Source: Eledone cirrhosa
Lineage: Eukaryota
NCBI GenBank assembly: GCA_964016885.1
Contig: OZ024745.1
Coordinates: 133,796,001-133,860,000 of the forward strand
Direction of reading: 5' to 3'
Length of the DNA stretch: 64,000 bases
Below are positions 1 to 64,000 of the stretch, in pieces; within the stretch, counting starts at the first letter, position 1; each line of letters opens with the position of its first letter. The notes beneath the pieces were generated by a model. It ran no database searches, had not been told where the DNA came from, and was given only the letters and a program-made list of their open reading frames with translations. The translations under genes were made by a program, and so were the position numbers.

Positions 1-1349
1 GTCACAAATGAATGGTCATGAATCAGTAACGTTCAATATGATATATAAAGTTCTTATAATGAACTTCATTAATTCTTTTTCTAAGAAATTTACATAAACA
101 AACATTTGTGAAAGAGAGTAATCAAAGAGCGAAAATTAGAAAGAAGAATGAAAGAAAAGAGAAGAAGAAATTACAAGAAAGTTACTCCAGTGTAAAAGGT
201 TATTCAGAGTTGATGAACTACAGGTACAACCATTGTGAAATTCTGTGGAAATACACAATATTAATTCACATTTATCATTTGATTTGTTGACAGCGGAAAT
301 TCGGAAGAAAAACCGTCCAAATAAAATTATTTTATTGAAGAGAATGACTGCATTGTTTGCTTCTTAAGGCTGACAACAATTCCACTAGATTACTGATTTT
401 TAATTTATATATACAGAGATGTTTTCTTATAAGGTGATGTCACTGTTGGTGCCCACTTTGATTTTGACGCTTATCATGTTCGACAGAATAATTATATGTT
501 GTATAAGGTAATTCATTCTATCGACACAAAATAATCTTGATCTCTTCGAAAGAAAGGTTATCACTATATATAAAGGAGACGTTAGGAATCAATATATATG
601 CAAGACTACATACCTTGTAGATTTTACATTTGTGTTTTAATTTTAAATCACGTCAGAGTTGAATCTATCTTCCATAATTTCTGAGGGGAATAAAATTAGT
701 ACCGATTATGTACGGGGTTTACTGTTATCGAAAATAAACCATTCCCTCGAAATGTTTTGTCCCTTGAATAAAGGTATGAAAATATAGGTAGAGTATTGAG
801 GCGTTCGGCTCTTTACAGGTACACAAACCGATTTAACTCTCATTACGAACTGATATATTTAATCCACATTACTATATTTTGAAATGTTCCAAATAACAAA
901 AACAAAATGTTCTAAAATAACAAAAATATGGGCCATTCATATAGATAGCGTTATGGATACAACATTATTAATTCTTTTCATAAAAGACATATAATCAAGG
1001 AGAACATTAGAATATTACTTACATAACAGATATGTATTTATACCGCCATATTGGAGATGAGTTATATCTTCCTCCATCCCTCTCACCGTTGACATATCTA
1101 ACAGACAGAGCTCAATACTTTTGTATCTTCAAACAATAAAGGCATACATATCACTCGAACGATCTGTTTATCCACTTAACTATCTACCTGTCGTAGAGGC
1201 GCCATCGTGACGTATGGCGTTTCCTCGGCACTTTGTAAACATGGTGGAGCCCATCTGCTATCCAGGTCTGAAAACAGTAGAATCTTTCCAGAGGAGGATA
1301 GAGAGAGTGAGAAAAGGGAAGTGAGAAAGAGATATAGAGGAAGAATCGA

Positions 1350-1496
1350 CGCCAGTACTTGACTGCTACTTTTTTTATTGAACTTAATTGGAAGAAACGG
1401 AAAGTTGACCTCAGCGGGATTCGATCGCAGGGAGTGGGAACGATTACTGCAGAGCATTCTAACCGACGTTCTAACAACTCAGCCAATTCGGCGCCT
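1350..1496 (-). mobile_element. tRNA-derived SINE (family A), degenerate
   Basis: Minus strand begins GGCGCCGAATTGGCTGAGTTGTTAGAACGTCGG (A-box-like). The body resembles the other family A copies in the window. Confidence 0.6.
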
Positions 1497-2141
1497 TTCT
1501 ACCTTTCTACCTACCTGCTTATATTTAAATTTAGCAACCTCTCTCTCTCTCTATCTATCGCTCTATCTATCTGTCTATCGGTCTATCTATCTGTCTATCG
1601 CTCTATCTATCTGTCTATCGGTCTATCTATCTGTCTATCTATATATATATAGTTCTATCTGTCTGTATTGATATCAGGTCTGTCGATTTACCTATCTTTC
1701 CAAATTTCCATCTATCTATTTATTTATCTATATTTCTATATCTCTGCCTATTTACACATCTCTCTATCTAACGTAACGGTCTATCTATATATGTGTCTAT
1801 CTACCTACGAAGATGGGTGTCTACCTACTTGTTTATCTGTCTGTTTGGCCTTCTATTTCTAAATATCTATTGAAAAGCAACAACACACCACGACCACAAT
1901 AGCAGGCCGAATATAGAGAGGTAGACAACTCAACTTAAATTCATGGATATATGTTTGATAACGGTTACAGAAAATAAGTAAGAGAATTATTTTGATTGAT
2001 TTAACTGAATTTTTAATGACGTGGTGATGGATGGAGTTTATTAAGGATTCAAGCATCTTATCATAAAATATTGTAATCAGGGAGGAATTAATCTGAATAA
2101 CTTTACCATAAATACTGTCATGTTTTATGTATACAATGTTA

Positions 2142-2227
<86 letters not shown>

Positions 2228-2235
2228 ACATATAT

Positions 2236-2445
2236 GTCTATCAAGGGCGGGTAAAATTCCCGAGACCAATGGACGAGTTCTCTCCACCGGTCTTTGTCCC
2301 TCATCATCGCTTCCATGTCCTGTGTCTCCAAGAGACCAGTGTCTGTCCTTAGAGCATCAACATATGTCAACCCCGATCTCGCTCTTCTAGCGTGTCCATG
2401 CAGGGGCTCCCACGTGAACAGTGAATGAAGTGTCAAGAGCGACAT
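2236..2445 (-). mobile_element. 3' fragment of an RTE-type LINE
   Basis: Translation LTLHSLFTWEPLHGHARRARSGLTYVDALRTDTGL...RDKDRWRELV is typical of an RTE-group ORF2 C-terminus. Homologous to 22410-22690. Confidence 0.65.
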
Positions 2446-2457
2446 ATATATATATAA

Positions 2458-2506
<49 letters not shown>

Positions 2507-2601
2507 TCAAAATGGATGCAATAATAATCAGTTAGACCATTACATTACTCACCAGAGTACTCGATATTTGGGGTAGTAGAGTGGGTAATATGAAGGAGTC
2601 C

Positions 2602-2647
<46 letters not shown>

Positions 2648-2718
2648 GAGAGAGAGAGAGAGAGAGAGAATGAGAAAATGCGAAGTAGTTTCAGATGTTA
2701 AAGTACTTTATTGGTAAT

Positions 2719-2793
2719 GATGTGATACACATTTCAATGACGACAGTGGCCACACCATTCCGTGTACCCAGTGCCGTGACATCATCACACAGC
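2719..2793 (-). ncRNA. degenerate type I hammerhead ribozyme motif
   Basis: Minus strand: gctgt-GTGATGA-long stem II-GAAA-tgtgta-TC-acatc, then AATAAA. Core C3 is mutated. Confidence 0.4.
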
Positions 2794-2860
2794 TTCTTAT
2801 ATAATAAGTCCTACAGTACATACACACACACATATATATACATTCCCAGACATCCACCCT

Positions 2861-2931
<71 letters not shown>

Positions 2932-4077
2932 ATATATATATATATGTGTGTGCGTGTGTGTGTATGTATGCATTCATGTATGTTTGTAGTATGTATGTGT
3001 GTACGTATGTATGTATGTGTAATAATATATGTATAAAAGCATATATATATATATTCGGTTGATCAACTAGTTGATCAATTAGCTACAATAATCATCGTCG
3101 AAACCGATGGAAGATTACATATGTGTATATACACGTATAGTATGTTTGTATGTATAGTATGTATAGTATGTTTGTATGTATAGTATGTTTGTATGTATTC
3201 AAAGCAACATTGATAGGGATATATTTGAGGTAGCCCTCGTCATTTCACTCTCTTTTCACGGAATATAGGAAATTTATTATCTTTTAACATCAATATAGCT
3301 AATTACAATTCATGAATTATATATAAAATGTTTGATAAAAGCCGGAGGCAAAACGTCACAGAATTATCCAATGTGGGAAATTTACCAATTAAAATTTGTC
3401 TTTTATTCAATTTGTACCCAGCGAATAAGGACACATGATTCTACTTGGAAAGTTTCTTTGTTGTTTTATTTCATGGTTTGTTTAGAATAATTCAAATAAA
3501 TTTTATAGATCGCTATCATTTTGGGTGTAATTAATATTCACTAATTAAGTATTAATTGGTTATTTAAAAGTCATCGTTTGAATTAAAAATAAAAATTAAA
3601 TTAATTTTCTTTGATAAATTTATTGCTTTGTCTCAGTTCTTTCTAATGGCAATATCAAAGCAAACTGTTACGGTTTCACATTGAAAATGATGAGAGGTTG
3701 GTTTTTTTTTTTACTTCCATGATTTTCATTCAAACAATTCCTTTATTGTTTCTGGAAATTTTATGCAAAAGAAATTATATTTTAAATGACCAAATAGTTT
3801 AGACTAACAATTAATTTGCTTAAGGAATCTCAGTCGTTTTCGGTGGTCTCAATTTCTTGGTCTTGGTCTTCTGCTATATTCACATCAAAAGTACTTTATA
3901 GGAAAAGCAAATCAACACGACTACTAGCAAATTTTATGGCAATATCAAATTGACTCGAATACTTGTGTGTGTGGCAGTTCACACCTATGCAGGTTTAGCT
4001 GACCCCCTTCAAGGTATATCTCGTTGGAGGTATCTTGGGTGATTTAATGATAGGGACCCCAGTCCTATCATCTCATT

Positions 4078-4212
4078 TCTACAGCTAAGTAAACTGGAGC
4101 AACGTGAAATAAAGTGTCTTGCTCAAGGAAACAACACATCACCTGGTCCTAGAATTAAACTCACAAGCTTTCGATTGCAAGCCCAATGCTCTAACCACTA
4201 AGTCATGCGCCT
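4078..4212 (-). mobile_element. tRNA-derived SINE (family B)
   Basis: Minus strand has a tRNA-like head followed by CCTTGAGCAAGACACTTTATTTCACG. Homologous to 54806-55014 and 56250-56458. Confidence 0.65.
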
Positions 4213-5562
4213 TCTTGACTGGTATATTATTTATTTTGGGGACTTGCCCCTTCCCCTTCTTTTAGCAAGGGAAATTTTATTGTACATTATATTTGCTACA
4301 ATCATTTTTACTTCAATCCCATTTTCAGCAATACGGAGGAGATGAGTGGATTTTAGTGAATTTGCTGTATAGCCTTACAAGCTAAGGCCTTACAGACACG
4401 AGGAATCCGTCTTTCCACCAGACACTGTACATCTATCACCACAATATCCAACGCATTCTTTTTATATGAGTGATCTGTGAGAGATTTGGCTCCTATTTCT
4501 ATCTGGTCAAACAACTATATAAGCAATTCATCAGTAGTTTGATTTAAATTGAGTGAGTATCCAAAAAAGTGAATTATCTGTTTTTTCCCATAATTTTATT
4601 CCTCCCTTGAAAAAACAGTCACATTTCTCTTAAATCAATCCCTATTGGTTTAAATAAAGACTGATACATTACATAATGTACTCTCACGTGTAAAGAAGTT
4701 GCGATGGTTATGACAGAACCTTCCCTCAGTATATATCTTCCTGATAATGTTTGACCAAGGGCTAAAAAACAATCATATTTAATTCAAACTAACAAGGGAT
4801 TTTTAAACGACCAATCAATCTGCCAAAACAGCAGCCACATTCTTTTCAGATCACACCTTAAAAAGCGGAATAAATATACGGGATAATGTAATCCTCATTA
4901 TACAAACAGATGGCCAGGTCTGAATTATCATTCCACATGGGTTTATTAAATCATAACTGTAACAACTCAACAGCTGTAACAACACAACAACAAAAACAAT
5001 ATAAGATTGCCAATATGAAATGGATGTCATCGAGCATGTAGCCAAAATATAACAAATTTTATTATCATTAATTTATCAAATTATCAGAGTCATTTTCCAC
5101 AGATAAACCTCAACAGTTTTCCAGAGTTTTAACGTTCTTTCTTACACTTTTTAGCTTGGGGGGATGGGGAGCCTGTACAATTTTGCTCGACCTACTAGAA
5201 ATATCAGACAAATACCACTTGAAATACATTATCATCATAGATCTATTTAAATAGTCATTAGTTAATGTATAGCCACATCCCATAAAACAAGGTTAGAGCT
5301 AGAATACTTTTGAAACTATGTCTGCCCTATCAGGGTTCACATTGAGCTAAACAAAATAACAATACGTGTTATACCTTCTTTCTATAACAGGAATGGTATA
5401 GGTTTTTTAGACCTACACTATGAGACTCAGAAACATGCGAATACAGTTCTATACTATGAACATATGTATGTAATGTGACGGTTCTATATTTTAAAGTTGG
5501 CGCAAAATAGGATATTGTGATGCTGGTGGGAAGTCAACCGACATTTGAAATGACTTACCATT

Positions 5563-5736
5563 ATCGTGGATTGGCAGTATCGGTTGAGGGTCGGACGCCA
5601 TGTTTTGCAGCAAAGAGTTACGGCCCGTTATCATCTGAGTTAACTTTGCTTTTCATCCTTACGTAGTCTATAAAATAAAGTACCAGTAATACACTAGGAT
5701 AATTGTTGGTCTTGTGCCAAAAGTAGAAACAATTAT
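5563..5736 (+). mobile_element. tRNA-derived SINE (family A)
   Basis: TGGCAGTATCGG...GCAAAGAGTTACGGCC...TTTCATCCTTACG...ATAAAATAAAGTACCAG, repeated about 10 times in the window. Confidence 0.7.
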
Positions 5737-6158
5737 CTGATCTTTTGTTCTATTGTGCTAAACAACATTGTTTGATATATTTGGAACGCTCTTTGATGGT
5801 AAAAACTAGTAAATAATTAACTGCTTAAAGCCAAATACTTAAATTTTCGTTATATTAGACTTAAAATAATTTCTGATATGCAATATGTCCTTAAAGAGTG
5901 TTATATTAAACTAATCGAAATAGTTATTTGAAACTCTATGTCAAGCAAAATAGAATTTCTCTTTCTTTAAGTAAGAAATACAATATGTTGACAAATTTTC
6001 AATTCATAAATAAACAGTTATTTGATTACTTGGAAAATAATTCTCGATACATATTAGTATATGCACACTTTATAAAATATGAAATATTTGGAAGATAAAG
6101 AGTACAGGGTATAGGGGAAATAGCATTTCTTCTTCTCTTCTACTTCGCCCACTTATTC

Positions 6159-6455
6159 CTAGAGGGTCGTGGTGTTAGAGTCCACAAACCTTCCACTAGG
6201 TCCTGTCACAAGCAACCGTCTCCAACTGATCCCGCTGGTTTCCCAATGGAAACCAGACATGCTCATAGATGTTATCCAACCATCTTGCCCGAGGTCTACT
6301 CCGGGTCTCCTTTCAAGGATTATTTCCTGAGGGACTCTATATCGGTCGCTTGTATCCACGATCGTATTATTTCGGTCATTATCCAAGATTCATGACCATA
6401 GGTAAGGGTTGGCACGAATACCATATTAAAGATAGCGAGTTTGGCTCTTACGCCT
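6159..6455 (-). mobile_element. RTE-like LINE 3' fragment
   Basis: Translations KLAIFNMVFVPTLTYGHESWIMT and RRPGVDLGQDGWITS. Homologous to 46205-46470 and 48420-48650. Confidence 0.65.
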
Positions 6456-7794
6456 ACTAAAATTGCATTTTTAACTCTCAATACCCCAGGATAACAATAC
6501 AAGAAATGTAGTTAACTTTGCTTTTATTAGATTCAATAAAACGTCTTTCGAGTAAATTTAAATGTTTCTAGGTTTTCTAGTCGGATCCTTGAGTAGTGTT
6601 GTTTAGTGGATGTGGAAAGGATTTTGATGGATAAGTGACTATGAAAAATATGGAAATTTAACTAGGTTTGGTAAAAAAATCACTTTGCAGCTCTTCGCCC
6701 AAGTTCGAGTTCTGTCTACACATTTGTATATTAAATCCTCTAGAATAACCTGCCCAGAATTAGTAAAGAATTATATGAATAAGTTGTGATAGCATTTCCA
6801 CAACTTAATGCTGTTAAAGAGAAAGAAAGGATTGAAAATATTTATTTTACAATAAAATTGATCGTGTCTAAGTTGGTGGTAATAGTGAAAAAACAAACAA
6901 TATAAAGAATCTCATTAATAGCAAAAGATAAGATTTACACATGTTTAAAATTTACAAAGAACGGAATATACTATAATGAGTAAATGGAATTTTAAAAAAA
7001 TTAAAAAGTTATAAATATAGTTAAAATAGACAAAACAGATAAAAACATGAACTGAATAAATATACAATTCAAATATCAATAAACTTTCAACGCGATTTCA
7101 TTTGAAGAATAACATTTAAAAAGGAAAGGAAATAAGTAGATAATAGTGGAAAAATATTAAATAGATGACACGTGAAAAAAAGGAGAAGGATTGTTTTAAG
7201 CAATAACTTAAATTATAACTCATGTTTCGCTCCGTTACTCAATTAGTGCTTAGATTCACCTAGACACTATACGACTATATAGATATGCCCGTATGTATGC
7301 TTGTGCATGTATATGTGCGTGTGTGTGTGAAGTGGAACTGTGCTAATAGTCTACATATGGAATTGATGTCTATATATGTAAATATATATGATGGCTGCAA
7401 CTCCATTTCGAGTAAAGACATCGCTTGATACTTAAGCATTAGCATCACGGATGTGGCTTTTTTATAGCAATTCTTATATGTATTGGAGATAGTTATTCCA
7501 ATTGGTGTTGCTGATTGTGAACTGGCTAGGGTATCATGTTACCAGATTGGTCTCTTATTTCCTAGGAATATCTATCTCCCACACAAGTACTGCTACCTGA
7601 GAATTTCGGACATATGCTTACTGGTCGGAGAAGAGAACAACACCTTTGACCGGTAACATATCAATGGATCATTAATATCTCGTTTGAATCTGAAGAGAAC
7701 ACATAGGGAAGCTGTTATACAACTGCCTTACGTCTTTGAAATACGTATAACAAAATAAATAGGGATGTACAAATGAAACCGTTTTTCTTGTATG

Positions 7795-7972
7795 GTGCAT
7801 TGGCAGTATCGGTTGAGGTTCGGACGCCATGCTTTGCAGCAAAGAGTTACGGCCGTTTATGGTCTGAGTTCAAATCCCACCAAGGTTAACTTTTTTCATC
7901 CTTACGGGGTCGATAAAATAAAGTACCAGTAATGCACTGGGATAATTGCTGGCCTTGTGCCAAAAGTAGAAA
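7795..7972 (+). mobile_element. tRNA-derived SINE (family A)
   Basis: B-box GAGTTCAAATCCC plus the family A core. Ends in a (TAA)n tail. Confidence 0.7.
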
Positions 7973-8015
7973 TAATAATAATAATAATAATTATCATTAT
8001 ATTATTATTATTATT

Positions 8016-10244
8016 ACAGTTGCATTTATCTTGCTTTATGTTCATACGAGTTATCACCAAGTCACAACCAGTGACCTCAAGAGACAACAAGGTCCGCCAT
8101 GTTCAAGAAAGAACATACATATTCACACATGCATCTTTAGTGTTTAGACTTGTGATGTACTTATATTGACAGAATCTTCCTTAGTATATGGGCAGTTCCC
8201 ATTAGTACTATCTTTTGTATTTCTCCTATACGCGGGGTTCCTGGGATTTGCGATAAGTAATCATTAGACCCCTTAGGTATCATTCCCAGAGCGCCTACAA
8301 CCACTGGTATTGTTTTAGTTCTCAATTTCCACATTTTTCCAATTTCTATCTTCAGGTCCTTATACTTGCTCAATTTTTCAAATGTTTTTATAGATACATT
8401 CTTGTCTATTGGAACGGACATATCAATTAGCAGGCATACCCTCTTTTTAAAGTCCTTCAATATTATATCAGGTCTATTTGCATCTATTTTTCGGTCTGTT
8501 TGGATGCTAAAGTTCCACAAGATTGAGATGTGATCTTTTTCAAGTATGGGAGGTGGTTGATGCTCCCACCAATTCTTTTGATGAGGCAGGTCAAAATGCT
8601 TACACATTATCCAATGTATGTATTGTGCAGCTCTGTCATGCCTGTTTACGTATTCGGTTGGAGCTATAGGACTGCACATTGAAATTATATGGTCAATGGT
8701 CTCTGGTTGTTTTTTGCATACACGGCATAATGGGCTGCATCCATTTTTTATTATGTTGGCTTGGTAATTTTTTGTTGGCAGACACTGATCTTGTGCTGAT
8801 ATAATCAGTCCTTCAGTCTCCGATTTCAGTCCAGAGGATGCCAACCACTGATGGGTTAAAGTTTTGTCAACATCAGGATCGTTAGCTCGTTCTGGGTATT
8901 TTCCATACAGAGGCTTTTCTTGCCATTTCTTAGCCAGTTTCTGTAGCAGTTCTTTCTTTGCAGTTACTTTTACCTGCTTTGCTTTTTCTGTGTTTTCCAT
9001 TTCAGCAGTAAATAGGACTTCTGAAATTTGTAGTCCATTACTGTATCTTTGTGCATCTTTTGTAATGGAATATGATCTTTTGATGCTTTCGTGTTTCAAA
9101 ACGAGTTTGATTATCCAATCATGTGATTCCCTTAGATATGTAGATAATCCAATTGTTGCAGTTTTCAACGCAATGTCTAACTGGATTAACCCACGTCCTC
9201 CTTCTTTCCTAGGGAGATATATTCTATCTGTATCTGCCTTAGGGTGATGCATTCTGTGCATGGTTAAGAATTTTCGAAATTTTGTATCGAGCCTACGGAT
9301 CTCTGTGCTTGACCAGTTGATGACATTGTAACTGTAGGTTACTACTGGTATGGCAAGCGTGTTTATGACATCGATCCTTCACAAACACCTAGATATTTGT
9401 AAGTTTTTTCTTGATCAAGTTCTCTTATCACGTTCCCCCGATCAAGATTAATGTCTGAACTCTTCAGCAGCTTTCCTCTGGTGAACGTTGCTTTGGCGCA
9501 TTTATCTAGTCCAAACTCCATTTTAATGTCATCACTGAACTGCTCCACAGTGGATAATAACCCTTGCAATTGTTCATCATTTTTTGCAAATAGTTTCAGG
9601 TCATCCATGTAGAACAAGTGATTAATGGTTTTGTCATAGACTTTATATCCATGTTTTGTTTCATTGAGCATTTTACTTAATGGTATAAGTGCGATGCAGA
9701 ATAAAAGCGGTGATAAAGAGTCACCCTGAAAAATTCCACAATTAATATTAACTTCTCCAGCTTCCAGTGATTTTGTTTCACTATTCAAAAGGAGTGTCGT
9801 TTTCCATGTCTTCATACTGAATGACAAAAACCTCCTGACAACGGGGGATATTTTGAAAATCTCTAAACATTTTTCAATCCAACTGTGTGGCAAACTATCG
9901 AATGCTTTTTTATAATCTATCCAAGCAATTGATAGATTTTTGTGTCTATTATGACAATCTTCCAGTATCATTTTGTTAACCAAAAGCTGATCCTTACAGC
10001 CATATGAGCCTCGTTTACACCCTTTCTGCTCAATAGGAAATAGGTCATTTGTTATCAGGTGGTCATATGTGTATTCAGTTAGGACTGATGTTAAAATTTG
10101 ATACATTGTGGTCAAGCAAGTTATCGGTCTGTAATTTTGGGGATTGTTTGTCTCATCATTCTTCGGAAGCAAGAATGTAATGCCGTTAACTAGCCATGAT
10201 GGTATCTTTTCTGGCTCCTTAACTATTTCATTGTAAAGTTGGGC

Positions 10245-10245
<1 letters not shown>
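8016..10245 (-). mobile_element. 5'-truncated R4/Dong-like non-LTR retrotransposon (RT plus restriction-like endonuclease), disrupted
   Basis: ORF 9363-10172 has RT motifs NYRPITCL, IDYKKAFDS, GIFQGDSLSP, YMDD, KYLG. ORF 8161-9261 has a CCHC knuckle (CRVC..ETIDHIISMC) and RHD, RPDI, EKLSKY endonuclease motifs. Internal deletion/frameshift near 9360. Flanked by (TTA)n on both sides. Confidence 0.88.
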
Positions 10246-10283
<38 letters not shown>

Positions 10284-10514
10284 AACTGGGAGAGGGCACT
10301 TGCCTTGGTGGTCAGGGCCACTGTGGTCTTTTAATGGGCTTTCTCCACAAATGTCCCTCGGAAGTCTCCCCCCTATTGGGGAATTTTTCTTTGTTATTTT
10401 ATTTCAACCTCCGTTTTTTTTTACACGCAGAAATGCCCATTTGTACCGTCCTGTATTGTCCTGTACTGTCCTTAATGTCTACTTTATGTAAACCCTTGTG
10501 GTTAATAAAGAAAA

Positions 10515-10568
<54 letters not shown>

Positions 10569-10871
10569 GGATAAGTAATTGAAAATTCAATTGGAGTATT
10601 TTGATTATGTTACCGGTTTCACAGTTCTTATGATTTTGAAAAGTAAAATAAGATGGAGGGTTTGTGTTTCTGTTGTGGTTTGTCTCGCATATATCTGGAG
10701 TTCGAAAATTCTTTTTGTTTTATCCAAAGAAAAGTGGCTCAGATTACTATTTGCCATTTTATTTGTTGGTGATAGTCACGTGATTAGGCGTAGAAATGTT
10801 TGCATCTAGAATGGTTGCGTCGAAGCAAATTCTCTTTCTGAGAGAAAGAGAATGTGCTTCGAAATCACTAG

Positions 10872-10965
10872 ACGTATCTGAGGAACTTGCGAGTCCAGAG
10901 TCAGGTTCGATCCACAAAATAGATCGCACCTCGAGCTGGCCGCCGGAGAAACAATTGTAATACGT
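10872..10965 (+). ncRNA. type I hammerhead ribozyme motif with extended stem II
   Basis: acgtat-CTGAGGA-...-GAAA-caattg-TA-atacgt. Perfect 6-bp stem I, palindromic stem III, AATAAA immediately after. Confidence 0.6.
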
Positions 10966-11008
10966 AATAAATTGTGTTCCGATGCATCACTGATTCTTCG
11001 TTTTCCAC

Positions 11009-11075
<67 letters not shown>

Positions 11076-11200
11076 GTTCTATTTAAATTGTTGGGATACA
11101 ACAAGCAAATATTTTTATAACTGATATAAAACACTCAACAAATATTTGGAGTAAAAATACGATATTAACAAATGGAAACTATATTTATAAAACCATATTT

Positions 11201-11263
11201 ATTTCATTATACATATTTCAAGGACACCAAGTTAAATTATGGTGTGCTTTCATCAGATAAAAT
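11201..11263 (-). ncRNA. minimal type I hammerhead ribozyme motif
   Basis: Minus strand: attttat-CTGATGA-aagcacacca/tggtgtcctt-GAAA-tatgta-TA-atgaaat, running into AATAAA. Confidence 0.7.
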
Positions 11264-11371
11264 ATAATATAGATCAGTTTTATTAATAAATATTGACATA
11301 CCCTTAAATAATGCAACCATTGCTGTTGGAAGCTCCCGGATAGTATATATCTATATATAAATATATATATA

Positions 11372-11434
<63 letters not shown>

Positions 11435-11533
11435 CTGGATTACAGCTCGCACGAAACAGACCTTGTAACAGCATAGCGCGCTTCGAACGGCGCGCCACCT
11501 GTAACTGCATTTGCACATCTAACTAACACACAC

Positions 11534-11566
<33 letters not shown>

Positions 11567-12109
11567 AGTGTCTGTGTGTCGTGAGGTGACCATAGTTGCA
11601 AAAGGTACTCAATACGTTACTCGAGATTTCTGCAGGAATTGTTACAGTTGTAAGAAATCATAAGGAAGTCCATATCTATAATAAAATAATAAAATAATAT
11701 CTATCTATCTAGCTATATATATATATATATATATTATAGTATAGCGCAATATGTTCTATTAGGTGGAATTCATGTGTGACAGAACACTTAGTGATGTGCT
11801 TACATGAAATATAACCCTTGCCGGTTCTATGGTTATATTATGAAGACACACACATACATACAGATATATGTATGTATAAATGATGATGTGTTTATCTATA
11901 CACGCAGATACACACACATACACAGACACACATACACACACACACATATATATATATATTCATATGCATGTATAAGTGTGTCTATTTGAGTGGATTGTTA
12001 TGTATATATGTATATATATATTTGTGTGTTACTTTGGTAAACCAACAGTAAATTGACGTTACGATCCCTAAACTCTATATATGCACATAAATACATATAT
12101 TTATATATA

Positions 12110-12145
<36 letters not shown>

Positions 12146-12197
12146 AATATATTTACACATACCCACACATATACTCACAAGCACACACACACACATA

Positions 12198-12254
<57 letters not shown>

Positions 12255-12798
12255 AAAATATATTTCAATATTTCATTCAAAACGCAGCATCATAAAGAAA
12301 TCTCATATCAGTACGATAACTTATACGAAATGATTATTATACAGACCGAACCTTTTGATGGCAAAGTCTGTAGAATATACATGTAAACATCTTCTAAGAG
12401 AATTGCATTAAACCCAAACTTAGATATAGTATCATTGGAAATAGTGATTTCTCTTATTTCTTCCGACATGCCATCAAATATATCCTATAAATGCAGCCGA
12501 AATCCGAATTAGTTCCGAACTACATAGCAAGGAAATTGAACACCAATAAAAAAAATATTCTTTCATAACTTATCTCTAAATTCTTCAAATATTTGGACTA
12601 TAATATTTTATGTTTTCAGTTCTTCCATAAATACCCCCCCCCCCCCTCCATAAAAAGAGATGGTATAATTTTATACTTCATACACATCCGCTCTGGATTT
12701 ATAATTAGGAATAGAAGTTGCAAAAAACATAGCAAAACAAGGAAAAAACACACTTAATGGAAAATTAAATGTATATATATACATATACACATTTACAC

Positions 12799-12909
<111 letters not shown>

Positions 12910-12976
12910 TATATATGTATGTATTTATATATGTATATATATAGTTATGTAATAAACAACATAAGGCAATTATTTC

Positions 12977-13029
12977 ATTTACCAGTGGTTTCTTGAAAGC
13001 AAACAAATTTTGCTTTCAATCATCAGAAT
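12977..13029 (-). ncRNA. minimal type I hammerhead ribozyme motif
   Basis: Minus strand: att-CTGATGA-ttgaaagcaaa/tttgctttcaa (perfect 11-bp stem II)-GAAA-ccactgg-TA-aat. Stem I is short. Confidence 0.65.
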
Positions 13030-13468
13030 CTAAAAATCCTGGTGTATTTATTGACATTGGATTTTAAAAACAAAAATATAATCTATATGAAAGTGAGGCT
13101 GGAAAAGGAAGAAGGAAAGGAAAAATAAACACACATGCACACACACACAATTACATACACACACATATATACATACACATATTATGATGGCTTCCCCCTC
13201 GTTATCGAGTATGGCCATTGCACGAGGAGAAAAAAAAAATAATAATAATAATAAATAAATAAGAAAGAAAAGAAAATTAAAAAAAGAAATATATATATAT
13301 ATATATACACACACATACATACACACATATATATATACATACACACATATACATTAATAATAATAATAATAATATCGACAATAATAATTACCACAATAAC
13401 AACAATAATAATATACATATACATATATATATACACACACACGCACACACATAAACATATCTCTCTCT

Positions 13469-13524
<56 letters not shown>

Positions 13525-13530
13525 TAGCAA

Positions 13531-14805
13531 CTAACAGCGCTGCGATCGAATGTGGCTTTTTAGCCCAGCCAATGATCTAAAATGTCTTGCACAGAGTCGG
13601 CAACCAAGACATTCACTGGGAATAGCCGGCTGCGGTTGGAGTTCATATACTTTTGCATGTCGCTTGAGCCCTCCTGCTGATCTACATTCTCTACCACATG
13701 TTTGGCAAGCATGATGAGTAGCATCTCCAACAGCAGCCTGGTAGTCTACCTGTGGTCTTACTTTATGACTGCGAAGATGACTTTCGAGTCTAGCTTTGCT
13801 TAGGCAGAGTCTCGCACAGACGCTGCATGTCAGCACCATAGGAGGACCCTCGCCGTCTGGAAGTGCAACAGCAATGCCCTTCCTCACATCCCGCTTTACT
13901 TTCTCGTATGGGATTCGAGATGCCTCAAAGGCAACTTTTCCCTCATATACAGTCTTTCTCCATTTATTACGATCAGCAGCAATATTTTCCCATGTATCAG
14001 CAGAGATGTTAGCGTCTTTCAAAGAGGCTTTCAAGGAATCCTTAAACGTCTTTTTTGGTTTATGTGGCGGTCGTTTTCCTTTAACCAAATCTCCATAAAA
14101 GAGTTGTTTTGGTATTCTAGAATCCTCAATCCTGGCAAGGTGACCACTCCAGCGGAGTCGTTGCTTAATCACAAGAGCTTCTATACTGACACACATAGAG
14201 CTTTCCAAAATCTCGACATCACTGATGTGGTCCCTCCAGTGAACGCCATGGATCCGTCTGAGACACATCTGATGGAAACGCTCCAATTGCTTAAGGTGGT
14301 GTCGATATGTGACCCAGGTCTCGCAGGCATAAAGAAGACAAGAGAGCACACATGCCTTGTATACCTTTACCTTTGTCCTCCTGCATATGTCTCGCCGACC
14401 CCAGAGTCTCCTTTCTCGCTTTCCGAAAGCATCACTTGCTTTCCTAATCCTAAGTGAGATTTCACTGTCAAGGTTGCTGTATCGATTGACAGTGCTTCCC
14501 AGGTAGACAAACTGATCAACCACTCCAAGTCGTTTACCATACACATAGATATTTGGTTCAGTGTACTGGTTACCAGGGGCAGGTTGGTACATGACGACGG
14601 TTTTCTTGAGACTGACAGTCAATCCTAGGGCAGTGCAAGCGTCAGAAAATGCATTCAAAATGTGCTGCATATCACTCTCTGTGTGCGCTACAAGATCGCA
14701 ATCATCTGCATACAAGAGGTCTCTTATGATTGATGTAAATACTTTTGTCTTTGCAGCAAAGCGCCTGATGTTAAATATGCTGCTTGAGGTTCGATATCGG
14801 ATGTA
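13531..14805 (-). mobile_element. 5'-truncated RTE-clade LINE (RT C-terminal half plus three C2H2-like zinc fingers)
   Basis: LLYADD, F.YLGS, LLYACETW, RLRWSGH, RIPKQLFYG, followed by three CxxC...H motifs. Confidence 0.88.
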
Positions 14806-14969
14806 AACACACATATACATACATATATATATAGAGATGAGATTCTACAGGACTAGAACTGTTTCATTAGTCCTGTAGAATCTCATCTATATTAAAACTT
14901 GTATACTCTGCTATGTATTGAGTACCTTACTTACTGTGGTTACCTCCGATTCAACCCGGAATAACGTAC

Positions 14970-15000
<31 letters not shown>

Positions 15001-15127
15001 CATACACATATACATACACGTACAAATACACATACATATACATATATATATACATACACACATATATATCAACATATCCATACATACACATACATGCAGA
15101 TACACAAACACACACACACACACACAC

Positions 15128-15178
<51 letters not shown>

Positions 15179-15314
15179 TATATATCCTTCCCCCCCCCTC
15201 TCTAAATAAAATATTTTTCCCAATATCACACATCAATCTAAAACCACTTTTCATATGTTGATTTAAAACTGCACTATCCACAAGTGTTTTTTAGCCTTCA
15301 TATCATGTTCTCCT

Positions 15315-15383
15315 GTTTTATCTGATGAAAACACAAATATTATTGCATGATGATGTTTGTTTTTGAAATGCGCATAATAAAAT
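15315..15383 (+). ncRNA. minimal type I hammerhead ribozyme motif
   Basis: gttttat-CTGATGA-(~15-bp stem II)-GAAA-tgcgca-TA-ataaaat. Intact core, palindromic stem III, 7-bp stem I overlapping AATAAA. Confidence 0.75.
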
Positions 15384-15579
15384 ATATGGAACTCCTTTAA
15401 CCATCTTTTGATCTTATATTATGCATACTCCAGTCCTACAAACTGTAGAGTGCTTCTTATCCGATATCTGCATTGCTTTATTGTACTACAATAAAACTCA
15501 CCTCCTACATACATCTATATATATATATACATACATACAAATCATACATATATACACACGTACATACGCACACATACAT

Positions 15580-15617
<38 letters not shown>

Positions 15618-15768
15618 GTACATATACATACATATACACACACACATACATACAAATACATACACACACATGTATGTGTGTAAAACTCATTCTTAGAAGT
15701 ATTCATTGAACCTTGTTTAACTCTTAAATATATATATACATACATATATATATATGTATATATATGTA

Positions 15769-15824
<56 letters not shown>

Positions 15825-16053
15825 TATATAAGAAAAATCATAAATATTATATATATATATAAAAATTAAAAGGTGAAAGGGGTAAACAAATACTTGGGAA
15901 TACGACAAATAATAAATAAATAAATAATTAAAAAAGGGTATAAATGTTTATAGCTGATTTAGAGCACTCAACAATTCCTGGAGCAAATGATCAATGAAAA
16001 TAAGCATTAAATCATTGTATGTAATATGCATATACATACACATACATATATAC

Positions 16054-16104
<51 letters not shown>

Positions 16105-16544
16105 AAACCATGCAAATATACACATATATACATACATATCCATACATATACGTATATATATACATACAGGAAAAAGTATGACCCCAACGGCAGAGCTCAA
16201 GCCGTTTCTGAGGCTATTATATGTGTATTTTTATAGAATTGTTTATGTGTGTATATATATAATAGCCTCAAAAACGGGTTGAGCTCTGCCGTCGGGGTCA
16301 TACTTTTTCCTATATGTATATATATAATTAGTTGACTATATCTAGGCGATTACGCTGTCGAAATATTCGATAAATATTCCGCTACGGCCGACGCGAAGCG
16401 CTAGTTTTGGTTATTTGTCGGAGATTCCTTCATAGAAGCCTCATTCGTATAGCCTGGTCTATTCGATTTTTTATATAGTTAATTATGCTAATTGGGAGAG
16501 GAAATAGTATATATTTTATCTTGTGATTCTATAGACATGTTTTA

Positions 16545-16631
<87 letters not shown>

Positions 16632-16737
16632 TATATATATACACACGCACAAATACAACAGAAGCATATAAAATACATTTATATACACACATACATATAC
16701 ATTCAGATATATATAAACATATATACACATACATATC

Positions 16738-16811
<74 letters not shown>

Positions 16812-17130
16812 TACACATATACGCAACACACACACACACAGAAATAAATATCTAAAAATAAAAAAGGTGGGTATGTAAAGGGTAAGGTAGAAAGTAGGGG
16901 GGGAAATAAGGAAAATAAATGACATAGGAAAAGGTTTAAATATAATGGGAGATAAGGGAGAAAAAGAATATAAGAGTACAGAAAATGAGTTCAGAAGGTA
17001 AAAAACTCGTAGTGGATGTAAGGCGTAGAGAGCAGAGAAGAAGTTAAAGGTGGTTGAGTTATCGTAAGCTCTGTAACCTACATAGAGCACTCTTTTTTCC
17101 TGGACCTTTCCGACGTAATTACTTCATTTA

Positions 17131-17182
<52 letters not shown>

Positions 17183-17335
17183 TAAATTTGTATTCCAATG
17201 TTACTAAGTAGTTGCATTGGATGAAGTCAACCGACGTCGGAGATTGCTCAACGTATAGGTAACCCATACACTATAGAAACAATTGTTACCTAATAAATTC
17301 TTTATACCCGCATTTCCGTTTCATAAACTTCTTCT

Positions 17336-17376
<41 letters not shown>

Positions 17377-17469
17377 ATATATATACACACATATATATAT
17401 ATATATGTGGGGGGGGGGGGTCTATGTATGTATTTATATATGTATAATATATATGTGTCGGGGGGGGGT

Positions 17470-18150
17470 GACGCTCGGATATGGCTTTTCAAGCCTGCTA
17501 GAGACTTGCACTCCTTCACAGACTAACCACAACTATGGATCTTTTTGGCTTGAGGTCTTGCATCAGGTTGCCCGTGAACCCTCACAACACCGTGGAGATC
17601 ATAGTTCACTGGTTCTCTTTGAACATGGCTGCGACTGTGGCTCCTGAGACCAGATTTGCTCAAGCAAATTTTTCCACACTCAGGGCACTTCAATTCAATG
17701 GAGACACCGATCGTTTCGAGAGATAAACCAGGGCATTGCTTACGCACATCCCTTTTGATCGTCTCGTGCTCTATGCGCCTATTCTCAAACATATGGACCC
17801 CATCATTCACCATTCCACACCAAGTTTCTCTTTCAAGAGCTTCTATCTCCCAGTCAGCCACCATCAAACCAGTTTTTTTCAATGAGTCCTTTACACAATC
17901 CTTGAGTCGGAGCCTTGACTTGTGAGGTGGTCTCTTACCCTTACAAAGCTCGCCATACAAAAGATGTTTCGATCATCCTCCATTCTGCACAGGTGTCCAG
18001 TCCATCACAAATGCCGTTGGTGGATGATACTCTCAGTGCTCCAACACTCACTTCTCTCAAGGACCTCAACATCACTCACATGCATCTGCCTCTTGATACC
18101 GAGCATCTTTCGGAGACACTGCTGGTGAAACGGTTCCAGTCTATGGATAT
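17470..18150 (-). mobile_element. RTE-clade LINE 3' fragment, frameshifted
   Basis: YGELCKGKRPPHK...CPECGKICLSKSGLRSH and ECKSLAGLKSHIR. Related to the 13531-14805 element. Confidence 0.8.
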
Positions 18151-18309
18151 GCCAGAAACACATACATATATATACACATATAAAGGTAAAGTTTCGTTAT
18201 AACGAATTCCATTATAAGGATTTTTTCAGCATAACGAATTTCTTTTTATCCCCGGGTTAATAACAAATAAACGTTCGATTTGTTTCGGTCGATTACGTGG
18301 CGATTACGT

Positions 18310-18436
18310 ACTTTATTTTATCGACCCCGTAAGGATGAAAGGCAAAGTTAACCTCAGCGGGATTTAAACTCAGATCATAAAGGGCCGTAACTCTATATCG
18401 TGAAGCATGTTGTCCGACGCTCTACCGACACTGCCA
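18310..18436 (-). mobile_element. tRNA-derived SINE (family A)
   Basis: Reverse complement of the family A core. Confidence 0.7.
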
Positions 18437-18439
18437 GAT

Positions 18440-18640
18440 GTGACAGATACGAGAAATTGCCCGGTAATTCACTGCAAGTAACGTGTTTCCCTTTTTGAAA
18501 TCGGGAACTACAGACACGGATGTAACATGCTCATGTATATAATGGGTGTCCAGTGATTTCCTCCAGCTAGCGGGATGAAATCTGGTGTCAATAATTCTGC
18601 AGGACACTAGTGAGAAACTTCCTAATGCTGAGTTATGTTG
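18440..18640 (-). mobile_element. CR1/L2-type LINE RT fragment, degenerate
   Basis: VSVVPDFKKGNTLLAVNYRAIS resembles the V.PIFKKG....NYRPISL RT motif. Confidence 0.45.
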
Positions 18641-19199
18641 AAATTTGTTTATGTTGCTATAATATCTGGAGTTCTGAAAGAGCGGGGTAAGTTGTAAGAT
18701 AACTTCACAGATACTATCCAGATCAACCATAAGAGGAGTATTGAGATAAAGCAGTAGTATTACTTCTTATGAATCTCACCTATTTGTTTAGCTCCGTCAT
18801 GAAGACTATGGTTTTTTTTATTAATCAGAGGGCTAACAAATAAAACAGCGATCTTATGTTATTTTCAATTTGGAATTGAAGTTTTTCAATAGTCTAGTCT
18901 TCCCCAGTTGTTCTTTCGTTATTTATGATAGTTTTCATGTAATTTTGGTTTATAGATTCGAGCAATAGGAGTTTTGTTGCTTGCAATACTTTAGTTGGTT
19001 GAATTTAATATTAGGTCTTTCCATTTTCTATTAATGGATTTTCTGTCTTAAGGGAGCTTGCAATAAAATGTTTTTGTGTGTTTTGATTGAATGTGGTTTA
19101 TGTATATATATAGTTGTATCTACAAATAGTTGCAATGTCGAGATCCTTATTTTCGGTGTCATGGATAGAAAAGCGTGAAATAACATTATCATTGGAGTC

Positions 19200-20520
19200 C
19201 ATCATCCAGCTGCACCCACAACAGCATATTGGTTGAGAGGACAAATGCCCACCGGATAAATGCCCACTGCAGAATAGATGCCTAGAACCAAATATAGTGT
19301 CCCTGTGTACTATCAAATCTGGCAACCTAGCATGGCACTACATAGATTCTACAGCTGGAGATTTCAAAAAAATATGGTATGTGCATAGGCATTCTATAAA
19401 AAAAACCGTAGACTTGAGAATACAATGACGCTGGCCAATAAGATCTGGCAGCTTAAGGACATCAACTAAGAAGATGAGATTAGCTGGTCGAAGTTATTGA
19501 GTGCAAGGACCTACAAAAAATGGAATGTCCCACTGCGGACTATGCAATATGGAGCTGCTCCATATTTTAAAATACGATAAAATGCTGCTTAATAACAAGA
19601 TAGAGCGAACAATCTTCTGTATGCACAAAGCAGCCACCAAATTCTCTAACTTCAAATCGCAACCGGCATGATTCGATCCAGCAATCTCGGAATTCAGTCA
19701 GAACCACCCGGATTTAAATGTACTAGCTTCACACCATTCCACTGTTATTAGCTGTCAACTGACCAACTGGTCATTAAATCAACATCATGAATCCCCCAAC
19801 CTTTGTCTCACTTTCTCTCTATAGTCGCATCACCTCCATTAAGATAAAACAATCGGTCTACCAGACCTTAATCACCCTTTCACTTTTTATTCTCTATCTG
19901 TCTGTCTACTGCTTCCTCGTCCTTGGTCCTACCCTTTATGCCTCATTCTCGAATCCTTATTCTTTATTCTCTATCTCCTGTTCTTTATCTCTTACTCCCT
20001 TACTTTTTATTTTTTATTTAATACTCTGATATTTTGTTGTACCTCTTGCATTTTTATTTCGCCACTTTAATGAACTCAATACACTACATATCGCCTATCA
20101 TATATCGTATTTCTTTTCATGTTATTGTCATCATTACTGTCATCACTATTTTATACATCCAACTTACTCACCATTATAACTCCAACTACCACCGCCACTT
20201 ACTACTATTATAAGTAACCGTATTTTGCACTTATTTCTTACATCTTTATCATTTTCTTCTTTATACTTTTATTACTGTTTATTATCTTTTATTATTGGTG
20301 TTATTGTTATTGTTTTCATTCACTTGTTTCTCCTATGTATCTATAAATACCTGTGCCATGTGTTACACCCTCCAGTATTCCGATGATTTGATCACAGACA
20401 CACACTGTATTTAAGGTCGAGTGACGCAACTTCGAGTGATCAGCGACCTTTAGACTCACCTGATCAATGAAACAATTGTTAATACTGTAAATTAAACCCT
20501 TTCTGTACAGCCGACCATGT
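19200..20520 (+). mobile_element. Penelope-like element 3' remnant: GIY-YIG endonuclease pseudogene, pyrimidine-rich UTR and hammerhead-bearing pseudo-LTR
   Basis: Manual translation across frameshifts, about 19245-19655: CPLQNRCLEPNIV..C.I......HYIDSTAGDFKK.WY.H.HS / TLANKIWQLK....ISW / CGLCNME...I......LLNNK.E....CMH. TATAAATA at 20342 and a hammerhead motif at 20373. Confidence 0.72.
20373..20487 (+). ncRNA. type I hammerhead motif (U4C variant, long stem II)
   Basis: cagtatt-CCGATGA-tttgatca...tgatcaat-GAAA-caattg-TT-aatactg. Perfect 7-bp stem I. Confidence 0.6.
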
Positions 20521-21309
20521 TATTCTTCACGCTTTCACTATCATTACTCCAAGAATCACCTACATGAGAATTCTCGCAAACTCGCTACCTAAGTAAGGAA
20601 ACCTCTTGTTGAGTCAAACAACGCCATACGTTAAAACTATCCATAGTACAGAGTACTAAACAACCTCTAACTGGATTACCTACAACGATAACTTGTTATA
20701 CCATATATATATATATATATATAATTTTGCTAATCACTGTTTGTGTGGTTCGTCTTATTTGTACATGTGTGTGTTTGTCTGTGTGTGCATGTGTGTGTGT
20801 GCATGTGTGTATGTGTGCATATGTGTGTGTGTTCTTCACCTCAGTGAAATTTGGTAGACGGAAACTGAGAGATTATCTTTTCTTGGTCGCTAGATTTAAT
20901 CAATCGGCCAGTTTAACGAAACCACTTCGCCTTCGATTACTTTTAGATACGTATACTCTGATTACATCAGGAGATTTAGGATCAATCATTCATTTCATAA
21001 CTATTGAATCTTGAGTATCTTGACCATCTTTCATATATGTGAAATGAAAATCGTAACAGATGAAACAAGTATTTCAACAGCTGCCAAACTATTATTCTTA
21101 TTGCTAATCATAAATATTTTCATTAGTGATAAGTGATTTGGCCTTTGCTACCAGCTATCTTCAACACTCTTTAGTGAAGTAGTTTTAAAAATATCCATGT
21201 CTCAGCTGCACATTTAACGATAAAGTTTCACTCGTGGTTAAATTATCAATAATTATCAATACATATCAATACAAATACGAAGAAATTTGACTTATATTTC
21301 ATCAGATGG

Positions 21310-21650
21310 TGAGACACAATCATTACATAGTTAAAATGGGCATCACAAACAGACTACATCTTGTCATGATTTCATTGTTTATCAAACTTTCTTGGACACT
21401 TCTTACAACGTCTTTTCTGTGTTTCTTTAGGTTGATGCTGGGATGGTCATGCTATCATCCCTCACACATACTTCCATTCCATACATACTAAAACATGCGT
21501 TGGTAGTTTTGTGCGTTCTGCCAAGAAACGTCGTCAGATTTGCGGTTTGCAAAGTTGCTTTGATAAGGCTGAAAGGAAATGTCAATGCTTTTGGCTTCCT
21601 TTATATAAATCGGGGGCTTTTTCCATGACACACACGTGAAATACCTTCAT
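21310..21650 (-). pseudogene. piggyBac-like transposase C-terminal remnant
   Basis: Manual minus-strand translation LSKQLCKPQI*RRFL...LP, then KRRCKKCPRKFDK...VCDAH..LCNDC. Matches the piggyBac Cys-rich domain pattern. Confidence 0.55.
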
Positions 21651-21698
21651 CATTATATTATAATTATAGGGTTTTATGAATATATGAGATTAAGTGTA

Positions 21699-21743
<45 letters not shown>

Positions 21744-21809
21744 TGCGTGTGTGTGTTCTTTTAGATATTTTAAATGATTCGGTAAAATTAAATTAGTCAG
21801 TTGAGTTAA

Positions 21810-22110
21810 TACTCTTGGGTCTCGAATAATCGTACCCCTCCCCACATATTATTTTTCAGATTTTTTGCTAATCTATCTCCGGCGAAATTTTATTTGAAGT
21901 GGTATCATTCCTGCAGCAATTATTTTCTTTATACATTACAATAAAGTACATAACTATAAATGCCACATGTTATAAAATAAATATATATGTAAACTAAAGG
22001 TTTAATTCTGGTTTTTCAAAAATCAACAGATTCAACCCAGAAAAATTACAAATTTTCCAACCCTCCCCCTCATTCCAATTCCATCCACTATTGTTTGGGA
22101 CCCGAGAGTA
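21810..22110. mobile_element. MITE with ~20-bp TIRs and TA target duplication
   Basis: TA|CTCTTGGGTCTCGAATAAT ... ATTGTTTGGGACCCGAGAG|TA. A second copy lies at 46887-47236 in the opposite orientation. Confidence 0.7.
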
Positions 22111-22409
22111 TTTTATTTACACGGTTTTCTAATTTTGGAGGTAGGTTATATTGTAATTAAAATACAAATTCAAACCACATCTATATGGAACTAATAAGAA
22201 ACGAAAATAGAAATTTAGATTAAAAGCTGATCGCTTTTGAAACACATGCTTAGGTAACGAGGTGTCTCAGCACCAATCAAAATTTAAGTTTCATGAAACC
22301 AGGAAGAGTACAGCTAATTATGAAATTACAGTTAAGTGAAAATAAATAAAATATTCCAGGTGTGTTTGCCGGTGGTAAGTACACATAAACACGAATAGGT
22401 ATGCAAGCA

Positions 22410-22690
22410 CTTAGAACTCAGAGCTGTATGGGAGCCTCCCAAAAGTCAGCTCGAAAGTAACACAGAGGAGACTGAGGTTAGCTGGACATGGTCACCGACA
22501 TTCAGAGTTGACACTGCACTCAGTCCTACTGTGGAACCCCCTACACGGACACACTAGAAGAGGGTGACCGAGATTGACATATGTTGATGCCCTAAGGACA
22601 GACACAGGACTCTTGGAGGTGCAGGACATGGCAGCGATGGTGGGGTGGAGAGAACTCGTCCATGGATCTCGGCAATGTTACTCCCCTTAG
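22410..22690 (+). mobile_element. RTE-type LINE 3' fragment
   Basis: NSELYGSLPKVS..V.QRRLRLAGH..RH. Homologous to 2236-2445. Confidence 0.65.
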
Positions 22691-22870
22691 GCAGATATAT
22701 ATATATGTATATATATATATATTGAGTATATGTTTGTTGTTTACCGACACCTCAGTATGCAGATTGGAGCACTCGACGAAGTACGCAGATTGGTTTGGTT
22801 ACTCCGGAGTAATGTAAAATAAAATAATTAAGTCAAATATTTAAAATTTGGCTTCGTTTATTAAAGATGT

Positions 22871-22925
22871 ACTGCTATATATATTTCCGTGACAACCATC
22901 ATTGGCTGTGACCTCTTCAGGCAGT
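22871..22925 (-). ncRNA. minimal type I hammerhead ribozyme motif (left arm of inverted pair)
   Basis: Minus strand: actgc-CTGAAGA-ggtcacagcc...ggttgtcacg-GAAA-tatata-TA-gcagt. Confidence 0.65.
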
Positions 22926-23043
22926 CCAAATTGGTGTTAGAGACAGGTACACATGTTGTTAAAGTGTTTTACTCCTTCAATACTCCGATATGTCCAGCTC
23001 CTGGTTGGGTTGTTATTTCTCTGAGGAACTGGAATCAATTCGG

Positions 23044-23098
23044 ACTACCTGAAGAGGTCACAGCCAATGAGGGCTGTCACCGAAATATATATAGCAGT
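23044..23098 (+). ncRNA. minimal type I hammerhead ribozyme motif (right arm of inverted pair)
   Basis: actac-CTGAAGA-ggtcacagcc/ggctgtcacc-GAAA-tatata-TA-gcagt, with AATAAA just downstream. Confidence 0.7.
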
Positions 23099-23328
23099 AC
23101 ATCTTTAATAAACGAAGCCCAATTTTAAATATTTGACTTAATTATTTTATTTTATATATATATATATATATATATATTCTCTCTCTCTTTCTATATATAT
23201 ATATTATATATATATATATAAGTATATACATATATTCTATATATACATATATAAAGAGACGAACGTCTTGCTTTTGAAGGGCTGAGAATATATGTATATA
23301 CTTATATATATTATATATATATATATAT

Positions 23329-23391
<63 letters not shown>

Positions 23392-24738
23392 CATGATATA
23401 TATATTATATATATAAGTATATACATATATTCTCAGCGCTTCGAAAACCAGACTTTCGTCTCTGTACATTGTTTATCTACAAGAAGGTTTTGAAAACGTG
23501 AAAGTTCTAGTTGCTTTTTTAATAATTTCATATCTACATTCGGCGTCAAAAGTAAATATTAATTATGTTTTGATCATGCCAATACTAAAGATCATCACTT
23601 TGGTAATTCGAATGTCAGTCAGGAAAGATAAAGAACTTGTTAATGATAATAAATTCCATTTTATTTATTCACTAAAATATTAATAACATCTACGTTATTT
23701 CACACAATATCTATTATATTCTATCGAAGTATTATATTACATTTCTCACTGTATAATTTCAAATCAAATCTTACACGGAAAGTGCATTAACAAGGAATAT
23801 GTGACTGTGTTTTTATAGGAAGTTAATCGAATATTTAATTGTAACTTTAAATATTTTACTTAATTCTTGTATTCCAGTAATTATTGTTTTCCACATCATT
23901 GCAAATGTATTGCTATTCATTGAATCCATTAAAATGTGGAATGTGTTCAATTATTGAGTGATTCTTATATTTTGGCAGAATCCTTGGGTGGTGAGTTGGT
24001 CGTTAGAGCGTTGAACACTCTGATTTGGTTACGTCAGATCCCAGCCAGGTCAACTTTATTGATTATTTTTCTGTCGTTGGTTAAACAAATTTAAACAAGA
24101 AGGGGAAGTGGGATCGATATAATCGACTTTCTTCTCCTTTTCATAAATTGCTGCCCTTGTACATAAATTAAAAAAAATCATTATTATTTACGAGAAATTG
24201 TATTATTTTAAACAGGGGTGGTGTAGATCGGTAGAATAATTAGAACGTCGGACCAAATACTTGGCAGCATTTGTTATGATTTGGTTCATTATCAACTTTG
24301 CGGGATCGATAAAATAAATACCAGTCAACTTTTCGGGTCGATTGAAACGACGTTTTCTTCTTCGTAAAATTGCTAGCCTTATTCTTAAATTAAAAACGAT
24401 TACAATATACGTGAAACGCTATATATTATTTACAGAATCTTAAGAATTTCTCTAATTCAGTCAGGAAAATCGAAAAGCAAAAATCAAAGAAACAACTTTC
24501 TAACAGATGACAGACACACTTCTAAAATTATTTATTGTAGTAGGGCGTTAATCTGATACAAGTTACTGTTATTTTCTGTTGATAACTTTCAAATGTTTGG
24601 CTGCCACCTGTTGATTGTAGAAACGTTTGCAGAAAACTGGATTCATTTCCTAGTGTTTACTGCGCTTCTAACAAGTAGTTTAATTACATTGCAAACAAAT
24701 TAAAATTGCTAATTACTTCGCTCTCCCCCCTTCCTCAT

Positions 24739-24769
<31 letters not shown>

Positions 24770-24885
24770 CTATCTCTCCAAGATACCATCTTTGGCTAAA
24801 TCAATAGAAAAGTTAAATTGCAGTTCACATGTAGGTTTAGCTGGTCTCTTACTAGGTTTATAAGATATTTTACTGCTTGAGTGAT

Positions 24886-27800
24886 ATGAAGTCAATTTCT
24901 CACCAACAAACCGCACCAATACAGAAATCTAAGCCACTATATGATGTTGGTGAGCCCAACAGTCTAACTAGCACCACTCTCTCAATAATTAAATCTAAGC
25001 CACTATATGATATTGGTGAGCCCAACAGTCTAACTAGCACCACTGCCTCAATAATTAAATCTAAACCACTATATGATGTTGGTGAGACCAACAGTCTAAC
25101 TAGCACCACTCTATCATTAATTAAATCTAAGCCACTATATGATGTTGGTGTGCCCAACAGTCTAACTAGCACCACTCTATCATTAATTAAATCTAAGCCA
25201 CTATATGATGTTGGTGAGCCCAACAGTCTAACTAGCACCACTCCCTCAATAATTAAATCTAAGCTACTATATGATGTTGGTGAGCCCAACAGTCTAACTA
25301 GCACCACTCCCTCATTAATTAAGTCTAAGCCACTATATGATGTTGGTGAGCCCAACAGTCTAACTAGCACCACTCTATCATTAATTAAATCTAAGCCACT
25401 ATATGATGTTGGTGAGCCCAACAGTCTAACTAGGACCACTCACTCATTAATTAAATCTAAGCCACTATATGATGTTAGTGAGCCCAACAGTCTAACTAGC
25501 ACCACTCCCTCATTAATTAAATATAAGCCACTATATGATGTTGGTGAGCCCAACAGTCTAACTAGCACCACTCTCTCATTAATTAAATCTAAGCCACTAT
25601 ATGATGTTGGTGAGCCCAACAGTCTAACTAGCACCACTCTATCATTAATTAAATCTAAGCCACTATATGATGTTGGTGAGCCCAACAGTCTAACTAGCAC
25701 CACTCCCTCAATAATTAAATCTAAGCCACTATATGATGTTGGTGAGCCCAACAGTCTGACTAGCACCACTCTCTCATTAATTAAATCTAAGCCACTATAT
25801 GATGTTGGTGAGCCCAACAGTCTAACTAGCACCACTCCCTCAATAATTAAATCTAAGCTACTATATGATGTTGGTGAGCCCAACAGTCTAACTAGCACCA
25901 CTCTATCATTAATTAAATCTAAGCCACTATATGATGTTGGTGAGCCCAACAGTTTAACTAGCACCACTCTATCATTAATTAAATCTAAGCCACTATATGA
26001 TGTTGGTGAGCCCAACAGTCTAACTAGCACCACTCCCTCAATAATTAAGTCTAAGCCACTATATGATGTTGGTGAGTCCAACAGTCTAACTAGCACCACT
26101 CTCTCAATAATTAAATCTAAGCCACTATATGATGTTGGTGAGTCCAACAGTCTAACTAGCACCACTCCCTCAATAATTAAGTCTAAGCCACTATATGATG
26201 TTGGTGAGTCCAACAGTCTAACTAGCACCACTCTATCATTAATTAAATCTAAGCCACTATATGATGTTGGTGAGCCCAACAGTCTAACTAGCACCACTCC
26301 CTCAATAATTAAGTCTAAGCCACTATATGATGTTGGTGAGCCCAACAGTCTAACTAGCACCACTCTCTCAATAATTAAATCTAAGCCACTATATGATGTT
26401 GGTGAGCCCAACAGTCTAACTAGCACCACTCCCTCAATAATTAAATCTAAGCTACTATATGATGTTGGTGAGCCCAACAGTCTAACTAGCACCACTCTCT
26501 CAATAATTAAATCTAAGCCACTATATGATGTTGGTGAGCCCAACAGTCTAACTAGCACCACTCCCTCATTAATTATGTCTAAGCCACTATATGATGTTGG
26601 TGAGCCCAACAGTCTAACTAGTACCACTCTATCATTAATAAAATCTAAGCCACTATATGATGTTGGTGAGCCCAACAGTTTAACTAGCACCACTCTATCA
26701 TTAATTAAATCTAAGCCACTATATGATGTTGGTGAGCCCAACAGTCTAACTAGCACCACTCCCTCAATAATTAAATCTAAGCCACTATATGATGTTGGTG
26801 AGCCGAACAGTCTAACTAGCACCACTCCCTCAATAGTTAAGTCTAAGCCATTATATGATGTTGGTGAGTCCAACAGTCTAACCAGCACCACTCTCTCAAT
26901 AATTATGTCTAAGCCACTATATGATGTTGGTGAGCCCAACAGTCTAACTAGCACCACTCTATCATTAATAAAATCTAAGCCACTATATGATGTTGGTGAC
27001 CCCAACAGTTTAACTAGCACCACCCTATCATTAATTAAATCTAAGCCACTATATGATGTTGGTGAGCCCAACAGTCTAACTAGCACCACTCCCTCATTAA
27101 TTAAGTCTATGCCACTATATGATGTTGGTGAGCCCAACAGTCTAACTAGCACCACTCTATCATTAATTAAATCTAAGCCACTATATGATGTTGGTGAGCC
27201 CAACAGTCTAACTAGCACCACTCTATCATTAATTAAATATAAGCCACTATATGATGTTGGTGAGCCCAACAGTCTAACTAGCACCACTCTATCATTAATT
27301 AAATCTAAGCCACTATATGATGTTGGTGAGCCCAACAGTCTAACTAGCACCACTCTATCATTAATTAAATCTAAGCCACTATATGATGTTGGTGAGCCCA
27401 ACAGTCTAACTAGCACCACTCTATCATTAATTAAATCTAAGCCACTATATGATGTTGGTGAGCCCAACAGTCTAACTAGCACCACTCCCTCAATAATTAA
27501 ATCTAAGCCATTATATGATGTTGGTGAGCCCAACAGTCTAACTAGCACCACTCTCTCATTAATTAAATCTAAGCCACTATATGATGTTGGTGAGCCCAAC
27601 AGTCTAACTAGCACCACTCCCTCAATAATTAAATCTAAGCTACTATATGATGTTGGTGAGCCCAACAGTCTAACTAGCACCACTCTATCATTAATTAAAT
27701 CTAAGCCACTATATGATGTTGGTGAGCCCAACAGTCTAACTAGCACCACTCCCTCATTAATTGAATATAAGCCACTATATGATGTTGGTGAGCCGAACAG

Positions 27801-30800
27801 TCTAACTAGCACCACTCTATCATTAATTAAATCTAAGCCACTATATGATGTTGGTGAGCCCAACAGTCTAACTAGCACCACTCTATCATTAATTAAATCT
27901 AAGCCACTATATGATGTTGGTGAGCCCAACAGTCTAACTAGCACCACTCCCTCAATAATTAAATCTAAGCCACTATATGATGTTGGTGAGCCCAACAGTC
28001 TAACTAGCACCACTCTCTCATTAATTAAATCTAAGCCACTATATGATGTTGGTGAGCCGAACAGTCTAACTAGCACCACTCTATCATTAATTAAATCTAA
28101 GCCACTATATGATGTTGGTGAGCCCAACAGTCTAACTAGCACCACTCTATCATTAATTAAATCTAAGCCACTATATGATGTTGGTGAGCCCAACAGTCTA
28201 ACTAGCACCACTCCCTCAATAATTAAATCTAAGCCACTATATGATGTTGGTGAGCCCAACAGTCTAACTAGCACCACTCTCTCATTAATTAAATCTAAGC
28301 CACTATATGATGTTGGTGAGCCCAACAGTCTAACTAGCACCACTCCCTCAATAATTAAATCTAAGCTACTATATGATGTTGGTGAGCCCAACAGTCTAAC
28401 TAGCACCACTCTATCATTAATTAAATCTAAGCCACTATATGATGTTGGTGAGCCCAACAGTCTAACTAGGACCACTCACTCATTAATTAAATCTAAGCCA
28501 CTATATGATGTTGGTGAGCCCAACAGTCTAACTAGCACCACTCCCTCATTAATTAAATATAAGCCACTATATGATGTTGGTGAGCCCAACAGTCTAACTA
28601 GCACCACTCTATCATTAATTAAATCTAAGCCACTATATGATGTTGGTGAGCCCAACAGTCTAACTAGCACCACTCCCTCAATAATTAAATCTAAGCCACT
28701 ATATGATGTTGGTGAGCCCAACAGTCTAACTAGCACCACTCTCTCATTAATTAAATCTAAGCCACTATATGATGTTGGTGAGCCCAACAGTCTAACTAGC
28801 ACCACTCCCTCAATAATTAAATCTAAGCCACTATATGATGTTGGTGAGCCCAACAGTCTCACTAGCACCACTCTATCATTAATTAAATCTAAGCCACTAT
28901 ATGATGTTGGTGAGCCCAACAGTCTAACTAGGACCACTCACTCATTAATTAAATCTTAGCCACTATATGAAGTTGGTGAGCCCAACAGTCTAACTAGCAC
29001 CACTCCCTCATTAATTAAATATAAGCCACTATATGATGTTGGTTAGCCCAACAGTCTAACTAGCACCACTCTATCATTAATTAAATATAAGCCACTATAT
29101 GATGTTGGTGAGCCCAACAGTCTAACTAGCACCACTCCCTCAATAATTAAGTCTAAGCCACTATATGATGTTGGTGAGTCCAACAGTCTAACTAGCACCA
29201 CTCCCTCAATAATTAAATCTAAGCCACTGTATGATGTTGGTGAGCCCAACAGTCTAACTAGCACCACTCCCTCAATAATTAAATCTAAGCTACTATATGA
29301 TGTTGGTGAGCCCAACAGTCTAACTAGCACCACTCCCTCATTAATTAAGTCTAAGCCACTATATGATGTTGGTGAGCCCAACAGTCTAACTAGCACCACT
29401 CTATCATTAATTAAATCTAAGCCACTATATGATGTTGGTGAGCCCAACAGTCTAACTAGGACCACTCACTCATTAATAAAATCTAAGCCACTATATGATG
29501 TTAGTGAGCCCAACAGTCTAACTAGCACCACTCCCTCATTAATTAAATATAAGCCACTATATGATGTTGGTGAGCCCAACAGTCTAACTAGCACCACTCT
29601 CTCATTAATTAAATCTAAGCCACTATATGATGTTGGTGAGCCCAACAGTCTAACTAGCACCACTCTCTCAATAATTAAATCTAAGCCACTATATGATGTT
29701 GGTGAGCCCAACAGTCTAACTAGCACCACTCCCTCAATAATTAAATCTAAGCTACTATATGATGTTGGTGAGCCCAACAGACTAACTAGCACCACTCTCT
29801 CAATAATTAAATCTAAGCCACTATATGATGTTGGTGAGCCCAACAGTCTAACTAGCACCACTCCCTCATTAATTGAATATAAGCCACTATATGATGTTGG
29901 TGAGCCGAACAGTCTAACTAGCACCACTCTATCATTAATTAAATCTAAGCCACTATATGATGTTGGTGAGCCCAACAGTCTAACTAGCACCACTCTATCA
30001 TTAATTAAATCTAAGCCACTATATGATGTTGGTGAGCCCAACAGTCTAACTAGCACCACTCCCTCAATAATTAAATCTAAGCCACTATATGATGTTGGTG
30101 AGCCCAACAGTCTGACTAGCACCACTCTCTCATTAATTAAATCTAAGCCACTATATGATGTTGGTGAGCCCAACAGTCTAACTAGCACCACTCCCTCAAT
30201 AATTAAATCTAAGCTACTATATGATGTTGGTGAGCCCAACAGTCTAACTAGCACCACTCTATCATTAATTAAATCTAAGCCACTATATGATGTTGGTGAG
30301 CCCAACAGTTTAACTAGCACCACTCTATCATTAATTAAATCTAAGCCACTATATGATGTTGGTGAGCCCAACAGTCTAACTAGCACCACTCCCTCAATAA
30401 TTAAGTCTAAGCCACTATATGATGTTGGTGAGTCCAACAGTCTAACTAGCACCACTCTCTCAATAATTAAATCTAAGCCACTATATGATGTTGGTGAGTC
30501 CAACAGTCTAACTAGCACCACTCCCTCAATAATTAAGTCTAAGCCACTATATGATGTTGGTGAGTCCAACAGTCTAACTAGCACCACTCTATCATTAATT
30601 AAATCTAAGCCACTATATGATGTTGGTGAGCCCAACAGTCTAACTAGCACCACTCCCTCAATAATTAAGTCTAAGCCACTATATGATGTTGGTGAGCCCA
30701 ACAGTCTAACTAGCACCACTCTCTCAATAATTAAATCTAAGCCACTATATGATGTTGGTGAGCCCAACAGTCTAACTAGCACCACTCCCTCAATAATTAA

Positions 30801-33800
30801 ATCTAAGCTACTATATGATGTTGGTGAGCCCAACAGTCTAACTAGCACCACTCTCTCAATAATTAAATCTAAGCCACTATATGATGTTGGTGAGCCCAAC
30901 AGTCTAACTAGCACCACTCCCTCATTAATTATGTCTAAGCCACTATATGATGTTGGTGAGCCCAACAGTCTAACTAGCACCACTCTATCATTAATAAAAT
31001 CTAAGCCACTATATGATGTTGGTGAGCCCAACAGTTTAACTAGCACCACTCTATCATTAATTAAATCTAAGCCACTATATGATGTTGGTGAGCCCAACAG
31101 TCTAACTAGCACCACTCCCTCAATAATTAAATCTAAGCCACTATATGATGTTGGTGAGCCGAACAGTCTAACTAGCACCACTCCCTCAATAGTTAAGTCT
31201 AAGCCATTATATGATGTTGGTGAGTCCAACAGTCTAACCAGCACCACTCTCTCAATAATTATGTCTAAGCCACTATATGATGTTGGTGAGCCCAACAGTC
31301 TAACTAGCACCACTCTATCATTAATAAAATCTAAGCCACTATATGATGTTGGTGAGCCCAACAGTTTAACTAGCACCACCCTATCATTAATTAAATCTAA
31401 GCCACTATATGATGTTGGTGAGCCCAACAGTCTAACTAGCACCACTCCCTCATTAATTAAGTCTATGCCACTATATGATGTTGGTGAGCCCAACAGTCTA
31501 ACTAGCACCACTCTATCATTAATTAAATCTAAGCCACTATATGATGTTGGTGAGCCCAACAGTCTAACTAGCACCACTCTATCATTAATTAAATATAAGC
31601 CACTATATGATGTTGGTGAGCCCAACAGTCTAACTAGCACCACTCTATCATTAATTAAATCTAAGCCACTATATGATGTTGGTGAGCCCAACAGTCTAAC
31701 TAGCACCACTCTATCATTAATTAAATCTAAGCCACTATATGATGTTGATGAGCCCAACAGTCTAACTAGCACCACTCCCTCAATAATTAAATCTAAGCTA
31801 CTATATGATGTTGGTGAGCCCAACAGTCTAACTAGCACCACTCCCTCATTAATTAAGTCTAGGCCACTATATGATGTTGGTGAGCCCAACAGTCTAACTA
31901 GCACCACTCTATCATTAATTAAATCTAAGCCACTATATGATGTTGGTGAGCCCAACAGTCTAACTAGGACCACTCACTCATTAATTAAATCTAAGCCACT
32001 ATATGATGTTGGTGAGCCCAACAGTCTAACTAGCACCACTCCCTCATTAATTAAATATAAGCCACTATATGATGTTGGTGAGCCCAACAGTCTAACTAGC
32101 ACCACTCTATCATTAATTAAATCTAAGCCACTATATGATGTTGGTGAGCCCAACAGTCTAACTAGCACCACTCCCTCATTAATTGAATATAAGCCACTAT
32201 ATGATGTTGGTGAGCCGAACAGTCTAACTAGCACCACTCTATCATTAATTAAATCTAAGCCACTATATGATGTTGGTGAGCCCAACAGTCTAACTAGCAC
32301 CACTCTATCATTAATTAAATCTAAGCCACTATATGATGTTGGTGAGCCCAACAGTCTAACTAGCACCACTCCCTCAATAATTAAATCTAAGCCACTATAT
32401 GATGTTGGTGAGCCCAACAGTCTAACTAGCACCACTCTCTCATTAATTAAATCTAAGCCACTATATGATGTTGGTGAGCCGAACAGTCTAACTAGCACCA
32501 CTCTATCATTAATTAAATCTAAGCCACTATATGATGTTGGTGAGCCCAACAGTCTAACTAGCACCACTCTATCATTAATTAAATCTAAGCCACTATATGA
32601 TGTTGGTGAGCCCAACAGTCTAACTAGCACCACTCCCTCAATAATTAAATCTAAGCCACTATATGATGTTGGTGAGCCCAACAGTCTAACTAGCACCACT
32701 CTCTCATTAATTAAATCTAAGCCACTATATGATGTTGGTGAGCCCAACAGTCTAACTAGCACCACTCCCTCAATAATTAAATCTAAGCTACTATATGATG
32801 TTGGTGAGCCCAACAGTCTAACTAGCACCACTCTATCATTAATTAAATCTAAGCCACTATATGATGTTGGTGAGCCCAACAGTCTAACTAGCACCACTCA
32901 CTCATTAATTAAATCTAAGCCACTATATGATGTTGGTGAGCCCAACAGTCTAACTAGCACCACTCCCTCATTAATTAAATATAAGCCACTATATGATGTT
33001 GGTGAGCCCAACAGTCTAACTAGCACCACTCTATCATTAATTAAATCTAAGCCACTATATGATGTTGGTGAGCCCAACAGTCTAACTAGCACCACTCCCT
33101 CAATAATTAAATCTAAGCCACTATATGATGTTGGTGAGCCCAACAGTCTAACTAGCACCACTCTCTCATTAATTAAATCTAAGCCACTATATGATGTTGG
33201 TGAGCCCAACAGTCTAACTAGCACCACTCCCTCAATAATTAAATCTAAGCCACTATATGATGTTGGTGAGCCCAACAGTCTAACTAGCACCACTCTATCA
33301 TTAATTAAATCTAAGCCACTATATGATGTTGGTGAGCCCAACAGTCTAACTAGGACCACTCACTCATTAATTAAATCTTAGCCACTATATGAAGTTGGTG
33401 AGCCCAACAGTCTAACTAGCACCACTCCCTCATTAATTAAATATAAGCCACTATATGATGTTGGTTAGCCCAACAGTCTAACTAGCACCACTCTATCATT
33501 AATTAAATATAAGCCACTATATGATGTTGGTGAGCCCAACAGTCTAACTAGCACCACTCCCTCAATAATTAAGTCTAAGCCACTATATGATGTTGGTGAG
33601 TCCAACAGTCTAACTAGCACCACTCCCTCAATAATTAAATCTAAGCCACTGTATGATGTTGGTGAGCCCAACAGTCTAACTAGCACCACTCCCTCAATAA
33701 TTAAATCTAAGCTACTATATGATGTTGGTGAGCCCAACAGTCTAACTAGCACCACTCCCTCATTAATTAAGTCTAAGCCACTATATGATGTCGGTGAGCC

Positions 33801-36800
33801 CAACAGTCTAACTAGCACCACTCTATCATTAATTAAATCTAAGCCACTATATGATGTTGGTGAGCCCAACAGTCTAACTAGGACCACTCACTCATTAATT
33901 AAATCTAAGCCACTATATGATGTTAGTGAGCCCAACAGTCTAACTAGCACCACTCCCTCATTAATTAAATATAAGCCACTATATGATGTTGGTGAGCCCA
34001 ACAGTCTAACTAGCACCACTCTCTCATTAATTAAATCTAAGCCACTATATGATGTTGGTGAGCCCAACAGTCTAACTAGCACCACTCTCTCAATAATTAA
34101 ATCTAAGCCACTATATGATGTTGGTGAGCCCAACAGTCTAACTAGCACCACTCCCTCAATAATTAAATCTAAGCTACTATATGATGTTGGTGAGCCCAAC
34201 AGACTAACTAGCACCACTCTCTCAATAATTAAATCTAAGCCACTATATGATGTTGGTGAGCCCAACAGTCTAACTAGCACCACTCCCTCATTAATTGAAT
34301 ATAAGCCACTATATGATGTTGGTGAGCCGAACAGTCTAACTAGCACCACTCTATCATTAATTAAATCTAAGCCACTATATGATGTTGGTGAGCCCAACAG
34401 TCTAACTAGCACCACTCTATCATTAATTAAATCTAAGCCACTATATGATGTTGGTGAGCCCAACAGTCTAACTAGCACCACTCCCTCAATAATTAAATCT
34501 AAGCCACTATATGATGTTGGTGAGCCCAACAGTCTGACTAGCACCACTCTCTCATTAATTAAATCTAAGCCACTATATGATGTTGGTGAGCCCAACAGTC
34601 TAACTAGCACCACTCCCTCAATAATTAAATCTAAGCTACTATATGATGTTGGTGAGCCCAACAGTCTAACTAGCACCACTCTATCATTAATTAAATCTAA
34701 GCCACTATATGATGTTGGTGAGCCCAACAGTTTAACTAGCACCACTCTATCATTAATTAAATCTAAGCCACTATATGATGTTGGTGAGCCCAACAGTCTA
34801 ACTAGCACCACTCCCTCAATAATTAAGTCTAAGCCACTATATGATGTTGGTGAGTCCAACAGTCTAACTAGCACCACTCTCTCAATAATTAAATCTAAGC
34901 CACTATATGATGTTGGTGAGTCCAACAGTCTAACTAGCACCACTCCCTCAATAATTAAGTCTAAGCCACTATATGATGTTGGTGAGTCCAACAGTCTAAC
35001 TAGCACCACTCTATCATTAATTAAATCTAAGCCACTATATGATGTTGGTGAGCCCAACAGTCTAACTAGCACCACTCCCTCAATAATTAAGTCTAAGCCA
35101 CTATATGATGTTGGTGAGCCCAACAGTCTAACTAGCACCACTCTCTCAATAATTAAATCTAAGCCACTATATGATGTTGGTGAGCCCAACAGTCTAACTA
35201 GCACCACTCCCTCAATAATTAAATCTAAGCTACTATATGATGTTGGTGAGCCCAACAGTCTAACTAGCACCACTCTCTCAATAATTAAATCTAAGCCACT
35301 ATATGATGTTGGTGAGCCCAACAGTCTAACTAGCACCACTCCCTCATTAATTATGTCTAAGCCACTATATGATGTTGGTGAGCCCAACAGTCTAACTAGC
35401 ACCACTCTATCATTAATAAAATCTAAGCCACTATATGATGTTGGTGAGCCCAACAGTTTAACTAGCACCACTCTATCATTAATTAAATCTAAGCCACTAT
35501 ATGATGTTGGTGAGCCCAACAGTCTAACTAGCACCACTCCCTCAATAATTAAATCTAAGCCACTATATGATGTTGGTGAGCCGAACAGTCTAACTAGCAC
35601 CACTCCCTCAATAGTTAAGTCTAAGCCATTATATGATGTTGGTGAGTCCAACAGTCTAACCAGCACCACTCTCTCAATAATTATGTCTAAGCCACTATAT
35701 GATGTTGGTGAGCCCAACAGTCTAACTAGCACCACTCTATCATTAATAAAATCTAAGCCACTATATGATGTTGGTGAGCCCAACAGTTTAACTAGCACCA
35801 CCCTATCATTAATTAAATCTAAGCCACTATATGATGTTGGTGAGCCCAACAGTCTAACTAGCACCACTCCCTCATTAATTAAGTCTATGCCACTATATGA
35901 TGTTGGTGAGCCCAACAGTCTAACTAGCACCACTCTATCATTAATTAAATCTAAGCCACTATATGATGTTGGTGAGCCCAACAGTCTAACTAGCACCACT
36001 CTATCATTAATTAAATATAAGCCACTATATGATGTTGGTGAGCCCAACAGTCTAACTAGCACCACTCTATCATTAATTAAATCTAAGCCACTATATGATG
36101 TTGGTGAGCCCAACAGTCTAACTAGCACCACTCTATCATTAATTAAATCTAAGCCACTATATGATGTTGATGAGCCCAACAGTCTAACTAGCACCACTCC
36201 CTCAATAATTAAATCTAAGCTACTATATGATGTTGGTGAGCCCAACAGTCTAACTAGCACCACTCCCTCATTAATTAAGTCTAGGCCACTATATGATGTT
36301 GGTGAGCCCAACAGTCTAACTAGCACCACTCTATCATTAATTAAATCTAAGCCACTATATGATGTTGGTGAGCCCAACAGTCTAACTAGGACCACTCACT
36401 CATTAATTAAATCTAAGCCACTATATGATGTTGGTGAGCCCAACAGTCTAACTAGCACCACTCCCTCATTAATTAAATATAAGCCACTATATGATGTTGG
36501 TGAGCCCAACAGTCTAACTAGCACCACTCTATCATTAATTAAATCTAAGCCACTATATGATGTTGGTGAGGCCAACAGTCTAACTAGCACCACTCTATCA
36601 TTAATTAAATCTAAGCCACTATATGATGTTGGTGAGCCCAACAGTCTAACTAGCACCACTCCCTCAATAATTAAATCTAAGCCACTATATGATGTTGGTG
36701 AGCCCAACAGTCTAACTAGCACCACTCTCTCATTAATTAAATCTAAGCCACTAGATGATGTTGGTGAGCCCAACAGTCTAACTAGCACCACTCCCTCAAT

Positions 36801-39800
36801 AATTAAATCTAAGCCACTATATGATGTCGGTGAGCCCAACAGTCTAACTAGCACCACTCTATCATTAATTAAATCTAAGCCACTATATGATGTTGGTGAG
36901 CCCAATAGTCTAACTAGGACCACTCACTCATTAATTAAATCTAAGCCACTATATGATGTTGGTGAGCCCAACAGTCTAACTAGCACCACTCCCTCATTAA
37001 TTAAATATAAGCCACTATATGATGTTGGTGAGCCCAACAGTCTAACTAGCACCACTCTCTCATTAATTAAATATAAGCCACTATATGATGTTGGTGAGCC
37101 CAACAGTCTAACTAGCACCACTCTCTCATTAATTAAATCTAAGCCACTATATAATGTTGGTGAGCCCAACAGTCTAACTAGCACCACTCCCTCAATAATT
37201 AAATCTAAGCTACTATATGATGTTGGTGAGCCCAACAGTCTAACTAGCACCACTCTATCATTAATTAAATCTAAGCCACTATATGATGTTGGTGAGCCCA
37301 ACAGTTTAACTAGCACCACTCTATCATTAATTAAATCTAAGCCACTATATGATGTTGGTGAGCCCAACAGTCTAACTAGCACCACTCCCTCAATAATTAA
37401 GTCTAAGCCACTATATGATGTTGGTGAGTCCAACAGTCTAACTAGCACCACTCTCTCAATAATTAAATCTAAGCCACTATATGATGTTGGTGAGCCCAAC
37501 AGTCTAACTAGCACCACTCCCTCAGTAATTAAATCTAAGCCACTATATGATGTTGGTGAGCCCAAAAGTCTAACTAGTACCACTCCCTCAATAATTAAAT
37601 CTAAGCTACTATATGATGTTGGTGAGCCCAACAGTCTAACTAGCACCACTCTCTCAATAATTAAATCTAAGCCACTATATGATGTTGGTGAGCCCAACAG
37701 TCTAACTAGCACCACTCCCTCATTAATTATGTCTAAGCCACTATATGATGTTGGTGAGCCCAACAGTCTAACTAGCACCACTCTATCATTAATAAAATCT
37801 AACCCACTATATGATGTTGGTGAGCCCAACAGTTTAACTAGCACCACTCTATCATTAATTAAATCTAAGCCACTATATGATGTTGGTGAGCCCAACAGTC
37901 TAACTAGCACCACTCTATCATTAATTAAATCTAAGCCACTATATGATGTTGGTGAGTCCAACAGTCTAACCAGCACCACTCTCTCAATAATTAAATCTAA
38001 GCCACTATATGATGTTGGTGAGCCCAACAGTCTAACTAGCACCACTGCCTCAATAATTAAATCTAAGCTACTATATGATGTTGGTGAGCCCAACAGTCTA
38101 ACTAGCACCACTCTCTCAATAATTAAGTCTAAGCCACTATATGATGTTGGTGAGCCCAACAGTCTAACTAGCACCACTCCCTCAATAATTAAATCTAAGC
38201 TACTACATGATGTTGGTGAGCCCAAAAGTCTAACTAGCACCACTCCCTCATTAATTAAGTCTGAGCCACTATATGATGTTGGTGAGCCCAACAGTCTAAC
38301 TAGCACCACTCTATCATTAATTAAATCTAAGCCACTATATGATGCTGGTGAGCCCAACAGTCTAACTAGCACCACTCTATCATTAATTAAATATAAGCCA
38401 CTATATGATGTTGGTGAGCCCAACAGTCTAACTAGCACCACTCTATCATTAATTAAATCTAAGCCACTATATGATGTTGGTGAGCCCAACAGTCTAACTA
38501 GCACCACTCTATCATTAATTAAATCTAAGCCACTATATGATGTTGGTGAGCCCAACAGTCTAACTAGCACCACTCCCTCAATAATTAAATCTAAGCTACT
38601 ATATGATGTTGGTGAGCCCAACAGTCTACCTAGCACCACTCCCTCATTAATTAAGTCTAAGCCACTATATGATGTTGGTGAGCCCAACAGTCTAACTAGC
38701 ACCACTCTATCATTAATTAAATCTAAGCCACTATATGATGTTGGTGAGCCCAACAGTCTAACTAGGACCACTCACTCATTAATTAAATCTAAGCCACTAT
38801 ATGATGTTGGTGAGCCCAACAGTCTAACTAGCACCACTCCCTCACTAATTAAATATAAGCCACTATATGATGTTGGTGAGCCCAACAGTCTAACTAGCAC
38901 CACTCTATCATTAATTAAATCTAAGCCACTATATGATGTTGGTGAGCCCAACAGTCTAACTAGCACCACTCCCTCATTAATTAAGTCTAAGCCACTATAT
39001 GATGTTGGTGAGCCCAACAGTCTAACTAGCACCACTCTCTCATTAATTAAATCTAAGCCACTAGATGATGTTGGTGAGCCCAACAGTCTAACTAGCACCA
39101 CTCCCTCAGTAATTAAATCTAAGCCACTATATGATGTTGGTGAGCCCAACAGTCTAACTAGCACCACTCTATCATTAATTAAATCTAAGCCACTATATGA
39201 TGTTGGTGAGCCCAACAGTCTAACTAGGACCACTCACTCATTAATTAAATCTAAGCCACTATATGATGTTGGTGAGCCCAACAGTCTAACTAGCACCACT
39301 CCCTCATTAATTAAATATAAGCCACTATATGATGTTGGTGAGCCTAACAGTCTAACTAGCACCACTCTCTCATTAATTAAATATAAGCCACTATATGATG
39401 TTGGTGAGCCCAACAGTCTAACTAGCACCACTCCCTCATTAATTAAGTCTAAGCCACTATATGATGTTGGTGAGCCCAACAGTCTAACTAGCACCACTCT
39501 ATCATTAATTAAATCTAAGCCACTATATGATGTTGGTGAGCCCAACAGTCTAACTAGGACCACTCCCTCAATAATTAAATCTAAGCCACTATATGATGTT
39601 GGTGAGCCCAACAGTCTAACTAGCACCACTCCCTCATTAATTGAATATAAGCCACTATATGATGTTGGTGAGCCCAACAATCTAACTAGCACCACTCTAT
39701 CATTAATTAAATCTAAGCCACTATATGATGTTGGTGAGCCCAACAGTCTAACTAGCACCACTCTATCATTAATTAAATCTAAGCCACTATATGATGTTGG

Positions 39801-41415
39801 TGAGCCCAACAGTCTAACTAGCACCACTCCCTCAATAATTAAATCTAAGCCACTATATGATGTTGGTGAGCCCAACAGTCTAACTAGCACCACTCTCTCA
39901 TTAATTAAATCTAAGCCACTATATGATGTTGGTGAGCCCAACAGTCTAACTAGCACCACTCTATCATTAATTAAGTCTAAGCCACTATATGATGTTGGTG
40001 AGCCCAACAGTCTAACTAGCACCACTCCCTCAATAATTAAATCTAAGCTACTATATGATGTTGGTGAGCCCAACAGTCTAACTAGCACCACCCCCTCATT
40101 AATTAAGTCTAAGCCACTATATGATGTTGGTGAGCCCAACAGTCTAACTAGCACCACTCTATCATTAATTAAATCTAAGCCACTATATGATGTTGGTGAG
40201 CCCAACAGTCTATCTAGGACCACTCACTCATTAATTAAATCTAAGCCACTATATGATGTTGGTGAGCCCAACAGTCTAACTAGCACCACTCCCTCATTAA
40301 TTAAATATAAGCCACTATATGATGTTGGTGAGCCCAACAGTCTAACTAGCACCACTCCCTCAATAATTAAATCTGAGCCACTATATGATGTTGGTGAGCC
40401 CAACAGTCTAACTAGCACCACTCTCTCAATAATTAAATCTAAGCCACTATATGATGTTGGTGAGCCCAACAGTCTAACTAGCACCACTCCCTCATTAATT
40501 AAATATAAGCCACTATATGATGTTGGTGAGCCCAACAGTCTAACTAGCACCACTCTATCATTAATTAAATCTAAGCCACTATATGATGTTGGTGAGCCCA
40601 ACAGTCTAACTAGCACCACTGCCTCAACAATTAAATCTAAACCACTATATGATGTTGGTGAGCCCAACAGTCTAACTAGCACCACTCCCTCAATAATTAA
40701 ATCTAAGCTACTATATGATGTTGGTGAGCCCAACAGTCTAACTAGCACCACTCCCTCATTAATTAAGTCTAAGCCACTATATGATGTTGGTGAGCCCAGC
40801 AGTCTAACTAGCACCACTCTATCATTAATTAAATCTAAGCCACTATATGATGTTGGTGAGCCCAACAGTCTAACTAGGACCACTCACTCATTAATTAAAT
40901 CTAAGCCACTATATGATGTTGGTGAGCCCAACAGTCTAACTAGCACCACTCCCTCATTAATTAAATATAAGCCACTATATGATGTTGGTGAGCCCAACAG
41001 TCTAACTAGCACCACTCTATCATTAATTAAATCTAAGCCACTATATGATGTTGGTGAGCCCAACAGTCTAACTAGCACCACTCCCTCAATAATTAAATCT
41101 AATCCACTATATGATGTTGGTGAGCCCAACAGTCTAACTAGCACCACTCCCTCATTAATTAAATCTAAGCCACTATATGATGTTGGTGAGCCCAACAGTC
41201 TAACTAGCACCACTCTCTCATTAATTAAATCTAAGCCACTATATGATGTTGGTGAGCCCAAGAGTCTTACTAGCACCACTCACTCATTAATTAAATCTAA
41301 GCCACTATATGATGTTGGTGAGCCCAACAGTCTAACTAGCACCACTTCCTCAATAATTAAATCAAAGAATCATTGCAATCATTATCGAGACAATAAGAAG
41401 CCACGTTCTCAGTAA
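24886..41415 (+). CDS. candidate giant Ser/Thr/Pro-rich (mucin-like) repeat exon or pseudo-exon, unit KSKPLYDVGEPNSLTSTT(L/P)S(L/I)I, interrupted by 4 TAG codons
   Basis: One frame across about 5500 codons with non-repeat in-frame flanks, and A|GTAAGT at 41411/41412. Stops at 28957, 29044, 33379 and 33466. Coding status is unproven. Confidence 0.35.
24925..41358. repeat. 66-bp tandem repeat array, 249 units, with higher-order duplications
   Basis: Unit AAATCTAAGCCACTATATGATGTTGGTGAGCCCAACAGTCTAACTAGCACCACTC(T/C)(A/C)TCA(T/A)TAATT. 16434 bp / 66 = 249, and phase is kept end to end. Confidence 0.98.
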
Positions 41416-41442
41416 GTAAATATCACTTACAATGATAATAAT

Positions 41443-41622
41443 GATTGTTTCTTCTTTCGGCACAAGGCAAGCAAATAATCAGTGCATTACTGGTATTTTA
41501 TTTTATCGACCCCGTAAGGATGAAAGACAAAGTTAACCTCGACAGAATTTGAACTCAGAATGTCAAGGGCCGCAATTCTATGCGTCAAAGCATGGCGTCC
41601 GACCCTCTACCGATACTGCCAA
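41443..41622 (-). mobile_element. tRNA-derived SINE (family A)
   Basis: Reverse complement of the family A core. Confidence 0.7.
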
Positions 41623-42081
41623 TATGATAATAATAATAATGGTTTCAATAAGTTATTAGACCAAATGAAAAACACAATCCAAGAGAACAATTTATGGTGT
41701 AGGTCAGCCTTAGAACGCTGGTCTTTTGTCGGTATCACAGTTTTTATGTAAGAACTAAGTTAATATTAAACTTCATTATATCATCTAGAAGTATATCATA
41801 TGTCAAGGAGTGCGACGGCTTATCAACTTCTTATACCAAGCTCCGTTCTACGATATTATATAATTTAATTACAATCCGTTTCAGTAAATAATGTTAGTAT
41901 ATTTACAGAACATTCCTATCTTTATAAATCCTCTTCAAACAGGTGGATATTTCCTTCTTATTTCTTTTCCTTTTTAACAAAGAATAACATTACATTTTTT
42001 TTTCTTTTCGGCAGAAATTCTGTATAGTATATCCAAATTCTATAGATGATTATTTTCACTTCACGTAAAAATGGCGAAGGT

Positions 42082-42117
<36 letters not shown>

Positions 42118-42582
42118 AAACTATAGATATACAAAATATATACATATAATTACAGGTGTGTATATACATACAGTTCAGTTGTTTACGTTTATAAGTTGTT
42201 TGCTTACTGAAAAAATTAATAGATATAGATAATCTCCACCCCATAAATAGATATATGTATGAATGTGTGTATGTATATATATATGTATGTGTGTGTGTGT
42301 GTGTGTCTAAAAGGTATATATTGAGTTAGAAACTCAAAATAGTCTCTTACAATTAAATAGCTCAAAGAAAGAGGTTTTTCTGAGCCGTGTAATATAATTG
42401 AATATAAAAGAAAGATAAACACAGATATAAACATATATGTGTCCTAATTGTAAGGGACCAGACTCGCTAGGGTGAACAAAATACTAACTATTATCAATAG
42501 GGTTTGCCAGACTCAATTTAAAATAATAAATCAAGAAAAGGAATACAAACCGATATTGGGCAACTGCCAGACACCCAGACAG

Positions 42583-42785
42583 TACAAGGCCAGCAATTTT
42601 GTGGGAGGGGAAAGTCGATTAAATCCACCCCAGTGTGTGACTGGTACTTTATTTTATCGACCCTGTAAGGATGAAAGGCAAAGTTAACCTCGGCGGGATT
42701 TTAACCCAGACCATAAAGGGAGGTAACTCTATGCTGAAAAGTATGGTGTCCGACCTTCTACCGATCCTGCCTATCCACCGCCTTA
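42583..42785 (-). mobile_element. tRNA-derived SINE (family A)
   Basis: Reverse complement of the family A core, with 5' head AAGGCGGTGGATAGGCAG. Confidence 0.7.
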
Positions 42786-43079
42786 GAGAAAGTAATAATA
42801 ATAATAATTGTAAGATATAGAAATCCGACAGACATAGACAGACACACACAGACGTACAGAGGAACATAGATATACATACATATCCATACATACGTACATA
42901 AATATACAGACAGACACATGCACACACACACATGCTTACATACACATACCTATATAAACATAGACACACACACACATATATATATTACTCTTTTACTCTT
43001 TTACCTGTTTCAGACATCCGGCTGAGGCCAAGCTCTCAACATTCGTACTTTGTAGTTACGATGGAGATTCAGTATAATA

Positions 43080-43260
43080 ATTGTTTCTATTTTTGGCACA
43101 AGGCCAGCAATTATCCCAGTGCTTTATTTTATCGACCCTGTAAGGATGAAAGACAAAATTAACCTCGGCGGGATTTGAGCTCAGAATAGCAAGGGCCGTA
43201 ACTCTATGCGTCAAAGCATGGCGTCCGACCCTCTACCGATACTGCCAATCCACCACCCTT
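43080..43260 (-). mobile_element. tRNA-derived SINE (family A)
   Basis: Reverse complement of the family A core. Confidence 0.7.
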
Positions 43261-44077
43261 AGATTCAGTATAATAATAACATTAAGAAAGATGCTGATGT
43301 TACATAAATCGTTTATTCATTATAATTATTTCAACGGTTCTCCCATGCAATGAAGATGTAATTCATGCATTTGTTGTTATGAGAACGGTATCCTCAGATA
43401 ACATTCGATTTTGTGATGTGCCACCGGCAGGAAAAATACGTCCTTCTGCTCGTGCGTCCGGCAGATATATGAGACCCGAAAAGGGTCTCCCAGCCGTTGT
43501 GTTTACTGGAGTAAAGTGTTATCCATGTGTCAAATAGCGAAATCAGGATCCCCACCCCTCAAGTGTGCTATGTTGACCTGTATCAAACGATAGTCTATGC
43601 GAAGCCAGAGCCCATCTCATAGTGGAAGCAATAAACGGAACTCTGAGGGGGGGGGGGGTATAGATTTTGTTGACAGCAACATTCAAGACAAGAACTACAA
43701 CAACAGTAAGAACAACAACAATAGCAACAACACCAACAACGACAACAACAGCAAACACCGACCAACATCACCTACACTGGCTGTTGTAGTGTGTATATCG
43801 CCCTACCTCAGCGTTCCTTTCATTGCTGCTGTTGTCGTCGTCGTTGTTGTTATCGTTGTTGCTGTTAGTTGGCTGTTAATATTACTGCGACTGCAACGGC
43901 CAGGGTAGGCGATGTTGGTCGGAGTTTGCTGTTGTTGTTGTTGTCGTTGTTGTTATCGTCGTTGTTGTTGACGTGGTCGTGATCGTTGTTGTTGTTGTTG
44001 TTGTAACTGTTGTCTTGTAATTTGAGTTACGACTTCCGTCACGGAATGAATTAAACTCGTAAGTCAAGGTACCGCTG

Positions 44078-44112
<35 letters not shown>

Positions 44113-44272
44113 GGGGAGAGGGAGAGAGGGGGGGGGGATATGTATACGTTTTTATGAGGGCAGCTGTTTACATAGAGATAGCGGTGGGAGTGTGTGTATG
44201 TGGGTTAGTTAGTGAATGTTTGCCTATGTATCTGTCTGGTAGTGTGTGGATGTATGTATATGTATGTCTGTG

Positions 44273-44303
<31 letters not shown>

Positions 44304-46204
44304 GGTATGTATGGAAATGATCAGGATTAGAATGTCCTTGGGCGTGGAAGTTCTTATTTTATTAATTTGATGCACCTTGCACTACAACCACCGGCAAGTA
44401 CCAAAGAGTCGAGAGCACTTCTGTTTGGCTGCTTGACACGATAGAAGATCAACGAAACATTCCTCAAATAATGTCTTAAGTAAGGAAAGAGCAGGTTAAA
44501 TAATGCAGTCATAGACATTGTCCTCAATGTAGAGGTTTGTCACGGATGGAATGTCGTTAACTATTGGTCTGCTAGTTCAGGGTTGACCTTCGTCTAAACC
44601 AAAACAGAATTAGGTGACAATAATCCATTTAAAAAATATTCTATGTATACATATTACCTATACTCAATTGAAAGTATCTAAATATGCCATATCTGTCTTA
44701 TATAATATTCAACGAAAAACTTGCAGCATTTTCTTCGCTGCTCTAGGTATTATCTCCTGTATAGATAAACCCTTGTCCTTCGCACTGATTTATATTACAT
44801 TGATGTAATAACTTAAATATAATTCGACTTAACCACGAAGAATTAAGTGGCTCTACTCCCGTTACACACTATCATCTCTCGGCGTCTGATTAATTTTCCA
44901 GTAAGTTTTAGTCTTGTCATTCTGTGTTTTCTCATTATTGTATGATATTATGATTAATGTAGACGTAGTCTGTGTGGCGTGACACAAACTGATTACTGAA
45001 TACAACTTACCACTACGGTTTTTCTACATAAATGCTATACAGAATGTGGACACGTTATCTCTCTCATATTCTAAACTAAATGAAACGATATCAAATTCTA
45101 CTTTAGTGTTTGAACAAGTAATTATTATGTTTTTATTAAAGTTGATTAGATATACAAACATCAGTGATCTCTTTAATGTTATTATATGAAGTGTTATGAT
45201 TTCAAAATTGATTTAAACTACGCAATAGCACACGAGACATATCAATATTAACGAAATAAGTAGTTTATTATCTTCTTTTCATATATTTCACAGCTACTTA
45301 ATGCATATTATGTAGTATACGTGTCGTCAGCAAGATTAAATTCATTGATCTTCTCGGTTTTGAAGATCATTGTCTGAAAGTAAAAATCATCGGCTATCAA
45401 GGCCTCCAGAGATATGTGGGGAGGTGTTGTATGTGGGATAATTAATGATTTGCGTTATAACGGACACACACACACACACACACACATACATACACACACA
45501 CATACACTCACACACACGCATACACTCACACACACACACATATACTCACACACATACACTCACACACACACATACACTCACATACACTCACACAAACATA
45601 CACACACACATACACTCACACACACATACACTCACACACGCATACGCACATACACACACCCACACATACACACGCCCTCCCTATATAGTTCAGGTCTATG
45701 AACATTGATACACAACTGTGTTTCACTATTGATAAATAACGTGTGAAAATGTCTTCAGTTTTACGAGTTGCGTGAGTTTAAGTTGAGTTTTAACTGAATC
45801 AACTTAATTTCTGAACAATTTTAAAATGTTATCTAGGAGATTGAATCAAAGTTTAGCATCGAAAAGTATCAATAGGAAGAACACGTGACTTTGTCTCAGT
45901 TCAATTGAAGTCAAGCATGTAGCCTTGGTTACTGTAACTATGGGATGGACGTTGGTAGGAAGAGGTAGACATACGATGATAGATAAAACACAGAAATTGA
46001 ATAAAAAATAATTAAACTCCACCAAAAATGAAATATTAATCATTAAAGTGTCATAGTTGTAAAATTGGTCTATCTTCTTTTTCTTCTTCTTCTTCTTCTA
46101 TGTCTTGTTATACTATTGACATTCTACTTTCTTAGGTTTCACTAAGTTGAACAATGATCTTGTTTGTCAAAACTGGTAACTCCCAATCTTAGGTTTCACT
46201 ATGC

Positions 46205-46470
46205 CCACCGTCTTGAGAGGGTCGTGGGATAAGAGTCGTCAAACACTTCTTCCAGTGGGTCTTCTCAGAAGCAACCGTCTCCAACTTGACCCCCAAGCGA
46301 GACCAACCAAGTCCATGGATGTTATCCAACCATCTTGCTCGGGGTCTACCACTTTGTCACCTGTCCGTTGCTTTTGCCCGTAAAATATGTCCAGCGATTC
46401 TTTCCTAGAACATTCTAACCATATAGCCATAGTATCGGAGCTGTGATCTCTCAAATCGAAAAAGTAGCGG
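46205..46470 (-). mobile_element. RTE-like LINE 3' fragment
   Basis: Homologous to 6159-6455 (GTTATCCAACCATCTTGC, AGCAACCGTCTCCAACT). Confidence 0.6.
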
Positions 46471-46482
46471 CTTTACCTGTAA

Positions 46483-46679
46483 TGACTCTCGCTTCACCTG
46501 GAGTGACTCTCGCTTCACCTAGAGTGACTCTCGCTTCACCTGGAGTGACTCTCGCTTCACTTAGAGTGACTCTCGCTTCACCTGGAGTGACTCTCGCTTC
46601 ACCTGGAGTGACTCTCGCTTCACCTAGAGTGACTCTCGCTTCACCTAGAGTGACTCTCGCTTCACCTGGAGTGACTCTC
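46483..46679. repeat. 21-bp minisatellite, about 9.5 copies
   Basis: (GTGACTCTCGCTTCACCT(G/A)GA)n. Confidence 0.95.
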
Positions 46680-46886
46680 AGTCTAGCTCGTATATGATAT
46701 TATATTGACGAAAATAAATTTACATAATTAATATATTTAATGTATTTATGCATTTAATTAATGAATGTAAAACAAAAAGAGCAAATGGGTTGAAATCTAA
46801 ACACTAGCCACAGTTTGTCTCGGTAAAAGAAGAAACACGGTGTCGTAAAGACAAATCAATAAAAGGAATCAATACAGTTTAAGAAA

Positions 46887-47236
46887 TACTCTCGGGTCCC
46901 AAATAATAATGGGGTGGAATAATCGGGGGGGGGGGGGATTCTTTTAGGTTGCTCCCGTTGATGATTTTAAAACAGAATTAGTCGTTTAGTTTACATATTG
47001 AGAGCCTATTTTATAACGTATGAGATTTCTTGTACAGTTTATTTGTCATATATAATGATTTTAATATATAAAGAAAATTAATTTTTGCAGGAATAAAATA
47101 AAATTTCGCTAGAAATAGATTAGCAAAATGTAATAAGCGAGGGGTGTGAGCTGTGAAATAAGTGTGTGGGTTGGAAAAATTCGGAAAAATTCATAAGTGT
47201 GTGGGTGGGGTGAGGATTATTCGAGACCTGAGGGTA
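46887..47236. mobile_element. MITE, same family as 21810-22110
   Basis: TA|CTCTCGGGTCCCAAATAAT ... ATTATTCGAGACCTGAGGG|TA. Confidence 0.7.
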
Positions 47237-48419
47237 GGTAATAGTAGTATAATAGTGGAAAGGGAATTTAAAAGGTTCAAATTCATTGGTCAACACTTCA
47301 ATTCAACCGGTCATACTACGGGCGATGTGTCATCCTCTGCTGTCGTCTTCTACTGTCCCAGGATAAAGTATTTTATCCTCATAGCTAGCAATTTTTTCTC
47401 TCCTGCTTTTCCGTTTTTCTCTTTCTCATTATGCCCTTCTTATACTTACTTATTTATAGTGGCATTCATCCGGGGTGGGTTGTGTTGGCATTCATCCAGG
47501 GTGAGGTGAGCTGGCTCCATCGATAGCATTCACAGTGTAATTTCATTTCAATGGAGTTTCTTCGAGCGATTGGTTTCACAAGCGGTGCCTAGCCGCAAGT
47601 ATATGAACATTAAGATAGTGTAATCCAAGCATTGCATCGGTTATAGCGCCAAGCTTTCACTTTCACACCCAAGCCAGTTTAAGGCGCATGGGAAAGAGTT
47701 TGGCCGGCAGAGTTGATAAACATAGCCTATTTGAGCCCTTCTGTAGGTCGGCAAGAGCTCACCCAACTGCCCAGTTCAGGCATATCGACCGTTATACGCA
47801 TATTTCCCGTTCTTGCCGCCTTCTTTCTTGTATTATTTCTACTTCTATATTAATTTACTGACTTCCATGTTTTCCACTTATCTCTACTTATTTTTTCCTT
47901 TTCCATTTTATTTTCTGTGTTTTTCTCTCGTTATATAAAACTTGTTTGTCTTTACTTCAACACTCACTTATTTCTAGTCTTTCTTATACATGTTCTGCTT
48001 CTCTTCTCTCGTATTGTCCACCTCTGTGTTTCCTCCTACAATTACTTCCACTTAACGTTTGCAGGATTTAATTGAACAACTATCTCAAGCAACACTATTC
48101 CGTTTTTCTCACACAAACTTCTTCCATTTAATAAATGTTATTATACCGAAGTTTGCCAATTCGAGTTTCACTTTAATTTTAATCTAGTTTTGTACTTCCA
48201 TGAGGAAAATTAAGGCAGACTATCAGAATCATGAATCTATGACTGTATTTAGCATAACGCCTCAATGTTTGGGATTTATCAGCTTTTTTATTAGCACATA
48301 ACTCGATAACATATTCTTTGCTGATAAATCTGGAAATTTGGAAAGAAATTTGTATGTTTTATTTTATTTGTATGTTTTATTTACATTTCCTTTTCTGTTT
48401 AAAAGTCAAGTGATTCCAG

Positions 48420-48650
48420 GTAGAGCCACTACTTCTCCAAATTGTGAGATCACCGCTCCGGTACTATGGGCATGAGGTTGGAATGTTTCACAAAAGAATC
48501 ACTGAACAGATTTTAAGGGCAAAAACCAACCGGCAGGAGGCCTAGGGGTAGACCCCGAGCAAGATGGTTAGATAACATCCATGAGCTTGGCTGGTCTCGC
48601 TTGGGCATCCAACCGGATCAGGTGGAGATGTTTGCTTCGGAAAAGGAAAT
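48420..48650 (+). mobile_element. RTE-like LINE 3' fragment
   Basis: GGGGTAGACCCCGAGCAAGATGGTTAGATAACATCCATG. Reverse-oriented homologue of 46205-46470. Confidence 0.6.
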
Positions 48651-48671
48651 TCGACTAAATCGACCCTTAGG

Positions 48672-48900
48672 CACTACTGTTACTTATTTTATCGACCCCG
48701 TAAGGATGAAAGGCAAAGCTAACCTCGGCGGGATTTGACCTCAGTACTTAATGGGCCGTAACCATATACCATAAAACATGTTGTCCGACGCTGTACCGAT
48801 ACTGCCAATCTACTACTCTAAGCAATAATAATGGTTTCTGATTTAGGCACAAGACCAACAATTTTTGGGGAGAGGAAAGTCAATTAATTCGACCCCAGTG
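48672..48900 (-). mobile_element. tRNA-derived SINE (family A), one copy plus a partial tail
   Basis: Reverse complement of the family A core. Confidence 0.65.
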
Positions 48901-48904
48901 TGTT

Positions 48905-49490
48905 ACTACAAGGATTTGGTGAAGACATTGCTAGATAGCTTTCATCGTTTAGGCTGCTGCATGAGCATAAAGATTCATTTCCTCAATAAATCTCCTGCTA
49001 ATTTTGGAGACGTGAGCGATGAGCATGGTGAGCGCTTCCATCTAGTTATCAATATTACGGAGACATATCAAGGTAGAAGGAACACACAGACTACTGTTGG
49101 AGGATTCAAAGAGACTGTGTAGACATGAAACACTCCAGGTTCTCTCGTAAGTGAAAGTGTGTTCCATGAATATGTTGGTTAGTGTACAATTGTTTATGCT
49201 TTATCCATTTTATTTGAGAATTAACAAGATGTATTTAATAAAAGGTGATGTTATATTTCATCTATCATATCAGATTCTATTGACATTGTAACTTATGGTG
49301 TCAAGCTATAAGACTTAGTAATCCATCCGAAGTCAATTATATTATCCATACAGTGGATAATAAAATTGGGATGTTCTATAGAATGAAAACCTGATGTGTT
49401 AGGAGAAAATGGATGCCATCTTTGAAATCAGCAGCTAAAAACTAGGTAAAAACAACAAAACCTAAGTCAGCAAAAGGTGTGTTGACAAAT
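48905..49490 (+). mobile_element. Chapaev (CMC)-type DNA transposon 3' remnant
   Basis: YKDLVKTLLDSFHRLGCCMSIKIHFL...NFGDVSDEHGERFH...YQG matches the Chapaev3-type transposase C-terminal motif. Confidence 0.7.
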
Positions 49491-50661
49491 TGGAGGTGTA
49501 TTTAATAGACATGGTTATTTTGATTCACATACAAACTTTACATTTAGATAAAAATATTTATATTTGTGATTGTTATATTTGCAATATACCCCCTCTCGTG
49601 CACGTAAACAGTACTGTATGGGGCACACATGTGCTACCTACAGGGCCATTGGCTCTTCATATCTTAATTGGTTTCGCTATCCTTTGAGATAGAGTGTGAG
49701 TGATTTTATAGGAAAATATTCATTAACAATTTGCGGGATATTTGATATGATTTAATATCAGAACTATCAAGTTTGAGAAAATATGATTGTGAAAGCGTTA
49801 CTTGTCGCCACAACAAGCTGCGCTTTGTTTGTCTTAATTGCTTTACTATTAAAGATTTTTTTTTTACATCTCCAGCTAAGAAACAAATTTCAATTTAATT
49901 ACAATGTCTTCTAATTAATTTCAATTTAATTACACTCACTATCAATCCGAATTATCTAAATTCACTTCATTGGCCCAATTAAGCTATATCCTGTTTAGCT
50001 CACATTTAATAATTATGTAAATTATACAGGCCAACAATTTTCGTAACTTTTTTTCTACTTATATAAATCTGTATACACTGATCAAAGTAGGCTTTAAAAG
50101 AATACTCATCGTTGAGGAAGTCTAACACTGAAAAATGTCTGGAACTATTACTTCATCTCGCTTGTCATCAAAGACATAAGATTCCCCTTAAGTATGACAA
50201 TGTAACATATAAGAGATTAATTCTTAATTTACTTTTTATTAGAGTCGTTAACAATTGCCAACGGATTTTAGTCACATCTCTTCATCTCTGAGTTAAACTT
50301 CTCTACATTTTCATTGTTATGTGGAAGTCATTCAGTATATGATCACCTACCCAAACACATTACACTAGCAATATTATATGTGTTTCTAACTCTAGAAGTG
50401 AGGACTCAGTCAATGGACAATTTCTTGATAAATAATTGCAATTCTGCAAAAATATATTATATGAAACGCGATTATTTGTGGGCAGAGGGCGAGTTCATGA
50501 TTTTGTCGCATAACGTAGTAGTTCGTCAAATAAAAATCGATAATATGTAATAGATTGAAACTGATTAGGGTGGTGTCACGGTATGACCACACACCTGTCA
50601 ATTGACTGAAACCAAAATAGTGGAAAATCTCATACATCTTTATTGTTATCATTGTTATTAT

Positions 50662-50729
<68 letters not shown>

Positions 50730-50740
50730 TATATCTTATA

Positions 50741-50809
50741 TCCAACTGATGAACGGATTCAGACCCCTCTGTTAGAATCGTCTGACTTCGTGAAACCTTG
50801 GGTAATGGA
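50741..50809 (+). ncRNA. type I hammerhead ribozyme motif
   Basis: tccaa-CTGATGA-acggattcagac/gtctgacttcgt-GAAA-ccttggg-TA-atgga, then AATAAA. Lies between two (TA)n tracts. Confidence 0.65.
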
Positions 50810-50838
50810 ATAAATATAGTGTGTTGTTTATTATTTAA

Positions 50839-50992
<154 letters not shown>

Positions 50993-51626
50993 TCAGACAG
51001 ACAATTCTAAATCTTCTTCAAATAAGAATATATATGGATTTGAGAGTTTAGGAAATACTATAACAAGGAACTGACATAATCTAACATTGAAGTATATCTG
51101 GTTTAGTTTATTAACAGACTTATATTCTATTATCAAAACTTTTACGTATTTCGAATTGTACACGTCACATTTCACAAATCCTCTCTCCCGCCAAATTTCA
51201 CGAGTTTCGAAAGATTGTCTACTTTTGTTGGCATTGAAGAGTTTCAAATTGCTTATACTGGCAGAAGTTCAAGCGTGACTTTCTGTGAAGTGCACTTGCT
51301 GTGTGTATGATCTTATTATATCTGTCAATTTCACTTACCTTTTGATCTACAAGCCCTCAGGCATCACCAGAGATCGTATTCCTTGATAGTTATTTCTTCC
51401 TAACTACTTTCACTCAACTATTTACAATTCGATTAACTTTTAATATATGTCATTCTTATAGCTACGAATTTGATTCTTCGAAATAGTATGCGAGAAACTT
51501 TCTTGTGAATTTAATTCTTCGAAGCAAGAAAATGTATTGATATATGTTTAAGTAATTTTCTATTATATCAAAATGACATTAGTACTGAGTGATTATATGT
51601 GTATATATGTATGTATATATATATAT

Positions 51627-51711
<85 letters not shown>

Positions 51712-51825
51712 AATGACTTGCTGCCCGACGGCTGAGCTCATGCCGATTCGAATTCGTGTGGATGACTGAATTATATTTTTTCGCTCCTTTTACGGTTTTT
51801 AGCCGAGGTAGAAAGATAGGTACAC

Positions 51826-52023
<198 letters not shown>

Positions 52024-52058
52024 TAAACAAAAGATAGTTACTTTAGATCATCTCTACT

Positions 52059-52122
52059 TATTTTATTATACATATTTCGAAGATGCAACATAATCCAGAA
52101 CATTTTCTCGTCAAAGAAAATA
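52059..52122 (-). ncRNA. degenerate type I hammerhead motif
   Basis: Minus strand: tattttct-TTGACGA-gaaaatg/catcttc-GAAA-tatgta-TA-ataaaata. Same layout as 11201-11263 and 15315-15383. Confidence 0.45.
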
Positions 52123-52403
52123 CATAGGAGTTGCAGAACTCTTTTTATATACTTGCGGTCAAACGAGCTGGACAGATCGGTGACAACCAAGCATATGATT
52201 AGAAAAAAAAACCAACACAGGACATGTTACGTGAGTGGGAGAAAAATACAGTTGGATTTAATGTTTTTCAAATTATTTAAAATATGACGTAATTAGATTG
52301 GACAAAAAAATAAATAAATTTAGACCATTAAAGAGTCTATATGTTACTTATATCAGCTTAAAATAGATACTATACTATACTCTTTTTCATTGAACAATAT
52401 ATA

Positions 52404-54791
52404 TTAGGCATATGACTTTTTTACAACCCCATATGAGCATGCTATTTTCTAATGAGGTTTTTGTCTTAAAGAAAGAATTACAGTAGTTTTTTCGTAAATT
52501 TTGAAAGAAATTCTTGCACATACTAAATTATTTTTTTATTTTTTTGTAATTAGCCAGTCCCATAAAATAAATATCTAAAACAATAAATTATGAAAATAAA
52601 AAAAATTATTTTAATTATTAGTTAAACAAAACTTAATCTCTAAGGTTCTACTACTTTTACAAAATGGCAAAAGGTCCTGCACAACTTTACAGCTCGCTCA
52701 GCGCAAATGTTCGAGCGTTGCGTCACAATTGGAGATTCTTCATTAGAGCAAAGTTTTCTGACGGTGTTTGCAGCCTTTTCACACTTGGCCTTAATTATTT
52801 GGTCAATGAGTTTCTGCTTGCTGTCAGCTCTATACAGTTGACTTGAGAACCACATTTTTCCCCACATTCCGCAGATGTATTTGGCACCAGCGCGCAGCTT
52901 CGCTCGTTCATCAGGCATCAAAATAAACCCAAGCAACAAATAAATTGCTCGGCTATTCCAATGAGCATTGTGCAAATTAGGTAATTTCTTAAAATTTATT
53001 TTAGGAAACGCACCGTTTTCAAAGAAATGTTGCACGGCTATCATGAGATGCTGAAGGAAATCCATGTCACTTCTCCAGCGCGTCGGCGTTTCATTAATTT
53101 CCGTCGTTCCATTTGAAAAGTTCTGCTTCAGTTCGTCATAGTTCTTTAAAATGGCCTCAACAAAGTAATAATTGATATATGGCGAAGTTGTTTTACTACT
53201 ATATAGTTGATCAAAATAAACTTTCAATGCACGGTCTAAAATGTGGTGCTGGCATCCAACATATAATGACTTGCTATAACCGCGACGCGCGAACTCACTG
53301 TTGAGCATGGCAACAACTCCTGCCTTTTTGCCGGTATTGACACTAGTTGTGTCGGAGACTATCATCACGATAGATTCCCACAGTTCATATTTGTCAATAA
53401 CTTCTTTCAATCCATTAAATATAGTAAGAGCCTTTCCATCGGTTAATGCCATCGGCTTCTGGCGTATTTCTTTCTCATCATTTTTTATCACTACAACCTG
53501 ATATTCTACGTCTCTCATTCGTTTTCCATCAAAATGAAGGCTCCATTTTTCCCTTTTGAGTTCATTTTTCCATTTTTCCATGAGTTTCTCACCTTCTCTG
53601 ATAACTGCTTTGTGCACTGCCGACTGGCTCGGGGTGCTCACCTTAATACCACCACTTTTAAATTCGTTGCAAACTGCTGCTGCTTTTCTACTAGGTAATT
53701 TAGTATTTCTTACTAGGTTAACGGCATAAGTTGTGTTTTCTCTTTTTCGTTTTTTTTATGGTGAAGGTGAAGGTTTGTAATCGCTGGTATTTGTATCGGT
53801 GTCGCTGTAACTTTCATTTGAGTCCAGATGAATGTATGAGCAGGATGGCTTATCATGATCTAGTTCTTGTTTTTTGTTTTTAATTCTCTTAGAAGGGTGG
53901 ATTTTCTTTTCACTGTCTATTTTCATTGTAGTATACCCAACATTTACACAACTCTCAACTTGCTTTTCATAAAATGACAAATCTTCGGCTGTTCCATATC
54001 CCATATCTTTTTGTAATGTCAAATAGATTATTGAAATTCGCAGAGCCAGGTCTTTTTTACTTCTTTTTCCTTTTTTTTTTAATTATTTTTTTCAATTTTT
54101 CGAGGTATTGAAAGTTTGTTGATAGTTGGAAAGCTGAACTGTTCCCATAAACTTTCACATTCTCCAGTAATTATCTTAATTCTTTTTTTGGTATTTTTCT
54201 CTTCAGCAGCAAGATTGATATATCTATCAACGATCTGTTGCTCAGTAGGTAGCTTGCATAATTCGATTAATGAACTTTGAATTTTCTTTTTCCTAGATTT
54301 CTTTCTCTTCTCAAAATGACAAATATTTTGTGCCCAAATCTTTTTACTTTCCTCTTTAGCAACAGGATTTTTATACATCTGAAATTTATAATATTAATAT
54401 AATATAATTATAAATAGTAAAACATTAATAAATATACCTCGCAAATTTTAATTTATTCTATTTATGTATTTTATGAGTTTTATGAACAGATTAAACTGAC
54501 AAATAAGTGATGAACAAGCAATAAAGTTGATCCATTAAACAATTTGAAGAAGATTACTATATTTTATAAACTGTTAAATTGCACACTATATTTTGTATTA
54601 CATACACACGTATATTGTATATGCAATTCTATATTAGTTAATCAATATTAAAGAATCTACCTTGTGCAAGAGTTTTTTTAAATTCTAATATTTTTTAACA
54701 TGCTCACAAGTATTTTCTAGTAAAAGGTTCATCTGAAAATGGCATGCTCATTTATTTTTTTAACAAAAGTGTACTTTAGGAATATGCCTAA
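52404..54791 (-). mobile_element. near full-length hATm-like DNA transposon with frameshifted transposase
   Basis: TIRs TTAGGCATAT...ATATGCCTAA with inner ATGAGCATGC/GCATGCTCAT, inserted in (TA)n. ORF pieces 54079-54378, 53756-54022 and 52640-53641 carry LHFDGK, DTTSVNTG, GCQHHILD and ERAVK. Confidence 0.8.
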
Positions 54792-54805
54792 TATATATAT
54801 AGGAA

Positions 54806-55014
54806 CGATCGACTTTCGTCAAATCTGACCGAGAGAACAATGTTTCCGTTGGTCTTTCCAATTGTTAATACTATCTATCGGTCGTAACTCCAGGTAGAAG
54901 GAGCAACGTGAAATAAAGTGTCTTGCTCAAGGACATAACGCATCGCCTGGTCCAGGAATCGAACTCACAACCTTACGATTGCGAATCCAATTCTCTAACC
55001 ACTCAGCCACACGC
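54806..55014 (-). mobile_element. tRNA-derived SINE (family B)
   Basis: Inverted near-copy of 56250-56458. Confidence 0.7.
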
Positions 55015-55023
55015 ATTCAATAA

Positions 55024-55107
<84 letters not shown>

Positions 55108-55170
55108 TAGTAGTAATAATAATAAATGTGAAGACTAAAATCCAAAGAGGGCTTGATAAGGATAAATATT

Positions 55171-55223
55171 AGTTTCAGAAGATCTAGTTAAGGGCGAAAG
55201 CAGCGAGGATCTTTGCTTAAACT
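55171..55223 (+). ncRNA. hammerhead-like motif (U4A variant)
   Basis: agttt-CAGAAGA-short stem II-GAAA-gca...tgc-TT-aaact. Partial copies at about 56530-56565 (-) and 56617-56649 (+). Confidence 0.45.
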
Positions 55224-55260
55224 TTAATCTGTTATTTTAATAAATAAATAAATATATATA

Positions 55261-55372
<112 letters not shown>

Positions 55373-55636
55373 CGGAAAAAATGAAACGATATTTCATTTC
55401 CCACTCTTAGTACGGCTGTTACTTAAATATAAGTATGTACACGTACATACATATATGTATACCGACGTACAGTAGTATGTATATATATATATACATACAT
55501 GCACACATATATATATGCACGTATGGATTCACCGAACATTTATTATAATGCTCGGTGTGTTTGTAAACAAACATCCCGTATTAAGCCGTAGTGTCTAGCA
55601 ACCACCGTTGCTCGTTTGTTCAACACTGACAAAGGA

Positions 55637-55679
55637 ACGCTGTACTAGTTTCAAGTTTGTTAGCTATCGTCAGCAACGT
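55637..55679 (-). ncRNA. minimal type I hammerhead motif (left arm of 275-bp inverted repeat)
   Basis: Minus strand: acgttg-CTGACGA-tagctaacaaactt-GAAA-ctag-TA-cagcgt. Confidence 0.6.
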
Positions 55680-55868
55680 ATACCTTCCTGCCAGATTGTT
55701 GAACGTATATACTTACCTTATGCATATTAACGGCTGAGTAACCCAATTTGCATATCGAGTGGGTTAATCGGCCGGGTGCACCGAAAACGATAAACGGAAA
55801 AAATGAAACGATATTTCATTTCCCACTCTTCGTACGGCTGTTACTTCAACAATCTGGCAGGAAGGTAT

Positions 55869-55911
55869 ACGTTGCTGACGATAGCTAACAAGCTTGAAAC
55901 TAGTACAGCGT
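55869..55911 (+). ncRNA. minimal type I hammerhead motif (right arm)
   Basis: acgttg-CTGACGA-tagct-aaca-agctt-GAAA-ctag-TA-cagcgt. 6-bp stem I and palindromic stem III. Confidence 0.72.
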
Positions 55912-56114
55912 TCCTTTGTCAGTGTTGAACAAACGAGCAACGGTGGTTGCTAGACACTACAGCTTAATACGGGATGTTTGTTTACAAACACACCGAGCAT
56001 TATAATAAATGTTCGGTGAATCCATACGTGCATATATATATGTGTGCATGTATGTATATATATATATACATACTACTGTACGTCGGTATACATATATGTA
56101 TGTACGTGTACATA

Positions 56115-56181
<67 letters not shown>

Positions 56182-56249
56182 ATAATAATAAATTTGAAGA
56201 CTAAAATCCAAAGAGGGCTCGATAAGGATAAATATATATCAAATGTGAA

Positions 56250-56458
56250 GGCGTGTGGCTGAGTGGTTAGAGAATTGGATTCACAATCTTGAGGTTGTCA
56301 GTTCGATTCCTGGACCGGCGATGCGTTATGTCCTTGAGCAAGACACTTTATTTCACGCTGCTCCTTCTACCTGGAGTTGCGACCGACAGATAGTATTAGC
56401 AATTGGAAAGACCGACGGAAACATTGTTTCCTCGGTCCGATTTGACGAAAGTCGATCG
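56250..56458 (+). mobile_element. tRNA-derived SINE (family B)
   Basis: A box TGGCTGAGTGG and B box GTTCGATTCC, then CCTTGAGCAAGACACTTT. Confidence 0.75.
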
Positions 56459-56651
56459 ATAAAAAAAATATATATATATCAAATATATAAGAACCGTAGA
56501 GCAAAAATGTATTAAAATAACAGATTAATGTTTAAGCAAAGAATCGCTGCTTTCACCCTTAACGGTTGCAACGTTTTATGAAATATCCACTTCTGCGTTT
56601 ACAGATTGACTTTGTTAGTTTCAGAAGATCCCGTTAAGGGTGAAAGCAGTA

Positions 56652-56684
<33 letters not shown>

Positions 56685-56719
56685 TTTATAAAAATCTCCA
56701 TCGTAACTAAAAACTACAA

Positions 56720-56775
56720 ATGTTGAGAGCTTTCTCCTGCTTACTCTTGTTTTTACCAAAACAATCTCTTCTGAA

Positions 56776-56778
<3 letters not shown>
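56720..56778 (-). ncRNA. hammerhead-like motif (U4A variant)
   Basis: Minus strand: gtgtt-CAGAAGA-...-GAAA-gctc-TC-aacat. Stem II is irregular. Confidence 0.4.
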
Positions 56779-56816
<38 letters not shown>

Positions 56817-57102
56817 TAAAGGCTTTTAAGAAAGTGATATTAATTAATAAGATAAGACCAATGTAATTTAGATATTTCGGGTAAAAATTAAACATCAAAA
56901 ATGACGAATAAATTAATGTTTGATATTTAACAGATATTAAACATTAATTTGTAATTAACGAGGACTTTTAAAAGCCTTAATTAATAATATATATATTAAT
57001 TTAAATTCGAAACCTAGAAGGGCTTCGCAATTATTAGATATTATAGTCTTATACATATGTGTGGGTGTGTGGATGTGGGTGTGTGTAGGTGTGTGTGGGT
57101 GT

Positions 57103-57196
<94 letters not shown>

Positions 57197-57337
57197 AAGT
57201 GTAAGTGTAAGTGCGTAGCAACATCCGCAGATGTGTAAAGGATAAAGGGAAAGACTGGTGAATCTGGAAGAGAGCAGAAATAATATATTTCTTTATGTTC
57301 ATACCCAGGCGCCACCCAATTGTTATTATTATAAAAG

Positions 57338-57650
57338 GGCGGTGGATTAGCAATATCAGTAGTAGGCCGGACACCATGCTTTGCAGCAAAGAGTTACGTC
57401 CCTTTATGATCTGAGTTCAAATCCCGCCGAGGTTAACTTTGCCTTTCATCCTTACGGAGTCGATAAAATAAAGTACCAGTAATAGACTGGGATAATTGCT
57501 GGCCTTGTGCCACAAGTAGAAACAATTATTAAAGTGTGGTGCATTGGTAGTATCGGTAGAGAGACGGACGCTTTGCAGCATAGAGTTACGGCCCTTTATG
57601 ATCTGAGTTCAAATCCCGCCAAGGTTAACTTTGTCTTTCATCCTTACGGG
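57338..57650 (+). mobile_element. two tandem tRNA-derived SINEs (family A)
   Basis: Two consecutive GAGTTCAAATCCCGCC..GGTTAACTTTG.CTTTCATCCTTACG cores. Confidence 0.72.
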
Positions 57651-57857
57651 GTAGTAGTAGTAGTAGTAGCAGAAGCAGCAGCATTGCAGTAGTAGTAGTA
57701 GTAGTAGTAATAGTGGTGGTAGTAATAGTAGTACTAGTAGTAGTAGTAGTAGTAGTGTTGCTCCTATTTATTTGGATAGTTTTTTGTAGTACTCGCAAAT
57801 GATTGCATAGAATATGTGTCGCTTGTGTCATATTATCAAATAGTGTCTTGTTTAGAA

Positions 57858-60015
57858 CAGCGGTCGCCAACCTTTCCAACCTCACGGACCACTAAATTGA
57901 TAATTTTATATCCTGAGGACCACTAATGTGAATTGTTTAAAAGATAAATATATTTGTAAAATAATGATCAGAGGTTTTCTAGTTTATTAATATGAAATGC
58001 ACCTATTAAATATAACAAAATTATAAATGCTTATGTGATCAGAACAAAATATTTCAAGCTTGTTTAATTGTAATAAAATTATTACAGTTAGTTTGTTACA
58101 AAATAATTAAAGCTTATCTAAGTATTACATATTTTTAGTGTCATATTTGTGCCTGCTTGTTTGAAATAAGTTCATGGATTTTTGGCTCCAATGAGGTTAC
58201 TGTAAGAGGGAGAGCCATTTTTATTTCAGGCCGAGACCGGTACCGAGTTTTAATTGCTGTGACAGATGAAAATGTAGTCACACAAATATGTTGTTGAAAT
58301 TTCTTTTCAATGAGGCTTTCTTTTTCATTCATTCTTAAATTGCTATCTTCAATGTTTGCTGCAAAGGAATCTATTATCCACATATTGCCATGTCTGGGAT
58401 CTTCTTCCTACGGGTAATAACGATTAAAAGATTCTGTGAGTGATTGTAAGTGTTGTTAAACAATGGTTACCACCTGTAGTTTAACATCCTTTTCTCTCAC
58501 ATATTCATCAAAATTTGAAAATATTTGCAGCCAATCGCGTTTGTCACAGTAACATTTTCTTTTGAAACGCATCCATGTTACCTTGTAGTGTGAACAAGTT
58601 CTTAAGTTTTCCTTGCAAGGATAGGTTTAGTTCATTTAACAGCGAAATGATATCTACCAGGTATGCAAGCTTAGCTACCCACTCATCGTCGGACAAGAGT
58701 TCTTGAAATTTCAGATTATTTTGCTGCTGGAAAAATAATTTGACTTCTTCGCGCAGGACAAATAATTGGGTTAGTGTTTTGCCCCTCGAGAGCCATCTCA
58801 CCTCAACGTGAGGAAGGTGAGTATACTGGGAAACCATTTCTTCAGAAAGTGCCTCAAATATTCAAGAGTTGAGCGTTTTGTGTCGAATTTCATTTATAAT
58901 TTTACTAACATCTGATAATACTTCGTGTAGTTCTGGGGACATTTCCCCCCTGCAAGTTGCTCGCGATGTATTATGCAGTGTGTAGACAAAACGTCTGAGT
59001 GACCAACATTTTTCATTTTTGCAACAATTCCTGAAGATGTCCAGTCTTGTTTGCGGCACCATATGCACATATCCCAATATATTTTTTTCATTCAATCCCA
59101 TGTTCCAGGAAATAAATATTAAGTGCTTCAAAAATCTCAGAGCTGGTTGTTCTACCCGGCAAGTTGCGCGAATAAAGTAGTTCTTGTAACTCTCCTTCAC
59201 ACTCAACCCTCACAATACAAAGAAGTGCCTTGATATTTAAGTCCGTTGATTCGTCAAGTTGAATTGAATAAAATGGTGGGTTTTTCACCATTTATATAAC
59301 TTGATTTTCAATACCTTCAGCCATGTCTTTAATTCTGTGCTTGACAATGTTAGCTGGCATAGTAATTACTTTCAGTTTCTCAACAGCCTGCTTTCCCCAA
59401 ACCTCTTCACAGGTTTGTAACATGTAAGGCTTAATTAACTCTTCCCCAATCGTATACGGTTTTTTTTATTTTTCGCAACCTGAAGTGCTATCAGATAAGA
59501 AGCCTTTAATAAAGACTTGTCTTCAACAGTCATCTTTGTTAAAGCACTTACTTGCTTTTACATAATTTCACGCATTCTTTGAAAATACTATTCAAGTGAT
59601 TTCTTAGCTAAATCCAGGTATTTTCCGAGTTTCGAAGGTTCCATGACATCATTGGATAAATTCTCAGAACACACAACACAAAGCGGCCGTGGATCAATCT
59701 CACTACCAGGTTCTTGGATAAATCCAAATCTCAAATCATATTTCAGTTTTTTCTTCTCTACGCCTCCAGTTTAAATGTTCTTCCTAATGGTGTCTGGCAA
59801 GAGTGGTGGAGGCTCTGATTCATTGATCAGCTCACGGTTAAGCGAAGTATTACTATTTTTAGGGTGTTTAAAGAATATATTTTAACCGAATATTATTTTT
59901 GTTCTATTATTAATAAAACATAAAAATTGCAAATAATGTCCAAATTTTTCTGCGGACTAGCAAGATTATCTCTCGGACCACCTGTGGTCCGTGGATCACT
60001 GGTTGGCGACCGTTG
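57858..60015 (-). mobile_element. hAT transposon of Buster/Charlie type, decayed transposase
   Basis: TIRs CAGCGGTCGCCAACC / GGTTGGCGACCGTTG. 8-bp TSD-like GTTTAGAA (57850) and GTTTAAAT (60016). Fragments YSIQLDESTD, THCIIHREQL, EVRWLSRG, WVAKLAYL.DI...LNELNLSLQG. Confidence 0.9.
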
Positions 60016-60298
60016 GTTTAAATACTGTCCTCTGGTCCGTGGATCACTGGTTAGCGACCGTTGGTTTAGAATATATACTGGCCTGTGGTCCGCGGATCAT
60101 TGGTTGGCGACCGTTGGTTTAAATACTGCCCTGTGGTCCGCGGATCACTGGTTGGCGACCGTTCGTTTAAATACTGCCCTGTGGTCCGCGGATCACTGGT
60201 TGGCGACCGTTGGTTTAAATACTGCTCTGTGGTCCGTGGATCACTGGTTGGCGACCGTTGGTTTAAATACTGCCTTGTGGTCCGTGGATCACTGGTTG
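59982..60298. repeat. 48-bp minisatellite derived from the hAT terminus, about 6.5 copies
   Basis: (CTGTGGTCCGCGGATCACTGGTTGGCGACCGTTGGTTTAAATACTGCC)n contains the TIR and the adjacent TSD-like octamer. Confidence 0.92.
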
Positions 60299-60963
60299 GT
60301 ATATTACCCACATAACACTATTTTACTATTTTCCTGAAGTTCAAACAGGGCATATGTTTGTGTTTTGTATTTCACTATATTTTCATGAGCAGCATTGTGA
60401 TTGTTCGTTTGTTGTTTTTATCCTTATATGTTAATACCATTTCGACATTTTTTCTGAGCAGAGTCTATAAGTTTTTTATCCATCTTTCTTTATGATGCGT
60501 AAGTGGTTTTCTTTGATTTTCACGTCAATTTCGACAGATATATCGGTGAGTAGTATAGCCATGACAATCTTACATATCAGATTGTGTCAATACTTATACT
60601 ACATATTTTCCATTTTTATACGAAAGTGACTGATATAATATTTTGTTGTTATTTCGCCTTGATCCCACAAATCTGTTGTCAAAGGTGTTCCAATCCCAAC
60701 ACTTATCCATGGCATTCATTCCCAACCAACCCATCTTTTCTATATATATATATATATGTATATATATAAATATATATATATGTATATATATATATGTGTG
60801 GGGGGGGGTGCCCAGCATGGCCTCAGCCGGATGGTTGGAACGGGTATATATTATATATATATCTGAAGGAAGGGAGTATGGGAGTTTCAGGGCATCCTCT
60901 TTTCCAAAGTGGATTAATTCAAATTTATCATCGTTCAGCAGCATATTATTCTTTTCCGCCAAT

Positions 60964-61915
<952 letters not shown>

Positions 61916-61939
61916 TGTTATCAAAGTTATATACATACA

Positions 61940-62009
<70 letters not shown>

Positions 62010-62037
62010 ATATATTTATATATAGATATAGATATAT

Positions 62038-62078
<41 letters not shown>

Positions 62079-62083
62079 TATAT

Positions 62084-62180
<97 letters not shown>

Positions 62181-62267
62181 TGTGTGTGTCTGTGTGTGTC
62201 TGTGTGTGTCTGTGTGTGTCTGTGTGTGTGTGTGTCTCTGTGTGTGTGTGTGTGTGTGTGTGTGTCT

Positions 62268-62320
<53 letters not shown>

Positions 62321-62341
62321 TATGCTGCGAGATCATTAGAC

Positions 62342-62429
62342 GTGTCCGTCGAACCTGCAGGTCCAGAATCAGACAGATCCACACAATGATCGCGTCTCGA
62401 GCTGTCCGCCGGCGAAACAATTGTAACAC
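62342..62429 (+). ncRNA. decayed hammerhead motif, homologue of 10872-10965
   Basis: gtgt-CCGTCGA-...-GAAA-caattg-TA-acac, then AATAAA. The core is mutated. Confidence 0.4.
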
Positions 62430-62465
62430 ACAATAAATTGAGTTCAGATGCATCACTGATTTTTC

Positions 62466-62504
<39 letters not shown>

Positions 62505-62569
62505 ACACAGAAACAAAATGGCGTAGGATAGAAGAAAGAAAAGGCACAGAAACGAAGAAAGGAATCCCC

Positions 62570-62614
62570 AGTCACTGAAGAGGTCACAGAGTGTGTGACG
62601 AAAGGACTATGACT
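62570..62614 (+). ncRNA. minimal type I hammerhead motif
   Basis: agtca-CTGAAGA-g-gtcaca/tgtgac-GAAA-ggac-TA-tgact. Confidence 0.65.
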
Positions 62615-62832
62615 ATATATATAAACTATCTGGTTGTGGAACCAACCAACCAACCAGAAATTTATAAGTTTGTAGATTTGTAAATTTATAAATTTATAAA
62701 TATATAATAAATTGAAGTGAAAGCACTGGTGCGTGTGTTTCTTATTGGCAACATGACCCTCCCAAAGTATAACAATATCGGTTTCAACACACGATTTCAG
62801 ATAAAGAATCTTGCTAAACAAATTCAGAAACG

Positions 62833-62866
<34 letters not shown>

Positions 62867-62915
62867 GAAAAAAACGAGGAAGTTTCGTTTACATATGAAA
62901 AATATTTATTGGTTG

Positions 62916-63025
<110 letters not shown>

Positions 63026-63621
63026 ATATGTGTGTGTGTGTTTGGGTTTTGTCGAACAGCTATTATTGCGTGCAGGCCGGATATCCGGTTATCGGCAGAC
63101 TCCATCGTTAAGATTTCCGGGGCGCCTTCTTTTGACGGGGTAGGACACGCAGCTGTTCTCTGGTGGTTGTAGCGAAAAAGGTTGTGTAGTGGACACGTCT
63201 GAAAGAAAGGAAGACATACACTTTCCTGTTCGGCCAAGCCCTCAACAACGTTTTGAAGTTTTACTTAGAAAGGATGGTAACGGCGGAGAGGGGAGTGTTA
63301 CACACCTCAAATTCCTTTGTTAAAAGGTGAATGTTGCGAAAATGGCCGGAGTGGATGAGCCTACATTGAGCATGCGCCTGTAGACTAGATAGTCTGGAGA
63401 GTAGAGGGGCACCCTCCTATGGTGATCTTCGTTATTAGGGATGTTTAAGATCTGTTGTGTCCCTAATTTACCGCTAGGTGGTGCTCTCCCTATTGCGGAA
63501 TTTTTATTGTTATCATTTTATTAATATTTGATACACGTTTTATGTAAGTCCGCGCTGTCCGTGATTTTTGTATTCACCATTTCGAACCTAGTGGCCAATA
63601 CAATAATTATTATTAATATTA

Positions 63622-64000
63622 TGGCGATGGATTGGTAGTATCGGCAGAGCGTCAGACACCATGCTCTGCAGCATAGAGTTACGGTCCTTTACGTTCTGAT
63701 TTCAAATCCCGCCGAGGTTTGCTTTGCCTTTCACCCTTATGGCGTCGATAAACTAAAAACCAGTTATGCACTGGGGTCGATTTAATCGACTATGCCCTCC
63801 CCCCAAATTACTGGCTTGGTGCCTATAGTAGAAATCATTATTATTATCATGCTTTTCATCCTTACGAGGTCGATAAAATAAAGTACCAGTAATACACTGG
63901 TTAATTGCTGGCCTTGTGCCAAAAGTAGAAACAATTATTATCATGCTTTGAAGCATAGAGTTACCTCCCTGTATGATCTGAGTTCAAATCCCGCCGAGGT
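63622..64000 (+). mobile_element. cluster of tRNA-derived SINEs (family A), runs off the window end
   Basis: One full copy and two partial copies of the family A core. Confidence 0.7.

Follow-up and report, generated by a model that had tools for sequence, protein, structure and literature searches.

A 249-unit tandem array in Eledone cirrhosa, tentatively read as a recently broken mucin-like exon

Does a tandem array whose 66-bp unit is open in one reading frame mark a giant exon, or a minisatellite in which a stop-free unit has multiplied? The question arises from a 64,000-nt stretch of the Eledone cirrhosa genome (GCA_964016885.1, contig OZ024745.1, forward-strand positions 133,796,001-133,860,000), hereafter the window, in whose own coordinates all positions are given. 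An earlier note had seen here a single frame of about 5500 aa which ends at a splice donor and may belong to a mucin-like exon. We put the chance that the array is a mucin-like VNTR exon of an octopod gene, recently broken, at a little over two in five, and the choice between a coding and a non-coding history is a close call.

The array and its reading frame

The array (24925..41367, + strand) holds 249 full 66-bp units and a further 9 bp, and the tandem-repeat call (period 66, 249.1 copies, 94% matches) bears out the repeat count first put forward. Each unit encodes 22 aa in the + frame and register is kept through 249/249 units, 75 distinct unit sequences among them; with indel and substitution types counted by wrap-around alignment, no indel type appears, and the claim that no frameshift occurs in 249 units holds. 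The consensus unit translates as KSKPLYDVGEPNSLTSTTLSLI, in agreement with the 7/22 Ser+Thr and 2-3 Pro reported before; SKPLYDVGEPNSLTSTTLSLIK is a predicted array-encoded peptide, of which variants also exist. Over the whole array the + frame is 31% Ser+Thr, 10.2% Pro and 31% L/I/V/Y/M/F, and Ser+Thr per 100 aa ranges from 26 to 38% (mean 31%), never reaching 40%.

The unit is confined to a single locus. By pattern search of the genome, 168/168 exact matches and 249/249 matches with up to three mismatches fall inside the window, and the dispersal at many loci that would mark an ordinary satellite is not seen; a protein search of the genome with the array frame lists 143 matches (150 of 167 candidates scored), all inside the array. 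In a sequencing run of same-species appearance the unit has 87 times the contig depth of unique flank, within the 73-111 times predicted from the assembled array, so the array does not stem from faulty assembly. It lies 0.9 Mb from the end of a chromosome-scale contig, and its sharp ends carry 9-bp near-direct repeats (8/9 bp alike).

The single long frame, on the other hand, does not survive. Four in-frame TAG codons on the + strand interrupt it: at 28957..28959 in unit 62 (a Lys codon elsewhere in the array, and the frame's first stop), at 29044..29046 in unit 63 (Glu elsewhere), and at 33379..33381 and 33466..33468 in units 129 and 130, duplicates of units 62 and 63, respectively. Owing to these stops, which leave open stretches of 1367, 1444 and 2648 aa and two short ones, the array is unable to encode the protein of about 5500 aa. 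They go back to two changes in neighbouring units, which a duplication of 67 units then doubled: the first copy (27697..32118, +, units 43-109, 4422 bp) holds both stops and the second (32119..36540, +, units 110-176) shows 4 differences from it in 4422 bp; block duplications occur in the array at lags of ~62-67 units. Five private changes, two of them nonsense, cluster in units 60-66 (clustering P 0.007), and both nonsense changes produced TAG, as do 3/9 of the single-base stops possible in the unit. Array growth continued after the stops arose, the stop-bearing units 43-109 having been duplicated later, which speaks for a non-coding history.

Constraint on the frame

Coding history finds indirect support in absent indels, Ser/Thr retention, composition and open flanks, with several of the tests picked after the data had been seen. 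Against 58 substitution types the array has 0 indel types. In 23 control arrays of the surrounding 664 kb the counts are 41 indel and 273 substitution types, from which 8.7 indel types are expected here (P 0.0002); the six lowest-rate control arrays lower this expectation to 2.6 (P 0.07). The suggestion that neighbouring arrays lack indels as well (TRF 0% in 11/17 and 20/36) was discarded, since TRF rounds, 4/7 such arrays lose register and the alignment count reverses it. Variants that lose Ser or Thr number 5 of 34 possible versus 10.3 expected (P 0.015), of 66 circular shifts of the Ser/Thr codon mask the actual position shows the least variation and this class has the lowest P(low) among 30 class-by-frame tests, while residues other than Ser/Thr vary neutrally. 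As synonymous changes at Ser/Thr codons are low too (3/17), the deficit may reflect a DNA-level cold spot, and two Ser-losing variants have multiplied, one being found in 20 and the other in 11 of 182 units. As for composition, 1.7% of shuffled units combine an open frame with at least 7 Ser+Thr and at least 2 Pro, and 2/11 other local arrays with a period divisible by 3 have a Pro/Ser/Thr-rich open frame. RNY codons make up 10/22 of the unit, which 4% of open shuffles reach, a signal that overlaps partly with composition. Trends only are seen in the synonymous share of shared (11/28) versus private (7/30) variants (Fisher P 0.26) and in the BLOSUM conservativeness of variants (P 0.10).

The synonymous versus non-synonymous spectrum, proposed as a signal of coding, gave none: overall variation and stop count in the array are neutral, with 18 synonymous and 38 non-synonymous variants and 2 stops versus neutral 16.3, 39.6 and 2.06 (ratio 0.89). 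This is what is predicted for a non-coding, single-locus giant minisatellite (VNTR), intergenic or intronic, in which slippage and unequal exchange multiplied a stop-free 66-mer and whose splice-like flanking sites are due to chance. We consider this explanation, which the earlier note had offered as its alternative, nearly as likely as the broken exon. A stop-free frame in a 66-mer is no more than chance expectation, being present in 79-80% of shuffled 66-mers, and the - strand of the unit is stop-free as well. Among 36 tandem arrays in 664 kb the consensus frame is open in 12/12 with a period divisible by 3, and a neighbouring array (39 bp x 56) free of indels has a 758-aa frame that is stop-free yet without coding signature (3/23 variants synonymous). 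The sharp ends with their 9-bp near-direct repeats also fit an origin of minisatellites between short flanking repeats, the Haber and Louis model as cited in PMC2566889. For a minisatellite of this kind, however, four uncommon features would have to coincide by chance: absent indels (0.0002-0.07), Ser/Thr retention (0.015), a PTS-like frame (0.02-0.18) and open splice-like flanks (~0.01).

On the preferred reading of a broken mucin-like exon, the array would have grown within a coding exon, specifying a mucin-like Pro/Ser/Thr stalk. One 66-bp segment is bounded by 9-bp near-direct repeats, slippage between which may have given the first duplication, and unequal exchange or gene conversion may account for the block duplications at ~62-67-unit lags. 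During growth, to judge from the statistics above, selection would have purged frameshifts and Ser/Thr losses and tolerated other amino-acid changes. The clustered private changes in units 60-66, two nonsense ones included, were probably a single mutational event, and duplication of units 43-109 with their stops afterwards made four stops out of two. What is left at this locus would be either a young pseudogene or an allele that is truncated or null. Counted from ATG 24886, a whole-exon transcript would be translated for 1357 aa before it meets a stop (1367 aa counted from the acceptor); given a downstream junction 12 kb past the stop, it is a predicted target of nonsense-mediated decay. Of the giant mucin-like exon first envisaged, the intact form is thus refuted in this assembly by the stops, whereas a mucin-like, exon-derived origin keeps the indirect support set out above; the neutral spectrum, an acceptor in a dispersed repeat, stronger internal donors and the failure to find a host exon or homologue all count against coding.

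Splice-like flanks and the search for a host gene

The frame does run into unique sequence on both sides, as claimed earlier: for 23 codons in a head (24856..24924, +) with an ATG at 24886, after which no hydrophobic leader was found, and for 18 codons in a tail (41359..41411, +) that starts with a 9-bp near-copy (8/9) of the unit start and is single-copy in the genome. The joint chance of open flanks reaching splice-like sites is 0.4% by pattern and 1.2% by approximate matrix. The proposed acceptor is present as an in-frame, phase-0 TAG (24853-24855), but it scores 6.4 versus 13.1 for a real neighbouring acceptor (approximate matrix) and lies in an eroded piece (24818..24858, +) of a dispersed 102/105-bp minisatellite family, a location in another satellite that favours the non-coding minisatellite. 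This family has 700 genome matches, and the acceptor region matches it at E 1.8e-8; the 66-bp unit was rejected as a relative, as the family profile has no match inside the array. Likewise, the terminal donor A|GTAAGT (41412..41417, +, junction 41411/41412, phase 2) exists as described and overlaps an in-frame TAA (41413-41415), but at 5.9 it is outscored by the internal unit donors at 6.7 (approximate matrix).

Directly 3' of the tail begins a very high-copy interspersed repeat (41423..41630), which we take to be SINE-like. A contig from another organism (organism C) covers the tail at ~41357-41418 and ends just beyond the donor, a point in favour of the coding reading; the conserved tail may stop merely because the high-copy repeat begins there. 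The contig set of organism C is without the unit and those of organisms B and D are without the tail, contig gaps that prove nothing. Tandem units also occur, at depth 6-13, in sequencing runs from organisms B and D, but they were given no weight, being indistinguishable from traces of this species' DNA.

The internal donor-like site, first TTG|GTGAGC at 24947..24955 (+, phase 1, score 6.7), recurs every 66 bp, and a comparable donor arises in just 3% of shuffled units. G|GTGAG is intact in 240/249 units, including 58 of units 1-61, and GT in 247. It is conceivable, albeit improbable, that the array forms a variable-length exon which starts at 24856 and ends at any unit's G|GTGAG, the predicted length of the mucin-like stalk being set by splicing. 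With donors 66 nt apart and all in phase 1, each step would add 22 aa, from 31 to ~1350 aa (1-61 repeats); up to 58 in-frame donors precede the first stop, and the stops of units 62-63 would cap length while the remaining array served as intron. Such an exon would account jointly for frame constraint and tolerated stops, and the ABCA7 VNTR, in which the next unit's donor is used (PMC5954066), provides a precedent. By raw counts, and to that extent in its favour, synonymous changes make up 12/29 variant types in units 1-61 versus 13/40 in units 177-249. Yet conservation of the donor window ranks at the 18th percentile within the unit, no clear excess over the remainder, and indels are absent beyond unit 63 too. 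Moreover, splice-matrix search identified no phase-1 exon downstream of the unit donors, and the terminal donor and open tail would be left to chance.

A host gene did not come to light, which again fits the non-coding minisatellite. Approximate splice matrices gave no convincing partner exon among 41 listed of 88 candidates in 264 kb, and the unique 15 nt at 22360-22374 were rejected as upstream exon, their strong donor being paired with a weak acceptor. Pfam revealed no host-gene family in 295/295 window frames, 300/327 frames within 100 kb and 150/724 frames further out, weak negatives, as two genuine exons belonging to the neighbouring gene matched nothing either. VWD domains have at least 72 genome matches, and among the matches listed only 2 are on this contig, 66 Mb away; SEA had 0 matches genome-wide in a search that gave no match anywhere. 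Among 1.84 billion proteins no relatives emerged but two repeat-inflated matches, both rejected: Haliotis P0001 (E 2e-6), with 7-9 bits per stretch and a score summed over repeats, and bacterial P0002. This is so even though a related library contains an octopod orthologue of a neighbouring gene. Word-based protein searches with the array end are weak negatives (0 at E <= 0.1 of 1629 candidates; 0 at E <= 10 of 8).

Folds and domains suggested by the repeat itself fared no better. The FNIP/IP22 leucine-rich repeat, which shares the 22-aa period and whose motif is presumably FGxxFN, was rejected on a weak PDB match (E 0.01, best stretch 7 bits); 990 aa of the array frame contain no Pfam FNIP at E <= 10, and the genome's 2 FNIP matches are at other sites. 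Matches of repeat translations to Pfam DUF2785, PurT_C and ADAMTS_C were dismissed as summed weak stretches, found on both strands, and the ESM Atlas search gave no lead (best score 0.87, recognition 907). AlphaFold2 returned an all-beta model of the + frame without PDB match at E <= 0.001; its pLDDT of 78.4 was not accepted as evidence of a protein because the - frame also reaches 78.4 and confident models of repeats are a known bias (PMC11795689). We did not find this array, or octopus mucin repeats of such kind, described in the literature.

On the same strand, 268 kb downstream of the array, lies a MIEAP-domain gene. Its first coding exon opens with an acceptor 25 nt ahead of the ATG, which implies a further, unlocated exon upstream. 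This gap and the splice-like sites on both sides of the array leave a slim chance for a non-coding exon (lncRNA, or 5' untranslated, for instance of this gene), with genuine splice sites and a reading frame of no consequence. The absent indels and Ser/Thr pattern would then go unexplained, a 16-kb leader would be extreme, and no link joins array and gene. Least credible is a functional giant exon whose four UAGs are read as Trp after ADAR A-to-I editing: both nonsense changes are TAG, coleoid cephalopods recode heavily and premature-stop correction by such editing is known from fungi, including two adjacent stops in a kinase (PMC7306014), but the sequence around the stops does not fold stably (z -0.02), one molecule must be edited at four sites, and no cephalopod case of stop correction turned up in the literature searched.

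Significance and comparison with known repeat systems

If the broken-exon reading is right, the locus preserves a copy of an octopod mucin-like gene, dead or truncated; it is of a known kind, useful for annotation, and gives a dated record of the expansion and breakage of a giant repeat exon. If non-coding, it is a long but otherwise ordinary minisatellite, and cautions against taking extended open frames and confident AlphaFold repeat models as evidence of a gene. Far more would hang on use of the unit donors, since length variation in a repeat protein would then arise from splicing inside a single individual and not from DNA copy number.

Set beside single-locus minisatellites, the array is alike in its 66-bp unit, one locus, terminal 9-bp near-direct repeats, interspersed variant units, block duplications and neutral overall variation; unlike them, its Ser/Thr codon positions are least variable, and it is longer and more indel-free than any of 35 neighbours in 664 kb. 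From dispersed satellite families it is set apart in that no unit matches fall outside the window. With exonic mucin VNTR/PTS domains as portrayed by Pajic et al. (PMC9417175), it shares head-to-tail in-frame repeats, no frameshift and, subject to the possible cold spot noted above, fewer Ser/Thr losses, Ser/Thr being kept with other residues near neutral in mammalian mucin repeats. Pro 10.2%, Ser+Thr 31% and 249 repeats satisfy the looser mucin screens (repeats, Pro > 5%, Ser+Thr > 20-25%; PMC2515642, PMC9417175), whereas PTS domains typically have Ser+Thr >= 40% according to PMC4948705. Also unlike mucin PTS domains, the array is 31% hydrophobic with a frame interrupted by four stops, and neither signal peptide, VWD nor other partner exon was found nearby. 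As to donor-bearing VNTRs, the literature search yielded only the out-of-frame ABCA7 case (PMC5954066): its intron-18 VNTR has a donor in every 25-bp unit, and the second unit's donor is used with one unit retained. Our array resembles it in having a splice-donor motif repeated from unit to unit (240/249); retention of 25 bp shifts the frame in ABCA7, whereas 66 bp here would preserve it.

Array structure and in-frame stops

The array spans 24925-41367 with a 66-bp period (249.1 copies, 94% matches) and comprises 75 distinct unit sequences, every unit being in register; its size agrees with a separate depth measurement, whose ratio of 87 falls within the 73-111 expected. This bears out the repeat described in the earlier note, whose positions for the unique open head (24856..24924) and tail (41359..41411), for an acceptor-like TAG at 24855 and for the donor A|GTAAGT at 41411/41412 also hold. 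The consensus unit reads KSKPLYDVGEPNSLTSTTLSLI on the + strand, and its - strand is open too. A single frame of ~5500 aa, as first proposed, is refuted in this assembly by four in-frame TAG codons (+) at 28957 (unit 62), 29044 (unit 63), 33379 (unit 129) and 33466 (unit 130), which leave open pieces of 1367, 1444 and 2648 aa.

These stops trace to two changes in units 43-109, a block whose tandem copy forms units 110-176 (4 differences in 4422 bases); having been copied by block duplication, they are not single read errors. They are private to one tract, which speaks for a coding history, and since 5 of 9 interior private changes lie within units 60-66 (P 0.007), both nonsense changes may stem from one common event.

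Coding history or minisatellite

To us, a coding history, with a probability of roughly 0.44, comes slightly ahead of its rivals because individually weak signals all favour one frame, although some of the tests were picked after the data had been seen. A segment would have expanded inside an exon as a Pro/Ser/Thr stalk, a cluster of changes including the two nonsense codons would have struck it, and further duplication would have followed once these were present. Translation of a full-length transcript would end after 1357 aa from the ATG at 24886; such an early-stopped transcript would be a decay target, and nonsense alleles in a giant repeat exon are known from filaggrin.

Among the signals, a Pro/Ser/Thr-rich open frame arises in 1.7% of shuffles and in 2 of 11 other local arrays, and open flanks reach splice-like sites on both sides with a joint chance of 0.4% by pattern or 1.2% by matrix. 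The array carries no indels alongside 58 substitution types, as against 41 indel types per 273 substitution types in 23 nearby control arrays (P 0.0002 pooled, P 0.07 from the six lowest-rate arrays); one of the seven controls with at least 15 substitution types is indel-free. Ser/Thr-losing changes number 5 (34 possible) where 10.3 are expected (P 0.015), and of 66 shifts the Ser/Thr mask itself shows the least variation, ranking lowest among 30 class-by-frame tests as well. Mammalian mucin repeats have been reported to bear the same signature (PMC9417175). Synonymous changes at Ser/Thr codons are low as well (3/17), however, so that a DNA-level cold spot is a conceivable alternative cause.

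A non-coding minisatellite is a rival of only slightly lower probability. The synonymous versus non-synonymous comparison that the earlier note had suggested counts against the + frame mattering: the 18 synonymous, 38 non-synonymous and 2 nonsense types are near the 16.3, 39.6 and 2.06 expected from permutation keeping mutation classes (ratio 0.89). Open frames are also cheap, occurring in 79-80% of shuffled units and in 12/12 local arrays with a period divisible by 3, and the array's sharp edges carry 9-bp near-direct repeats, as has been proposed for minisatellites that arise by slippage (PMC2566889).

Elsewhere, a 39 bp x 56 array (DNA segment L124:2323-4523) is indel-free and stop-free for 758 aa in one frame, its spectrum not being coding-like (3/23 variants synonymous), and register is lost in long arrays of 21 bp x 418 (L106:3518 to L107:2290) and 32 bp x 163 (L068:8410 to L069:3627). 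Window minisatellites at 46470-46679 (21 bp x 10) and 59981-60299 (48 bp x 6.5) have open frames.

AlphaFold2 models were rejected as evidence for a protein and given no weight, pLDDT being 78.4 on both strands alike as expected from a bias toward repeats (PMC11795689); the predicted repeat structure had no PDB match.

Genomic setting

This genome measures 3.0 Gb, and the window is situated on a 134.7-Mb contig, 0.9 Mb short of its end. Dispersal of the unit at many loci, which would have marked an ordinary satellite, was not seen: all 168 exact 35-mer matches and all 249 matches within 3 mismatches fall inside the window. On either side the flanking sequence is essentially single-copy; the exception is 24818-24858, where an eroded fragment from a dispersed 102/105-bp minisatellite (profile E 1.8e-8; 700 genome matches within 2 mismatches, control 0) contains the proposed acceptor. 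This family also occurs at 3954-4086 and in segments L080-L088, is dense on contigs C20, C24, C25, C27 and C28, and has derivatives of 99, 108, 158 and 54/56 bp, unit lengths being mostly 3 bp apart. In another organism, a contig matches the tail at single-copy depth (bin arithmetic places the match at about 41357-41418), which speaks for the coding reading; the match stops 7 nt past the donor, but a high-copy repeat begins at that point as well.

Pfam searches covered all 295 window frames that reach 45 aa, 300 of the 327 frames within 100 kb (the longest ones) and, at a distance of 100-300 kb, 150/724 frames chosen from the longest with presumed transposons left out; they gave only retroelement/transposon domains and repeat-inflated or sub-threshold matches. 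These negatives are weak, as two exons of the nearest gene identified, a MIEAP-domain gene 268 kb downstream (L126:5185-5943 and about L129:2671-3045, +), also lack a Pfam match. These exons share 78% and 66% identity with Argonauta hians GAB1604782.1, which supports an octopod affinity; a 5' untranslated exon of the gene would lie further upstream. VWD exons lie 66 Mb away.

The window further holds LINE reverse transcriptase remnants with C2H2 tails (8164-10403, 13534-14844, 17526-17972, -), a broken frame labelled transposase-like by eye (52643-54393, -; no Pfam match) and, spotted by eye, a perfect inverted repeat with 21-bp arms (about 14835-14888) and, at 55370-56000, several hundred bases duplicated in both direct and inverted orientation.

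When the head plus two units was searched exhaustively against 1.84 billion proteins, two matches came back, both rejected as repeat-inflated. One, Haliotis rufescens XP_048251834.1, has at residues about 208-455 a 25-aa repeat copying the end of a Cys-rich domain, every copy ending Gly-Lys; judged from the protein, it may be a duplicated exon end carrying its donor.

Splicing alternatives and known repeat exons

An exon from 24856 could instead end in frame at any unit donor, stops only capping its length. Nearly every unit holds a TTG|GTGAGC, whose score of 6.7 on an approximate matrix exceeds that of the terminal donor (5.9) but not that of a real donor nearby (7.9); the sites recur in 66-nt steps, always in phase 1, with 58 of them intact ahead of the first stop. 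The donor window shows no clear conservation, however, and we therefore regard this option as unlikely. The ABCA7 VNTR offers a precedent in using its second unit's donor, albeit out of frame (PMC5954066), whereas splicing here would stay in frame. At 22360-22374 (+), 2.5 kb before the array, a unique 15 nt sits between an AG, poorly scoring as acceptor, and a strong G|GTAAGT donor. That the array belongs to a non-coding exon seems very improbable, and A-to-I rescue of the UAG stops (PMC7306014; see also PMC4817773 and PMC8382921) even more so; no structure was found at the stops.

Of the giant mucin-like exon originally envisaged, a possible coding history thus survives while the intact protein does not. 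The array behaves like a mucin-type VNTR exon and may once have been one, yet its four TAG stops break the continuity of the frame. Its Ser+Thr content (26-38% per 100 aa) falls below the 40% typical of PTS domains (PMC4948705) but passes looser screens (PMC2515642 and PMC9417175).
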